Source of the DNA: Nitrospirota bacterium | GTDB lineage: Bacteria; Nitrospirota; Nitrospiria; Nitrospirales; NS-4 | Reading direction: 5' to 3' | NCBI GenBank assembly: GCA_004298335.1 | Contig: SCTG01000101.1 | Span: 1-57,566 of the forward strand | Length of the DNA stretch: 57,566 bases | Part shown: positions 1-57,566 of the stretch, piece by piece | How the letters are laid out: each line of letters opens with the position of its first letter | How positions within the stretch are numbered: position 1 is the stretch's first letter | The notes under the pieces: model-generated | Seen by the model: only the letters and a program-made list of their open reading frames with translations | Databases searched by the model: none | What the model was told of the DNA's origin: nothing | Program-made: the position numbers and the translations under genes

Positions 1-1
1 G

Positions 2-310
2 GTTGATGAGGCGATCAAGAAAACGGCGGAATCGAAACGCCTGAAGATCGTGTTTGATTTTTGCGGCGACACTTCGGATTTTGCCGAAGGCTCCAGCGCG
101 ACGCTTGAACAGGGCGGCAAGATGATCAAAGGCGAGGTTGCCAAGCCGGACAAGGCCAAGAAAAATGACAAGGGGCCGGCCTATCGGGGCAAAGTCGCGG
201 CGTCCTTCGCGTACGGATCCTTCGACCCCAAGGCCCCCACCAAGATTACCCTCTTTCCGCCCATGGGCGACGCCATGAGCTGGGAGGTGAATTTCTCCAC
301 GATCAAATAG
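2..310 (+). CDS. 3' end of a CDS entering from the left edge; unknown function (possible type I secretion cargo, unproven)
   Basis: The frame is open from nt 2 (VDEAIKKTAESKRLKIVFDF...) to TAG at 308-310. GC3-rich codon usage. No family motif recognised and no GGxGxD repeats in the visible 102 aa. Confidence 0.5.
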   Translation, partial: VDEAIKKTAESKRLKIVFDFCGDTSDFAEGSSATLEQGGKMIKGEVAKPDKAKKNDKGPAYRGKVAASFAYGSFDPKAPTKITLFPPMGDAMSWEVNFSTIK

Positions 311-433
311 ACTCCGCTCGGTTCCGCCAGTTTCTAGAACTCCTGCCGGTCGATCGTTGAGGCATTCGCCTTCTTTCCCGGTATGTTTATTCTCTTCCTT
401 TATTAGTTTTTAAATTAGCTTATTAAATTTTCC

Positions 434-462
434 TTGACTCGTCCGCGCGCTGTTTTTACAGT
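434..462 (+). promoter_or_regulatory. Sigma70-like promoter, TTGACT-17 nt-TACAGT, preceded by an AT-rich UP-like tract
   Basis: TTGACT at 434-439, 17-nt spacer, TACAGT at 457-462. It lies about 50 nt upstream of the GTG start at 510. Nt 370-433 are strongly AT-rich in a GC-rich genome. Confidence 0.45.
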
Positions 463-509
463 GGGGGCCCGACCCGGGAAAGTGGGCGTGCGCATGGCTG
501 AGGCGATAC

Positions 510-2639
510 GTGCCTGATCACAAGCTCGATAGCGGGCTGGCCTGTCTCCTGATTTTGTCCCGGTACTACAGCGTGCCGGCGGACGGGGCGCAGCTGCAAC
601 ATCTGTTCGGCCAATCCGGCAAGGCGCTGGACGAAACGGACCTGCTCCGGGCCGCCAAGCAGCTCGGTTTCAAGGCCGGCTTGGTAGACAGCGAGTGGTC
701 GCGGCTGTCCGTGATCCCGTTGCCTGCTATCGCGCGGCTGAAAGACGGCCGCCATGTCGTGCTGGCCAAGGCCGAGGCGGAAAAAGTCCTGGTTCAGGAC
801 CCCACCCAACCCAGCCCCCAGATCCTTCAGCGCCTGGCCTTCGAAGAAGCCTGGAGCGGGCAGCTTATGTTGCTCGCGAAACGCACGAACCTCAGGCCAG
901 AGGACCGCACGTTCGACTTCACCTGGTTCATTCCCGCCATTGTGAAATACCGGAAGCATCTGGGCGAAGTTCTACTGGCCTCGTTTTTTATCCAGGTGTT
1001 TGCGCTGCTGACCCCGCTGTTCACCCAGGTGATCATCGACAAGGTGCTGGTCCACAAGGGGATGACGACGCTGCACGTGCTCGCCATCGGCATGGTGGCG
1101 CTCACGCTGTTCGACGTGGTCCTGGGCGGGCTGCGGACCTATGTGTTCTCCCATACCACCAGCCGGATCGATGTGGGGCTGGGCGCGCAGTTGTTCCGGC
1201 ACCTGCTGGCGCTGCCGCTGGCCTATTTCGAGGCGCGTCGCGTCGGGGACACGGTGGCGCGCGTCCGCGAACTGGGCACCATCCGACAGTTCCTCACCGG
1301 CTCGGCGGTCACGGTCGTGATCGATTCGTTCTTCACCGTCGTGTTCATCGCCGTGATGGTCTTTTACAGTCCTCTGCTGACGCTCCTGGTGGTGGGGGCC
1401 CTGCCTCTGTATATCGCCTTCTCCGCGCTGGCGACGCCGATCTTTCGGGCCAGGCTGAACGAAAAATTCAACCGGGGAGCGGAGAATCAGGCCTTTTTGG
1501 TGGAGTCCATCAACGGCATCCAGACGCTCAAAGCCATGGCAATCGAACCTCCCATGCAGCGCAAGTGGGAGGAGCAACTGGCCGGCTACGTCCAGGCCAG
1601 TTTTCGCGCAACCACCCTCGGAAATACGGCCGGACAGGTCGCGTCCTTCATCAGCAAGATCACCACCATCGCGATCATATGGCTTGGAGCCCAGCTCGTC
1701 ATGACCGGCGAGCTTAGCATCGGCCAGTTGATCGCGTTTACGATGCTGGCCGCTCAGGTCAATGCGCCGGTGCTGCGCATCGTGCAGTTGTGGCAGGACT
1801 TCCAACAGGCCGGCATCTCGGTCCAGCGCCTGGGAGACATCCTGAACCAGCCGGTCGAAGCGTCCCATCCCGGCCGCACGACGTTGCCCAGCCTGGCAGG
1901 GCGTGTTGTCTTCGAGGACGTTGTGTTTCGATACCGGCCGGACGGGCCGGAGGTCTTGCGCAGGGTGTCGTTCCAGGTGATGCCGGGAAAAGTCATCGGG
2001 ATCGTCGGCCGGTCGGGGTCCGGCAAGAGCACCATAGCCAAGCTGATCCAGCGCCTGTACATTCCGGAGCGGGGGCGGGTGCTGATCGATGGGATCGATC
2101 TCGCGCAGATCGACCCGGTGTGGCTGCGCCGCCAGGTGGGCGTGGTGCTCCAGGAGAACTTCCTGTTCAACCGCTCGGTGCGGGACAACATCGCGCTGTC
2201 GGATCCGGGCATGGCGATGGACCGGGTGGTCCAGGCTGCGAAGCTCGCGGGCGCGCACGACTTCATCCTGGAGCTGCCGGAGGCCTATGACACGATGGTG
2301 GGCGAGCACGGCTGTTCGTTGTCGGGCGGACAGCGCCAGCGGATCGCCATCGCCCGCGCCCTGATCGCCAATCCTCGCATTTTGATCTTCGACGAAGCGA
2401 CCAGCGCGCTGGATTACGAATCCGAAGCCATCATCCAGGCCAACCTGGCCCAGATCTGCCAGGGGCGGACGGTCTTCATCGTCGCGCACCGTCTCAGCAC
2501 CGTGCGTCCTGCAAGCCGTATCTACGTGATCGAAAAGGGCGAGATCATGGAACAGGGGACGCACGACGAACTGCTGAAGCTTAACGGCTACTATGCACGG
2601 CTGCACAAGCACCAGGACGGTACTTATGCGGTTGCGTGA
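510..2639 (+). CDS. Type I secretion system ABC transporter (HlyB family) with N-terminal C39-like domain
   Basis: 709 aa. N-terminal peptidase-C39-like domain (LDSGLACLLIL...GRHVVLAK), ABC membrane domain, Walker A GRSGSGKST, signature LSGGQRQRIAIARAL, Walker B ILIFDEATSALD. GTG start. Confidence 0.93.
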   Translation: MPDHKLDSGLACLLILSRYYSVPADGAQLQHLFGQSGKALDETDLLRAAKQLGFKAGLVDSEWSRLSVIPLPAIARLKDGRHVVLAKAEAEKVLVQDPTQPSPQILQRLAFEEAWSGQLMLLAKRTNLRPEDRTFDFTWFIPAIVKYRKHLGEVLLASFFIQVFALLTPLFTQVIIDKVLVHKGMTTLHVLAIGMVALTLFDVVLGGLRTYVFSHTTSRIDVGLGAQLFRHLLALPLAYFEARRVGDTVARVRELGTIRQFLTGSAVTVVIDSFFTVVFIAVMVFYSPLLTLLVVGALPLYIAFSALATPIFRARLNEKFNRGAENQAFLVESINGIQTLKAMAIEPPMQRKWEEQLAGYVQASFRATTLGNTAGQVASFISKITTIAIIWLGAQLVMTGELSIGQLIAFTMLAAQVNAPVLRIVQLWQDFQQAGISVQRLGDILNQPVEASHPGRTTLPSLAGRVVFEDVVFRYRPDGPEVLRRVSFQVMPGKVIGIVGRSGSGKSTIAKLIQRLYIPERGRVLIDGIDLAQIDPVWLRRQVGVVLQENFLFNRSVRDNIALSDPGMAMDRVVQAAKLAGAHDFILELPEAYDTMVGEHGCSLSGGQRQRIAIARALIANPRILIFDEATSALDYESEAIIQANLAQICQGRTVFIVAHRLSTVRPASRIYVIEKGEIMEQGTHDELLKLNGYYARLHKHQDGTYAVA

Positions 2640-3972
2640 GGCGGAGTTCCTGCCGGCCGTGCTGGAAATCCAGGATGCTCCGCCGTCTCCGGTCGGCCGC
2701 GCCGTCGGTGGCACCATCATGGCCGTCTTTCTTGCCGGTCTCGTATGGTCCTGCATTGGCAAGATCGATATCGTGGCCGTGGCGCCTGGCAAAGTCATTC
2801 CTAGCGGGTATTCGAAGGTGATCCAGTCGTTGGAGGCGGGGGTCATCCGGGCCATTCACGTGAAGGACGGGCAAGCGGTCAAGCAGGGGGAGGTGCTGAT
2901 CGAGTTAGATCCGACCGTGAACACGGCCGAAGGGGCACGCCTGAGCAATGAATACTGGTCGGCGGTGGTCCAGACCGCGCGGTTGCGGGCGCTGATCGCC
3001 GGCAGGGACATGCTCACTGCGCCCCCCCATGCGGACGCGAAGTTTGTGGCTGTGCAACAGCACATGCTGCGCAGCCAATTGGCCGAGCATCAGTCTCGCG
3101 TCGCGGCGGCGCAACATGTGATCAATCAGCGAAAGGCCGCGCTGGCCGCCACCCTGACGAGCATCGCGCACTTGGAAGAGACGGTGCCGATCCAGACCGA
3201 GCGCGCCGTGTCCTTCAAGAAGCTGTTGACGGATGAATATGCGTCCCGAATGGAATACTTGGCGGCCGAAAAGCAGCGTGTGGACGAGGTGAAGGAACTG
3301 GCCAGACAGAAGGACGTATCGAGTCAGGACCGGGCGGCCCTTGCGGAGGCGGAACAGAATTATCGGGTCCTGATCTCAGAATTCCGAAAGAGCCGCCACG
3401 ATGAATTGAACGAACAGGAGATGAAGGCCGCGTCGCTGTTTCAACAGCGTGTCCAGGCCACACAGCGGACGGGCTTGCAGCAGTTGACGGCGTCCATTGA
3501 CGGAAAAGTGCAGCAGCTGGCCGTACACACGCTTGGCGGCGTGGTGACACCGGCCCAGCAGCTGTTGCTGATCGTGCCCGATGAGCAGCATGTGGAAGCC
3601 GAAGTGATGGTGGAGAACAAGGACATCGGGTTTGTGCAGGAGGGCCAACCCGTCGAGATGAAGATCGAGACGTTCCCCTTTACGCGTTACGGCCTCATTG
3701 ACGGCCGGATCGTCAATGTCTCCAATGACGCGGTGCAGGTGGATAAGAGCGGGCAGGTGGTGCCGAGCACGTCGAGCCAGCAAGGGGGCACGTTGGTCTA
3801 TCCGGCGCGGGTGAGTCTGGCGACCGCTGTCATTCAGGTGGAGGGCAAGCCGGTCACGCTCGCGCCCGGCATGGCCGTGACGGCCGAGATCAAGACCGGC
3901 CAGCGCCGGCTGATCGAATTCTTCCTCAGTCCGCTCTTGAAATCGGTACAGGAAACCGCGCGGGAACGCTAG
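2626..3972 (+). CDS. Type I secretion membrane fusion protein (HlyD family)
   Basis: ATG at 2626 (MRLREAEFLPAVLEIQ) overlaps the ABC gene stop by 14 nt. N-terminal TM segment (IMAVFLAGLVWSCIG), long coiled-coil middle, C-terminal HlyD-type barrel (VTAEIKTGQRRLIEFFLSPL). Confidence 0.9.
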   Translation: MRLREAEFLPAVLEIQDAPPSPVGRAVGGTIMAVFLAGLVWSCIGKIDIVAVAPGKVIPSGYSKVIQSLEAGVIRAIHVKDGQAVKQGEVLIELDPTVNTAEGARLSNEYWSAVVQTARLRALIAGRDMLTAPPHADAKFVAVQQHMLRSQLAEHQSRVAAAQHVINQRKAALAATLTSIAHLEETVPIQTERAVSFKKLLTDEYASRMEYLAAEKQRVDEVKELARQKDVSSQDRAALAEAEQNYRVLISEFRKSRHDELNEQEMKAASLFQQRVQATQRTGLQQLTASIDGKVQQLAVHTLGGVVTPAQQLLLIVPDEQHVEAEVMVENKDIGFVQEGQPVEMKIETFPFTRYGLIDGRIVNVSNDAVQVDKSGQVVPSTSSQQGGTLVYPARVSLATAVIQVEGKPVTLAPGMAVTAEIKTGQRRLIEFFLSPLLKSVQETARER

Positions 3973-4012
3973 GGCTTATCGGCAAGGCTCTCGGCGGGGA
4001 GGTGCAGCGGCG

Positions 4013-4318
4013 TTACTGCAAGCGATCCAGCTGCGCCTCGTTGATCGCCCTCGTGTTTCCCTGTGGCTGATGGGAGTCGCCGGTGGCGAGCGTATACCCG
4101 TAGGCTTCCATGCACCGAACGATAACGTGCTCGTCGGGCAACATGTACACGGGTTCAGTGAAAGGAACCGGCTCGGGCGAGGCCATGTTCTTGCATGCCG
4201 CCAGCGCCTGCGTTGCCTCAGTGTCCGTCTTCCCGGTCGGAACCCAGTGCTCCGGCTCCGTTTTACATCCTGTCAGCAGGACCATCGAGCACATGACGAC
4301 TAACCATTTCCTGGCCAT
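4013..4318 (-). CDS. Small lipoprotein, unknown function
   Basis: Internal ATG at 4318 gives MARKWLVVMCSMVLLTGC, a signal peptide plus lipobox (LLTGC). 101 aa. The longer 163-aa track ORF has no supporting features upstream. Confidence 0.55.
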   Translation of the reverse strand: MARKWLVVMCSMVLLTGCKTEPEHWVPTGKTDTEATQALAACKNMASPEPVPFTEPVYMLPDEHVIVRCMEAYGYTLATGDSHQPQGNTRAINEAQLDRLQ

Positions 4319-4504
4319 TTTTCTCACCTCCCTTGAGCGGAACATCATCAACTCCGATGCCAAGGCGAGATGGCCTATGAAATCAATTGGTTGGAACAAT
4401 CGGCGAAATAGATCGGTATCGCTTGCGATACGAGCGTGTATCTTTCCTTCACATACGGGCTGGATCGCTTTTGGAAACTGCACGGGAGCCGCTGGACGGA
4501 GCAC

Positions 4505-5233
4505 TTACTGTTGGTTCTGGTGTTTCTGGAGGGCCTGCTTTGCTTTCCTGCTTTCGGTGATGTCAATGGATATCGCGCCGATGGCTTCGACGTTTCCACG
4601 GTCATCATGCACAGGAAACTTATAGGTGTGGTAGTAGCGCTGTCCGTCACGAGTGGCGATCACTTCGTCGGTCATCACAGGGCTGGTTAAGGGCGCGATC
4701 TTCTCTTCTGTAGTACCCAGCAGCTTGTCCGACTTGAAGATCCATTCTTCATCTTCGATTCGAACGATGGTCGCATGCCCCGCGCTCATGCCCGCGTTTT
4801 TCCAAGCTTGATTGACCAGCGTGTATTGTCCGTTTGGGGTGGATACGGAAATCGGCGCCGGCACGGAATCCAGCAGACAAACAAGAAAACGCCGATTTTT
4901 GCGCAGGGCATCTTCTGCTTTGTAGCGTGCTTCTATGATCGAACTCGTCAGGATGGACAGCAGGATGAAGAAGCCCAGTTTCAGAACGTCTTCTAAGGCC
5001 TCAACAGCGAACGAGTCATCAGGAGGCAGGATGAAGTAGGCCATCCCCAAAACTGACAGCACGCTCGACAATAAACCCGGCCACAGGCCGCCATGCCAGG
5101 CACTGATCACCACCGCAATGGCACTTAGCAAAAAGGTATTCAGCCCAAATTGAGACACGAGCAGAATGGCGAGGATAGGCAGCACGGACGCAATGCCGTA
5201 GCTGAGAAATGGCAATGGCGTCTTGTTCCGCAT
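4505..5233 (-). CDS. Membrane sensor-like protein: DUF4118-like multi-TM N-terminus plus PAS domain, with no kinase or other output domain
   Basis: 242 aa. Three to four hydrophobic helices in the first ~100 aa, then a PAS-like segment (RKNRRFLVCLLDSVPAPISVSTPNGQYTLVNQAW...RYYHTYKFPVHDDRGNVEAIGAISIDITESRKAKQAL). It ends where an H-box would normally follow. Confidence 0.7.
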   Translation of the reverse strand: MRNKTPLPFLSYGIASVLPILAILLVSQFGLNTFLLSAIAVVISAWHGGLWPGLLSSVLSVLGMAYFILPPDDSFAVEALEDVLKLGFFILLSILTSSIIEARYKAEDALRKNRRFLVCLLDSVPAPISVSTPNGQYTLVNQAWKNAGMSAGHATIVRIEDEEWIFKSDKLLGTTEEKIAPLTSPVMTDEVIATRDGQRYYHTYKFPVHDDRGNVEAIGAISIDITESRKAKQALQKHQNQQ

Positions 5234-5275
5234 GTCTGCGCCTAGCGGGAACGGCAGGGGTCGTTTTTGAGCCGG

Positions 5276-5653
5276 CTACGGTTTCTTTCCGCGCTTGGCC
5301 GGCTTGGTCTCCTTGGCCGACTTGGCGCGGTCCTCTTCTTTGGCGGCCAGGGCTTTTTTCGCCGCGTCCAACTGTGTAGACAAATCCGCCACCTGCTGGT
5401 TCGTTTGTTGAAGTCGCGCCTGGAGGTCCTGCACCTCCTGCTGAACACGCTTCAATTCACTCGAAAGCTTGGCCACATTCGTTTGGGCGGCTTGCAGGGC
5501 TTGCTTGGAGGGTTGACGCTCGGCATCGAGCTTGTTATAGGCCTCCCGCAGCGCGGCGTGCTGGTCCAACGAGACACAGCCCCACAGCGTCGGGGCAGCG
5601 ATGAGCATGACGAACAAAAATCGAAGCACGCGGCAATCTCCAGCCAAACGCAT
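5276..5653 (-). CDS. Coiled-coil lipoprotein with Lys-rich C-terminal tail
   Basis: ATG at 5653 gives MRLAGDCRVLRFLFVMLIAAPTLWGC (lipobox LWGC). Q/L/A-rich heptad-like body and a KETKPAKRGKKP tail. 125 aa. Confidence 0.6.
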   Translation of the reverse strand: MRLAGDCRVLRFLFVMLIAAPTLWGCVSLDQHAALREAYNKLDAERQPSKQALQAAQTNVAKLSSELKRVQQEVQDLQARLQQTNQQVADLSTQLDAAKKALAAKEEDRAKSAKETKPAKRGKKP

Positions 5654-5800
5654 CGTAGACACCTTTCGTTCGAGAAGCAAGCGGCAGCAGGGAGAAACGG
5701 CGCGGGATGCTTGGCCGGCGTCGTGCCGGCGTCCCGGGGTATCAATTTGTGCAGTCCTTTTGCAGGAGCTTCGGCGGCCCATTTTTGACAATCTTTCCTC

Positions 5801-5829
5801 TTGCTTTCTTGTGCATCTTTCTGTAGAGT
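5801..5829 (+). promoter_or_regulatory. Candidate sigma70-like promoter, TTGCTT-17-TAGAGT, upstream of the desaturase gene
   Basis: Hexamers at 5801-5806 and 5824-5829 with a 17-nt spacer. This would give a ~125-nt leader. Confidence 0.25.
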
Positions 5830-5958
5830 CAGCCGCGTTTGGCCGCTTCCAGAGGGCCTCTGGTGAGGACGCCGGTTGCGATTGATGGGCCCCGCAGGTT
5901 TCCAGCAACAAGCACACACAATTAAGGCACACGACGGGTCATCCTTGAACGTGAGGGA

Positions 5959-6837
5959 TTGAGAGTGGAGCATGTGATTGGCGCCAAGCAACAGCCGCCG
6001 TCGTTGGATTATCTGTCGCTGGGCTTGTTTTCCCTGGTCGTGGTCACTGCCCTTATAGCCGTTCCCGCTTTCGGGTACTTCATCGGATATACCTGGGTGG
6101 ACTGGGTCTTGCTGGTCATTCTCTACTATGTGTCGGGCATGGGCATTACCGTCGGCTATCACCGTCTGATTTCCCATCGAAGCTTCGAATGCCGGCCCTG
6201 GGTCAAGGTTGCCCTGCTGATTGCTGGGGGGTGGACGCTGGAAAATTCGGCCCTCAAGTGGTGCGCGGACCATATCCGGCACCATGCGCGGTGCGATGAG
6301 GAGGAAGATCCCTATAACGCCACGCGCGGCTTCTGGCACAGCCACCTGCTGTGGGTCTTCTATAAAAGCGATCCGCGCCTGAATGAAAAATACGAGGGCC
6401 CGCTTCGCAAGGACCCCATCGTCATGTGGCAGCACCGGTATTATGTGCCTGTCGTCCTGTCCGGCCTGGTGTTTCCCTTTTTCGTCGGGTACCTCTACAA
6501 CGGGTGGATGAGCGGCCTCGGGTGCTTTCTGCTGGCGGGCGTGGGGCGCACATTCCTGGTCCTGAACTCGACCTTCTGCATCAATTCGGTCTGTCATCTC
6601 TGGGGCGATCAGCCGCATACGTCGGCCGATTCGAGCCGGGACAATTGGGTGGTTTCGCTGCTGACTTTCGGCGAGGGATACCACAATTACCATCATGCGC
6701 ATCAGCGGGATTACCGGAACGGGCCGCGCTGGTACAATTTCGATCCTTCCAAGTGGTTCATCTTCTGCCTGTCCCTGACAGGTATGGCGTCGAACCTCTG
6801 CCGGATTCAGCCCGAGCGGGTCCGGTATCAGGCGTAG
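5959..6837 (+). CDS. Acyl-CoA/acyl-lipid delta-9 fatty acid desaturase (membrane, di-iron)
   Basis: Three histidine boxes: HRLISH, HIRHHARCD and GEGYHNYHHAH. Two hydrophobic hairpins. TTG start at 5959, so the exact start is uncertain. Confidence 0.9.
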   Translation: MRVEHVIGAKQQPPSLDYLSLGLFSLVVVTALIAVPAFGYFIGYTWVDWVLLVILYYVSGMGITVGYHRLISHRSFECRPWVKVALLIAGGWTLENSALKWCADHIRHHARCDEEEDPYNATRGFWHSHLLWVFYKSDPRLNEKYEGPLRKDPIVMWQHRYYVPVVLSGLVFPFFVGYLYNGWMSGLGCFLLAGVGRTFLVLNSTFCINSVCHLWGDQPHTSADSSRDNWVVSLLTFGEGYHNYHHAHQRDYRNGPRWYNFDPSKWFIFCLSLTGMASNLCRIQPERVRYQA

Positions 6838-6957
6838 ACGTGAGTTCGTGATATTGCTCGATCACGTGATTAACCCGGGAAGATCCCGTTGGGATCTGGG
6901 GGAAGTTTAACGGATGAACGAACCGCGCGGCGGTTCACAGTGTGAAAGGAGTCGTGT

Positions 6958-7245
6958 ATGGCGAAAGCGATGACGAAGTCTCAGACTGCGGAGCACTTGG
7001 CCGGCAAGGTCGGGATCACGAAGAAAGCGGCTGGTGAGTTCCTGGATCACCTGGCGGCGCTTGCCCACAAGGAGGCCAAGAACACCTTCACGATGCCGGG
7101 TATCGGCAAGCTCGTGCTGGTGAACCGGAAGGCCCGGATGGGCCGCAACCCGCAGACTGGTGAGGCGATCAAGATCCCGGCGAAGCGGGTGGTGAAATTC
7201 CGGGTGGCAAAAGCCTGCAAGGACTCGGTACTGGGGAAGAAGTAA
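6958..7245 (+). CDS. hup: HU/IHF-family nucleoid-associated DNA-binding protein
   Basis: 95 aa. MTKSQTAEHLA...GIGKLVLVNRKARMGRNPQTGEAIKIPAKRVVKFRVAK matches the HU fold and beta-arm signature. SD AAAGGAG lies upstream. Confidence 0.9.
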   Translation: MAKAMTKSQTAEHLAGKVGITKKAAGEFLDHLAALAHKEAKNTFTMPGIGKLVLVNRKARMGRNPQTGEAIKIPAKRVVKFRVAKACKDSVLGKK

Positions 7246-7271
7246 CCACATTCCTTCCGAAGTGATGCGCG

Positions 7272-7314
7272 AGGAGGGCCGCTCGGGATCGCCGGGCGGC
7301 CCTCCTTCGTTTTT
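7272..7314 (+). terminator. Rho-independent terminator after hup
   Basis: 11-bp GC stem AGGAGGGCCGC / GCGGCCCTCCT (7272-7282 and 7296-7306) followed by TCGTTTTT. Confidence 0.75.
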
Positions 7315-7327
7315 CAGGGAGCAGCGG

Positions 7328-7678
7328 TCAGAGCAGCGACTTGACGCTTTCCGGAGGACGCCCCAGGATGGCCTTGTCGTCCGTCTCGATGATCGGGCGC
7401 TGAATCAGTTCAGGATGGATCACCATGAGCTTGATCAAGTCCTCGTCGCTCAGCGTCTTCTCGTCCAATTGCAGTTTCTTGTACGTGTCTTCTTTCGTGC
7501 GGAGCAGATCGCGTGGAGGGATGCCCAGTTTTTGGATCAGCCGGCGGAGCGTCGCCGGGGAAAGCGGTGTCGCGAAATAGTCGATGGTGACGAACTTCGC
7601 TTTGGCTTCACGGAGGAGGGCCAGGGTCTGGCGGCACGTCGAGCAACTCGGTTTCTGATAGACGGTCAGCTTCTCCAT
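7328..7678 (-). CDS. ArsC/Spx/YffB-family thioredoxin-fold protein
   Basis: ATG at 7678: MEKLTVYQKPSCSTCRQTLALLREAKAKFVTIDY...IQRPII, typical of the ArsC (glutaredoxin-type)/Spx family. 116 aa. Confidence 0.8.
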   Translation of the reverse strand: MEKLTVYQKPSCSTCRQTLALLREAKAKFVTIDYFATPLSPATLRRLIQKLGIPPRDLLRTKEDTYKKLQLDEKTLSDEDLIKLMVIHPELIQRPIIETDDKAILGRPPESVKSLL

Positions 7679-7784
7679 AGAATGTCGGTTCCCTTCTTGA
7701 GGTAGGTGTAGCAATGGATGAGACGGCTTGTCAAGCGCGGGCGGAAGTGGTGAAGGACGCCGGAGAGGAGAGGGTGAGGCGCGC

Positions 7785-8774
7785 GTGAGCAGGGTTCCCG
7801 GCAGTGTCGGGTTGGGGGTGGTCGGCATGGGCCGTCACGGCAGCCGGTACGTGAAGCATCTGCTCGATGGCGTGCCGGGCTGTCACCTCGCCGCCGTGTC
7901 TCGGACGGATACGGCCGCGGGGCGTGCGTTCACCGAGCGACACGGGGTGCCGTTCTTTGCCGACTGGCGGGAGCTCGTGACGCGGTCTGAGGTCGAGGCG
8001 GTCGTGGCCGTCACGCCGCCGGGTTTGAACCGGGACATCTGCCTCTCGGCCGCACGAGCCGGCAAGCCCATGCTGATCGAGAAGCCGCTGGCGCTGACGG
8101 TGGCCGAGGGCCGCGAGATGGTTGACGCGGCTCGTGCCGCCGGGGTGCTGTTGATGACGGCCCAGACGCTTCGCTTCACGCCGGTCCTAGAGCGGCTGCG
8201 ATCGTCTCTCCCGCTGATCGCCCCCCTCGAGTATCTCTCCCTGACGATGCGGGCCGAACGGCCCCCCCATACCTGGCTGGATGATCCGGCGCAAGCGGGC
8301 GGGGGCGTCCTGCTGGAGATCGGCATCCATCTATTGGACCTGATTCGCTATCTGACGGGGGAGGAAGCGGTGGAGGCCGCGGGCGAGATGGATCGGCGGC
8401 ACACTGCCCGGGTCGAAGACCTCGCCCAGGTGCGGTTCCGCTTGGCCTCGGGGCTTCCCTGTTATGTGGAGGTGTCACGAGTGTCCGGGGGGCGCGTCTG
8501 CCGTGCGGAGGCGGTCGGGCAGGCCGGACAGTTGCTCGCGGACGTCGACCGGAGCCTGTTGACCCGGATCGAAGGGCGGGCGATTGCGGCGGCCGAGTCT
8601 GTCCCTGACCGTCCCGCTGTCGTCATGGTCTTGGAGGCGTTCGCCCGGAGCCTCATGACCGGAGCCCCTGTTCCCGTTTCCGGAGAGGACGGGCTGCGGG
8701 CGGTCGCGATGGCGGAAGCCTGTTACCGCGCGGCCCGCGAAGGGCGTCCGGTCCCCGTGAACCGGACGGCTTGA
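7785..8774 (+). CDS. Gfo/Idh/MocA-family NAD(P)-dependent oxidoreductase
   Basis: Rossmann motif GLGVVGMGRHG close to the GTG at 7785, and an EKPLA motif (MLIEKPLALT). The start is uncertain; the track ORF begins at a TTG at 7728. Confidence 0.8.
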   Translation: MSRVPGSVGLGVVGMGRHGSRYVKHLLDGVPGCHLAAVSRTDTAAGRAFTERHGVPFFADWRELVTRSEVEAVVAVTPPGLNRDICLSAARAGKPMLIEKPLALTVAEGREMVDAARAAGVLLMTAQTLRFTPVLERLRSSLPLIAPLEYLSLTMRAERPPHTWLDDPAQAGGGVLLEIGIHLLDLIRYLTGEEAVEAAGEMDRRHTARVEDLAQVRFRLASGLPCYVEVSRVSGGRVCRAEAVGQAGQLLADVDRSLLTRIEGRAIAAAESVPDRPAVVMVLEAFARSLMTGAPVPVSGEDGLRAVAMAEACYRAAREGRPVPVNRTA

Positions 8775-8807
8775 CCGCTTTCGGAAACGGGTGGTATAGA
8801 TAGCGCC

Positions 8808-9188
8808 ATGCCAGGTGCGGAAGAAGGCCCGTTCGCGCAGGCGACCAGTTTCGCGGTCGCCACGCCGGAGGCGCGGAACCTTCGCGACCTCCGCCGCCGC
8901 CGGTACGGGCAGCCGGTCTTCGTGTCCTCGGATCAGGTCCTTTCACGGAAAGGGCAGGTGGGCACCTGGGAAAAATTCAACGTCCGCCTGGCGGTCGTCA
9001 AGTTTCCGGACAACGTGCTCTTGGGATACGATCCGGTCGACCTGTTGCTGCCGACCCGGTATGAGGATGGCAAGCCGGTGTTCGAGACGCATACCTGCGA
9101 ACTCTGCCGGGCGGCGTTCGCCCTCACGCAGCAGGAAGTGGACGAGAAAAAAGAGCCCACCCGCTGTGCCGACTGCCGGGACTCTTAG
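8808..9188 (+). CDS. Hypothetical protein with C-terminal CxxC...CxxC zinc-ribbon-like motif
   Basis: 126 aa. HTCELCRAAF...PTRCADCRDS. Coding-like GC3 bias. No family recognised. Confidence 0.5.
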   Translation: MPGAEEGPFAQATSFAVATPEARNLRDLRRRRYGQPVFVSSDQVLSRKGQVGTWEKFNVRLAVVKFPDNVLLGYDPVDLLLPTRYEDGKPVFETHTCELCRAAFALTQQEVDEKKEPTRCADCRDS

Positions 9189-9223
9189 AGCTTCCCCTAC
9201 TGCGTTCGCGCTCGAATTCCTTC

Positions 9224-9252
9224 TTGTGCCCGCTCCCGCTCTGGATTACAAT
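9224..9252 (+). promoter_or_regulatory. Candidate sigma70-like promoter, TTGTGC-17-TACAAT, upstream of fumC
   Basis: Hexamers at 9224-9229 and 9247-9252. A strong SD TAAGGAGA (9282-9289) follows, 6 nt before the GTG at 9296. Confidence 0.45.
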
Positions 9253-9295
9253 CCCCACGCACAGAAGTGCAAGCCTTTAAGTAAGGAGAAGTGCT

Positions 9296-10813
9296 GTGAA
9301 ATCGAAACGAGGCTCCAAGCCGCCGGTCAAGGCGGGCAAGATCAAGGCGAAGGTCATCTACCTGACGCGGCGACCGCCGGGGAAAACGTCGGGCGGGGCC
9401 GCGCGGCTCGAACGCGATACGATGGGGGAGCTGGAAGTGCCCGCCGACGCCTATTACGGCGTCCAGACCGCCCGGGCGATCGAGAATTTTCCGATCAGCC
9501 CGCTGCGCGTGCCGCGATCCATGATCCGGGCGCTGGGCTTGATCAAGTGGGCGGCGGCCCGGGTGAACACGGAACTGGGGTTCCTCGACCCCAAGATCGC
9601 CAAGGCGATCCGCCAGGCGGCCCAGGAAGTGATCGACGGCCGGCTGGACGATCAGTTTCCGGTGGACATCTTCCAGACCGGGTCCGGGACGTCGTCCAAC
9701 ATGAACGCCAATGAAGTGATCGCGAACCGGGCGGCCGAGTTGCTGGGCGGGAAGCTGGGCAGCAAGCTCGTACACCCGAACGATCACGTGAACATGGGCC
9801 AGTCCAGCAACGATGTCATCCCCTCCGCGATCCATCTCGCGGCCTTGGAACAGATCGACAAGGCGCTGATCCCGGCCCTCAAGCGGCTCTATACGGCCCT
9901 GGCGGCCAAGGCCAAGGAGTTCGATCCCATCGTCAAGATCGGGCGGACGCATCTGCAGGACGCGACGCCCATCCGGCTCGGCCAGGAGTTTTCGGGGTAC
10001 GCCCGCCAAATCGAGCTGGGCATCCAGCGGGTCGAGCGGACGCGTCCCTCGCTGGGCGAACTGGCCTTGGGCGGGACGGCCGTGGGGACGGGCCTCAACG
10101 CACATCCCGAGTTCGCCCTGCGCGTGATCGCCCTGCTCGCGCGGGAAACGAAATGTCCGCTGCGGGAAGCGCGGAACCACTTCGAGGCGCAGGCCGCCCA
10201 GGATGCCCTGGTCGAGGCCAGCGGGGCGCTCAAGACCGTCGCGGTGAGTCTGATGAAGATCGCGAACGACCTGCGGTGGCTGGGGTCCGGTCCGCGGTGC
10301 GGGCTTGGGGAAATCCTCCTGCCGGAGACCCAGCCGGGCTCGTCCATCATGCCGGGGAAGGTCAACCCCGTCATCGCCGAATCCGTCATGATGGTCTCGG
10401 CGCAGGTCATCGGCAATGACGCCGCCATCACCGTCGGAGGGCAGGCCGGGAACTTCGAATTGCTCGTGATGCTGCCGGTCATGGCGCACAACCTCCTGCA
10501 ATCCATCGCCCTGTTGGCGCGGGCCTCGGAGAACTTCGCCGCCCGGTGCGTGGAGGGCATTGCGGCCGATCAGGAACGGTGCCGCGCCGGCATCGAGCAG
10601 AGCCTGGCCATGTGCACGGCCCTCGCGCCCGAGATCGGGTACGAGGCGGCGGCCCAGATCGCCAAGGAAGCCTACAAGACCGGCAAGACCGTCCGCGAGG
10701 TGGCGCTGATGAAGAAAATCCTGCCGGAGTCCAGACTCAACCATCTGCTGGATCCCTGGCGCATGACCGAGCCGGGCCTGACCGACGGCAAGCCCGGAGG
10801 CGCCGGCGGCTGA
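9296..10813 (+). CDS. fumC: Class II fumarate hydratase
   Basis: GSSIMPGKVNP signature, QTGSGTSSNMNANEVIANRAAELLGG and GQSSNDVIPSAIH match FumC rather than AspA. The GTG start has a strong SD and gives a ~35-aa basic N-terminal extension. Confidence 0.9.
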   Translation: MKSKRGSKPPVKAGKIKAKVIYLTRRPPGKTSGGAARLERDTMGELEVPADAYYGVQTARAIENFPISPLRVPRSMIRALGLIKWAAARVNTELGFLDPKIAKAIRQAAQEVIDGRLDDQFPVDIFQTGSGTSSNMNANEVIANRAAELLGGKLGSKLVHPNDHVNMGQSSNDVIPSAIHLAALEQIDKALIPALKRLYTALAAKAKEFDPIVKIGRTHLQDATPIRLGQEFSGYARQIELGIQRVERTRPSLGELALGGTAVGTGLNAHPEFALRVIALLARETKCPLREARNHFEAQAAQDALVEASGALKTVAVSLMKIANDLRWLGSGPRCGLGEILLPETQPGSSIMPGKVNPVIAESVMMVSAQVIGNDAAITVGGQAGNFELLVMLPVMAHNLLQSIALLARASENFAARCVEGIAADQERCRAGIEQSLAMCTALAPEIGYEAAAQIAKEAYKTGKTVREVALMKKILPESRLNHLLDPWRMTEPGLTDGKPGGAGG

Positions 10814-10893
10814 CCGCGGTTTTTGACTTTTCGTTTGTGATCATGCTAGCTTCGGCGCTTATTTTTGCCTAGGGGGAAGGGTCGTAGAGGACG

Positions 10894-12273
10894 TTGTCGT
10901 CGATGAGCGCGAAGCATGTGATCGTCGTGGTCGGAGCCGGCCCGGCCGGCCTCTCGGTCGCCAACCTGATGTCCAAGCAGGGGCACGAAGTCGTGGTGCT
11001 CAACCGGGACATCAAGTTCGGCGGGCTCGCCGAATATGGCATTTTCCCCAACAAGCACAGGCTGCGCGGCGGGTTGCGGAAGGGCTACTGGGAGATCTTG
11101 ACCCGTCCCAACGTCCATTATCTCGGCAACGTGATGGTCGGCAACGGCTATCACCTGACCGTTGAAGAACTGCGGGCGCTCGAGCCCAGCGCGCTGGTAT
11201 TTTCGACCGGCGCCCAGGGCACCAAGACCATCGGCGTGGAAGGGGACACGGCTAAAGGGGTCTATCACGCCAAGGACTGTGTCTATCACTTCAATCTGCT
11301 GCCGGGCTTCAGTGCCAGCCCGTTCGAGATGGGCCAGCGCGTGGCGGTCATCGGCATCGGGGATGTGATGGTGGACATCGCGCACTGGCTCTCGAGCCGC
11401 AAGCGCGTGGCGGAAGTCCATGTGGTGGTGCGGCGGGGACCGGCCGAACGGAAGTACAACCCGAAGGAGATCCGCGCCGTCTGTTCGTACATCGACCAGG
11501 AGTCCCTCGGACGGGAACTCGCCCGGGTCGCCGCGCGCATGGAGGCGGTGGGGCAGTCTGCGGAGAAAGTGCTGGACGACATGAAGGCGGAGTTCACGAA
11601 GTGCGAGTCTCCGGAAAGCCAGACCCGCATGTACTTCCATTTCCTTTCCTCGCCGAAGCGGGTCCTGGCCGACGCGCAGAATCACGTCACCGGCCTGGAA
11701 CTCGAGGACACCAGGCTGGAGGTCAAGGGTGCGGACACGGCGGCGGTGGGCCTGAAGACCACGTATGCCCTGCCGTGCGACAGCGTCGTGTTCGCCGTCG
11801 GCGACCGGGTGGACGAGAAGGTGGGTCTTCCGTACAAGGGCGGCGTCTTCATCACGAACCCGAACCGGACGCAGAACGATCCCGACGACAGCCTGTTCCA
11901 GGCATACGATGAAGCGTCCGGCTCGGTCCTGCCGGGGATTTTTCTGTGCGGGTGGGCGCGCAAGGCGAGTGAAGGGCTGGTAGGCGTCGCGAAGCGCGAT
12001 GGGGAGTGGTGCAGCGAGGTCGTGGCGCGCTACCTCGCGACGGCAGTGCCGCCTTCCGAAGACGCCGCACAGAAGCGCAAACGGCTGGAAGCCCTCCTTG
12101 CAAGCCGGCAACCGGACCTCGTCCGGGCCGACGACCTCATGGTCTTGAGCGAGATGGAGAAACAGGAAGGCCAGCGCCGCGACATCGAAGAATTCAAGTT
12201 TCCCGCCAACGAAGAGATGCTGGCCGTGATCCGCAAGAACAAGGCGGGCGCGAAAGTCCCGGCGTCCCGCTAG
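10894..12273 (+). CDS. FAD-dependent ferredoxin-NADP+ reductase, adrenodoxin-reductase (FprA) type
   Basis: VVVGAGPAGLSVA dinucleotide motif, second Rossmann VAVIGIGDVMVDIA, VVRRGP, and C-terminal CGWARKASEGLVGVAKRDG resembling FprA GWIKRGPTGVIGTNKKDA. The start is TTG at 10894 or ATG at 10903. Confidence 0.75.
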   Translation: MSSMSAKHVIVVVGAGPAGLSVANLMSKQGHEVVVLNRDIKFGGLAEYGIFPNKHRLRGGLRKGYWEILTRPNVHYLGNVMVGNGYHLTVEELRALEPSALVFSTGAQGTKTIGVEGDTAKGVYHAKDCVYHFNLLPGFSASPFEMGQRVAVIGIGDVMVDIAHWLSSRKRVAEVHVVVRRGPAERKYNPKEIRAVCSYIDQESLGRELARVAARMEAVGQSAEKVLDDMKAEFTKCESPESQTRMYFHFLSSPKRVLADAQNHVTGLELEDTRLEVKGADTAAVGLKTTYALPCDSVVFAVGDRVDEKVGLPYKGGVFITNPNRTQNDPDDSLFQAYDEASGSVLPGIFLCGWARKASEGLVGVAKRDGEWCSEVVARYLATAVPPSEDAAQKRKRLEALLASRQPDLVRADDLMVLSEMEKQEGQRRDIEEFKFPANEEMLAVIRKNKAGAKVPASR

Positions 12274-13133
12274 CTCTCTCCCCACTTCAGCTTCTTGCTG
12301 AGCATATCGTAGTAGGATCGGTCGGGAAACCGGATCAGGCGGGTCTTGTTCTCCGAGGCCCGGAGCTCAACCGTATCGCCCGGCTGCAGCGCGATGCCGA
12401 CCTGCCCGTCGAAGGTGGCCGTCGCCCCCTGGTCCTTGCTGACCAGCACCACCTCGACGAGGACATCCTGCGGGATGACGATGGGCCGGTTGGTGAGCGT
12501 ATGGGGGCAGATGGGCGTGAGGATCAGCGCATGCACCGAGGGGTTCAGGATCGGCCCGCCCGCGGCCATGGAGTAGGCGGTGGAGCCGGTCGGGGTGGAG
12601 ACGATCAGCCCGTCCCCCCGCAACCGCGTCACGAACTGTCCGTTGATCGAGATCTCCAACTGCACCATGTGGGACAGCGCGCCTTTGCTGACCACGGCGT
12701 CGTTGAGAGCGGAGGCCGCGATGACTTCGTCGCCCCGCCGCACGACCCGGGCGCGGAGCATGAGGCGCTCCTCTTCCGAAAAGGACTTGGAGAAGACGCG
12801 CTCCAGGGCCGTGAAGGCTTCCTCCCGGGCGACGGCGGTGAGAAACCCCAGGCCGCCGGCGTTGACCCCCAGGATCGGAATGGGCCGGCCCTCCACCAGC
12901 CGGGCGGCGGCCAGCATGGTGCCGTCTCCTCCCAGCACCACCAGCATATCGGCGAGCGTGGCGAGATCCTTCTTCTGGTACGAGGCCGTCTCCCCCGCGA
13001 GCGCGGCGGTGGGGGGATCGAGCATCGGCTCTTTGCCGCGGGCGCGCAGCCAGGGCGTCAGCTCCTTCAGGAGCGCCTGGGCGTCGGGCGACTCGGACTT
13101 GACGATGATGCCGATGCGTTTCATCCGCGCCAT
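12270..13133 (-). CDS. nadK: NAD+ kinase
   Basis: GGDGTML motif (VVLGGDGTMLAAARL), NAGGLGFLT, and STPTGSTAYSMAAGGPI. The start is ATG at 13133 or 13124. Confidence 0.92.
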   Translation of the reverse strand: MARMKRIGIIVKSESPDAQALLKELTPWLRARGKEPMLDPPTAALAGETASYQKKDLATLADMLVVLGGDGTMLAAARLVEGRPIPILGVNAGGLGFLTAVAREEAFTALERVFSKSFSEEERLMLRARVVRRGDEVIAASALNDAVVSKGALSHMVQLEISINGQFVTRLRGDGLIVSTPTGSTAYSMAAGGPILNPSVHALILTPICPHTLTNRPIVIPQDVLVEVVLVSKDQGATATFDGQVGIALQPGDTVELRASENKTRLIRFPDRSYYDMLSKKLKWGES

Positions 13134-13247
13134 TCTATCGGTGCCACGAGGGGTTGTCAACGAAACATCTCGTAACATTACCTACGTTGGCTCGATCGCG
13201 GCGATTCCGGCCGGCTTTCCGGCCGTAGTGGAAGGGAGGCGCCGCCC

Positions 13248-13276
13248 TTGACAGTGAGGGCAACGATGGATAGAAT
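13248..13276 (+). promoter_or_regulatory. Near-consensus sigma70 promoter, TTGACA-17-TAGAAT, upstream of clpC
   Basis: TTGACA at 13248-13253, 17-nt spacer, TAGAAT at 13271-13276. There is a ~70-nt leader with SD GGAGGAG before the ATG at 13348. Confidence 0.6.
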
Positions 13277-13347
13277 GACAGACAAGAAATTCTCCGAAAG
13301 CGGCCGACAAACCCTAGAGGTGCCCGACCAGCCGGGGAGGAGACCGA

Positions 13348-15774
<2,427 letters not shown>

Positions 15775-16903
15775 TCCAACGGCATTCTCTGCCACAAGCC
15801 TTCCGCTGATTCTCGGCATTGAAACGTCCTGCGACGAGACCGCGGCCGCGGTGGCCGGGGCCGATGCCGCCGTGCTGGCGGAGGTCGTGCGGTCGCAGGT
15901 CGAGACCCATGCCCGCTTTGGCGGCGTGGTGCCGGAGCTGGCCGGCCGCCGCCATATCGAGTCCATCGATGAGGTAGTCCGGGAAGCCCTCGCGCGTGCG
16001 GGTGTCGGCGTGCGCGATCTCGGCGCGGTCGCCGTGACCGGCGGGCCCGGCCTGATCGGTGCCCTGCTGGTCGGCGTGTCGTACGGCAAAGCGCTGGCGT
16101 ATTCCCTGGGCATCCCGCTGATTCCCGTCAACCATCTGGAAGGCCATCTGAGCGCGGCATGGCTCGGCGCCGCCCGCCTGGCTCCGCCGTTTGTCGCGCT
16201 CGTGGCCTCGGGCGGCCACACGAATCTCTACCACGTCAAAGAGCGGGGAGAGCCGGCGCTGCTGGGGCGGACCCTGGATGATGCGGCCGGCGAGGCCTTT
16301 GACAAGGCGGCCAAGATGCTGGGCCTGGGCTATCCCGGCGGTCCCGTGATCGACCGGCTGGCGCGGGAGGGCGACCCGGACAAGGCGCCGTTTCCCCGCC
16401 CGTATCCCACCTGCGAGGACCTCAATTTCAGTTTCAGCGGGATCAAGACTGCGTTGCTGTACCACCTGCGCGATCGTGAAGCCGCTGGACGCTCCTGGCA
16501 CGTGCCGGACGTCGCGGCGGGATTCCAGCAGGCCATTGTCGAGGTCCTCGTGGCGAAGACCCTTGCCGCAGCCGGGCGGGCCGGCGTGCGCGATGTGGTG
16601 GTGACCGGAGGCGTGGCTGCCAACTCGCAGTTGCGGGCCCTCTTCGAAGCGCGCGGGAAAGACGCCGGCATCACGGTCCATATCCCGCCGTTGCGCTATT
16701 GCACGGACAACGGGGCGATGATCGCCGCCGCCGGCGCCCGGCTCTTGCAGGACGGACGCGCGGCCACACTGGCGTTCGAGCCCCGGGCGGATTGGGCCAT
16801 CGGAGACTGACGGGAGAGCACCGCGATTCCTTCGCCGCACGGAAACCTGACGGGCCTCAAGCCCAATCAACTGCGCCGGCTGGAGCACGTCTATCGCCGG
16901 CGG

Positions 16904-18472
16904 GTGTCGGAGGATGCGATCATTTCCTGGGAGCTCGCCCGTTTCTGCACCGGTCTGTCGCATGAGATCGGCCGGCAGATCGGCGTGCTGATCAACCGCC
17001 GCGGGGCTGTTGAGGACGTGATCGTCGGCAACGACCGCGAGGTTGTGCTGCCGGACCTGTCGGGGTACCGCCTGGGGCGGCGTTCGCTGCGCGGCCTCCG
17101 GCTCGTCCACACGCACCTGCGCGACGAACCGTTGAGCCAGGACGACCTGACCGACCTGGCGCTTCTCCGGCTCGACCTGATGGCGGCTGTCGGCGTCAAG
17201 AGCGACGGCCAGCCGGGCCATCTCTACGCGGCGAATATTCTTCCTCCGAATCAGGCCGGGAGACCCTATGAAATCTGGAAGCCGGTTGTCTTGCAGGACT
17301 GCGACGTGCGCCTGGGGGAATTTCTGCGCGCGCTCGAGGAGGAATTAAGCCGGACCAGGCCGGTGCAGCTGGTGAACGATTTTCAGGAGCAGGCCATTCT
17401 GGTCAGCGTCTCCCGGCAGAGCCTTGCCGACCAGGAAGAGTCCCTTGCGGAGTTGGCCGAGCTGGCGCGCTCCGCGGGGCTGGTGGTCCTGGACCAGGTC
17501 GTGCAGCGGCCGCAAGCGGTGCATGCCAAGTACCTCTTGGGCAGCGGCAAGCTCAAGGAGGTCGTGATCAAGGCGCTTCAGCATGGGGCGGACTTCCTGG
17601 TCTTTGATCAGGACCTCGCGCCGGCTCAGGCCATCGCGATCGCGGAGGTCACGGAGCTCAAGGTCATCGACCGGACGCAATTGATTCTCGATATTTTCAG
17701 CCGGCGGGCGCACAGTCGGGAGGGGAAGATTCGGGTCGAACTGGCCCAGCTGCGCTATCTCCTGCCGCGCCTCACCGGGCACGGCACGGCGATGTCGAGG
17801 CTGGCGGGCGGCATCGGGGGACGCGGCCCCGGCGAGACGAAGCTGGAAGTGGATCGCCGGCGGGTGCGGGACCGGATCACGCATTTCGAGAAGCAAATCG
17901 AGACGCTGGCCAGGAACCGCGCCCAGCAGCGGTCCCGCCGGCTGCGCCGGGAAGTCCCGGTCATCTCGATCGTCGGCTACACGAACGCCGGAAAATCCAC
18001 GCTGCTGAACGTCCTGACCCGCAGCCGGGTCACGGCCCAGGACCGTCTCTTCGATACTCTGGACACGGCCAGCCGCCGCTTGCGGTTCCCGGCGGATCGG
18101 GAGGCGATCGTGACGGATACGGTCGGGTTCATCCGGAACCTCCCGGAGGAGCTGATGGGCGCGTTTCGCGCCACGCTCGAGGAACTGCACGATGCCGACC
18201 TGCTGCTCCATGTTGCCGACATCAGCAGCCCGACGCTGGAGCGGCAGGTGGTGGTCGTGGAGGGTATCTTGAGGGATCTGGGCCTTGATCGAGTCCCCCG
18301 CATCCTGGCCTTGAACAAGGCCGACCGGGTCGATCCGGCCCAGGCGGCCATCCTTAGCGCGCGGCTGGGCGGACTGGCGGTTGCGGCCGTGCGGCCGGAG
18401 ACGCTGATCCCCCTGCTGGAGGCGGTCGAAAAGCGGCTCTGGAGTTTGACCCAGGCCGGCCTTCCCTGCTAA
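16904..18472 (+). CDS. hflX: GTPase HflX (long form with N-terminal extension)
   Basis: GYTNAGKSTLLN (G1), DTVGFI (G3), NKAD (G4), and the HflX N-domain (IDRTQLILDIFSRRAHSREGKIRVELAQL). The first canonical start is GTG at 16904, but coding-like sequence continues upstream to about 16826 (see findings). Confidence 0.9.
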   Translation: MSEDAIISWELARFCTGLSHEIGRQIGVLINRRGAVEDVIVGNDREVVLPDLSGYRLGRRSLRGLRLVHTHLRDEPLSQDDLTDLALLRLDLMAAVGVKSDGQPGHLYAANILPPNQAGRPYEIWKPVVLQDCDVRLGEFLRALEEELSRTRPVQLVNDFQEQAILVSVSRQSLADQEESLAELAELARSAGLVVLDQVVQRPQAVHAKYLLGSGKLKEVVIKALQHGADFLVFDQDLAPAQAIAIAEVTELKVIDRTQLILDIFSRRAHSREGKIRVELAQLRYLLPRLTGHGTAMSRLAGGIGGRGPGETKLEVDRRRVRDRITHFEKQIETLARNRAQQRSRRLRREVPVISIVGYTNAGKSTLLNVLTRSRVTAQDRLFDTLDTASRRLRFPADREAIVTDTVGFIRNLPEELMGAFRATLEELHDADLLLHVADISSPTLERQVVVVEGILRDLGLDRVPRILALNKADRVDPAQAAILSARLGGLAVAAVRPETLIPLLEAVEKRLWSLTQAGLPC

Positions 18473-18473
18473 C

Positions 18474-19136
18474 ATGGCTTGTCTTTTCAAGGCGATGGGT
18501 CGCTCCGTGGACATGGCGAGCCGGCTCCTAAAGCTGCTGAATGAAGAAATCCCAAGCCCGAAGGTGGCGCTCCACCATAAGACACCGTTCCAGCTGCTGG
18601 TGGCCACGATCCTGTCGGCCCAGTGCACGGACGAGCGGGTGAACCAGGTGACCCGGGGATTGTTCGCCAAGTACCGGACGGCGCGGGACTATGCGCAGGC
18701 CGATCCGTCCGATCTTGAGAAGGAGATCCGTTCGACGGGATTCTATAAGGCCAAAACCAGGAGCCTCATTCGTTGCGGGCAGGCTCTGATCGACCGGTTC
18801 GATGGACAGGTTCCCGGGACGATGGACGAACTCGTCACGTTGCCCGGGGTGGGACGCAAGACGGCCAATGTCATCCTCGGCAATTGCTTTGGGGCGCCGG
18901 CGATCGTGGTCGATACGCACGTGAAGCGTGTCTCGCAGCGCTTGGGACTGGCCAAAACGGACGATCCGGAGAAGATCGAAATGGCCCTGCAGCGGCTGTT
19001 GCCGAAAGCCAGTTGGACGAGGGGGTCGCACCAGTTGCTGCTGCACGGGCGGCATGTCTGCCGGGCGCGCGCGCCTCAGTGCCACGCATGCCGGCTCTAC
19101 ATACTGTGTCCCTGGGAAGGAAAACGCCCGGCATGA
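18474..19136 (+). CDS. nth: Endonuclease III (DNA glycosylase/AP lyase)
   Basis: HhH-GPD motif LPGVGRKTANVILG and the [4Fe-4S] cluster loop CRARAPQCHACRLYILC. The start is ATG at 18474 or a downstream Met. Confidence 0.92.
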   Translation: MACLFKAMGRSVDMASRLLKLLNEEIPSPKVALHHKTPFQLLVATILSAQCTDERVNQVTRGLFAKYRTARDYAQADPSDLEKEIRSTGFYKAKTRSLIRCGQALIDRFDGQVPGTMDELVTLPGVGRKTANVILGNCFGAPAIVVDTHVKRVSQRLGLAKTDDPEKIEMALQRLLPKASWTRGSHQLLLHGRHVCRARAPQCHACRLYILCPWEGKRPA

Positions 19137-20026
19137 TCCGAAGCATGACCGGGTACGGCCGGGCCGAAGGACGTCACAAGGGCACGCCGATCACCGTGGA
19201 GATCCGGTCGGTGAACCATCGCCACAGCGAGGTCGTGGCGAAAGTGCCGCGTGCCCTGCAAGCGCACGAGGATCGCATTCGCAATCTGGTCCAGGCGCGC
19301 GTCGCCCGCGGGCGGGTGGATGTGGCGGTGAACTTCAGCGGCGAGCGGGACCCGGGGCGGGGACTCGTGCTGGACCGGGCGCTGGCGCACCGGTATCTGG
19401 ATTTGCTGGAGGAACTGAAGCAGGCGCTTGGCCTGAAGGGAAAGCCCGACGTGGCGCTGCTGGCCGGCTTTCGGGATATCATCAAGCCGGCCGAACTGGC
19501 GGCTGAAGATCCCCAGGCGGTGCGCGCGGCGGAAAAGGTGCTGGAGCAGGCGTTGAAGGCGTTGGATCGCATGCGCCGGCATGAAGGCCGCACGCTGGAG
19601 CGGGACCTGCTGACCCGTCTGCAGGAGAGCGCCGGGCGCCTGCGGGCGATCCGGCTCCGGTTGCCGGCCATCGTGCAGGAACGGCAGGCGCGGTTGCAGG
19701 AACGCGTCAACCGGCTGTTGGAGAGCGCGGGCGGAGGAAAGGACGGGGTGGACCAGGGACGGGTTGCGCAGGAAGTCGCACTACTGGCGGACCGGAGCGA
19801 CGTGAGCGAGGAACTGACCAGGCTGGACAGCCATCTGGACCAGTTCCGGAATTTCCTTCGCAAGTCGGAGCCGGTGGGACGCAGCCTGGATTTTCTGTTG
19901 CAGGAGATGAACCGGGAGGTCAATACGATCGGCTCGAAGGTCGGGGACACGGCCGTGACGCAGGAAATCGTCGCGCTGAAGTCGGAATTCGAAAAAATCC
20001 GTGAGCAGGTGCAGAATGTCGAGTAG
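19133..20026 (+). CDS. yicC: YicC-family stress-induced protein
   Basis: MIRSMTGYGRAEG...VEIRSVNHR N-terminus and C-terminal EMNREVNTIGSK motif. ATGA overlap with the nth stop. Confidence 0.9.
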   Translation: MIRSMTGYGRAEGRHKGTPITVEIRSVNHRHSEVVAKVPRALQAHEDRIRNLVQARVARGRVDVAVNFSGERDPGRGLVLDRALAHRYLDLLEELKQALGLKGKPDVALLAGFRDIIKPAELAAEDPQAVRAAEKVLEQALKALDRMRRHEGRTLERDLLTRLQESAGRLRAIRLRLPAIVQERQARLQERVNRLLESAGGGKDGVDQGRVAQEVALLADRSDVSEELTRLDSHLDQFRNFLRKSEPVGRSLDFLLQEMNREVNTIGSKVGDTAVTQEIVALKSEFEKIREQVQNVE

Positions 20027-20669
20027 CGGGAGGCCCGACAGGCGCCGCCAGGGGACGCTCTTCGTCGTGTCGGCGCCATCCGGGGCCGGCAAGACGTCCC
20101 TGTGCCAGGAACTCGTCGCCCGGCTGCCGGACGTGCGGTACTCGGTCTCATGCACCACGCGCAAGCCGCGGCCCGGCGAGGTCGAGTCCCGGCACTATCA
20201 CTTCGTGGATGAGGCGGCGTTTCGCGGCATGATCAAGGAGGGCGCGTTTCTCGAGTGGGCCGAGGTCTACGGGAATCTCTACGGGACGCCCCGGGCGCCC
20301 ATCCGGGAATGGATTGCGCAGGGGATCGATGTCCTGCTCGACATCGACACGCAGGGCGCATTGCAGATCCGGCGGCATGAACCGGAGGCGGTGTCGATCT
20401 ACATCCTGCCGCCGTCCCTGGAGGTGCTGCGCCGCCGTCTGGAGGACCGCAAGGGGGATTCCCCTGACGAGATCGCCAGGAGGCTGAAAAAGGCAAAAGA
20501 CGAAGTTAAACATTATCATGATTATATGCATGTTGTCATCAACGACGACTTTAAATTTTCAGTTCGTCAACTCGAGGCGATCGTCCTGGCTGAACGGACG
20601 AGAACGGCCGTGCTGGACCTGTCGGTCCTGGAAGGGGATCTGTTGGGGAACGAAGGAGGCATGAATTAA
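20016..20669 (+). CDS. gmk: Guanylate kinase
   Basis: P-loop SAPSGAGKTSL, SCTTRKPRPGE, and YHFV. The ATG at 20016 overlaps the yicC stop. Confidence 0.93.
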   Translation: MSSSGRPDRRRQGTLFVVSAPSGAGKTSLCQELVARLPDVRYSVSCTTRKPRPGEVESRHYHFVDEAAFRGMIKEGAFLEWAEVYGNLYGTPRAPIREWIAQGIDVLLDIDTQGALQIRRHEPEAVSIYILPPSLEVLRRRLEDRKGDSPDEIARRLKKAKDEVKHYHDYMHVVINDDFKFSVRQLEAIVLAERTRTAVLDLSVLEGDLLGNEGGMN

Positions 20670-21031
20670 TGGATGCATTAACACTGTTGCCGGATTATCA
20701 GAAATTGTCCGTTGAATCGCGAAGCCGGCTGGTCATCGTCGCGGCCCAGCGGGCTCGGCAGTTGATGCAGGGCGCCCGCCCTGCGCTGCCGACCAGGCAT
20801 ACCAAGCCCACAACGATTGCGCTGGAGGAAATGCTGAAGGGGAAAATTCACTTCCTCGTCGGCAAAGAGGCTCAAAAGGCCATGAAGGAGGCCCGCAAGC
20901 AACGCGAACGTGAGCTTGAAAAGCTGACCATGGCCCAGGTCGCGGGAGCGGATGCCGCCGAGATCAAGAAGGACCTGAGCGTCGTGGTGGACGACTCTCC
21001 CAAGCCGGCGGAGGCGAGTGAAGACGACTGA
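20669..21031 (+). CDS. rpoZ: DNA-directed RNA polymerase omega subunit
   Basis: SRLVIVAAQRARQLMQGARP core. TAATG overlap with gmk. SD GAAGGAGG 9 nt upstream. Confidence 0.85.
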   Translation: MDALTLLPDYQKLSVESRSRLVIVAAQRARQLMQGARPALPTRHTKPTTIALEEMLKGKIHFLVGKEAQKAMKEARKQRERELEKLTMAQVAGADAAEIKKDLSVVVDDSPKPAEASEDD

Positions 21032-22343
21032 CCGCAACTCCAGGGCGCCGGGCGGGCGCTTTCGGGGGAAGACCATCGTGCTGGGCGTGACGGGGAGCAT
21101 CGCCGCGTACAAGGCGGTGTCGCTCGTGCGCCGTCTCATGGCTGAAGGCGCGGCCGTGCGGGTCGTCATGACGCACAGCGCGCAGCGGTTCGTCGGCCCG
21201 CTGACCTTTGAAGCCGTCACCGGCCACCCGGTCGGTACCGATCTGTTTCCATCGTCCGGTGCAGAGGTGGGTGTGGGAGGGCCGGGTACCCGCCTTGCGG
21301 GTGGAGACGCGGGGCCCCCTCCCACTACGATGGTCATGCCGCATCTCGCGCTGGCGGACTCGGCCGACCTGATCGCGATCGCGCCCGCGTCGGCCCATTG
21401 CGTGGCGAAACTGGCGCACGGACTCGCCGATGACCTGCTCTCCACGCTGGCGCTGGCGGCGGAGTGTCCGATGGTGGTGGCGCCGGCCATGGATGGCGGC
21501 ATGTGGACCCACCCGGCGGTGCGCGACAATGTCTTGACGCTCAGGCGACGCGGCGTCACCGTGCTGGAGCCCGAGACGGGGCCGCTGGCCTCCGGGCAAA
21601 CCGGCAAGGGACGCCTTCCGGAAGAAAACGCGATCCTGTCGGCGATCGCGGGCGCGCTGCATCCGGTGAAGGATTTCAGGGGCCGGCGCGTGCTCGTCAC
21701 GGCCGGGCCGACACAGGAGGCGCTCGACCCCGTCCGGTTCATCTCGAACCGCTCCTCCGGGAAGATGGGCTGGGCGCTTGCCGAAGCCGCGCGCGATCGG
21801 GGAGCCGAGGTGGTCCTGGTTGCGGGTCCCACCGCCCTCCCGCCGGTTTCCAACGTGACCGTCGTGCCGGTCGTGACCTCCGAGGACATGCGGAAGGAAG
21901 TGAGCGCCCGGTTTCTGGGCGCCGATGTTCTCATCATGGCCGCGGCGGTCGCCGACTTCAGGCCCGCCGGGCCTGCCCGCGGAAAAATTCCGAAGGGCCG
22001 CGGGCCGCGGGCGCTGACGCTCGAGCCGACCCCGGACATCCTGATGGATCTGCCGCCGCGCCGGGCCGGCCGGCTCGTCGTGGGCTTTGCGGCCGAGACC
22101 GGCGATCTGGTCGAGCGCGCCCGGGCCAAGCTGCGCCGGAAGGCGCTGGATCTGATCGTGGCCAACGACGTCACGGAGCCGGGGGCCGGGTTCGGCACCG
22201 ACACGAACCGGGCGACCCTGATCGATCGGGCGGGCCGCTGCGATGCGCTGCCGCTCATGTCCAAGCTGGACCTGGCGCATCGGATCCTCGACGCTGTTCT
22301 GGAACTTCCGACTGACCGGCTGCAGAAGGGAGGGACCGACTAA
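21018..22343 (+). CDS. coaBC: Bifunctional phosphopantothenoylcysteine decarboxylase / phosphopantothenate-cysteine ligase
   Basis: GKTIVLGVTGSIAAYK flavoprotein N-domain, PAMDGGMW, and CoaB domain VTAGPTQEALDPVRFISNRSSGKMG. It carries a 21-aa insert encoded by the 63-bp repeat at 21264-21326. Confidence 0.93.
   Translation: MKTTDRNSRAPGGRFRGKTIVLGVTGSIAAYKAVSLVRRLMAEGAAVRVVMTHSAQRFVGPLTFEAVTGHPVGTDLFPSSGAEVGVGGPGTRLAGGDAGPPPTTMVMPHLALADSADLIAIAPASAHCVAKLAHGLADDLLSTLALAAECPMVVAPAMDGGMWTHPAVRDNVLTLRRRGVTVLEPETGPLASGQTGKGRLPEENAILSAIAGALHPVKDFRGRRVLVTAGPTQEALDPVRFISNRSSGKMGWALAEAARDRGAEVVLVAGPTALPPVSNVTVVPVVTSEDMRKEVSARFLGADVLIMAAAVADFRPAGPARGKIPKGRGPRALTLEPTPDILMDLPPRRAGRLVVGFAAETGDLVERARAKLRRKALDLIVANDVTEPGAGFGTDTNRATLIDRAGRCDALPLMSKLDLAHRILDAVLELPTDRLQKGGTD
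21264..21326 (+). repeat. 63-bp palindromic repeat element, copy A, in-frame inside coaBC
   Basis: GAGGTGGGTGTGGGAGGGCCGGGTACCCGCCTTGCGGGTGGAGACGCGGGGCCCCCTCCCACT. 59/63 identical to the reverse complement of 44791-44853. Outer stem GTGGGAGGG/CCCTCCCAC and inner stem ACCCGC-CTT-GCGGGT. Confidence 0.85.
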
Positions 22344-23128
22344 TGGCGGAATCGGCATCACGGGCGTTCATGACTGAAGCCAAGGAACTGGCGGATGCGG
22401 GCCAATTCGGCAAGGCGATCGAGGTCCTCCAGCAGGGATTGAAGAAGTTTCCCAAAATGGTGAGCGCCCGGGTGCTGCTCGGAGAAATTTATTGGACGTC
22501 CGGGGACGCGTCACTGGCGCGGGCGGAGCTGGAGCAGGTCATCAAGACCACGCCGGACAACTTTGCCGCCCACCGCAAGCTGGCCCTGATCTATCGCGAC
22601 GTGGGAGACCGGCATGCGGCGGCCAAGGCCTGCGAAGCCGTGCTCCAGGCCAATCCCAAGGATCGCGAGATGAAGGACCTGCTGAACGAATTACTGGGAG
22701 AATCCAAAGAGGAGAAGCCCAAGGCCGACGCGAAGAAGGCGCCCGCGAAGGAGGAGGCCAAGGCGACCAAGACGACCCTCCGGCTGTCGGAGTCGCCGGT
22801 CGCAGACCCTCCGCGCGCCGTGGCCAACGAGGAGGAAACGCTGGTCCTGGAGGTTCCCCAGATGCCGGCCGCCGGGGCGGAGGCGGAAGAGACCGACAGC
22901 GAGACGCTGGCGGAGCTCTATATCACGCAGGGGCATCGCGACAAGGGCCTTGAGGTCTACCGCCGGCTGGTCGAGAAGGACCCCGACAACATGAAGCTGC
23001 ACGAGCGGATCATGGCGCTGGAAGAGGGCGCATCTCCGTCGGAGACGCCGGCCCAGGCTTCGCGCAAGGCGCGCATCCGCCGCCTGGAGGGATGGCTCTC
23101 CGTGATCCGGGAGCGGCGCCGGTCGTGA
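22343..23128 (+). CDS. TPR-repeat protein with acidic/Lys-rich middle region
   Basis: Three to four TPR units at the N-terminus ([18 protein letters not shown]..., [15 protein letters not shown]..., [16 protein letters not shown]) and one at the C-terminus. TAATG overlap with coaBC. Confidence 0.8.
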
Positions 23129-23580
23129 ACATTCTGGTCCTTCACGGTCCGAACCTCAATCTGTTGGGGACCCGTGAAACAGACGTCTACGGCACGGTCA
23201 CGCTGGACAAAATCAACGGGGAACTGGAGTCCCTGGCGCGCGAACTGAGCGTGTCCGTCACGGTGCACCAGTCGAACGGCGAGGGGGAGCTGGTGGAATG
23301 GATTCAGAAGGCAGGGGGCCGGTACGACGCGCTCGTCATCAACCCCGGAGCCTACACCCACACGAGCGTCGCCCTGCGGGACGCCGTGGCGGGGGTCGGG
23401 ATTCCGACCATCGAGGTGCATCTGTCCAACATCTACCGCCGCGAGGAGTTCCGCCAGCATTCCTACATCGCCGGGGTGGCGGTCGGCCAGATCTCGGGCT
23501 TTGGCGCGGACAGCTACGCGCTGGGGCTCCGGGCCGCCGTCGCACATCTGCGGGCGCAGCAGGCGACCGCCAAGAAATAG
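23125..23580 (+). CDS. aroQ: Type II 3-dehydroquinate dehydratase
   Basis: [32 protein letters not shown], and [21 protein letters not shown] overlap with the upstream stop. Confidence 0.93.
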
Positions 23581-23613
23581 CGGGCATGAACCAGGAGAAG
23601 GAGCGAGACACAC

Positions 23614-24170
23614 GTGATTTCAACGTCGGAATTTCGGAATGGCTCGAAGCTCGAACTGGACGGGGAGCCGTTCACGATCATCGAGTTTCAGCACGTCAAG
23701 CCGGGCAAAGGCGGGGCCTTTGTGCGGACTAAATTGAAGAGCCTCAGGTCGGGCAACGTGATTGAGCGGACGTACCGCTCGGGAGAAAAACTGGACACGC
23801 CCGATCTGGACGAGCGGGAGATGACCTTTCTCTACGTGGAGGGCGATCAATATACCTTCATGGACACCACGACGTACGAGCAGCTGACGTTCGGCCGGGA
23901 TCGGCTGGGCGACGGCTGGGACCTGCTCAAGGAAGACATGACCGTCAAGCTGCTGCTCCACGAGGGAGTGCCGATCGGGATGGAACTGCCGATCTTCGTG
24001 GAGCTCAAGGTCGTCAAGACCGACCCGGGCGTGCGCGGGGATACGGCCTCAGGCGGCTCGAAGCCGGCCACGCTCGAAAGCGGGGCGACCATCAAGGTCC
24101 CGCTCTATCTTGACGAAGGCGTGGTGGTCAAAGTCGATAGCCGCACCCGCGAATACGTGGAACGCGCCTG

Positions 24171-24171
<1 letters not shown>
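23614..24171 (+). CDS. efp: Translation elongation factor P
   Basis: ISTSEFRNGSKLELDGEPFTIIEFQHVKPGKGGAFVRTKLK. GTG start with SD AGGAGAAGGAG. Confidence 0.95.
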
Positions 24172-24710
<539 letters not shown>

Positions 24711-24713
24711 GGG

Positions 24714-26066
24714 GTGTTCAAGAAAATCCTCATCGCCAACCGCGGCGAGATCGCGGTGCGGGTCATCCGGGCCTGCAAGGAACTCGGCGTCCGCAGCGTG
24801 GCCGTTCATTCGGAGGTCGACAAGGACTCCGTCCACGTCCGGCTCGCGGACGAGCATCTGTGCATTGGGCCCGCCGACCCCGCGCTGAGCTACCGCAACA
24901 TTCCCAACATTCTGAGCGCGGCCGAAATCACGGCCTGCGACGCGGTGCATCCCGGGTACGGCTTCCTGGCCGAGAACGCCCACTTCGCCGAGGTCTGCGA
25001 GTCGATCGGCATCAAGTTCATCGGGCCGACGTCCGAGAACATCGCCACCATGGGCGACAAGTCCAAGGCGCGCGACATCATGATCAAGCATGGACTGCCG
25101 GTGCTCCCGGGCAGCGAAGGCGAGATCGCCAGCGAGCAGGAGGCCGCGGCGGTGGCCGCCAAGATCGGCTATCCGGTGATCATCAAGGCGTCCGCGGGAG
25201 GGGGCGGGCGCGGGATGCGCGTGGTGAACAAGGAGGACGAGTTGTCCCACGCGTTCCAGGCGGCCAGGGCGGAGGCGGCCGCGGCGTTCGGAGACCAGGG
25301 CGTGTACGTGGAGCGGTACTTCCTCGAGCCGCGGCACATCGAAGTGCAGATCCTGGCGGACGAGAAGGGCCGTACCATCTCGCTGGGCGAGCGCGACTGC
25401 TCCGTCCAGCGCCGCTACCAGAAGCTTATCGAGGAAACGCCGTCGCCGGCGGTGGACGACCGTCTTCGCCGGGAATTGAGCCGGGTGGCGGTCGAGGCGG
25501 CCCAGGCCGTCCGCTACCGCAACGCGGGCACCGTCGAGTTCCTGCTGGACAAGGAGCGGCGCTTCTACTTCATGGAGATGAATACGCGGATTCAGGTCGA
25601 GCATCCCATCACGGAGGAAGTGACCGGCATCGACCTGATCAAGGAGCAGATCAAGATCGCCGCCGGCATGGCGCTGTCCTGGAAGCAGCAGGACGTGAAG
25701 ATCACCGGCCACAGCATCGAGTGCCGGATCAACGCCGAATGCCCCGACACGTTCACGCCCTGTCCCGGACGGATCACCAAGTGCCATCCGCCCGGCGGGC
25801 CGGGGGTGCGGGTGGACACCGCGATCGAGCCAGGGTCCGAAATCACGCCCTATTATGATTCCCTGATCGCGAAGCTGATCGTGCGCGGCCACACACGGGA
25901 CGAGGCGCTGGCGCGGATGCGGCGGGCCCTGGATGAGTGTGTGATCGAGGGCATCAAGACCACGATCCCGTTGCTCCGCCGGGTCCTCGACGATCCAGAT
26001 TTCCAGAAGGGCCGCTTCTCCACGGCCTTCCTCGAGCGCTTCATGTCCGCGCCTTCTTCCAGCTGA
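24714..26066 (+). CDS. accC: Acetyl-CoA carboxylase biotin carboxylase subunit
   Basis: [23 protein letters not shown]-grasp [10 protein letters not shown], and [14 protein letters not shown]. Confidence 0.96.
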
Positions 26067-26067
26067 T

Positions 26068-26697
26068 GTGCGTTTCTCCGGCCTCTATTTAATCCTCGAC
26101 CCTTCCATCGCGGGTTCCCGTTCCTTGGTTGATCTCGTTAAAACGGCGCTGGATGCCGGAGTCCGGCTCTTTCAGCTCCGGATGAAGGCGCCCGACACGC
26201 GGACGTTCCATGACATGGCCGCGGCGTTATGCCCGCTGGTCCGGGCCGGCGGCGGGACATTCATCGTCAATGATCGTTGTGATGTGGCGGCGGCGGCGGG
26301 AGCGGACGGCGTCCACCTCGGGCAGGAGGATCTGCCGCTTGCAGACGCGCGGGTGATCCTGGGGCCTGGCAAGCTGATCGGGATCTCCACGCACACGCTT
26401 GTCCAGGCGCTCGCCGCCGAGCGGGGAGGGGCGGACTATATCGGCTTCGGTCCGATTTTCCCGACGGCGACGAAGACGAATCCCGACCCGGTCGTCGGCG
26501 TGGCCGGCCTGCGCGAGGCGCGCGCCGGGGTGCGCCTGCCCATCGTGGCCATCGGGGGGATCACTGCCAAGAATGCGGGAGCCGTCGCCGCCGCCGGCGC
26601 CGACTGCTGTGCGGTGGTCTCAGCCGTCCTGGCCGCTCCCGATCCCCAAGCGGCTCTTGCGGAGCTGGTCGAGGCCGTCGCAAAGAATCCGCGCTAG
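26068..26697 (+). CDS. thiE: Thiamine-phosphate synthase
   Basis: GLYLILD N-terminus, VNDRCDVAAAAGADGVHLGQEDL, and GFGPIFPTATK. GTG start immediately after the accC stop. Confidence 0.9.
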   Translation: MRFSGLYLILDPSIAGSRSLVDLVKTALDAGVRLFQLRMKAPDTRTFHDMAAALCPLVRAGGGTFIVNDRCDVAAAAGADGVHLGQEDLPLADARVILGPGKLIGISTHTLVQALAAERGGADYIGFGPIFPTATKTNPDPVVGVAGLREARAGVRLPIVAIGGITAKNAGAVAAAGADCCAVVSAVLAAPDPQAALAELVEAVAKNPR

Positions 26698-27059
26698 AGC
26701 GGCCACAGGGCGGCCGCCTCGTTTTTGGCGATATGCGCCGCCAGGTTCGGGGCTTGCACCGCCGTGGCCGAGTCGGCAATCAGCGGAGCCTCGAATTCAA
26801 GACCCGCCGTTTCTCCCCGCTGCCACACGATTGTGGCGGTGAGATCCTCGGTGATTTCCCGTCCACCATCAGCTTGGAAGCGAAACCGAAGCGTGGTCTT
26901 GCCGGAGGGCTTCAGGGGTTCCCGGACATACAGCGCGACCCCGGTCCGGCTGATATTGCCCACCGCTCCCCAGATGGGTTCGGCGCGGTCGGCCATCATG
27001 ATGTCCACGCGCGCGATCAGGTGGAACCGGGGCGCCGCCCGCTGTCTTTGTTCGGCCAC
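26694..27059 (-). CDS. PilZ-domain protein (putative c-di-GMP receptor)
   Basis: RxxxR (RAAPR) and N/DxSxxG (NISRTG) motifs in a 121-aa single-domain protein. Confidence 0.75.
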   Translation of the reverse strand: MAEQRQRAAPRFHLIARVDIMMADRAEPIWGAVGNISRTGVALYVREPLKPSGKTTLRFRFQADGGREITEDLTATIVWQRGETAGLEFEAPLIADSATAVQAPNLAAHIAKNEAAALWPL

Positions 27060-27074
27060 GAGATGCTCCCTGCG

Positions 27075-27881
27075 TCACTTGCTGCTGACCCAGACCGCCG
27101 CCAGCCCGTCGGCAAAACTGCGCGCTTCCCCGAACTGCGGCTTGATGACGGTCTTCCCGGACTTGTCGATGTAGCCCCATTTGCCGCCGATCTCGACGAG
27201 GGCCAGTCCGTCGGAGGGCGGGGCGGCCCTGTCGAATTGCAACGGGATGACGAGCTTGCCCGTCGTGTCGATGTAGCCCCACTTGCCGCTCATGTCTCTC
27301 ACCGGCGCCAGCCCTTCCGAGAAGCGCTTGGCCCACCCGAACTGCGGCTTGACGGCGAATTTTCCGGTCTGGTCGATATAGCCCCACTTGCCGTTGAAGT
27401 ATTCCACCGGCGCCAGACCTTCGGAGAAGGGGCCGGCGTCTTCAAATTGCGGCGGGATGGCGATCTTCCCGGTCTTGTCGATAAAGCCGATCTTCGAGCC
27501 GAAGCCGTCCTTGACGTCGATCCTGATCGCGGCCAAGGGTTCGGTGAGCGTGTCGGACGACTTGTAGATGATCTTGACCTCCTCGAACTGCGGCGGGATG
27601 GTGACCTTCCCCGTCTTGTCGATGTAGCCCCACTTGCCGTCCTTGCTGATCGCCGCCAGCCCTGCGATAAACGGGCCGGCATCGTCGAACTGCGGCGGGA
27701 TGGCGAACTTCCCCGTCTTGTCGATGTAGCCGACGGTCAATTTCTCGTCTTTCGGATTTTTGGCCTCCTCGGCTTTCGAGCAGCCGACGCCAAGGAGTAA
27801 AAGAACGACCAGGGCGAAGCGGCCCGGAGATCCGAGCGCCGCGGTCGCGGCGAACTGTCGTGTCGTGGTCATGGTGGTCAT
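27075..27881 (-). CDS. WG-repeat (KWG-type) lipoprotein
   Basis: ATG at 27881 with SD AAGGAAGG. Signal peptide plus lipobox LLLLGVGC. About eight repeats of GKWGYIDKTGKxxIPPQFxxAxxFSEGLA. Confidence 0.85.
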   Translation of the reverse strand: MTTMTTTRQFAATAALGSPGRFALVVLLLLGVGCSKAEEAKNPKDEKLTVGYIDKTGKFAIPPQFDDAGPFIAGLAAISKDGKWGYIDKTGKVTIPPQFEEVKIIYKSSDTLTEPLAAIRIDVKDGFGSKIGFIDKTGKIAIPPQFEDAGPFSEGLAPVEYFNGKWGYIDQTGKFAVKPQFGWAKRFSEGLAPVRDMSGKWGYIDTTGKLVIPLQFDRAAPPSDGLALVEIGGKWGYIDKSGKTVIKPQFGEARSFADGLAAVWVSSK

Positions 27882-27979
27882 CCTTCCTTGTGGGGTATAT
27901 ACGGGAAATTGCTTGAGGGCATGGTACGCCAGGGTGAAGAAAATGTCCAGCGATTGCAGAAGCGGGCGGCGCGAAAGGG

Positions 27980-29086
27980 CTAACGTTTGCGCTTGGGCGC
28001 GGTTTTTGGTTTTGACGCGGCCTTGGGTTTGCTGACGGGGGCGGGTTTGGCCGCGGGCGTGGCTTCCAGGGCTTTCAGGCGCGCTTCCATGTCGCGGAGC
28101 TGCTGGCGCAATTCGGGAAGTTTGGCCACGATGGCCATGGACTTGAGCCATTCCAGGCGGGGCTGGGCGGGAGCGCCGGCGACGACTTCCTTGGCCTGGA
28201 CGTCGCGGTTCAGTCCCGACCGCGCCGCGACCATGGCGAGGTCTCCGATCGTGACGTGATCGGAGATGCCGGCCTGCCCGCCGACGATCACGTGGTGCCC
28301 CGTCTTGCTGCTCCCGGCGATCCCGACCTGCGAGACCAGGATATTGTGCTCGCCGATCTCGACGTTGTGGGCGATCTGGACCAGATTGTCCACTTTCGTG
28401 CCCCGGCGGATGACTGTCCTGCCGAACGTGGCGCGATCCACGGTCACGTTGGCGCCGAGCTCGACGTCGTCTTCGATCACGACCGTCCCGACCTGCGGGA
28501 TCTTATGGTGCCGCCCGCCTTCCTGCACGTAGCCGAACCCGTCGCTCCCGACGACCGTGCCTGCGTGGATGATCACGCGGTTGCCGATGGTGACGCCTTC
28601 GCGGATCGTCACGTTGGGATGGATTACGCAGGCCTCGCCGATGACGCTTCCTTCGCCGACGAAGACACCGGGATAGAGGATGCTGCCCCGCCCGATCCGG
28701 GCCCGGTCGTTGAGCGTGACGAACGGCCAGATGGACGCGTCCTCCCCGATGACGATATCGACCCCACGGTGGACGAGGATGCTGAGGCCGAGGGGCAGGC
28801 GATGGGGAACGAAAAACTTCTCCACGACCTGTGCCATGGCCAAGGTGGGGTGGGGGACCACGATCTGGGCGCAGGCGAGGTGCTCGATGCGCTGGGGCAC
28901 CAGCAGGGCGGCCGCCTTGGTGGTCTTCACGTCTTTTGCGGCGGACGCGTCGGCGAGAAACGACAGGTCGCCGGGGCCGGCCTCCTGGAGTCCGGAGACT
29001 CCGGTCGCCACGAGGTCCGGAGAGCCGACCAGCGCCCCCTTCGTGAAGGAGGCGATCTGTTCGAGTGTGACGGCGAAGAGGGCCAT
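27980..29086 (-). CDS. lpxD: UDP-3-O-acylglucosamine N-acyltransferase
   Basis: ATG at 29086 (MALFAVTLEQIA). Left-handed beta-helix hexapeptide repeats, HHKIPQVGTVVIEDDVELGAN. It has a ~35-aa Lys/Pro/Ala-rich C-terminal tail. Confidence 0.9.
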   Translation of the reverse strand: MALFAVTLEQIASFTKGALVGSPDLVATGVSGLQEAGPGDLSFLADASAAKDVKTTKAAALLVPQRIEHLACAQIVVPHPTLAMAQVVEKFFVPHRLPLGLSILVHRGVDIVIGEDASIWPFVTLNDRARIGRGSILYPGVFVGEGSVIGEACVIHPNVTIREGVTIGNRVIIHAGTVVGSDGFGYVQEGGRHHKIPQVGTVVIEDDVELGANVTVDRATFGRTVIRRGTKVDNLVQIAHNVEIGEHNILVSQVGIAGSSKTGHHVIVGGQAGISDHVTIGDLAMVAARSGLNRDVQAKEVVAGAPAQPRLEWLKSMAIVAKLPELRQQLRDMEARLKALEATPAAKPAPVSKPKAASKPKTAPKRKR

Positions 29087-29090
29087 GGGC

Positions 29091-30425
29091 TTATTGCGTC
29101 GGGGCAGGTTCCGAGACGTTCCGGAGATCGGCCAGTTTGAGCCACGCCGCCAGGTGGTCGTCGTCCGCTTCCGGGTCCTGCTCGACCGAGAAGCGAAGCG
29201 ACAGGAGGAAATCATCCCAGGGCAGATTGTGGTGCACGATCTGGTTCAGCCAGACCGCATCCAGCGAGAGGGTGCAGGGGGCCGGCCGGTCGTCGGTCCG
29301 CTCGACGGTGCATTCCCCGGCGTCGAACCGGACCAGGAAGTCCCCCCCGTGCGGGCCGTCCACGAGGAACCGGATCTCCAGCTTGAGGTCGTTGCGGACG
29401 GGCTCGTTCGATTCCGCCAGGCGCTGCACGTAGGTGCGAAACGGCTCGAAGAGGTCTTCCGTCGGGCGCGGCAGTCCGTCCAGATGGGCGGCGATGGCCG
29501 GGCGCATCCGCCCGGCGTAGGCGGTGAGATACGCGTCCCTCTGCCCGAACGAAAACTCGCGGCGGATCGCCTGGTCCGGCGTGAATTCCCCGCTGATCAG
29601 GTTCACGCGGTCGCCCGGCAGGGGAATCTCGATCCGGCGCTGGTAGCCCCGCTGCTGCAGCCAGTCGCAGGCGCGCTTCTGGTCCGGCACGAGTCCCTTG
29701 CCGCCGCAGTCGTCGTTGTAGCGGAACAGCGCGTCTTCCAGCAACGCCGGCGGCCCGGCGAAGGGAAAGCCCACGCGCGGCGGCATCTGGTCCAGCGTCT
29801 GGTAGGCGTATTCCAGTTTCTCGACCCGCTTGACCATCGACAGCGAGGCGATCCGCTCGTCCGAGTGGCGGCAGCGCAGCGGGTTCCAATCGGGCGCGGC
29901 GCACTGGATCAGGAGCGCGTCGATGCGGCCGCCCGTCCGGACCTTCAGGACGTCGCGCTGCTTCGGCTTGAGCCGGAGCCGGTTCATGTTGATCAGCACG
30001 GCCTCGCGCGTGCGGAACGTCGCCGCGGCGCACTGGCTGTCCGGCGTGTCGTCGGTCGTGAACACCAGCCGCAGCCCCTCGCCGAAGGCGTGCTCCGCGC
30101 CGGGCTTCACTTCAGTGATGGGATTGGCGCAGGCCTGGCGGACCGCGTTCCATAAGTGGCGCGACGCGTATCGGGGGACGACGATGGGCGTGTCCGGGGA
30201 CAGCTTCCGTGACAAAAAGGCGGCGTCGAGATGGTCCTGGCGAGCATTTGTGATGACGACCGCCGAGAGGTCCCGGTAGTCCCGTTCCCCAAGATGATGG
30301 TTGCAGGGAAACTGGAACCAGCTGGCGTGATAGGCCCCGCTCGGGGACAGCCAGGGGTCGCAGGCCACGTGGATTTTCCCGTGGGCGACGATGAATCCCG
30401 CGTGTCCCAGAAACTCAAGCTGCAT
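29091..30425 (-). CDS. MBL-fold-like protein with degenerate metal motif and a C-terminal SCP2-like region
   Basis: ATG at 30425 (MQLEFLGHAGFIV, typical of Lactamase_B_2-type proteins). The HxHxDH position reads NARQDH. The C-terminal ~110 aa show an SCP2-like pattern (inference). Confidence 0.6.
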   Translation of the reverse strand: MQLEFLGHAGFIVAHGKIHVACDPWLSPSGAYHASWFQFPCNHHLGERDYRDLSAVVITNARQDHLDAAFLSRKLSPDTPIVVPRYASRHLWNAVRQACANPITEVKPGAEHAFGEGLRLVFTTDDTPDSQCAAATFRTREAVLINMNRLRLKPKQRDVLKVRTGGRIDALLIQCAAPDWNPLRCRHSDERIASLSMVKRVEKLEYAYQTLDQMPPRVGFPFAGPPALLEDALFRYNDDCGGKGLVPDQKRACDWLQQRGYQRRIEIPLPGDRVNLISGEFTPDQAIRREFSFGQRDAYLTAYAGRMRPAIAAHLDGLPRPTEDLFEPFRTYVQRLAESNEPVRNDLKLEIRFLVDGPHGGDFLVRFDAGECTVERTDDRPAPCTLSLDAVWLNQIVHHNLPWDDFLLSLRFSVEQDPEADDDHLAAWLKLADLRNVSEPAPTQ

Positions 30426-30489
30426 GGGCGCTGTCTCTCCGGATGCAGACTCAGCATAGTCGGTCAGGGTGGGAACAATCAAGGAACTC

Positions 30490-30498
30490 TGGTAGAAT
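30490..30498 (+). promoter_or_regulatory. Extended -10 element (TGGTAGAAT) 6 nt upstream of the trpF ATG; candidate leaderless promoter
   Basis: TAGAAT at 30493-30498 and ATG at 30505. There is no SD in between. Confidence 0.35.
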
Positions 30499-30504
30499 CC
30501 GCCC

Positions 30505-31122
30505 ATGGTTCGGGTGAAGATCTGCGGGAACGTCACGCTGAAGGATACGATGGCGGCGGTGGAGGCCGGGGCCGACGCCGTCGGGTTCGTGTTCTACGCC
30601 AAGAGTCCGCGGGTCGTGAGCCCGAAGGCGGTGGCCGCGATCGTGTCGCACCTGCCGCCGTTCGTGTCGACGGTCGGCCTGTTCGTCAACGAGAACCCCG
30701 ATCTGGTCCGCCAGATCATGTCGGATTGCGGGCTTGCGTACGCGCAATTGCACGGGGAGGAGTCCCCGCAGTACTGCGCCGAACTGCGGCTGCCGGTGGT
30801 CAAGGCCATCCGCGTCCGTTCCCGCGAGAACCTGGCGAACCTCTCCGCCTACCGCGTCAAGGCGATCCTGCTGGACACGTACGTGGAGGGCAAAATCGGA
30901 GGCACGGGAACCACCTTCGACTGGGCCTTGGCGATCGAGGCCACGAGCTGGGGACCGATCGTGCTCGCCGGGGGCCTTACGCCCGACAACGTGGGCGAAG
31001 CGATCAGCCGCGTCCGGCCCTACGGCGTGGACGTCAGCAGCGGCGTGGAAATCTCGCCCGGCGTGAAGGACCACGCGAAGGTCAAGGCCTTCATCGAGAA
31101 CGTGAAATGCCGGGGTCTGTGA
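30505..31122 (+). CDS. trpF: Phosphoribosylanthranilate isomerase
   Basis: MVRVKICGNV N-terminus, GADAVGFVF, and QLHGEE. Confidence 0.92.
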   Translation: MVRVKICGNVTLKDTMAAVEAGADAVGFVFYAKSPRVVSPKAVAAIVSHLPPFVSTVGLFVNENPDLVRQIMSDCGLAYAQLHGEESPQYCAELRLPVVKAIRVRSRENLANLSAYRVKAILLDTYVEGKIGGTGTTFDWALAIEATSWGPIVLAGGLTPDNVGEAISRVRPYGVDVSSGVEISPGVKDHAKVKAFIENVKCRGL

Positions 31123-31140
31123 TGTATACTCCTCCTCACC

Positions 31141-32330
<1,190 letters not shown>

Positions 32331-32334
<4 letters not shown>

Positions 32335-33122
32335 GTCGTTTGCAGAAGACTTTTTCGGCGCTCCACGCACGCCATGAGAAGGCGCTGATTGCCTACATCA
32401 TGGCGGGTGACCCGTCATTGGAAGAGACCGAATCCTACGTCCGTCAATTGTCCGAGGCGGGGGCCGACGTCATCGAGCTGGGCGTGCCGTTTTCCGATCC
32501 CATCGCCGACGGGCCGGTGATCCAGCAGGCGGCCGAGCGGGCGCTTCGGTCCGGGACGTCGCTGAAGAAAATCCTCGCCACGGTCCGGTCGCTCCGGATG
32601 AAGACTCAAGTCCCTCTCGTCCTGATGGCCTACTACAATTCGATCTTCCGTTACGGTGAGGCGGCCTTCTGCCGCGACGCGGCGGCGGCGGGCGTGGATG
32701 GGCTGATCGTGCCGGACATGCCGACGGACGAGGCAGGGACGATTCATCCGTTGGCGGAAGCGGCCGGCCTCGACGTGATCTTTCTATTGGCTCCGACGAG
32801 TCCCTCCGAGCGGCAGAGCCGCGTCGCGCGCCTCTCCCGCGGCTTCATCTATTATGTCTCGCTGACGGGCATCACGGGGGCGAAGCTGACGGACAAGGTC
32901 GACGTGGAGAAGAAGGTGCGCGAGATCCGCCGCTATACGAAGACGCCGGTCGCGGTGGGATTCGGGATCGCGACGCCCGACGACGCCCGGCAGGTGGCGC
33001 GGGTCGCCGACGGGGTGATCGTCGGCTCCGCGCTCGTTAAGCTCGTCGCCGAAGGCGGGCAGGTCTCCGACCGCCTCGCTTCCTTCACCCGCTCCCTCAA
33101 GGCCGCCACCCTGCCGGCGTAA
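32331..33122 (+). CDS. trpA: Tryptophan synthase alpha chain
   Basis: [27 protein letters not shown], and GFGI motifs. 4-nt overlap with trpB. Confidence 0.95.
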
Positions 33123-33127
33123 CCGCG

Positions 33128-33535
33128 CTATTTCTTCTTGAAGAGGTCATCGAGCGCGCGTCGGGGGTCGTAGGGGCGCGCGGACTTGGAATGCACCTCA
33201 GGCTCCACCGTGATAGTCGGCGCGAAGAACGTGCAGGCGTTGCGGGCGTTCTTGTTGGAGATGCGCTCCGGCACGGGCTGGGCGCACTCGAAATGCTGGC
33301 CGGGATCGAAGTGGACGCACTGCCGGCAGGCATGGAGCTCCGACTTACACTTGGGGCACTGGCCGGATGACTCGCCCATGGGTGGGAGCGTGGTGCCGCA
33401 GTCCGCGCAGCGGGAGAAGGTCCGGGCCGGAGGCGTCTCAGGCGCGCCCGACCGGGGGGAAGGCGCCGGGGCCTTGTCCTGCCGGTCCTTCCCGTGGTCC
33501 TGATAGCCCCGCTGGCCGTATCGCCTGTCTGCCAT
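33128..33535 (-). CDS. Cys-rich zinc-ribbon protein, unknown function
   Basis: 135 aa. CADCG...CPKCKSELHACRQCVHF...ECAQP...C. Basic, disordered N-terminus. Last gene of the minus-strand lnt-to-lolD run. Confidence 0.55.
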   Translation of the reverse strand: MADRRYGQRGYQDHGKDRQDKAPAPSPRSGAPETPPARTFSRCADCGTTLPPMGESSGQCPKCKSELHACRQCVHFDPGQHFECAQPVPERISNKNARNACTFFAPTITVEPEVHSKSARPYDPRRALDDLFKKK

Positions 33536-33588
33536 GCGCGTCAGTCCTCTTCCCCGTAAAGAAAGCGGGACCAGACTCGATTTATTCG

Positions 33589-34251
33589 CTACGCGATCTT
33601 TCCGTCCACCATTCTAATAATGCGGTCGGCCTGATTGGAGAGAGCCTCGTTGTGGGTCACGATGACGAACGTGACCCCCTTGGCGCGGTTCAGGTCGCGC
33701 ATCAATTTGAAGACGTCCTCCCCGGTGTGCGTGTCCAGGTTGCCGGTCGGCTCGTCGGCGAGCACCAGGTCCGGCCGCAGGACCAGCGCCCGCGCCACGG
33801 CGACGCGCTGCTGCTCGCCGCCCGACATCTCCCCCGTGCGGTGCTCCAACCGGTGCTCCAGACCCACTTCCTTCAAGACTGCCGCCGCCGCCGCGCGCGC
33901 TTCCTCCTCTGATTGACGCCTGATAAGCGCCGGCATCATGACGTTCTCCAGCGCGGTGAATTCCGGCAGCAGGTGGTGGAATTGGAAGACGAACCCGATC
34001 TTGCGGTTGCGGAAGTCCGCCAACGCCAGCTCGTCCTTGGCGAAGATGTCCTCGCCGTCGAAGCGCACGGTTCCGCCGGTGGGCCGGTCGAGCGTGCCGA
34101 GGATGTGCAGGAGCGTCGTCTTGCCGACGCCGGACGCGCCGACGATCGCCACCATCTCGCCGCGCTTGATCTCCAGGCTCACGCCGTTCAGGACGTGGAT
34201 TTCCGTCTGGTCCAGGTGGAAGGATTTCTTGAGGTCCTGCGCGGCGATCAT
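33589..34251 (-). CDS. lolD: Lipoprotein-releasing system ATP-binding protein
   Basis: Walker A GASGVGKTT, signature MSGGEQQRVAVARAL, Walker B LVLADEPTGNLD. Adjacent to an FtsX-type permease. Confidence 0.9.
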   Translation of the reverse strand: MIAAQDLKKSFHLDQTEIHVLNGVSLEIKRGEMVAIVGASGVGKTTLLHILGTLDRPTGGTVRFDGEDIFAKDELALADFRNRKIGFVFQFHHLLPEFTALENVMMPALIRRQSEEEARAAAAAVLKEVGLEHRLEHRTGEMSGGEQQRVAVARALVLRPDLVLADEPTGNLDTHTGEDVFKLMRDLNRAKGVTFVIVTHNEALSNQADRIIRMVDGKIA

Positions 34252-34253
34252 GA

Positions 34254-35534
34254 TTATTCGTACCGCAGCGCCTCGGCCGGGTCGAGGCGGGCGGCCTGCC
34301 GGCAGGGGTGGATCGTGGCGAGAAACGTGATGAGGACGGCGGACAGGCCCACGATTACCACGTCGAAGGTCTTGATGTGCACCGGGATGCGGCTGAGGTA
34401 GTACACGTCGCCGGGCAGCGTGTAGAACTCCTGGATCGCCCAGCAGAAGGCGTATCCCAGCGGGATGCCGATCGCCGTGCCGACGACGCCGATCACGAGC
34501 CCGTTCAGCATGAAGATGCGCATCACGGCCTTGCCGGTGGCGCCCATCGCCTTGAGGATGGCGATCTCCCGGTGCTTCTCCACGACGATCATGGTCAGCG
34601 TGCTGACGATGTTGAACGAGGCGACGACGACGACCAGCACCAACAGGACGAACATCATGAACTTCTCCATCTTCAGCGCCGAGAACAGGTTCTTGTTGAG
34701 CTTCATCCAGTCCCGCGCCCAGTAGGGGAAGCCGATCGCACCCTCGATCGCCTTGGCGGTGAGGTCCGCGGCGAACACGTCCGCGACCTTCACTTCGACG
34801 CCGCTCACGGCGTCGCCCATGTTGAAGAACTCCTGCGCCTGCTTGATGGACACGTAGGCCAGCGACGAGTCGTACTCGAACATGCCGGCCTCGAAGACCC
34901 CCGCGACGCGATAGCCGCGCACCTTCGGGATCATCCCCATCGCGCTGATCGGCCCGACCGGCGAGACGACGTTCAACCGGTCGCCCAGGAACACGCCCAG
35001 GCGCAGCGCGAGCTCCTTGCCGATGATGATGCCGGGCAGCAGGGGCGGCAACTCCGTGGCCTGGCCGTCCGGCGCCGGCGGCGTCTGGCTCACGGGGCCC
35101 ACGCGTTCGAGTTCCTCCAGCGACCCCGACTTGAGGTTCCGGGCGATCTCGGTCACCGTCGCTTCCCGCTTGACGTCGATGCCGCGCAGCACGACGCCGT
35201 GCGAGCCGGTGTCCGAGGTCAACAGGACCTGCTTGAAGATGAACGGCGTGGCGGCGACCACGTCGGGCACGGCCGCGACCTTGTCCGCCAGCTCGGTATA
35301 ACCCTTGATGTTCTCGCCGGTCCTGGACGTGACGATGACGTGGGAGTTCGTGCCGAGAATCTTGGCTTGAAGGTCCTCCTTGAAGCCGGTCATGATGCCC
35401 AGCGTGGCGATCAGGGCCGCCACGCCTATGGTGACGCCCGTGATGGAGATGAGCGTGTTGAAGGAGATCGTGCGGTTGCGGCGCTTGGCCTTGAGGTATC
35501 GGAGGCCGATGAACACTTCGTACGGGAGGCGCAC
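34254..35534 (-). CDS. lolC: Lipoprotein-releasing system permease (LolC/LolE family, FtsX-like)
   Basis: GTG at 35534 (VRLPYEVFIGLRYLKAKRRN, the typical LolC/E N-terminus), 2 nt after the lysS stop. MacB-like periplasmic domain and C-terminal FtsX TM bundle. The track ORF's upstream extension overlaps lysS and is rejected. Confidence 0.88.
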   Translation of the reverse strand: MRLPYEVFIGLRYLKAKRRNRTISFNTLISITGVTIGVAALIATLGIMTGFKEDLQAKILGTNSHVIVTSRTGENIKGYTELADKVAAVPDVVAATPFIFKQVLLTSDTGSHGVVLRGIDVKREATVTEIARNLKSGSLEELERVGPVSQTPPAPDGQATELPPLLPGIIIGKELALRLGVFLGDRLNVVSPVGPISAMGMIPKVRGYRVAGVFEAGMFEYDSSLAYVSIKQAQEFFNMGDAVSGVEVKVADVFAADLTAKAIEGAIGFPYWARDWMKLNKNLFSALKMEKFMMFVLLVLVVVVASFNIVSTLTMIVVEKHREIAILKAMGATGKAVMRIFMLNGLVIGVVGTAIGIPLGYAFCWAIQEFYTLPGDVYYLSRIPVHIKTFDVVIVGLSAVLITFLATIHPCRQAARLDPAEALRYE

Positions 35535-35536
35535 CG

Positions 35537-37045
<1,509 letters not shown>

Positions 37046-37056
37046 GATTTCACGGC

Positions 37057-37085
37057 ATCATAGTCAGCGGGATGGGGCAAGTCAA
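37057..37085 (-). promoter_or_regulatory. Candidate internal sigma70-like promoter, TTGACT-17-TATGAT, directly upstream of lysS
   Basis: On the minus strand, TTGACT is at 37085-37080 and TATGAT at 37062-37057. Only 11 nt separate the -10 from the lysS ATG (37045), and there is no SD. Confidence 0.35.
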
Positions 37086-37102
37086 TTTGAGTGGGAGGGG
37101 CA

Positions 37103-38210
37103 CTATTTGTCCTTCTTCAATGACTGGAGCAGGAACGCCTCGATGAAGGGGTCCAGTTCGCCATCGAAGACCGCGTTGATGTTGCCCACCTCGGTGTTGG
37201 TCCGGTGGTCCTTCACGAGCTGGTAGGGCTGGAAGACGTAGGACCGGATCTGGCTGCCGAACCCGATCTCCTTCTTCTCGCCGACGAAGGCGTTGAACTC
37301 CTCTTCCTTCTTCTTCTGCTCCAGCTCGTACAGCCGCGCGCGCAGGACCTTCATGGCGCCGGACTTGTTCTTGAGCTGGGAGCGCTCGTTCTGGCACTGC
37401 ACGACGATGCCGGTGGGCAGGTGCGTGATGCGGATGGCGGTCTCGACCTTGTTCACGTTCTGGCCGCCGGCCCCGCCGGAGCGGAACGTGTCGATCTTCA
37501 GGTCCTTCTCCTCGAGGTCGAGCTCCGCGTCGTCCTCGAGCTCGGGGTAGACGAAGACCGAGGCGAACGACGTGTGCCGGCGCTTGTTGGCGTCGAACGG
37601 GGAGATGCGCACCAGGCGGTGGACGCCGGCCTCCGACTTGAGAAAGCCGTACGCGTTCGCGCCCGCGATGCCGAGCGTCACGCTCTTGATGCCGGCCTGC
37701 TCGCCGGGAAGATAGTCCAGCGTCTCGACCTTGTAGCCCTTGGTTTCGGCCCACCGCACGTACATGCGCATGAGCATCTCGGCCCAGTCCTGGGACTCCG
37801 TGCCGCCGGCGCCCGGGTGGATGGACATGATCGCGTTGTTCGCGTCCATTTCGCCGTGCAGCAGCAGCTCGACCCGCAGCTTGGCCAAGGCCTGCTCGGC
37901 CTGCGCCAGCTCGGCGGTGATGTCGCCTTCGAGCGAGGCGTCCTGTTCCGACTCGGCCAGCTCCACCATGGCGGCGAGATCGTCGAGCCGGCGCGCCATG
38001 TCGCCCCAGTTCTTGACCTCCCGCTCCAGGAGGTTTTTCTGCCGGATGGTGCTCTGGGATGTACGGCGGTCGTCCCAGAAGCCGGGGGCGGCCATGCGCG
38101 CTTCGAGCGTCTGGATTTGGGATGTCAACGCCGGGAGGTCAAAGATGCCCCCGGAGATCGTCAAAATTCGTCCGGAGGGTAGCCAGGCGGGCTTTCAGAT
38201 CGTCGAGCAT
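37103..38210 (-). CDS. prfB: Peptide chain release factor 2, expressed via programmed +1 ribosomal frameshift
   Basis: The frame-0 leader from ATG 38210 ([23 protein letters not shown]) ends at CTT TGA C. The +1 frame continues DLPALTSQ... with SPF ([14 protein letters not shown]) and GGQ ([12 protein letters not shown]) motifs. SD AGGAGA precedes the ATG. Confidence 0.93.
38138..38153 (-). other. prfB +1 frameshift site: CGG GGG CAT CTT TGA C
   Basis: Read on the minus strand, there is an SD-like GGGGG 3 nt upstream of the slippery CTT and an in-frame TGA followed by C. This matches the canonical E. coli-type RF2 autoregulatory site. Confidence 0.9.
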
Positions 38211-39798
38211 GGAGTCTCCTTGCGTCTTTTTGTGCCCGGCGGAAGTCGCGATACCGCGCCGCCGCCGCCACGAACAGCGTAAGTATAACACAGAATTTCG
38301 CGAACAGATCGCCGTAGGCGGTATAGAAGGTGCGCGGGCCGCCGGTGCGGACCTCGCCGCTCAGCGCGCCTTCGACGAACAGGTCCGTGGTGCGGAGGAT
38401 GTGGCCTTCCGCGTCGATGAAGCCCGAGATGCCGGTGTTGGCGGCGCGCGCGAAGGCGATCCGGTTCTCGACGGCGCGGAAGACCACCATGGCGAAGTGC
38501 TGGTACGGCGCGCCGGACTGGCCGAACCAGGCGTCGTTGGTGATCGCGACCATGTACTCGGCGCCCTGGTCCACGAACTGCCGCACGAGGTCGGGGAAGA
38601 TGACTTCGAAGCAGATCACGATGCCCAGGCGCCCGCCGGGCGCGCCCAGCACGCGCGGGCCCGGGCCCGGCACGAAGTCGCCGATGCCGACCACCAGCTT
38701 GTCGAGAAACGACAGGATGCTCTTCAGCGGGATGTATTCGCCGAAGGGCACCAGGTGGCTCTTGTCGTAGCGGTCCAGCACCACGCCGTCCCCGCTAGCC
38801 AGGTACGCGCTGTTCAGCAGGCGCAGCTGGCCGGCGGTCTGGCTCTCGACGGCCGGGCTGCCGAAGAGCAGGGGCACGCCGCGGTCCCGGACGAAGGCCA
38901 GCAGCTCCTCCTTATAAGTGGTCTCCACGTCGAAGAGGAACGGCGTGGCCGCCTCGGGCCAGATCACCAGGTCGGCCCCGTCCGCGATCTGCAGCGTCAG
39001 CCGCTTGAGCCGGTCGATCGTGTCCCGCCGGTACGCGGCGTCCCATTTTTGCGCCTGGTCCACGTTGGGCTGCACGAGCCCGATCCGCACGGTCTGGTCG
39101 CTGGCCGAGTCCCTCTGGGGGGACAGCCGCCACTGCCCGTAGGCCACGATGCCAGCCAGGAGCAACGCCGCGAGCGGCGCGGCGACCCAGGGGAGGGGCG
39201 CGCGACGCTCCGGATCGGCGGTCCGTGCGAGGACGGCGTCGGCCACCCTGGCGATGACGACGTTCGCGAGCACCAGGATGAAGGACACGCCGTACACGCC
39301 CGTCACGTCCGCCATCTGGATCACCGTCAGATTGTGGTACTGGCTGTAGCCGAGGAGCGCCCAGGGGAACCCGGAAAACAGATAGGTACGGACCCATTCG
39401 AGGGCGGCCCAGAGGGCCGGCGCGGTCCACGTCCGGAGCGGGCCGCGCCGGTCGGGGACCGCCGCCAGGACGGCGCAGAACGATCCGACGTACAGCGCGC
39501 AATAGCCGGCCAGCAGCAGCATCACGCAGAAACTCGCGGCGAACGGCATCTTTCCGTACTCGTGCATGGCGTTGATCACCCAGTACAGGGTCACGGAAAA
39601 AAACAGGAGTCCGGCCAGCCAGCCCTGTCCGAAGGCCGTCTTCCAGGACGACCCGCGGATCGCGAGCAGCAGCGGGACCATGCCGATCCAGGCCAGCGAT
39701 TCGATGTCGAACGGCGGGAACGCGAGGGCCAGCAGGAGACCAGACGCGACGGGCGGAATGAGGAGCCGGGCGAGGCGATGCAGCATCGGGGTGAACAT
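38161..39798 (-). CDS. lnt: Apolipoprotein N-acyltransferase
   Basis: 545 aa. Multi-TM N-terminal half (LALAFPPF...), CN-hydrolase domain (VIWPEAA, ICFE catalytic Cys context, ITNDAWFG). The 3' end overlaps the prfB leader by 50 nt. Confidence 0.92.
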
Positions 39799-39845
39799 AG
39801 CCGATTCAACGCAAACGAAACAACTGCCGCCGGTGAATTATCCGG

Positions 39846-39875
39846 TTGTGGCGGTCGTGCAAAGGATGGTAGAAT
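39846..39875 (+). promoter_or_regulatory. Candidate promoter, TTGTGG-18-TAGAAT, with extended -10 TGG
   Basis: Hexamers at 39846-39851 and 39870-39875. There is a ~75-nt leader to the ATG at 39952. Confidence 0.35.
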
Positions 39876-39951
39876 CCCGTCCTGCTGAACACAGCTGTAA
39901 ACGGTTCCATTGGATTCATTGGAAAGCGACTGAACAAAGGGGGCGTCTGGA

Positions 39952-40917
39952 ATGGCAGGAGCGCGTGTATTAGTCACCCCGAGAGCGTTTCTCGATCTCG
40001 ACGGCGAGCACAAGGACATTCTCAAGAAGGCCGGTTACGAAGTCGTGGCGAACCCGCGGCCACGGGCCCTGACGGAAGATGAAATGGCGGCGTACATCGT
40101 CGGCATCCAGGCCGTGATCGTCGGCGACGAGCCGGTGAGCCACCGGGTGTTGGACCGGGCGGAGGACCTGAAAGTCATTTCAAAGTTCGGCACGCACGTG
40201 GACAACATCGACGTGGACGTGGCTGCGGCGCGGAAGATTCCGGTCACCTTTACTCCCGGCGTCACCCATCCCGCCGTGGCCGAGCTGACCATCGGGCTCA
40301 TGTTTGCGCTGCTGCGGGGCATTCCGCAGATGGACCGCGACGTCCGCAACGGCAAGTGGGCATCCGTCGCCGGCATGGAGCTCATGGGCAAGACCCTGGG
40401 CATCGTCGGCATGGGCGGGATCGGGAAGGAAGTCGCCAAGCGCGCCCTGTCGCTCGGCATGAACGTCATGGGCTTCGACATGCATCCGGACGAGTCCTTC
40501 GCCGAGCATCACGGCATCGAATACGTGCCCGCCGACGAGCTCCTCAAGAACTCCGACGTCGTCACTCTGCATCTGGGGCTCAACACCGAGACGAGGGGCT
40601 GGCTCTCCAAGATGCGCGTGGCCCGCATCCGCCCCGGCTCGTTCCTGATCAACACCGGCCGGCCCGAGCTCATCGATGAGGGCGCCGTGCTGGACGCGAT
40701 GCGTGGGCAGCGCATCCGCGGCGCGGCGTTCGACCTGCCGGGCGAGGAGAACCAGTTCGCGGTGCCGCTGCTGTCGCAGGAGAACGTGCTGGTGTCCTGC
40801 CACGCGGGGTCCAATACGGAGGAGTCCGTGCGGCGCCAGGCGGTCATGGCGGCGGAGAACGTCGTCGCCGTCCTGAGCGGCCAGCCGAAGCTCGCGGCCT
40901 TCGCCACAGCCGAGTAG
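39952..40917 (+). CDS. D-isomer-specific 2-hydroxyacid dehydrogenase (phosphoglycerate dehydrogenase-like)
   Basis: NAD motif GKTLGIVGMGGIGKEVAKRA. Catalytic R/E/H context (INTGRPELIDE...CHAGSNT). Confidence 0.88.
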   Translation: MAGARVLVTPRAFLDLDGEHKDILKKAGYEVVANPRPRALTEDEMAAYIVGIQAVIVGDEPVSHRVLDRAEDLKVISKFGTHVDNIDVDVAAARKIPVTFTPGVTHPAVAELTIGLMFALLRGIPQMDRDVRNGKWASVAGMELMGKTLGIVGMGGIGKEVAKRALSLGMNVMGFDMHPDESFAEHHGIEYVPADELLKNSDVVTLHLGLNTETRGWLSKMRVARIRPGSFLINTGRPELIDEGAVLDAMRGQRIRGAAFDLPGEENQFAVPLLSQENVLVSCHAGSNTEESVRRQAVMAAENVVAVLSGQPKLAAFATAE

Positions 40918-40923
40918 CGCGGC

Positions 40924-42948
40924 ATGCCGCGGGATATCCCTCTCGGCAACGGCAAGCTCCTTATCACCTTCGACCGCTACTACCAAATCCGCGACATCTA
41001 TTTCCCGCACGTCGGCAAGGAAAACCAGACGGTCGGCCACCCCTGGCGCTTCGGCGTCTGGGTGGACGGCCGGCTTTCCTGGCTCGGGCCCGACTGGCAG
41101 ATCTCGCTGACGTACGAGGAAGGGACCCTGGTCTCGCACGTCGAGGCCCATCATCCCGGCCTGCAGGTGACACTGGTCTGCACCGATGTCGTGGACTTCC
41201 ACGACCCGGTCTATGTCCGGAAAATCATCGTCCGGAACCTGGCCTCGCGGGAGCGCGACATCCGCCTGTTCCTCAACCAGGACTTCCATCTCTATGAATC
41301 CGATGTGGGCGATACGGCGGCCTACGAGCCCAAGCACAAGACCGTCACCCACTACAAAATGCGCCGCTACTTTCTGACCAACTACATGGCGAACGGGACG
41401 ATCGGGGTCCAGCATTTCGCCACCGGCCGCAAAGAGATGGAAGGTGCGGAGGGAACCTGGCGCGATGCCGAGGACGGCAAGCTGGAGGCCGGTCCGATCA
41501 CGCAGGGCTCGGTGGACTCGACGCTCGGCATTTTCCTCACTGTGCCGGGGCAGGGGATGCAGGAGGCCTGGTACTGGATCGTCGCGGGGGAAGACTGGCT
41601 CAGCGTCAACAACCTGAACAAGCGGATCGAGGAGCGGCTGCCGGAATATTACCTGTTGCGGACGGGGAAGTACTGGCGCTACTGGCTGAACCAGGACTGC
41701 ATCAACTTCGGCGAGTTGTCTCCCAAGATCGTGGACCTGTATTACAGGAGCCTGCTGGTGATCCGGACCCAGGTGGATGACGGCGGGGCGATCATCGCGG
41801 CGAACGACTCGGACATCACGACCCAGGCGCGCGACACCTATTCGTACATGTGGCCGAGGGACGGCGCGCTGGTGGCCCACGCGCTGGACGTGGCGGGCTA
41901 CCCGCAGCTCACCCGCCGCTTCTACCGGCTCTGCAGCCAGATCCTGACGCCGGACGGCTACTTCCTGCACAAGTACCATACCGATGGATCGTTCGCCAGC
42001 TCGTGGCATCCCTGGGTGAAGGACGGCGAGCCGCAATTGCCGATTCAGGAGGACGAGACGGCGCTGGTTATTTGGGCGCTCTGGCAGCATTTTGAGCGCT
42101 ACCGGGACGTTGAATTCATCACGCCGCTCTACGCGCCGCTGATCAAACGGGCGGCGAACTGGATGGCCTCGTATCGGGATCCGGTCACGGGCCTGCCGAA
42201 GGCGTCCTACGATCTCTGGGAGGAGCGTCACGGCGTCCTGGCCTTCACCTGCTCGGCGGTGTATGCGGCGCTGATGGCCGCGTCGAACTTTACCGAAGGG
42301 TTCGGCCAGGCCGGCCTGACCGACACCTACCGCCGCGCTGCGGCCGAGATCAAGGCGGGGATGGATCGCTATCTGTACCGGAAGGAACTGGGCCGTTTTG
42401 CCCGGATGGTCACGTTCAAGAAGAACGGGACGTTGGATAACGTCGATCCCACGCTCGACGCCAGTCTCTACGCGGTCGGTTGCTTCGGTGTCTATGAGCC
42501 GACGGATGAGCGGGTGGTGAAGACGATGGCCGCCGTTCGCGACCGGTTGTGGTGCAAGACGCCGGTGGGGGGCATCGCGCGCTACGAGAACGATTATTAC
42601 CACCAGGTCAGCAAGGACCTGGCCAATGTGCCCGGAAACCCCTGGTTTGTCTGTACGCTCTGGATTGCCCAGTGGCTGATCAAGAAGGCGACGACCGTAG
42701 AGCAGCTCAAGGAAGCCGTCCCGCTCCTCGATTGGGTGGCCGACCGGTGCCTGCCGTCCGGCGTGCTGGCCGAGCAGGTCCATCCCCATACCAATGAGCC
42801 GCTGTCGGTCTCGCCCCTCACCTGGTCGCACGCCACCTTTGTCCAGACAGTGCTGGACTATCTCGAAAAGCGTACCTCCCTGGACCGCTGCGACGCCTGC
42901 GACCACCCCGCGCACCCCTTCCGGACGCGAAAAATGAACAAGCCGTAA
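40924..42948 (+). CDS. Glycoside hydrolase family 15 (glucoamylase / glucodextranase / trehalase-like)
   Basis: 674 aa. N-terminal beta-sandwich (IPLGNGKLLITFD) and an (alpha/alpha)6 catalytic domain with YSYMWPRDGA and DLWEERHGV motifs. Confidence 0.9.
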   Translation: MPRDIPLGNGKLLITFDRYYQIRDIYFPHVGKENQTVGHPWRFGVWVDGRLSWLGPDWQISLTYEEGTLVSHVEAHHPGLQVTLVCTDVVDFHDPVYVRKIIVRNLASRERDIRLFLNQDFHLYESDVGDTAAYEPKHKTVTHYKMRRYFLTNYMANGTIGVQHFATGRKEMEGAEGTWRDAEDGKLEAGPITQGSVDSTLGIFLTVPGQGMQEAWYWIVAGEDWLSVNNLNKRIEERLPEYYLLRTGKYWRYWLNQDCINFGELSPKIVDLYYRSLLVIRTQVDDGGAIIAANDSDITTQARDTYSYMWPRDGALVAHALDVAGYPQLTRRFYRLCSQILTPDGYFLHKYHTDGSFASSWHPWVKDGEPQLPIQEDETALVIWALWQHFERYRDVEFITPLYAPLIKRAANWMASYRDPVTGLPKASYDLWEERHGVLAFTCSAVYAALMAASNFTEGFGQAGLTDTYRRAAAEIKAGMDRYLYRKELGRFARMVTFKKNGTLDNVDPTLDASLYAVGCFGVYEPTDERVVKTMAAVRDRLWCKTPVGGIARYENDYYHQVSKDLANVPGNPWFVCTLWIAQWLIKKATTVEQLKEAVPLLDWVADRCLPSGVLAEQVHPHTNEPLSVSPLTWSHATFVQTVLDYLEKRTSLDRCDACDHPAHPFRTRKMNKP

Positions 42949-43002
42949 TGCATGGGCGCACTGCCGTGCCCCCTGCGAAGACCATTGCCCAATCCGATGT
43001 AG

Positions 43003-43022
43003 GGGCGTATGGCGATACGCCC
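43003..43022. other. Perfect 8-bp stem-loop GGGCGTAT-GGCG-ATACGCCC
   Basis: Located in the 97-nt spacer between the GH15 stop and the next gene. No U-tract follows. Confidence 0.5.
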
Positions 43023-43045
43023 ATTGAAGGTGGTAGGATATCCCC

Positions 43046-43306
43046 ATGGCAAACGTCACATTAGTCTATTCAACGTCCTGCGGGGCCTGCCCTGCGGCCA
43101 AGGAACTCTGGAAGGGGCTGCGCATCAAGCACAGCTTCAGCTACCGGGAGATCGATATTCTCAGCCCGGACGGCCAGGAACTGGCGGACCGGCACGCGAT
43201 CCGCGCGACGCCGGCCTCGATCGTGGACGGCAAGCTGAAGTTCATCGGCGTGCCCTCGCGCGAGAGCGCCGAAAAAGCGTTGGGCGTCCGGCCGCCGGAC
43301 AAATAG
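43046..43306 (+). CDS. Small thioredoxin-fold (glutaredoxin-like) protein
   Basis: 86 aa. VTLVYSTSCGACPAAKELW (CxxC after beta-1) and TPASIVDGK (cis-Pro region). Confidence 0.75.
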   Translation: MANVTLVYSTSCGACPAAKELWKGLRIKHSFSYREIDILSPDGQELADRHAIRATPASIVDGKLKFIGVPSRESAEKALGVRPPDK

Positions 43307-43314
43307 GAACTACC

Positions 43315-43479
43315 GTGGCCGACGAATTCGACAACGAGCTGGACCTCGATATCCTGGGCGCCAAACCCCAGACGAAGGCGCCGAACTGCCCGGTCTGCGA
43401 TGAAGTGATGATGTTCAACGACGGCGATTGGTTTTGCGGGCCCTGCAATGGCACGGACTGCGGCCCCGAGACCGGCTAG
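43315..43479 (+). CDS. Putative 54-aa zinc-ribbon peptide
   Basis: GTG at 43315 after a weak SD AGGAA. Acidic N-terminus, then CPVC...CGPC. Coding-like GC3. Short, so tentative. Confidence 0.35.
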   Translation: MADEFDNELDLDILGAKPQTKAPNCPVCDEVMMFNDGDWFCGPCNGTDCGPETG

Positions 43480-43500
43480 CGTTCCCGTTCCCTCCTGTAG

Positions 43501-43833
43501 ATGGAAACTTCCGAGCAGTTCCTGGACCGCGCGATGAAGCTCCTGCAGCGGTCCGACCCCATCCCCAAACTTCTTCCCCAGGTTCGCATCGGGCGGATGG
43601 CTCCGGATTCACCGGCGCTGATCGCCATCCTGGAATCCTGGCTGGAGGCCTTCGTCCAGGTCCTCAAGGACGGCCAGGCCGTGTTGGATGTCGAAGGTGC
43701 GCTCCGCCTGGACCCTAATCCGCGAATCGCGGTCCTCGTGGAGGCCGGCGTACTGGCCGAGAACCAGCCCTACGTGCAGGCCGTTCGCGACGCCTGGTCG
43801 GCGGCCCTGCAGGCGGCCCAGCAAAGAAAATAA
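43501..43833 (+). CDS. Hypothetical 110-aa protein
   Basis: ATG-initiated ORF with strong GC3 bias. Helical, Leu/Ala-rich. No SD and no motif recognised. Confidence 0.45.
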   Translation: METSEQFLDRAMKLLQRSDPIPKLLPQVRIGRMAPDSPALIAILESWLEAFVQVLKDGQAVLDVEGALRLDPNPRIAVLVEAGVLAENQPYVQAVRDAWSAALQAAQQRK

Positions 43834-43854
43834 GAGCGGGTGTCACCCGCAAGA

Positions 43855-43983
43855 GGCCGGCGCGGGGTGTGCCTCAACCGCGCCCGTAAGCGAGCGGCAT
43901 CTGTTGGGGAACCCGTTGCTCTGCCGATGCAACGGGTCTGAAGGCGCGCGCGCAGGGAGCGAGAGGCACCCCCGCACCGGGCC
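43855..43983. other. 129-nt nested inverted-repeat element (MITE-like or structured RNA) upstream of addB
   Basis: Imperfect ~21-23-nt terminal inverted repeats (GGCCGGCGCGGGGTGTGCCTC / GAGAGGCACCCCCGCACCGGGCC), an inner CGCGCC/GGCGCG helix, and a perfect 9-bp hairpin ACCCGTTGC-9 nt-GCAACGGGT (43911-43937). Confidence 0.5.
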
Positions 43984-44026
43984 GATGCTTGTCGTTTCTC
44001 CGATTCTCCGCTAGTCTTACCCCGTC

Positions 44027-47000
44027 ATGCTCACTGTCGTCACCGGCCCGTTCCATCCTGATCTCGAAGCCGCCCTCGTCTCGCAAGTCCGATCGCTGAA
44101 ACAGGGCGACCCGCTCGCGCCGCTGGCGATCGTCGTGCCTTCGGCGCAGCTCGCCCGGCGCGTCAAGTGGCTGCTGGCCGTCGAGCAGGGCCTCGCGCTC
44201 CTCGACGTCCATGTCCTGACCTTCCACGATCTTGCCAAGACACTGATCAAAGAAAGCCGGGCGGACCAGCCGGCCGGCGCGGACGGAATCCTCCGGGAGG
44301 AATTGCTGCGCTGCCTCGTCGCGCGGGGCGTGCCCGGCTCAGAAGCCTTCCGCGACTGGGCGAAGATGCGGGGCCTGTGGGGCGGCCTGTGGGCGACCAT
44401 CCAGGACTTGAAGGAGGCGCGGGTGGACCCCGCGTCCGTCCTGTCGGCGGTCGGGGAGAAGCTGTTCGGCTCCGAAGATCCGGAGCGTCTGGCCGCATTG
44501 TTCCGCCTGTACGCCGCCGTCCTGTCGACCGACCGCGATCTCCGCATCGCCGATCCGGACGACCTCGCCACCCTTGCGGTGGAGCAGATTCCGGGATCGA
44601 CGTTTCTCGCGCGGATGCGCCTGGTCTGCTACTACGGGTTTTACGATCTCACGCAGGGGCAGCTCGACCTGTTCAAGGGTGTGGCATCCGCCTGTCCGGC
44701 GATCGTCCTCTTTCCGCTGCGGCGGGAGAGTCCGTCCTATCGGTTCGCGCAGCGGTTCTTTGAAGCCTATATTCAGGGCATGGCCCTGAGAGTGGAAGGG
44801 GGCCCGGCGTCTCCACCCGCAAAGCGGGCACCCGGCCCTCCCACACCCACCTCGTCATCCCTGACCGACGAGATCGCTCCGGCGGTGCGGGGGAATTGCC
44901 GCATCATCAGTACGGTCGGCCCCGAGGATGAAGTGTCAACGGCGGCCAAGGAGATCCTCCGGCTCATTGAAGACCAGGGATTCAATCCGATGGAGATCGG
45001 CGTCGTGGCACGGACGCTGGATTCCTACCTTCCCGTCGTGCGCCGGGTCTTCGAGGAGAACCAAGTGCCGTTTGCCTGCCCGGTGGGAGAGCCGCTTATC
45101 CACGAGCCGCTGGCGAAGACGATCATCCGGTTTCTCCGGCTGCGCGTCGAATCCTTCCCGCGCGCGTCCGTCCTGGACGTAGTGACATCTCCAGTCTTCC
45201 GGCTCGCCTCCATCTTAGTTGAAGGGGGGGGCGAGCTAAACCCGGCGGCTCATCCGGATCAATGGGAATGGATCACGCGGGGGCTGGGGATCACCAGGGG
45301 CGATCCGGCCGATGGGAGTCTCGGCGAATGGCGGCGGCTTGAGCGCGCGATCCAGCCGAGCCTCGAACGGTCCGACAATGGCGATGAGAAGACCGATCCC
45401 GGACAGGCACTGGTGACGAAACAGATGCGCCTGCTCTGGGCGCTCGTGCAGAAGCTCCACGCCGACCTGTCGTCGCTGCCCGCCCGCGCGAGCTGGGGCG
45501 AGTACACGGAACAGTTCGTCCGCCTGCTGCCGAAGTATTTCGATCTGCCGGCCTGGAGCGACGCGCAGCAGGCCGCCCATGACGAGTCTGTGCAGGCGGC
45601 GATCCGCGGATGTCTGGATTCCGTCAAAAAGTTGGAGGTGCTGGGCGAGGAGGTCTCCCTCAAAGACTGGACCGACCTGATGGTCCGGGCGTTGGAGCGC
45701 GCGCGACTGCTGTCGGAGACGCACCAGCAGGCGGGCGTGCAGGTCCTCGACGCCATGGGTGCGCGGGGAGTGCCCTTTCGCGCCCTGTTTGTCCTCGGCC
45801 TCAACGAAAAAGTTTTTCCCCGCTCGATCCGCGAGGATGCGTTGCTGCGCGACGCCGACCGGGAGGTGCTGGCCCGCGATCTCGGTTTCAAAATTCCGCT
45901 CAAGCTGGACGGGTTCGAGGAAGAGCGGCTGTTGTTCGCGCTGCTGCTCCGATCCGCGAAAGAGCGGCTCTCTCTCAGCTATCAGCGCGCCGACCGCGCG
46001 GGCCGGACGCTGGTGCCTTCGGGGTACCTCATCGAGCTTCAGCGCGAGATGGGGAGCGAGCGGGAACGAAGGATCAAACGGCGGCCGAGCGAGCGGTGGG
46101 CCGAGTGGCCCTACGAGCCCCTGCTCCTGACCGCGCGCGAGATGGGTCTGCACATGATCCTGCGCGACGGGTCGGTTCGCGCCGCCTGGCACGCGCTGTA
46201 CGCCGAGCCGGAGTTGCTGGCGCAGGGAGTGAGCGCGCTGCAGGGACTGGAATCGGCGAAAGCCGGCCTGACGCCATATGACGGGCTGGTCGGTCCGGTC
46301 GCGTCCCATTGGGGCATGCTGGAACGTCGCGGCGCGGCGCCGACCTCGCTGGAGCGCTACGCGCAGTGCCCCTTCCGGTACTTCGCCGAGCGGGTGCTCA
46401 AGCTGCAGCCGCTGGAGGCGCCGGAGTCCGTGGTGGAACTCGACGCCCGTTCGCGCGGCGAACTCTGCCATGCCATGCTGCGCGCCTTCCACGAGCGGCT
46501 GAAGCGGGACGGCCGGCCCATTGCCGAAGTGAGTACCGACGACGCGGTGCGCCTGCTGGCCGACGTCGCGCCACAAGTTTTTGCCGAATACGAGGAGGAC
46601 AACTGGGTGGGCTATCCGCTCCTGTGGGCGCTGGCGCGGGAGGAGGTCCTGTGGCTCGTCGAACAGCTTGTACGGGAGGACCTCCGGGAACTGCGGCTGA
46701 GCGGCTACGTCCCCACGCTGTTCGAAGTCGAAGCCAAGGGCCGGTTCGACTCGAACCTGCCGGCTCCGCTGCAAGCGATCCCGGTCCGGGGAATCCTGGA
46801 TCGCGTGGATGCGCGGAAGGACAACGGGCGCACCGTCCTCCGTGTCGTGGACTACAAGTACACGCAGGCGCCGGTGTTGAAGGACCGGGACCTGGCGACG
46901 GCCGCACTGCGGGGATTCCGTCTCCAGCCGCCGCTCTATCTCCTGGCGGCGAAAGAGGTGCTGGGAGAGCCGGCCGTGCCGGAGTCCGCCGCCTTTTATT

Positions 47001-47344
47001 TCCTCGCGCCCAACCGGCGGGACGGGCCGGTGGACCGGAGCCAGCTGGATGCGTCTTGCTGGGCGGGTGAATCTGGCGTGCGTCTCGGACGCACGCTGAC
47101 GCTCATCCTGGACGGCATCAGGGCCGGCCGATTCTTCATCCTGCCGGGCGGCCACTGCGACCACTGCGAGTACTCCGAGGTCTGCCGCCGCCATCACAAT
47201 CAAAGCTGGTGGCGCGCGCGCGGCGACGAGTCCCGCAAGGCGCTCGAGGGCCTGCACGCGCTGAAGGCGCCCAAGGCCGACGCGAAGACGGAGAATGCGG
47301 AGGCGGGGACGGGCAAGAAGGAAAGGAAGAAGCGCGGTGGCTGA
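44027..47344 (+). CDS. addB: AddB-type helicase-nuclease subunit (PD-(D/E)XK nuclease with Fe-S staple)
   Basis: 1105 aa. C-terminal nuclease with YAQCPFRYF, GILDRVD, VVDYKY and CDHCEYSEVC (four Cys iron staple). Overlaps addA by 8 nt. Contains the 63-bp repeat (21-aa insert). Confidence 0.85.
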   Translation: MLTVVTGPFHPDLEAALVSQVRSLKQGDPLAPLAIVVPSAQLARRVKWLLAVEQGLALLDVHVLTFHDLAKTLIKESRADQPAGADGILREELLRCLVARGVPGSEAFRDWAKMRGLWGGLWATIQDLKEARVDPASVLSAVGEKLFGSEDPERLAALFRLYAAVLSTDRDLRIADPDDLATLAVEQIPGSTFLARMRLVCYYGFYDLTQGQLDLFKGVASACPAIVLFPLRRESPSYRFAQRFFEAYIQGMALRVEGGPASPPAKRAPGPPTPTSSSLTDEIAPAVRGNCRIISTVGPEDEVSTAAKEILRLIEDQGFNPMEIGVVARTLDSYLPVVRRVFEENQVPFACPVGEPLIHEPLAKTIIRFLRLRVESFPRASVLDVVTSPVFRLASILVEGGGELNPAAHPDQWEWITRGLGITRGDPADGSLGEWRRLERAIQPSLERSDNGDEKTDPGQALVTKQMRLLWALVQKLHADLSSLPARASWGEYTEQFVRLLPKYFDLPAWSDAQQAAHDESVQAAIRGCLDSVKKLEVLGEEVSLKDWTDLMVRALERARLLSETHQQAGVQVLDAMGARGVPFRALFVLGLNEKVFPRSIREDALLRDADREVLARDLGFKIPLKLDGFEEERLLFALLLRSAKERLSLSYQRADRAGRTLVPSGYLIELQREMGSERERRIKRRPSERWAEWPYEPLLLTAREMGLHMILRDGSVRAAWHALYAEPELLAQGVSALQGLESAKAGLTPYDGLVGPVASHWGMLERRGAAPTSLERYAQCPFRYFAERVLKLQPLEAPESVVELDARSRGELCHAMLRAFHERLKRDGRPIAEVSTDDAVRLLADVAPQVFAEYEEDNWVGYPLLWALAREEVLWLVEQLVREDLRELRLSGYVPTLFEVEAKGRFDSNLPAPLQAIPVRGILDRVDARKDNGRTVLRVVDYKYTQAPVLKDRDLATAALRGFRLQPPLYLLAAKEVLGEPAVPESAAFYFLAPNRRDGPVDRSQLDASCWAGESGVRLGRTLTLILDGIRAGRFFILPGGHCDHCEYSEVCRRHHNQSWWRARGDESRKALEGLHALKAPKADAKTENAEAGTGKKERKKRGG
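44791..44853 (-). repeat. 63-bp palindromic repeat element, copy B, in-frame inside addB in inverted orientation relative to copy A
   Basis: The reverse complement is 59/63 identical to 21264-21326. It is translated here as ...VEGGPASPPAKRAPGPPTPTS... Confidence 0.85.
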
Positions 47345-50300
47345 GATTCGCGACGCGCAGGCGCGGACGCTGGCCGAGACGACGTTCGACCGGAACGTGG
47401 CCGTGACGGCCGGCGCCGGCACCGGCAAGACGACGCTGCTGGTGGAGCGGCTGGTCCACCTGATCGTGAAGTCCCCTGATCCGGTGCCGGTTCCTGAAAT
47501 CGTGGCGCTGACCTTCATGATCAAGGCCGCGAACGAGATCAAGATCCGCCTGCAGGAACGGTTGCTCGAGCTAGCTACCCGGCCCGGGGACGCGACGGAT
47601 CTGCTGGAACGCTACAGGCTGTCCTCCTCGGAACTCGCCGCGCGGGCGGCGGCGGCCGTCCTGGACGTGGAGCGCAGCCAGATCGGCACCATTCATAGCT
47701 TTGCCGCGCATCTGCTCCGGCTCTATCCGGTCGAGGCCGGCGTGGACCCCGGGTTTGAACCGGACGAGGGCGTCGGCTTCGAAGAGCACTTCCAGCGCGA
47801 GTGGGAGCGATGGCTGGACGACGAGCTCGGTGCCGGCGGGCGCCGGCACGACGTGTGGAGACGGGTGCTCCGGCGGGTCGCCGTCACGGAGCTCCGCGAG
47901 TTCGCCCGCGCGCTGGTCAAGGACCTGGTTCCCCTCGAAGACCTGGCCGAACAGGTGCGGGACCCGTCGCTATCGCCGTCGTTAAGGACGTGGCTGCAGG
48001 AGAAGCGGGCACGCGCAAACGAGTTGTCGACGGCTTATCTGAAAGAAGAGAAGGCGCCGCGCCAGGTCGAAAAACTTCTGGCCGCCGCGCGGTCCTGCTT
48101 CGACCTGGTCCTCGCGCGCGGCGCGCCGGGCATCAAGTTGCTGGATGGAGAGACGGCCGCGTTGCTGGACGAGAAAAACCCGGGATCGAAGCCGCCGGTC
48201 GGCTGGGACAAGCGGGACTTCGACGAGGCGGGGCGGATTATCCAGACGGCCAGGGCCGTGCTCAGGACCGACCACGAGTACTTCCGCGACGCGCTGGCGA
48301 TCCTGGGGCCGTTCGCCGAAAGCTGCCGGCGGCGCTTTCTGGAGGCGGGGTCCGTTACGTTCGATGGTTTGCTCGCGCGCGCCCGCGACCTGCTGCGCGA
48401 CCACCCGGGCATCCGTGAACGGCTCAAGCACCATTTCAAGGCAATCCTGGTGGACGAGTTCCAGGACACCGATCCGGTCCAGTACGAAATCATGTTGTTT
48501 TTGTGCGAGCGGCCGGGCCGGTCCGCATCAGACTGGCAGGACGTGCAGATGGAACCGGGGAAGCTGTTCATCGTCGGTGATCCCAAGCAATCCATTTTTG
48601 CGTTCCGCCGGGCCGACATTGAAGCGTTCCAGGAAGTGACCGCGCGGGTACTGGCGCAGGGAGGGTTGCCACTCACCCTGACCACGAATTTCCGCAGTCA
48701 CGCGTCGATCCTGGCGACGGTCAACGGACTGTTCGGGCGCCTGCTGGCGGAAGGCCGCGGCCCCCAACCGCCCTATCACGCCCTCGATCCCCAGCCGGAC
48801 CGCCGGACCGGCGCCGGCACGCAGGGCGTCGCGCTCCGGCTCGTCGCGCCGGATCACGACGATGAAGAGAGCGAGGACCTGAACGCGCCGCAAGCCGTGC
48901 GCGCCGAGGCGGAGGCGCTCGCCCGCTGGTTGAAGTCCGAGGTAATAGGCAAGGAAGTCCTCACGAACCGGGACGGGCCTCCGCGCAAGGTCGAGCCCGG
49001 CGACGTCGCGCTCCTGTTCCGGACCTTCACCCAGAGCCGCGATTATCTCGAGGCGCTGCGCCGGCACGGACTCTCCTACGTCGCGGAAGGGGAGAAGCAT
49101 TTCTACCGGCGGCAGGAGGTGATCGATCTCGTCAATCTCCTGCGCTGCGTCAGACATCCCGACGATCAGGTGGCGCTGGCGGGCCTGCTGCGCTCGGCGC
49201 TCGGCGCGCTCACGGACCGCGAACTCGCCGAGCTGGTCGCCTTGCGGGCGCTGGACTATCGTAATGGCGGGCCTCCCGAACTGGACCGGCACCCCAGGGC
49301 CTTGCACCTGCGGCGGCTCTACGCCGCGCTTGAATCATTGCACCGGGACTGTCCCATGAAGCCGCTTCCCGATGCGCTGGACCTCATATTCGCGCGGCTC
49401 CCGGTCCTGGAACTCGCGGCCGCGTCGTTGCACGGCGAGCAGGCCGCGGCGAATCTCTGGAAGATCCGGGATCTGTCGGAAGACCTGGCCGCCGATCCCG
49501 ACATGACGCTGGCGGGCTTCGTGGAACTGCTGGCCGCGCGGATCGCCGATCCTCCCGAAGAGACCGAGAGCGGGCTGGCGGAGGAGTCGCTCGAGGCCGT
49601 GCGGGTGTTGAGCATTCACAAGGCCAAGGGACTGGAGTTCCCCATCGTTGTCCTGGTCGGGATGCACGCGGGCACGCTCTCGCAGCGCGACCCGATCCAG
49701 GTCCTGCACGATTGGTCCACGGGCGTGGCCGGCATCCGTCTCGGCCCGACCGGCACGCTGGGCGGCCTGTTCGCGTCGGAGAAGCTCGAAGCCCGGACGG
49801 TTGCCGAGCAGCGACGCCTGCTGTATGTCGGCATGACCAGGGCCAAGGAGCGGCTTGTCCTTTCGGGCGCGCTGACCGGCCGGTCTTCCACCGGCAATTT
49901 TCTCTCGCTGCTCAGGGACATCATTGGAGAGGATGTCGGCAGCCGGGCGGTAGCAGAGCTGTCGGTGGGGGAGGGCCGCATTGCGCAGGTCGTCCTTCCC
50001 GCCGACGAAGGCCGGCCGCGTGAGCGGGCGGCGAAGGAGCGAGCGATCCAGTCCGCCGACGATCTGCCGGGCTTCGAGTCACGCAGCCGGGCGCGCGCTG
50101 AGCGCTGGACGCAATGCCGTGAACAGCCGACTTGCCTGACGCCGTCCGGACTCGAAGAGTCCCCCCAACGCATCTCCACCGCAGTGACCCCTGCGTGTGC
50201 CATGGCTGTCGGGAACCTTGTTCATAAAATGCTTGAGATAGTGAGTTATCGAGATAAAGCTTATGTCATGCTTGAAGAATTAGATCGAAGCGCCGTACGC

Positions 50301-50693
50301 TGGATCTCGGAAGAGCTCAAGGGGAAGTCTGCGGAGATAGTCAAGGAGGCCCGCGCTGTGCTGGAGACCTTTGCACAATCGGAAGCCTGTGCCGAATTGC
50401 GCGACGCCACGATTCTGGGACGCGAGGTACCGTTCATGATGAAGTGGCCGGGGCCTCCTCCAACTATGATGGAAGGGCGCATTGACCTGCTCTATGAAAA
50501 GGATGGCGGGTTGTGGGTGGCGGATTACAAGACGGACCGCATTACCGAGGCCGAGGTGGCCGGGCGCATGGAAACCTACCGGCCGCAGGCCGAAGTCTAT
50601 ACGAAAGCCGTCAGGCAAGCGTTCGGGCACAGCCCCGCTGGGTTCAAGTTTATCTTTCTCCGGCTGGGCAAGAGCGTGCCGCTTCCGCTATAG
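47337..50693 (+). CDS. addA: AddA-type UvrD/Rep helicase-nuclease subunit
   Basis: GTG at 47337. Walker A AGAGTGKTT, DEFQDTDP, FIVGDPKQSIFAFRRAD, HKAKGLEFP, LLYVGMTRAK, and C-terminal PD-(D/E)XK (RIDLLYEKDGGLWVADYKTD). Confidence 0.9.
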   Translation: MAEIRDAQARTLAETTFDRNVAVTAGAGTGKTTLLVERLVHLIVKSPDPVPVPEIVALTFMIKAANEIKIRLQERLLELATRPGDATDLLERYRLSSSELAARAAAAVLDVERSQIGTIHSFAAHLLRLYPVEAGVDPGFEPDEGVGFEEHFQREWERWLDDELGAGGRRHDVWRRVLRRVAVTELREFARALVKDLVPLEDLAEQVRDPSLSPSLRTWLQEKRARANELSTAYLKEEKAPRQVEKLLAAARSCFDLVLARGAPGIKLLDGETAALLDEKNPGSKPPVGWDKRDFDEAGRIIQTARAVLRTDHEYFRDALAILGPFAESCRRRFLEAGSVTFDGLLARARDLLRDHPGIRERLKHHFKAILVDEFQDTDPVQYEIMLFLCERPGRSASDWQDVQMEPGKLFIVGDPKQSIFAFRRADIEAFQEVTARVLAQGGLPLTLTTNFRSHASILATVNGLFGRLLAEGRGPQPPYHALDPQPDRRTGAGTQGVALRLVAPDHDDEESEDLNAPQAVRAEAEALARWLKSEVIGKEVLTNRDGPPRKVEPGDVALLFRTFTQSRDYLEALRRHGLSYVAEGEKHFYRRQEVIDLVNLLRCVRHPDDQVALAGLLRSALGALTDRELAELVALRALDYRNGGPPELDRHPRALHLRRLYAALESLHRDCPMKPLPDALDLIFARLPVLELAAASLHGEQAAANLWKIRDLSEDLAADPDMTLAGFVELLAARIADPPEETESGLAEESLEAVRVLSIHKAKGLEFPIVVLVGMHAGTLSQRDPIQVLHDWSTGVAGIRLGPTGTLGGLFASEKLEARTVAEQRRLLYVGMTRAKERLVLSGALTGRSSTGNFLSLLRDIIGEDVGSRAVAELSVGEGRIAQVVLPADEGRPRERAAKERAIQSADDLPGFESRSRARAERWTQCREQPTCLTPSGLEESPQRISTAVTPACAMAVGNLVHKMLEIVSYRDKAYVMLEELDRSAVRWISEELKGKSAEIVKEARAVLETFAQSEACAELRDATILGREVPFMMKWPGPPPTMMEGRIDLLYEKDGGLWVADYKTDRITEAEVAGRMETYRPQAEVYTKAVRQAFGHSPAGFKFIFLRLGKSVPLPL

Positions 50694-50700
50694 CCTTCCC

Positions 50701-52440
50701 ATGCCCAGCACCTTCACCATCGATTTCCAGGATCGGACGAGAGCCTCGATCGTCTGTGAGGCGGTGCTCCCGCGTTCGGGTGATGCCTGGACCGAGATGC
50801 TCTACCACGTGGCCTTCTGCGTCGGCCGGACGCTGGCCAATCTGGAACTCGAGGAGCGGGTCGAGTACGCGCGGAAATTCGACGCCTGGGTGGGAAGCGG
50901 CTTCGCCGATTTTCCGATCCACGTCGCGCCGCCCGCGGTCCTGACCCCCTGCGCCCGGTTCGTGTCCTCGTTCGACGGAGACGTGCCGAGCTACCGCAGG
51001 GGCGCGTACGGCTTCGGCTTGAACGCGCGGGGGCTGGACTATTACGGACCGATGGCGGCGGCGGTGCTGCTGCACCACGTGCACGATGCCTGGGATCGGG
51101 CGGAGGATCTGCTGCAGCCGGTGCGGACCCTGTGCCGGCGCGTGGTGGCCGAAGGCGTGGATGAGGCCGGCCATGTCATGCTCGTCACGGACTGCGTGAC
51201 CGAGGCGCTCAAGAATTTCGAGCGTCGCGGCATCCGCCCCGCGGCCGCGCAGCGGACGCTCTCAGACCTTGCCCCGGGGTCTCTGCACGCGGAGGCGCGA
51301 GGGAAGTCGTGGCGCAACGCGTTGGCGATTGCCGGCGTCGCCCTCGTGCTGGCTTTCGGATGGGCGCTCTACCTCCAGCCCTCTCCGCCCGGGACGGTGT
51401 CGGCGCCGCCCCGGCCGGTTGCCGCCAAGACGCCGGCGCCACAGAAGCGGGAGGAAGTTCAAAAACCCGCGCCGGCTGCCGATGTGCCAAAGCCTGCCGA
51501 AGTTGTGCCGCTCCCCAAGGCGCCACCGAGAGAGGAAGCCTCACGTCTCGTGTCTTCTCCTCCTGCGCCTGCTGTACCTGCTCCCGCTCCAAGATTGGAT
51601 GTTCCGGTCAAGCCGAAGGAAGTGACTGTTCCAGTTCAACCGAAGCCCGAGCCGAAACCCGAGCAGAAGCCGGTGCAGGAGGCTCGCGTTGTACAGCCGT
51701 CCCCGGCGTTCGAGCGCGTGGTGACGGGCCGGGACGGCGCGCCGATGGTGCTGGTGCCGGCCGGCGAATTCCTGATGGGCAACGAGGTGGAAGGGGACGC
51801 GCCGTCCCATCGTGTCTATCTGGATGCGTTTTACATCGACCGGCAGGAAGTCACCAACGCCCGGTACCTCAAGTTCGTGGAATCCACGCGCCATCGCGCT
51901 CCGCAGCACGTCATCGATCCGCAATACGATCTCTGGGCGGGGGCGGCGCTGACACCGGGAGTTGCGGACCTGCCGGTCGTCAACGTGGACTGGTCCGACG
52001 CGGACGCGTACTGTCGGTGGGCCGGCAAGCGCCTGCCGACGGAGGCGGAGTGGGAAAAGGCGGCGCGCGGAACGGACGGCCGCCTGTATCCATGGGGGAA
52101 CGAGGCGCCGAGTTTTGCGCGGCTGAATTTTTCGCGCCGCTGGCAGGGCGTCTACACGCTCCAGCCGGTCGGCAGCTACGAGTCGGGGAGTTCGCCGTAC
52201 GGGGCGCAGGACATGGCCGGCAATGTGTGGGAGTGGGTCAGCGACTGGTACGACGCGGGCTCGTATGCGGCGGGGCCGTCCCGCAATCCGCAGGGACCTT
52301 CGTCCGGGTCATCCAAGGTGCTCCGCGGCGGGTCCTGGACGAACACCGCGGACAGCGTTCGCGCGACGCACCGCCGGGAAGAGGACTCCGACATGCGCAA
52401 CAGCGACAGCGGCTTCCGTTGCGCCCGCAACGCGAATTAA
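50701..52440 (+). CDS. Single-pass membrane protein: unknown cytoplasmic N-domain, Pro-rich linker, C-terminal FGE-sulfatase (SUMF1/FGS) domain
   Basis: ATG at 50701, 7 nt after the addA stop. TM WRNALAIAGVALVLAFGWALYL. PKPEPKPEQKP linker. FGE domain motifs: FYIDRQEVTNARY, VNVDWSDADAYCRWAGKRLPTEAEWEKAARG, NVWEWVSDWY, LRGGSW, GFRCARN. Confidence 0.85.
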   Translation: MPSTFTIDFQDRTRASIVCEAVLPRSGDAWTEMLYHVAFCVGRTLANLELEERVEYARKFDAWVGSGFADFPIHVAPPAVLTPCARFVSSFDGDVPSYRRGAYGFGLNARGLDYYGPMAAAVLLHHVHDAWDRAEDLLQPVRTLCRRVVAEGVDEAGHVMLVTDCVTEALKNFERRGIRPAAAQRTLSDLAPGSLHAEARGKSWRNALAIAGVALVLAFGWALYLQPSPPGTVSAPPRPVAAKTPAPQKREEVQKPAPAADVPKPAEVVPLPKAPPREEASRLVSSPPAPAVPAPAPRLDVPVKPKEVTVPVQPKPEPKPEQKPVQEARVVQPSPAFERVVTGRDGAPMVLVPAGEFLMGNEVEGDAPSHRVYLDAFYIDRQEVTNARYLKFVESTRHRAPQHVIDPQYDLWAGAALTPGVADLPVVNVDWSDADAYCRWAGKRLPTEAEWEKAARGTDGRLYPWGNEAPSFARLNFSRRWQGVYTLQPVGSYESGSSPYGAQDMAGNVWEWVSDWYDAGSYAAGPSRNPQGPSSGSSKVLRGGSWTNTADSVRATHRREEDSDMRNSDSGFRCARNAN

Positions 52441-52442
52441 GT

Positions 52443-53543
52443 TTACAGCGCGCCCACCAAGTAGATGCTGCCCGTCGGTTGCGGCTTCCCGCCCGCCGGT
52501 TCCATGCTCACGGCGAACTGTCTGATCTTCGCGACCTCGGGAATGTTCTGAATCATCACGCGGCCCTTGCGCCCGCGGTCGAGCGAAAAGACGCCGGCGC
52601 TGACCGGCTTGGGCGTATCGGTGATGATCCAGAGCTGGTAGGTCTTGCCCGCCGGCAGGGCGGGCAGGTTGTTCGCGTAAAAGAATCCCCGCCGCAGTTC
52701 CGGCTCCACGAACACCATGGCGTAGGCGTCCTTGGCGAGCTCGCTTCCGTGCAGATCCGCCATTCTGGCGTAGGGAGAGGAAAAGATACGGAGGATGTCC
52801 TCCGTGGATTTGCCCGGACGGGCCGCCTGGAGGATTTCGATCTGTTCCTGGTGCTTGGCCAGCAGCTCGTGCGTGGTGCCCAGGGCCTTGATGGCGCGGT
52901 TCAGTTCCGATGTCGCCTTGGCCAGATCGCGCTGGCGCGCTTCAAGCTGGCGTTCGAGATCGGATGCCTTGAGGTTCGCCTTGGCAACCGCCATCCGGTC
53001 ATCGACATAGGCCGCCCGCTCGGCTTCGAGCGTCGCGTGCAGGTAATAGGCGTATCCGCCGGCGCCCAGGAGCAGAGCGGCCAGCGAGGCGGCGAGCGCC
53101 ATGAATTGTCCGGCCGGCCGATCCCGCCAGGAGGAAGTCTTCCGGCGGATCCGGGACGGCGCCGGTTCGGGAAAGCCCAGTGTCGTCTGCGGGGATTCGC
53201 GCGACGGGATCCAGTCCGACGGCGCAGACGGGATGTCGGCTTTCGGAGAAGGATCGGCCGGTTTTACCGGCGGTAATTCCAACGTCGCCGCGGCTGCCGG
53301 AATCTCCGCCGGCGCGTCCTGTCCGGCGATCGCCTTCATGATCCTGGCCTTGAGCCCGGCCGGAGGCGCCGTTGCCGTCAGGGCGAAGGGCAGCATGGCC
53401 GCCGTGGACTGGTACTGTCTGAGCAAGGCGCTGCAGCGCGGGCATCCGGACGCCAGGTGCGACTCGACCTCGCAGGCCGAATCCGGCTCCAGTGTGCCGA
53501 GGGCGTACAGGCTCAGGCTTTCTTCCAGTTGCTCGTGGTCCAT
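52443..53543 (-). CDS. Membrane anti-sigma factor (RskA-like C-terminal domain)
   Basis: N-terminal anti-sigma domain (LSLYALGTLEPD..HLASGCPRC), central TM (FMALAASLAALLLGAGGYAYYL), coiled-coil, and C-terminal anti-sigma-K-type domain (YQLWII...AVSMEPAGG). 4 nt downstream of the sigma gene. Confidence 0.85.
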   Translation of the reverse strand: MDHEQLEESLSLYALGTLEPDSACEVESHLASGCPRCSALLRQYQSTAAMLPFALTATAPPAGLKARIMKAIAGQDAPAEIPAAAATLELPPVKPADPSPKADIPSAPSDWIPSRESPQTTLGFPEPAPSRIRRKTSSWRDRPAGQFMALAASLAALLLGAGGYAYYLHATLEAERAAYVDDRMAVAKANLKASDLERQLEARQRDLAKATSELNRAIKALGTTHELLAKHQEQIEILQAARPGKSTEDILRIFSSPYARMADLHGSELAKDAYAMVFVEPELRRGFFYANNLPALPAGKTYQLWIITDTPKPVSAGVFSLDRGRKGRVMIQNIPEVAKIRQFAVSMEPAGGKPQPTGSIYLVGAL

Positions 53544-53547
53544 TTCC

Positions 53548-54156
53548 CTACTCGGCCAGGCCGAGATCCTCTTCCCATAAGGGTTGCAGGCCGTCCCGAA
53601 GCTTTTCCATCGCCAGCCGGATTCTGGTCTTGATCGTGCCCAGGGGCACGTTCAGCCGTTCCGAGATTTCCACGTGGGTCAGCCCCTCGTAGTACGCAAG
53701 CTCGATCGCCTGGCGCTGCACCAGCGGCAGGGTCTCGAGAGCCTTCCAGATGAGAGCCTGGCGTTCATTCGCGGCGCGCAGTTCCAGGGCGTCCGCACCC
53801 GTGGCGATCAGGGCCCCAGCCGGCGTGTCGTCAAGCGAGGCGGTCACGCCCTTCCCCCTGGAGCCGAGCGCGCGCACCCGGTCGATGGCGCGGCTTCTGG
53901 CCAGCGTGACCAGCCAGGCCATCGGCGTCCCGCGCGCGTGATCGTAATTCGAGGCCTTGCGCCAGACCTCCAGATAGACCTCCTGCAGGAGGTCCGCCGC
54001 GTCTCCCTGGCTCCCCACGATCCGCGCGACGAGGGTAAACAGCAACGGACTCGACTGTTCGTAGAGCTGTTCGAACGCCGCCTGATCTCCCTTGGCGACT
54101 CGGGCCATGAGGTCGGGGGCGACGGTCGGGGAACTCTGCGGAATCGGAGCGTCCAT
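53548..54156 (-). CDS. ECF-type RNA polymerase sigma factor
   Basis: Region 2 (DLLQEVYLEVWRKASNYD...WLVTLARSRAIDRVR) and region 4 HTH (LPLVQRQAIELAYYEGLTHVEISERLNVPLGTIKTRI). Confidence 0.92.
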   Translation of the reverse strand: MDAPIPQSSPTVAPDLMARVAKGDQAAFEQLYEQSSPLLFTLVARIVGSQGDAADLLQEVYLEVWRKASNYDHARGTPMAWLVTLARSRAIDRVRALGSRGKGVTASLDDTPAGALIATGADALELRAANERQALIWKALETLPLVQRQAIELAYYEGLTHVEISERLNVPLGTIKTRIRLAMEKLRDGLQPLWEEDLGLAE

Positions 54157-54195
54157 GCGCCTGGCGGCGGCCCTCTAGGGAAATCTGAGGAGCGC

Positions 54196-54224
54196 ATCAT
54201 ACCATTTACGGATGGGGACGGCAA
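54196..54224 (-). promoter_or_regulatory. Candidate promoter, TTGCCG-17-TATGAT (extended -10 TGG), upstream of the ECF sigma gene
   Basis: On the minus strand, TTGCCG is at 54224-54219 and TATGAT at 54201-54196. It lies about 40 nt upstream of the ATG at 54156. Confidence 0.3.
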
Positions 54225-54314
54225 AAAGATGCGTCTGTCACGGAGTTTTCCGGAGGACGCCGATTTGAAATCGACCGGGTGGAGAGAGTACGATTCCATA
54301 CGCAGGGAAAATCA

Positions 54315-55148
54315 ATGCTGACGCCGACCCGATGGACCCAATTCACCTCCTGGTGGCGCCAGGCCGCCAAGCGCCTGGGCGTGGAGCCCCAGTGCGAGGC
54401 CTTTCTCTCTCCGGAGTCAGGCGGGATGGAAGCCCTCATGAAGGTCGCCGGTGCGCAGGGAGACCTCGATTACGTACTGTTCGTGCTGCTCCGGTACTGG
54501 GTGCCGCCCATCCTGCCGCCGGCGGGCAGGGAGCGCATGGCGAAGGGCGACGCCGACTACTGGATCGAGTCGGAGCGGGTCCTCAAGCAGGCCGTGAATC
54601 GGCTGCGCGAGCTCCGTCCCTTCCTGCAGATGCTCACGGAGTCGCATCCCGACCCCAATCCGCAACCGTCCGCGCCGCCGTCGCAGGCGGACAGCGCCTC
54701 GCCGCCAGAGCTGGATCTGTCGGCGCTGCTCGAGGGGATCGCCGAGGCGGCGGGCAGGCTCGGGGGGCCGGATTACACCTCCGTCGTCAAGAGCCTCAAC
54801 TCCACGCCGTTCCGCCAGGTCGTCCACTTCCGGCACAACAAGAAGCACAGCACCGAAGTGTGGGTGGTCTTCCTGCTCAAGGAGCACCTGCGGTCGCTGG
54901 GGCTGGGCAAGGACCGGGCCTGGCCGATCGTGTGCGACGTGGTGACGGCGGCCGGCGTGCGCAACGCGGAGGGCGAGCCGTACCAGCCCGACGAGCTCAA
55001 GTCCTGGTGGACGAAGCAGTGGCCGCGGTCCTACGCACTGCTCACCGCCAAGGACGCCTCCGTCCAGCTCAGCGAGTCCGCCTACCAGAGCGACTACCAG
55101 TGGTTCCAGGCGTGGATGGCCCACCAACTCGAAACGCAACGCGAGTGA
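54315..55148 (+). CDS. Hypothetical 277-aa protein, translationally coupled to the downstream TPR lipoprotein
   Basis: ATG at 54315 (MLTPTRWTQFTSWW). Trp-rich termini and a central Pro/Ser linker. No family recognised. Its stop overlaps the next start (GTGA). Confidence 0.55.
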   Translation: MLTPTRWTQFTSWWRQAAKRLGVEPQCEAFLSPESGGMEALMKVAGAQGDLDYVLFVLLRYWVPPILPPAGRERMAKGDADYWIESERVLKQAVNRLRELRPFLQMLTESHPDPNPQPSAPPSQADSASPPELDLSALLEGIAEAAGRLGGPDYTSVVKSLNSTPFRQVVHFRHNKKHSTEVWVVFLLKEHLRSLGLGKDRAWPIVCDVVTAAGVRNAEGEPYQPDELKSWWTKQWPRSYALLTAKDASVQLSESAYQSDYQWFQAWMAHQLETQRE

Positions 55149-57566
55149 AGATTTTCTTTGTCGCGTGCGTGCTGGCGCTTGTCGTGACGGCGGGCTGCGA
55201 CTTCAAGCTCACGCCGAAGAGGCCGGTTGCCGATCTTCCGCCTCCCGCAAGCTCGGAAAAAACCAACGAGCTGGTCGAGCTCAACCGAAAGGTGCAGGAA
55301 CTCCAGCAGGACGGACGATATGCCGAGGCGATTCCGCCCGCGCAGCGGGCCGCCGAGCTGTACGAGCAGCACCTGGGGCCCGAGCATCCCTATACGGCCA
55401 CGGCGGTGACGACCCTGGCGGAGCTCTACCGCGCGAACGGGGAGTACGCCAAGGCAGAGCCGCTGTTCCAGCAGGTGCTGGCCGTCCGTGAAAAAACGCT
55501 CGGGACCGGCCACCCCGACGTGGCGGAGGTGCTGAACGCTCTGGGGCTTTTGTATGCCGCCGCCGGCGACTACGCTAAGGCCGAGCCCACGTACCGGCGC
55601 GCGCTGGCCATCCGGGAAAACGCCCAGGGGGGCGGCCATCCCGACGTGGCGACCGCTCTGAACAATCTGGCGTTGCTGTACGATGCGACCGGCAATCCCA
55701 CCAGGGCCGAACCGCTCTATCAGCAGGCGCTGGCCATTCGCGAGCAGGCGCTCGGCCGCGAGCACCCGCTCGTCGCAGTCGTGCTGAACAACCTGGCCGT
55801 GTCGCTCGACGCGACCGGCAGTCCCGCCAAGGCCGAGCCCCTGCACCAGCAGGCGCTGGCCATCCGCGAGAAAGCGTTCGGGCCGAACCATCCCGATGTG
55901 GCCGCGTCGCTGAACAACCTGGCGGATCTGTACCGCGTCGGCGGCAACTTCAAGAAAGCCGAGCCCCTGTATCAGCGGGCGCTGGCCATTCGCGAGCGGG
56001 CGCTCGGCCCCGGACACCCCGATGTCGCGACGACGCTGCACAACCTCGCGGAGCTGTACCGTGCGAATGGGAACGGCGGCAAAGCCGAGCCCCTGTATCA
56101 GCGGGCGCTGGCCATCCGCGAGCAGGCGCTCGGCCCCGAGCACCCGAAAACCGCCGCCACGCTCGGCAGCCTGGGCGCGTTGTATGCGGGCAGGGGCGAC
56201 TTCGCAAAGGCGGAGTCCGCGTACCGGCGGGCGCTGGCCATCCGGGAGAAGGCGAAGGGCGCCGACCACCCGGATGTCGCCGTCGCGGCCGGCGATCTGG
56301 CGGCGCTCTATAAAAAAGCCGGGGACTACGGGCAGGCGGAACCCCTGTATCGCCGGGCGCTCAGGATTCAGGAAAAGGCGCTCGGCCCCACCCATCGCAA
56401 TTTGGTGGCGCCGCTCACCAACCTGGCGTCGCTGTATGAAGCCGCCGGGAACTACGAGAAGGCGGAGCCGCTGTACCAACGGGTGCTGGAGATTCACGAG
56501 AAGGTGTTCGGCTCCGAGCATCCCAAGGTGGCGGCCGACCTGAGCAACCTCGGCTCGCTGTCCGCCGCCCTCGGGAATACCGGGAAGGCCGAATCTTTTT
56601 ACCGTCGGGCGCTGGACGTGCGCGAGAAAGTCCTCGGCACCGGCCATCCCAGCGTCGCGACCGAACTGAATAACCTGGCCGCGCTCTATCGCGAGAGAGG
56701 AGACCGCGCGAAGGCGGAGTCCCTGGTGAAACAGGCGCTGGAGATCGATGAGCTATCGCTCGGCCCCAACCATCCCAACGTGGCGACCGACCTGAGCAAC
56801 CTGGCTGCGCTCTATCGCGATGCGGGGAACGATGCGCGGGCGAAGCCGCTGTTGCGGCGGGCGTTGACGATCGATGAGGCCGCGCTCGGGCCGGCCCATC
56901 CCACGACGGCGGCCTCGCTCTATAACCTGGCGCAGTTGTACCAGTCCATGGGGGAGAGCGCGAGCGCGACGCCGCTGTTCCGCCGCGCGCTCGCGATCCA
57001 GGAACAGACATGGGGATCCGGCCATCCGGAGACGGTGGACGCGCTCGGCAGCCTCGTTGCGGTCTATAAGGCCGCCGGGGAGTTCGCGAAGGCCGAACCG
57101 CTGGCCCGGAGGCTGCTGCTGATCAGGGAGAAGACCGTCGGTCCCGACCATCCCGCGGTGGCGCAGGCGCTCATCATGCTCGCGGGGCTTGCCGCCTCGC
57201 AGCAGCACTATCAGGAGGCGGCCGGCCTGTTCAAGCGGGGGCTTGCGCTCCAGGAGAAACAGCTTCGAAACGGCGTTTCCGTTCTGGAGGACGCGCAACG
57301 GCCGGCGCCCGTCCGTTCCCTGTCCGGAGACCTGTTCATGTCCCTCTCGCTGATCCAGCAGCACCTGAAGGGGGATCCGGGTGCGGCACGGGACGGGCTG
57401 GAACTGGTGTTGCGCCGCAAGAAGGCCGGCCTGGACGCGGAGTTCTGGGCCAGCGAGGAGATGCGGGACCGGTTGCCCGCGGAGGCCGGGCGCGAGTGGC
57501 GGGAGCTCGAGGCGGCGCGCGGCGAACTAGCGCGGCTCGTCCGTCACAAGCCGGGGCGGATGGGCT
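55145..57566 (+). CDS. Lipoprotein with ~15 TPR (TPR_12-like, 42-aa) repeats, 3'-truncated by the window; probably the N-terminal part of a TPR-CHAT-type protein
   Basis: Not in the supplied ORF track because there is no stop in the window. GTG at 55145: VKIFFVACVLALVVTAGC (lipobox), then repeats of AEPLYQRALAIREKALGPxHPDVATxLNNLAxLY. I checked the frame by hand at 55145, 55955 and 56621. The tail (LELVLRRKKAGLDAEF...) resembles pre-CHAT regions, from memory. Confidence 0.85.
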   Translation, partial: MKIFFVACVLALVVTAGCDFKLTPKRPVADLPPPASSEKTNELVELNRKVQELQQDGRYAEAIPPAQRAAELYEQHLGPEHPYTATAVTTLAELYRANGEYAKAEPLFQQVLAVREKTLGTGHPDVAEVLNALGLLYAAAGDYAKAEPTYRRALAIRENAQGGGHPDVATALNNLALLYDATGNPTRAEPLYQQALAIREQALGREHPLVAVVLNNLAVSLDATGSPAKAEPLHQQALAIREKAFGPNHPDVAASLNNLADLYRVGGNFKKAEPLYQRALAIRERALGPGHPDVATTLHNLAELYRANGNGGKAEPLYQRALAIREQALGPEHPKTAATLGSLGALYAGRGDFAKAESAYRRALAIREKAKGADHPDVAVAAGDLAALYKKAGDYGQAEPLYRRALRIQEKALGPTHRNLVAPLTNLASLYEAAGNYEKAEPLYQRVLEIHEKVFGSEHPKVAADLSNLGSLSAALGNTGKAESFYRRALDVREKVLGTGHPSVATELNNLAALYRERGDRAKAESLVKQALEIDELSLGPNHPNVATDLSNLAALYRDAGNDARAKPLLRRALTIDEAALGPAHPTTAASLYNLAQLYQSMGESASATPLFRRALAIQEQTWGSGHPETVDALGSLVAVYKAAGEFAKAEPLARRLLLIREKTVGPDHPAVAQALIMLAGLAASQQHYQEAAGLFKRGLALQEKQLRNGVSVLEDAQRPAPVRSLSGDLFMSLSLIQQHLKGDPGAARDGLELVLRRKKAGLDAEFWASEEMRDRLPAEAGREWRELEAARGELARLVRHKPGRMG

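Follow-up and report, generated by a model that had tools for sequence, protein, structure and literature searches.

The coaBC locus and its insert

The window analyzed here is a 57,566-nt stretch of DNA from a Nitrospirota genome (contig SCTG01000101.1). At nucleotides 21018–22343 (forward strand) it carries coaBC, an intact ORF of 441 aa coding for phosphopantothenoylcysteine decarboxylase/phosphopantothenate-cysteine ligase, in which the Pfam domains Flavoprotein and DFP cover residues 18–210 and 221–402, respectively. The initial annotation had reported a 63-nt repeat in this gene. Comparison of the window with itself shows that nucleotides 21264–21326 (forward strand) match the reverse complement of nucleotides 44791–44853 at 59 of 63 bases, and no shuffle of the window yields a match as good. 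The left edge of the similarity is sharp, and weaker similarity continues out to 77 nt (68 of 77 positions matching). As had also been claimed, the coaBC copy begins on a codon boundary of the ORF; it lies in frame, encodes EVGVGGPGTRLAGGDAGPPPT and belongs to the class with a 57-nt core. Within it, nucleotides 21269–21325 match the family pattern described below, and conservation throughout the family extends over about 21266–21333.

The size initially given for the insertion (63 bp, 21 codons) holds for the repeat copy but not for the insertion as a whole. When the DNA of the loop is compared with that of L084, L086 and L004, the whole insertion relative to the empty coaBC allele of L084 spans 21258–21335 (forward strand), that is 78 nt or 26 codons, encoding GAEVGVGGPGTRLAGGDAGPPPTTMV.

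The insert is a nested palindrome, as first described, and both of its stems appear in the predicted folds. The family-invariant GT (21267–21268) precedes the left arm of the outer stem, GTGGGAGGG (21273–21281), which is assigned from the predicted fold and pair covariation. The right arm, CCCTCCCAC (21317–21325), is assigned from the predicted fold, the family pattern and covariation. Between the arms lies the inner hairpin ACCCGC-CTT-GCGGGT (21288–21302), defined by the predicted fold and by comparison between classes: it is found only in the 57-nt class, and the 66-nt class has a related inner stem. The 3′ tail, TACGATGG (21326–21333), fits the family consensus T-N-N-R-A-T-N-G. All these features are on the forward strand. 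Thermodynamics gives the hairpin weak z-scores (−1.3 to −2.2), since shuffles of a sequence so rich in GC also fold well; covariation was used instead. The 63-mer was also correctly said to lack stop codons in all six frames; as 14% of the 63-nt segments of this window (65% G+C) are equally open, this is weak evidence and does not discriminate.

An independent Logan assembly, SRR8426595 (L095), is 100% identical to nucleotides 18169–22127 of the window, element included. This identity, together with the presence of the family in many genomes, rules out an assembly artefact. An intein, an intron or a translational bypass is unlikely: splicing motifs are absent, the element leaves the reading frame intact and open, and the peptides encoded in the frames used are benign.

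At the protein level, the proposal that the insert occupies a surface loop is supported. In the alignment with the CoaBC structure of M. smegmatis (PDB 6TGV), a loop of 4 residues stands where residues 79–106 of the query sit. The AlphaFold2 model of the window CoaBC has a mean pLDDT of 87.3, low confidence being confined to the insert; approximately residues 74–107 are modeled as coil with pLDDT 50–58, flanked on both sides by values above 90. The insert is thus predicted to be loop-located and compatible with the fold. It is presumably translated, and would then form a disordered loop of about 26 residues just before the catalytic His of the MPHL motif, leaving the CoaBC fold intact. One tryptic peptide expected to span the insert is LAGGDAGPPPTTMVMPHLALADSADLIAIAPASAHCVAK.

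A second copy and remnants in the window

The second copy, also of the 57-nt class, lies at 44791–44853 on the reverse strand. Its host is an ORF of 1105 aa (44027–47344, forward strand) coding for an AddB-like helicase-nuclease subunit (Pfam PDDEXK_1, 1.4e-33; ADDB_N at 26.0 bits, slightly below the cut-off of 26.6). There the copy is in frame and is read as VEGGPASPPAKRAPGPPTPT. Copies of the 36- or 39-nt class occupy the same AddB codon position in L015, L043 and L066. Further copies were not found in the window when up to 3 mismatches per arm were allowed.

Shorter traces of the element were also detected. A second AddB site (45210–45232, reverse strand) holds a decayed remnant consisting of right arm and tail, GCCCCCCCCCTTCAACTAAGATGG; at the orthologous codon position there is a full 36-nt-class copy in L015 and a partial copy in L043. 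A Pfam-confirmed AddA-like gene contains a solo right arm with tail, GGGCCTCCTCCAACTATGATGG (50451–50472, forward strand), read as GPPPTMM. The orthologous position carries a full 39-nt-class copy in L008; in L066, a solo arm precedes a full copy. In addition, an arm scan revealed two right-arm-like motifs, CCCCTCCCACT and CCCCATCCCGCT, in the intergenic region upstream of the Pfam-confirmed lysS (37057–37100, reverse strand), where they overlap a promoter-like TTGACT-17-TATGAT found in a promoter scan. From their sequence these may be element remnants as well, a tentative call since no orthologous full copy is seen. When the window was scanned for single arms with 1 mismatch, the 19 matches did not exceed the 24 of the reversed-sequence control; the remnants reported are those backed by orthology, with 37057–37100 marked as tentative.

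The repeats belong to a family found in Nitrospirales

The family was searched for with a pattern of two degenerate arms, GGGTGYGGGAGGG-N(9-39)-GGGCCCCCTYCYRC, matched exactly. This strict pattern gave 84 matches in 79 stretches from 23 assemblies, where by our own estimate about 2 would be expected by chance. The label of 78 of the 79 stretches is Nitrospirales, Nitrospirae or Nitrospira, and the sole contig outside uncultured Nitrospirales is probably misbinned. Loci with the pattern contain 91 matches, against 0 in the reversed-sequence control, and eight more metagenome loci carry the 57-nt core class. The highest number of matches in one MAG is 11; as counts refer to the strict pattern on incomplete MAGs, figures per genome are not true copy numbers. 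Rfam 15 covariance models give no match at the gathering threshold anywhere in the window, and on the element only chance-level ones (E ≥ 0.3).

These data bear on the reading in which no repeat family exists and the likeness between coaBC and addB results from local gene conversion, or from convergent selection of a Gly/Pro-rich linker. Both inserts are indeed low-complexity peptides rich in Gly and Pro and located in loops. Nevertheless, the two copies are oppositely oriented and encode different peptides, yet share 94% DNA identity; conservation is at the level of nucleotides and not of peptides, and the 84 copies are spread over dozens of unrelated genes and intergenic spacers. We consider that this reading has practically no chance of being correct. 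Gene conversion of a shared coaBC/addB motif in particular is excluded by the occurrence of copies in both orientations, in four frames, between genes and in many hosts.

Structure of the hairpin and of its ends

All copies follow one plan: an invariant GT, GGGT, an outer stem, a variable inner module and the 3′ tail T-N-N-R-A-T-N-G. The outer stem is G-rich and 10 bp long (GYGGGAGGGG with CCCCTCCCRC). The variable inner module results in cores of 36, 39, 57 or 66 nt, these main classes each being a multiple of three; the 84 matches comprise 37 copies of 36 nt, 27 of 39, 12 of 66, 3 of 57 and 5 of 40. Insertions range in size from 46 to 78 bp. In the profile of the 63 unique sites, the 5′ flank has G at −2 in 62 and T at −1 in all 63, and the tail has T at +1 in 51, A at +5 in 47 and G at +8 in 51.

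Pairing across the hairpin stem is found in 98.6% of cells. The search pattern leaves the inner helix unconstrained, and all four of its pairs show compensatory changes. In the outer stem, 15 sequences have U-A at the Y/R pair and 5 have C-G, without a single mismatch; none of 500 shuffles reaches the observed covariation score.

The outer stem arms could formally be the 10–13-bp terminal inverted repeats of a classical MITE, that is, a deletion derivative of an IS moved by a DDE transposase in a cut-and-paste or copy-and-paste manner. The size range of 46–78 bp and the dispersal of copies with presence/absence variation agree with such an origin. We nevertheless regard it as very unlikely. 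No target-site duplication, which the initial annotation had likewise failed to see, is found across the 63 sites for k = 2–9 at any offset (maximum z-score 2.95 in about 780 tests). Moreover, the two ends differ (GT before the stem, T-N-N-R-A-T-N-G after it), and covariation extends to the inner helix, a feature not needed by a DDE transposase. The loci (up to 8 kb around the matches) contain no parent IS with these ends.

Insertion into genes

A site was strictly called intragenic when both flanks passed a codon-usage test in one open frame. This best-frame rule replaced an earlier, stricter codon-score threshold, which had misclassified hosts verified by Pfam. By the strict call, 35 of the 63 distinct sites are intragenic and in frame, and by a wider one about 41 (56–65%). 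Such genomes have a coding density higher than this share, so insertion into genes is tolerated rather than preferred. The frames of the 35 strict sites are E2 (20), R0 (10), R2 (3) and R1 (2), with none in E0 or E1; nearly all intragenic copies use two frames that code solely for Gly, Pro, Ala, Val, Ser and Thr.

Besides CoaBC and AddB, the hosts include proteins in which Pfam domains flank or surround the insert: PriA_C (in PriA), Methyltransf_28, Peptidase_S58, OpuAC, SQS_PSY and MacB_PCD, as well as AnmK, Pur_DNA_glyco, Lhr, AddA, the CarA linker and MazG. The initial interpretation of the coaBC insert as an in-frame selfish palindromic repeat resembling those of Rickettsia is thus supported, as there are multiple copies, mostly intragenic and in frame, in unrelated Pfam-confirmed genes.

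Turnover at shared sites

The coaBC codon site holds copies of the 36-, 39-, 57- or 66-nt class in at least 8 genomes, and in others it is empty or keeps one arm. L084 has an empty loop (LFESS|MPH), L086 only the right arm and L004 only the left arm. It had been suggested to examine CoaBC of close relatives for absence of the insert; close relatives indeed either lack it or keep half of it, which indicates that turnover is frequent. Element states are distributed as a mosaic over the CoaBC tree, with sister sequences in different states and the outgroups without the element. As judged from these sequences, the coaBC site has long been shared between species and does not represent a recent insertion private to this genome. 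Both window copies are of the rare 57-nt class, even though they stand at old shared sites. In L087, which is syntenic with the window, the spacer between trpF and trpB carries a 57-nt-class copy that is absent from the window. Tandem or nested copies are present in Lhr, in AddA and in a repeat protein. Recent transposition, recognizable by identical flanks with and without the element, was not found among the compared genomes, all of them diverged by at least 15%.

It may be asked whether the repeats are host-functional DNA or RNA signals under selection instead of selfish DNA. Candidates would be a sequence bound by a nucleoid or repair protein, a signal for recombination or uptake (compare Chi and DNA uptake sequences) or a structured mRNA element, and the in-frame form would then be the way in which such a signal can exist within genes. 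The compensatory changes that keep the hairpin, the invariant ends and the occupation of the same loops across many species are in line with a function. So is the notable share of hosts acting in replication and repair: AddA and AddB (2 sites each), PriA, UvrC, Lhr, methylpurine glycosylase and ribonucleotide reductase. A similar bias has been noted for intragenic REPs (PMC3733652). Against this, sister genomes vary freely at one site (present, absent, half-deleted) and copies decay to solo arms. Copies commonly lie in either orientation to the host gene, an argument against a function in mRNA. In addition, the repair hosts are very long proteins, hence large targets, and intrastrand repair can keep a palindrome symmetric without function. 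On balance, a host function seems rather unlikely, and the copies appear to be selfish.

Origin and mobility of the element

Most likely, the coaBC insert is a copy of a dispersed, non-autonomous and selfish family of REP/RPE-like hairpins, specific to a clade of uncultured Nitrospirales mostly from soil and groundwater and tolerated in surface loops. Copies would land both between and inside genes. Those surviving within genes would be the ones that comprise a whole number of codons without a stop, lie in a surface loop or an inter-domain linker and use either of the two frames that yield a flexible Gly/Pro/Ala/Val/Ser/Thr peptide. Sites would last across species, while their content would change by deletion of one arm, by re-insertion beside remnants and by replacement with the subfamily current in that genome.

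As for mobility, our preferred guess is that the single-strand hairpin is recognized by a trans-acting HUH/Y1 enzyme (RAYT- or IS200/IS605-like), with subsequent gene conversion between copies. Neither a transposase nor another mobilizing gene was found; a tblastn search of 725 kb of genome fragments with an approximate IS200-type query, a weak test, gave no match. A bolder reading, which we hold to be unlikely, is a site-homing hairpin that re-enters the same loops beside its remnants and swaps its inner module, driven by a putative single-strand DNA enzyme, or else an element doubling as a genome-maintenance signal enriched in repair genes. Site-homing would explain the four size classes that sister species have at one coaBC codon position, as well as the rare 57-nt class common to both old sites of the window.

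In-frame selfish repeats are a textbook feature of Rickettsia and have been noted sporadically for REPs. The dispersed hairpin family extends this behavior, with a very compact element, to free-living, GC-rich and environmentally abundant Nitrospirales. One codon position of an essential enzyme, found empty, half-deleted and filled with four full sizes, offers natural experiments on insertion into protein loops. The family is also a clean case in which to study how hairpin repeats move and become homogenized within a genome. Being specific to the lineage, it can serve as a marker in annotation and binning, where it probably revealed one misbinned contig; assemblies may break at it, and its inserts inflate the apparent divergence of proteins in these MAGs.

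Comparison with known systems

The hairpin family appears not to have been described previously, and no earlier description was found for Nitrospirales. The novelty initially claimed therefore stands for this order; the kind of element, by contrast, is known outside Rickettsia, as intragenic REP-like repeats occur in free-living bacteria, among them Opitutus and Xanthomonas (PMC3733652).

A close counterpart is RPE-1 to RPE-10, the palindromic elements of Rickettsia (Ogata et al., 2000; summarized in PMC10969869 and PMC3733652). Both are dispersed palindromic families, much of which lies in frame in unrelated housekeeping genes that are left intact. Inserted peptides occupy fold-compatible loops (here predicted, and for CoaBC alone), copies decay in place and no transposase is known. 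The hosts differ: Nitrospirales are free-living with 60–65% G+C, whereas Rickettsia are AT-rich and obligately intracellular. The elements described here have cores of 36–66 nt and insertions of about 46–78 nt, compared with about 100–150 bp for RPEs, and they are GC-rich, with modular inner hairpins that result in discrete size classes. End motifs also set them apart by description, as RPE-4 and RPE-6 end in CGTC (PMC3733652), which is absent from the Nitrospirales family.

With the REPs of the GTAG and CGTC superfamilies (Di Nocera et al., 2013, PMC3733652) and with REPIN/RAYT systems (PMC3116915), the family shares a GC-rich imperfect palindrome of 20–40 nt, a conserved short tag outside the stem with a short tail at the opposite end, the lack of target-site duplication and tandem clusters. 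In-frame copies within genes, frequently genes of replication and repair, are also known from some REP families. The Nitrospirales family has no GTAG or CGTC tag, its stem being preceded by R-G-T and GGGT and followed by T-N-N-R-A-T-N-G. REPs are predominantly extragenic, whereas 56–65% of its sites are intragenic, versus "slightly more than 10%" for GTAG repeats (PMC3733652). Its matches include tandem head-to-tail copies and no inverted doublets of the REPIN type, and no RAYT gene or IS200-like TnpA appeared in the 725 kb of genome fragments, a search of low sensitivity.

The IS200/IS605 elements (IS608, ISDra2; PMC6006769) serve as a comparison of working mode only. In common with them, the family has ends defined by a hairpin, lacks target-site duplication and shows, directly 5′ of the element, an invariant short sequence that might serve as target or as cleavage motif. 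The IS have separate hairpins at the left and right ends and the Nitrospirales element, for which no TnpA was identified, is devoid of coding capacity and forms one hairpin over its full length.

The insert in coaBC and its counterpart in addB

The initial annotation had described a 63-bp palindromic element within coaBC that recurs in addB. Nucleotides 21264–21326 (+) and the reverse complement of 44791–44853 indeed have 59 of 63 bases in common. The left edge of the similarity is abrupt, a weaker match extends rightward to 77 nt (68/77), and shuffled window sequences gave no comparable two-copy match. The first copy starts, as claimed, in phase with the codons of a 441-aa ORF (coaBC, 21018–22343, + strand; Pfam Flavoprotein 18–210 and DFP 221–402; hundreds of homologues) and translates as EVGVGGPGTRLAGGDAGPPPT; the second, in opposite orientation inside a 1105-aa AddB-like ORF, translates as VEGGPASPPAKRAPGPPTPT. 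The nested palindrome was also recovered, with ACCCGC-CTT-GCGGGT lying inside the outer stem GTGGGAGGG/CCCTCCCAC. The 63-mer is open in all six frames, as reported; since 14% of the 63-nt windows of this sequence (65% G+C) share this property, it is weak evidence when taken alone. The Logan assembly of run SRR8426595 is identical to window positions 18169–22127 (100%), insert included, and an assembly artefact is therefore excluded as the source of the coaBC insert.

The last 14 nt of rpoZ (21018–21031) are shared with coaBC, which starts with GTG; the gene calls of the related loci L004, L084, L085 and L086 have this 14-nt overlap as well. Two further repeat arrays were observed in the window. 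Positions 55407–56966 hold about 10 or more direct repeats in tandem, with a period of 126 nt (42 codons) and 61–67% identity to each other, and probably encode a repeat-domain protein. Positions 27081–27741 contain 5–6 direct repeats of 102–105 nt (34–35 codons; 60–77% identical), the minus-strand reading of which looks like a KWGYIDK-type beta-propeller repeat.

Element states at the CoaBC loop

Alignment of CoaBC homologues (76–88% identity), a check proposed with the original claim, revealed a range of element states at exactly the insert loop: no element (DLFESS-MPHL, DLFAPDAG-LPHL), the right part alone (NAPPTKMVMPHL), the left part alone (AEVGVGGGGVMPHL), a short full form (EVGVGGASAGPPPTK) and a long form with a different middle (EVGVGGARVPVAPSNATGDGPPPTR). 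When the protein was mapped on the solved structure of M. smegmatis CoaBC (6TGV), its residues 79–106 were found to replace four residues directly preceding the His of MPHL, a conserved motif. An AlphaFold2 model (79 homologues; mean pLDDT 87.3, pTM 0.84) shows residues ~74–107 as coil with pLDDT of 50–58, and above 90 on either side. As the invariant residues of the family are also retained, coaBC looks functional with an extra loop that is predicted to be disordered.

A hairpin repeat family of the Nitrospirales

The constant ends of the CoaBC loop variants correspond to the two stem arms, and GTDB (one genome per species) was therefore scanned with the pattern GGGTGYGGGAGGG-N(9-39)-GGGCCCCCTYCYRC. 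The search returned 84 exact matches, up to 11 per MAG, spread over 79 stretches of 23 assemblies; 78 of these stretches are labelled Nitrospirales, Nitrospirae or Nitrospira. Allowing at most two mismatches per arm, 91 matches were found in the loci and none in reversed sequences. The core measures 36 nt in 37 copies, 39 nt in 27, 66 nt in 12, 40 nt in five, 57 nt in three (the two window copies and one other), and 37 and 38 nt in one each; the four main sizes are multiples of three. A metagenome scan added eight loci with the 57-nt core. No Rfam family matches the element. The sole match outside the Nitrospirales, L076 (DASPXY010001234.1), is a 4.2-kb contig in a Gemmataceae MAG. Its element lies at a membrane-protein site where Nitrospirae contigs L058 and L011 have identical flanks, and the contig is therefore probably misbinned.

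Across 63 non-redundant sites, the core is preceded by a purine and then by G (62/63) and T (63/63), and followed by T at +1 (51/63), A at +5 (47/63) and G at +8 (51/63), giving the 3′ tail consensus T-N-N-R-A-T-N-G. These conserved, differing flanks make the element asymmetric and slightly longer than the reported 63 nt. Compared with the empty allele of the related locus L084, window coaBC carries 78 additional bases (26 codons) at 21258–21335; the repeat claimed is real, and its size of 63 bp or 21 codons has to be revised. Copies of the 39-nt class form an outer helix of 10 bp and an inner one of 4 bp, with 98.6% of cells paired. Compensatory changes occur in 4/4 pairs of the inner helix, which the search pattern left unconstrained, and the outer-stem Y/R pair is only U-A (15) or C-G (5), though Y and R were left free. 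None of 500 shuffles reached the observed covariation.

Insertion sites and reading frames

Intragenic sites were defined strictly, as those with one open frame that scores best on both flanks by codon-usage log-odds (trained on Pfam-verified genes of the same loci). The in-frame intragenic location, proposed in the initial annotation as a check on further copies, was found at 35 of 63 sites by this rule and at six more (Lhr, MazG, repeat protein) by Pfam or a long ORF, the latter failing it only through adjacent copies or composition; the other ~22 lie in spacers or gene ends. Pfam domains of verified hosts run on across the insert. The hosts comprise PriA_C, Methyltransf_28, Peptidase_S58, OpuAC, SQS_PSY, MacB_PCD, AnmK, Pur_DNA_glyco, the CarA inter-domain linker, MazG, secretin, FAD-oxidase, CCG, SLT, Lhr, AddA (two sites), AddB (two sites) and an intein-containing class II ribonucleotide reductase. 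In the last (L078, ~2586–2621), a 36-nt-class copy lies within the intein (LAGLIDADG region), a selfish element nested in another.

The frame reading VG[VA]GG...GPP[PS][TA] is used at 20 sites, the opposite-strand frame reading VGGGPA...PPTPT at 10, two others at five together and the remaining two at none. In the two favoured frames the encoded residues are limited to Gly, Pro, Ala, Val, Ser and Thr, and the tail introduces stops in two of the non-favoured ones. Intragenic copies are confined to codon-neutral lengths and benign frames. We infer that the family is selfish DNA whose copies have passed through the filter of purifying selection; a rival explanation is that the repeats serve a host function.

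Turnover of the copies

The same coaBC codon position is filled in eight genomes, by copies of the 36-, 39-, 57- or 66-nt class, and the AddB position in four. In a neighbour-joining CoaBC tree with the loop masked, the outgroups lack the element, and empty, left-solo, right-solo (a single arm remaining) and full states are intermixed as a mosaic in the crown clade; sisters are often unlike, and the nearest neighbour of the window CoaBC is empty. Decayed remnants lie at a second AddB site (45210–45232) and in the AddA C-terminal nuclease domain (50451–50472), where relatives have full copies. Metagenome contig L087, syntenic with window 22.9–33.1 kb (72–85% identity), carries a copy of the 57-nt class between trpF and trpB; in the window this spacer is 18 nt long and without a copy. 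Both window copies are of the 57-nt class, rare in reference genomes, yet occupy old shared sites, which points, from two copies only, to replacement or gene conversion within the genome.

Lhr and AddA hold tandem or nested copies, among them a full copy that lies immediately after a solo right arm. In Lhr helicase genes such copies are located between the WH_Lhr and DEAD_assoc domains: two of the 66-nt class, head to tail, at locus L033 (2634–2780), and one interrupted by, or adjoining, others at locus L056 (~3595–3760). Two neighbouring paralogues in locus L090 (5441–5470, 7675–7704; also L089 and L091–L094) both have a copy of the 57-nt class at one and the same near-N-terminal position, MTPSGNTQAVHGNVTSQVGTGGPGTRFAGGDAGPPPAINVSL..., with GGGTAC as left arm instead of GGGTGY; this element was evidently copied along with its gene.

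Possible mode of movement

The family is a lineage-specific dispersed hairpin repeat with asymmetric conserved ends, presence/absence variation and decay in place. Target-site duplications of 2–9 nt are absent at any offset, which upholds the earlier observation. Covariation in the hairpin, the tagged ends, the lack of duplications and the head-to-tail arrays lead us to favour tentatively, with well under even confidence, movement by a trans-acting HUH/Y1 enzyme that would recognise the hairpin in single-stranded form together with the invariant GT next to it, by analogy with REP/RAYT and IS200/IS605. A DDE-type MITE mechanism is a rival to this reading. A tblastn search with an IS200-type protein, a weak test, gave no match in 725 kb of loci.

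A promoter-like TTGACT-17-TATGAT (37057–37085, minus strand; 10/12 match, 0/50 shuffles), with lysS (35537–37045, minus strand) directly downstream, overlaps two motifs similar to the repeat's right arm. The element tail (T-N-N-R-A-T) resembles a -10 hexamer, and copies might, speculatively, create promoters.

Comparison with known repeats

In our literature search, no earlier account of repeats of this sort in Nitrospira or Nitrospirales came up. The interpretation as an in-frame palindromic repeat resembling Rickettsia palindromic elements (RPEs) is supported. The closest analogues are RPEs (PMC10969869) and the intragenic REPs of Di Nocera et al. (PMC3733652), and in-frame REPs are already known in free-living bacteria, often in replication/repair genes (PMC3733652). 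In-frame palindromic selfish repeats are a known phenomenon, found here in a new lineage. The Nitrospirales family shares the behaviour of both groups and falls outside their sequence families. Neither the GTAG nor the CGTC tag is present in it, its length is well below that of RPEs and, unlike either group, it has modular cores. Its intragenic share (56–65%) is far above the roughly 10% of GTAG REPs (PMC3733652), and such unusual quantitative features, together with the repeated occupation of the same loops, distinguish the family.

Follow-up and report, generated by a model that had tools for sequence, protein, structure and literature searches.

A small GC-rich hairpin-forming repeat of a Nitrospirota lineage lies in frame in addB

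Intragenic REPs with a GTAG or CGTC tag were described by Di Nocera et al. (2013, BMC Genomics 14:522, PMC3733652). In these repeats the GTAG tag degenerates to GTRG or GTGG, some families are as small as 20-100 units or fewer, and a subset of the units lies within ORFs, adding 14-34 amino acids to the proteins. The host genes often belong to repair or replication, such as uvrA/B/D, recBCD and dnaE2 (PMC3733652). Nitrospirota has 0 occurrences in the main text of that paper. The Rickettsia palindromic elements RPE-1 to RPE-10, reported by Ogata et al. (2000) and summarised in PMC10969869, are AT-rich, about 100-150 bp long and restricted to Rickettsia, each family having one conserved peptide and one orientation. 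Here, the analysis of a 57,566-nt stretch of Nitrospirota DNA (the window) revealed that a 63-bp segment of addB truly belongs to a family of small hairpin-forming repeats found in Nitrospirota. The family is new but its kind, that of intragenic REP-like or RPE-like repeats, is not, as intragenic REPs, many of them in repair genes, have been known since 2013.

The addB segment, named copy B, has the sequence AGTGGAAGGGGGCCCGGCGTCTCCACCCGCAAAGCGGGCACCCGGCCCTCCCACACCCACCTC and keeps the reading frame of its host (Table 1). Codon 255 (AGA, Arg) ends at base 44791; the AddB translation here reads ...ALRVEGGPASPPAKRAPGPPTPTSSSL..., the element giving the peptide (R)VEGGPASPPAKRAPGPPTPT(S). Pairwise alignment of the core with the reverse complement of copy A, the same element in coaBC, revealed 59 identical bases out of 63. 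The G-rich strand is the sense strand in copy A, which encodes the peptide EVGVGGPGTRLAGGDAGPPPT, and the C-rich strand is the sense strand of addB in copy B. Among the inverted repeats of the window the longest, of 77 nt and 88% complementarity, joins 21264-21340 to 44777-44853. The 23-mer CCCGGCCCTCCCACACCCACCTC, common to both copies, is present at exactly two places in the window, where 100 shuffles gave an expectation of 0. An earlier note on this DNA had described copy B as a second, inverted copy of the coaBC element, in frame from codon position 3, in a poorly conserved part of AddB and with four differences from copy A, and our analysis bore out all of these points. The differences fall at positions 25, 31, 48 and 58 (copy-A orientation). 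The changes at 25 and 58 make G.T pairs, as the note had said of one strand; this is true of the G-rich strand, and on the C-rich strand they make A.C mismatches. These are two events only, each with a 50% chance of favouring a given strand. Folded as single-stranded DNA, the G-rich strand of copy B reaches -17.7 kcal/mol (z -2.2) and the sense strand -12.3 kcal/mol (z -0.5).

Table 1. Positions of the repeat copies, their parts and their host genes in the window.
Feature	Position	Strand	Remark
coaBC (dfp), host gene of copy A	21018..22343	+	
Copy A, same composite element, inverted, in frame in coaBC	21264..21326	-	Alignment and covariance model R1
Solo inner-hairpin copy ACCCGTTGC-TCTGCCGAT-GCAACGGGT	43911..43938	.	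0 expected by chance
addB, host gene of copy B; AddB-like helicase-nuclease subunit	44027..47344	+	Pfam and PDB match
Copy B, 63-bp composite palindromic repeat in addB	44791..44853	+	Codon 255 position 3 to codon 276 position 2
Copy B, conserved 5' module AGTGGAAGGGGGCC	44791..44804	+	Family alignment
Copy B, variable middle, type d	44805..44835	+	Nested inner hairpin, then ACCCGG
Copy B, conserved 3' module CCCTCCCACACCCACCTC	44836..44853	+	Outer stem 3' arm and unpaired tail ACCCACCTC
addA, UvrD/PDDEXK gene downstream of addB	47295..50693	+	Up to three family insertion sites in related genomes
Probable decayed half-copy in addA, GGGCCTCCTCCAACT (+ strand), peptide GPPPT	50451..50465	-	Position and 12/15 match

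The addB ORF is assigned by Pfam to PDDEXK_1 (1.4e-33), with a weak match to ADDB_N, and it matches B. subtilis AddB (PDB 3U44_B); the AddB-like protein carries four invariant C-terminal Cys residues. In an AlphaFold2 model residues of about 255-276 appear as a coil flanked by confident helices, with pLDDT values under 50, so the copy B peptide is predicted to be a disordered loop that separates two folded domains. AddB orthologues have no fewer than three unrelated kinds of sequence at this site, and the linker is variable in all AddB homologues. The AddB tree places the window allele amid relatives of 80-86% identity that carry an unrelated 16-residue linker. The element replaces a linker of 45-48 nt rather than being a plain addition. 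The linker of the closest orthologues (L136 and L137) was also considered as a decayed element and rejected, since its alignment was no better than that of shuffles (p = 0.13 and 0.81).

Alignment of the family revealed two conserved ends, (A)GTGGGAGGGGGCC at the 5' side and CCCTCCCACACCCAC(CTC) at the 3' side, which pair into a stem of 9-10 bp around a variable middle and leave an unpaired 3' tail of 6-9 nt. The 5' module of copy B departs from the consensus by G>A at 44796. The 5' start is mostly GTGG, with GTAG in L011 AddA site 1 and GCGG or GAGG elsewhere, and it is paired with CCAC of the 3' arm. The elements are 42, 45, 63, 72-75 or 102 bp long with 75% GC, and every length among the intragenic ones is divisible by 3. 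The short units of 42-45 bp consist of a 10-bp stem and an inner stem of 2-4 bp, which fits a REP-type short imperfect palindrome. The 63-bp form is a composite, with an outer hairpin and a shortened second hairpin nested in its loop; in copy B this inner hairpin is ACCCGC-AAA-GCGGGC at 44815-29. The 72-75 bp variants carry the module ACCCGTTGC...GCAACGGGT-ACCCG, to which the middle of copy B is related in a shortened form, and an intermediate form was found at L145 AddA site 2. The 63-bp element of the earlier note is a real repeat, though one variant of a modular composite family and no fixed unit.

Exactly delimited elements out-fold their shuffles with z of -2.2 to -5.7, and among 15 short copies 91% of the stem cells are paired against 46-66% in slid controls. 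In these copies 12 cells in 4 pairs have changed on both sides, and 0 of 500 shuffles came up to these values. Compensatory stem changes can also come from intrastrand template switching in quasi-palindromes, without selection. Windows of 86 nt around the copies, folded as RNA, gave no significant z-scores, and a search of the whole window against Rfam gave no match at gathering thresholds. The G-rich strand carries a canonical G-quadruplex motif as read from its letters, GGGTGTGGGAGGG..GGG.

The distribution of the family was traced with an 18-mer. A scan of 185,579 species genomes gave 15 matches, of which 6 had the 5' module upstream and were counted as true copies, and all 6 were found in Nitrospirae or Nitrospirales MAGs. 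Metagenome contigs added at least 11 further true copies among the matches listed, most rows of that scan being chance matches or an unrelated AT-rich repeat; no abundance figure is derivable from it. In viral contigs the 18-mer had a single chance match, which lacked the 5' module, and two other patterns had no match. A covariance model, R1, built from short copies of other genomes only and with the window copies left out, recovered both copy A (41.5 bits, E 2e-6) and copy B (32.1 bits, E 2e-4). All true copies found outside the window lie in Nitrospirota MAGs and metagenome contigs. The in-frame hosts are CoaBC, AddB, AddA (three sites) and Lhr, and two intergenic clusters were also found; a search with the concatenated element peptides for further host proteins gave one insignificant match. 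The same DNA ends occur at no fewer than six unrelated sites and the copies are dispersed over at least eight; the loci were ascertained by the exact 18-mer or by orthology to two host genes, so that the site counts and the conservation of the 3' module are biased, and comparing that module with its flanks is circular for loci found by that very 18-mer. Both orientations relative to transcription occur. Long ORFs contain 6 of the 6 true copies of the genome scan and 10 of the 11 among the metagenome matches listed, the intergenic clusters in L046 and L145 being a minority, so the family is not predominantly extragenic as REPs are. Tandem arrays are present in L007 (3 units), L011 AddA site 2, L046 (3-4 units) and L145 (2 units), a clustering like that of REPs. 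The copy number is apparently low, with 1-2 exact 18-mer matches per representative MAG and 2 copies in 57.6 kb.

Comparison of the orthologous sites provides an unusually complete natural record of empty sites, sites filled with four middle types, half-deleted sites and clean losses. In CoaBC the element is absent from outgroups of 58-72% identity; within the clade, filled sites (types a, b, c and d), remnants of the 5' or the 3' side only and clean empties were all found, and tip P0186 has the element inside an otherwise empty clade. The type-d middle is shared by both window copies and otherwise unseen, the orthologous sites of relatives having type a, b or c; L108, with flanks 91.5% identical, still has a type-b middle. 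Four CoaBC orthologues agree with the window at 13 of 13 positions of the 5' module, against only 79-82% identity in their flanks. In addA the half-copy candidate stands directly before the MMEGRIDL motif, where L011, L104, L123 and L139 have full elements. It is probably a decayed remnant, a reading that would be weak on the sequence match alone, and R1 gave no match there up to E 1.

The inner hairpin also occurs by itself. The solo copy in the window lies between genes, at a distance of 90 nt upstream from the start of addB, and further solo copies were found in L007 and L012. At AddA site 1, L048 and L104 have flanks 96.4% identical, yet one of them carries a 45-bp unit, and in the other an inner hairpin of 36 nt sits in the loop of that same unit. 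These unequal alleles together with the solo copies indicate nesting and mobility, and insertion into the loop of a hairpin is directly evidenced by the second hairpin nested there.

Traces of a mobilizing enzyme were looked for at the locus. No transposase, HUH nuclease or recombinase was found by Pfam among about 43 window ORFs or beside the L046 intergenic cluster. An IS110-family gene lies near addB in L145. The junctions of the sites showed no consistent target-site duplication (TSD) or flanking motif at any site, contrary to what is expected of MITEs. CCATCGT/ACGATGG around copy A and CCCTGA, present twice near copy B, were considered as duplications and discarded, as neither recurred at other sites.

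Similar to intragenic REPs, the Nitrospirota element folds as a short stem-loop that is GC-rich and ends in a brief unpaired tail, and its units stand singly, in tandem or in groups as well as in intergenic clusters, with a subset in ORFs and with repair genes often among the hosts. Its 5' GTGG (GTAG in one copy) may correspond to the degenerate form of the REP tag. In contrast to REPs, whose tag is unpaired, its GTGG is base-paired in the stem, its detected copies are mostly intragenic, apparently few and without a linked RAYT, and a second hairpin family nests in its loop. With the RPEs it shares the nature of a palindromic selfish repeat in frame in unrelated ORFs, the RPE hosts being housekeeping genes with insertions at surface-exposed sites compatible with the fold. 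It differs from them in its size of 42-102 bp, its 75% GC and its use of both orientations, which gives two different peptides, so that neither the size nor the single peptide of an RPE applies; in sequence the two are apparently unrelated. MITEs are likewise short and non-autonomous with terminal inverted sequence, and some form in-frame fusions, whereas the Nitrospirota element has no TSD and is as a whole essentially one hairpin. Elhai et al. reportedly described in 2008 the SDRs or mini-MITEs of cyanobacteria, very short hairpin repeats in genes, in tandem and nested (cited in PMC3116915 and PMC5861425). These are alike in nesting, tandem arrangement and genic position and differ in sequence and phylum, and the likeness is given here as a lead.

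We consider it likely that the addB segment belongs to a dispersed repeat of a Nitrospirota lineage whose copies are small, GC-rich and able to form hairpins, and that it is a passenger, REP-like in kind and RPE-like in its in-frame habit. Copies would survive where they fall in a flexible surface loop with a length divisible by three and no stops, and would there add a Gly/Pro-rich peptide; nothing intrinsic would make the element "coding". The spread may be due to a trans-acting enzyme that works on the hairpin, to copy-to-copy conversion or to both, and the enzyme would most plausibly be a RAYT or another HUH-type single-strand DNA transposase, as proposed for REPs. For the host proteins the element is presumably a neutral or nearly neutral passenger. 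The lack of an enzyme and of a TSD in the data, the apparently low copy number, the mostly intragenic position of the detected copies and the replaced AddB linker were counted against this explanation. The earlier note had gone further in suggesting an element selected to be tolerated in coding DNA, a view that our results do not establish. Both copies lack stops in all six frames, and so do about 21% of shuffles matched for composition and 14% of all 63-mers in the window (65% GC); six-frame openness was therefore rejected as a mark of selection, being frequent at such GC. Intergenic copies exist in L046 and L145, and multiple-of-three lengths are expected anyway because filtering at the level of the host leaves those survivors.

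A functional reading, in which a domesticated hairpin or the G-rich strand with its G4 motif acts in DNA or RNA and is retained by selection, could involve transcription or translation pausing or the marking of repair-helicase genes, and we regard it as quite unlikely. The intact 5' module amid diverged flanks, the compensatory stem changes and the G4 motif would agree with it, as would the striking frequency of repair helicase-nucleases (AddA, AddB and Lhr) among the hosts, a bias also seen in REPs (PMC3733652). Against this, loss of the element, complete or of one half, has occurred at the same site in many lineages with nothing taking its place, both orientations to transcription are used, the sense strand of copy B has lost most of its hairpin stability, no terminator-like or promoter-like feature of the element was found, and the conservation of the 3' module is partly ascertainment by the 18-mer scan; large multidomain repair proteins are simply rich in tolerant linkers. 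Old immobile insertions kept similar by gene conversion or template switching among few copies, with no transposition and no dedicated enzyme, are unlikely. Such a history could explain why the type-d middle is confined to the two window copies with L108 at type b, why middle types are shuffled among sites and close relatives, and why neither a transposase nor a TSD was found. The conserved ends of 13-19 bp are, however, short for RecA-dependent conversion, the AddB tree requires several independent acquisitions at one position or the import of an allele, P0186 is filled within an empty CoaBC clade, and the inner hairpin is insertion-like in standing alone at unrelated places and nesting in loops.

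It is also doubtful that the conserved end modules are recombination or homing sites, so that loops in essential and repair ORFs would be rewritten by a hairpin-directed, frame-preserving exchange of the middle cassette; if this were true, a second hairpin repeat would target the loop of the first, with a possible preference for repair helicase-nuclease genes. An ordinary lineage-specific Gly/Pro-rich AddB linker, resembling coaBC by protein convergence or GC-rich chance, would be in keeping with a region that is variable in all AddB homologues and with the frequency of GC-rich low-complexity sequence in a window of 65% GC. It is very improbable, and the reverse-complement DNA identity refutes it: the copies encode different peptides and still agree in 59 of 63 bases, the shared 23-mer occurred twice in 0 of 100 shuffles, and the same ends recur at unrelated sites. 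The probability of an assembly or chimera artefact is negligible. Nothing speaks positively for it, although the window, whose AddB stands on a single contig of 57,566 nt, apparently comes from a metagenome-type assembly and no isolate genome matched the 18-mer; both host ORFs stay open, and it is ruled out because independent MAGs and metagenomes, which come from different studies, have related elements at precisely these codons.

In practice, such repeats may produce spurious low-complexity "domains", inflate protein divergence and potentially cause recombination or assembly breaks in MAGs. With this finding Nitrospirota, a phylum to which the main nitrite oxidisers belong, joins the lineages with small palindromic repeats in protein-coding genes, and the unexplained bias of palindromic repeats towards DNA-repair helicase-nucleases is seen here again.

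An inverted-repeat search of the window (65% GC) returned as its longest inverted repeat, 77 nt and 88% complementary, a pair of sequences lying in addB (copy B) and coaBC (copy A). Alignment of their cores revealed 59 identical bases of 63, with differences at positions 25, 31, 48 and 58 (copy-A orientation), in agreement with the earlier note. The feature is real and reproducible. A 23-mer common to both copies occurs exactly twice in the window, compared with none in 100 shuffles. No further full copy was found in the window, even with R1, a covariance model derived from 15 short copies in other genomes, which scores the window copies at 41.5 and 32.1 bits.

The protein encoded by the host ORF of copy B contains four invariant Cys residues and matches B. 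subtilis AddB (PDB 3U44_B), and an AddA-like gene follows. Copy B starts at the third base of codon 255 and remains in frame, as had been claimed, encoding (R)VEGGPASPPAKRAPGPPTPT(S). In the AlphaFold2 model of this AddB (mean pLDDT 81.8), residues 255-275 are predicted with pLDDT below 50 as a coil between confident helices, and this modelled low-confidence coil is exactly the repeat-encoded peptide.

A scan for the exact 3' 18-mer, with one genome per species, gave 15 places. In six of these, each in a Nitrospirae MAG, the 5' module lies at the expected spacing; the other matches are due to chance. Metagenomes yielded at least 11 further true copies among the matches listed, and looser searches of the fetched loci (L-numbered MAG or metagenome contigs) enlarged the family to some 26 distinct sequences. 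Every locus with a true copy, like every named AddB homologue, belongs to a Nitrospirota, Nitrospirae or Nitrospirales MAG; the nearest relatives are about 87-89% identical in DNA sequence. All family sequences share the 5' end (A)GTGGGAGGGGGCC and the 3' end CCCTCCCACACCCAC, usually followed by CTC. The outer stem is formed by GTGGGAGGGG paired with CCCCTCCCAC, leaving ACCCAC(CTC) unpaired, and encloses a middle of four types. A form intermediate between types c and d is found in L145 at AddA site 2. A repeat with a similar hairpin and the same tail (..cagcGGGAGGGGGCaacCCCCCTCCCACACCCACCTCcagcacgg..) was also seen in AT-rich metagenome contigs of GC 0.39-0.49 (L018, L035, L056, L057, L060, L087, L091, L096, L097, L120 and L124); it is apparently unrelated to the Nitrospirota element and probably belongs to the repeats of a host genome. 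The two repeat arrays of the window are ordinary protein repeats; orthologues of the TPR-repeat-type ORF in L137 and L144 match TPR_12/TPR_10.

Features of the repeat family and neighbouring repeats (window coordinates unless a locus is named)
Feature	Position	Strand	Details
Copy B	44791-44853	+	in addB; AGTGGAAGGGGGCCCGGCGTCTCCACCCGCAAAGCGGGCACCCGGCCCTCCCACACCCACCTC
Copy A, partner of copy B	21264-21326	-	in coaBC
addB-like host ORF of copy B	44027-47344		PDDEXK_1 at 1e-33; ADDB_N weak
Solo inner hairpin	43911-43938		intergenic, 90 nt upstream of addB start; ACCCGTTGC-TCTGCCGAT-GCAACGGGT
Small hairpin	43836-43850		GCGGGTgtcACCCGC; after stop codon of gene upstream of addB
addA segment	50451-50465		GGGCCTCCTCCAACT; peptide GPPPT, just before MMEGRIDL
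7-bp outer inverted repeat, coaBC	21241-21247; 21327-21333		CCATCGT; ACGATGG
Extra bases beyond core, coaBC	21327-21335		ACGATGGTC; peptide TMV
Repeat array, 126-nt period	55407-56966		TPR-repeat-type ORF 54332-57565
Repeat array, 102-105 nt period	27081-27742		WG_beta_rep protein 27075-28151 (minus strand)
CoaBC site			one common codon position; window, L003, L006, L012, L108, L131
AddB linker			window, L139, L027, L011, L114
AddA, three sites			L011, L048, L104, L114, L123, L139
Lhr helicase, three tandem units	L007 4371-4530		in frame in ORF 1730-6442 (minus strand)
Intergenic cluster, 3-4 units	L046 1788-2058		just downstream of 429-aa 4Fe-4S dicluster protein gene
CCCTCTCCCCTCACGAGGGGAGAGGG repeat, AddB linker	L144 ~4240-4300; L145 ~10760-10830		other Nitrospirota
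IS110-family transposase gene	L145 9067-9843		PF02371; DEDD_Tnp_IS110 weak; immediately upstream of addB
Middle type a			ccgcagacgc; 42-bp element
Middle type b			13-nt mini-hairpin, e.g. cCACCcaaGGTGc or cGCGaaaCGCg; 45-bp element
Middle type c			catcACCCGTTGC-loop-GCAACGGGTacccgcgc; elements of 72-75 bp
Middle type d, window's own form			ACCCGC-AAR-GCGGGY-ACCCGG; 63 bp

Comparison of close relatives revealed different middles at one identical site. At AddA site 1, where the flanks of L048 and L104 are 96.4% identical, L048 carries a 45-bp type-b unit and L104 the same unit with the loop replaced by a 36-nt inner hairpin. In coaBC, type b of L108 stands against type d of the window with flanks 91.5% identical; type d is common to both window copies, and no other genome showed it at the orthologous sites. 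The inner hairpin, ACCCGTTGC...GCAACGGGT, also forms a repeat family in its own right: solo copies were found in Lhr of L007, at two places in L012 and upstream of addB in the window, the last with arms identical to those in the 72-75 bp variants. The 63-bp "element" is thus a composite, in which a shortened inner unit sits within the loop of an outer one. The best explanation for this nesting is that the inner unit was inserted into the loop, that copies exchanged sequence, or a combination of the two. The 102-bp copy of L007 has a type c middle with both arms duplicated; the symmetry of this duplication (ACCCGTTGC x2 ... GCAACGGGT x2) suggests hairpin-templated duplication.

As single-stranded DNA, elements cut to their precise limits form more stable folds than shuffles: copy A has z of -3.1 and -2.6, the G-rich strand of copy B has -2.2, and types a, b and c have -3.1, -2.6 and -5.7, respectively. 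In the alignment of the 15 short copies, 91% of cells are paired, whereas slid partners reach only 46-66%, and four pairs (12 cells) have changed on both sides (U-A/C-G, G-C/A-U, C-G/U-A, C-G/G-C); none of 500 shuffles reached these pairing and covariation values. Template-switch mutation in quasi-palindromes can yield paired changes without selection, and therefore the covariation shows that the hairpin is maintained, not why. The G-T-pair changes noted earlier correspond to two A.C mismatches of copy B on the addB sense strand, where the hairpin is lost (z -0.5); with two events only, this loss is not significant.

Copies in genuine genes are always in frame, with a length that is a multiple of three. 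The sense strand is G-rich in CoaBC, AddA sites 1 and 2 and Lhr (peptide EVGVGG...GPPPT), and C-rich in AddB (RVGGGP...PPTPT). The earlier proposal that the element was selected to be tolerated in coding DNA is not supported by its openness in six frames, since openness of this kind occurs in 21% of shuffled sequences and in 14% of the window's 63-mers. Between genes, clusters are found in L046, where the neighbouring dicluster gene may be NxrB-like (domains shown, Fer4 only), and in L145 between lnt and a 2-hydroxyacid dehydrogenase gene. The addA segment of the window looks like a decayed half-element, the same site being fully occupied in L011, L104, L123 and L139.

CoaBC outgroups (58-72% identity) lack the element and show 3-5 residues in its place. 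Alleles within one clade are mixed, and each of the four middle types is represented among the filled ones. In this clade, remnants retain the G-strand 5' half only (L142, EVGVGG-GGV) or the other end only (L143 and L141, SNA-PPTKMV; DNA ...AAT/GCCCCTCCCAC/GAAG...), and short alleles read, for example, ESS-MPHL (L146) and APDAG-LPHL (L140). This pattern fits insertion at the clade base, then decay and loss. One tip of the tree that carries the element, P0186, lies within an otherwise empty group. Filled coaBC alleles carry about 9 bases beyond the core compared with empty alleles. The outer inverted repeat around copy A was not seen elsewhere and may be a coincidence. In AddB, the segment is neither universal nor a conserved domain, because the site is hypervariable and differently filled among orthologues. 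Family-1 alleles (those of this repeat) occur at three separate tips of the window's sub-clade and are common in a sister clade. The closest relatives of the window (80-86% identity) have an unrelated linker of 16 aa that is conserved in several sub-clades; a relation to the element was rejected, as the DNA similarity is not significant. Other orthologues carry at the same spot another hairpin repeat, CCCTCTCCCCTCACGAGGGGAGAGGG (peptide LSPxEGRGKGEG), and the linker is therefore a hot spot occupied by at least two families of repeats.

All genes of the window are housekeeping genes, and Pfam revealed no transposase, HUH nuclease or recombinase in the window or beside the L046 cluster. No target-site duplication or common flanking motif was found at the junctions. 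L145 carries an IS110-family transposase gene; REP-like hairpins are known targets of IS110/IS1111 elements. By analogy with REPs, the most plausible agent would be an enzyme that works in trans on single-stranded DNA and recognises the hairpin, and conversion between copies may contribute.

REPs inside genes, GTAG- and CGTC-tagged, have been described by Di Nocera et al. 2013 (PMC3733652), whose main text does not mention Nitrospirota; as dimers or groups they encode 20-30 aa, their tags may decay to GTGG, and some families number under 100 units. The classic example of in-frame repeats is that of the RPEs of Rickettsia (PMC10969869). The Nitrospirota family behaves like both. It departs from the REP definition in being mainly intragenic among the copies detected and apparently low in copy number, and no linked RAYT was found in the window or beside the L046 cluster. 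The repeat is a new family of an already known kind, in-frame intragenic repeats; its nested two-tier architecture and the repeated rewriting of the same loops are worth following.
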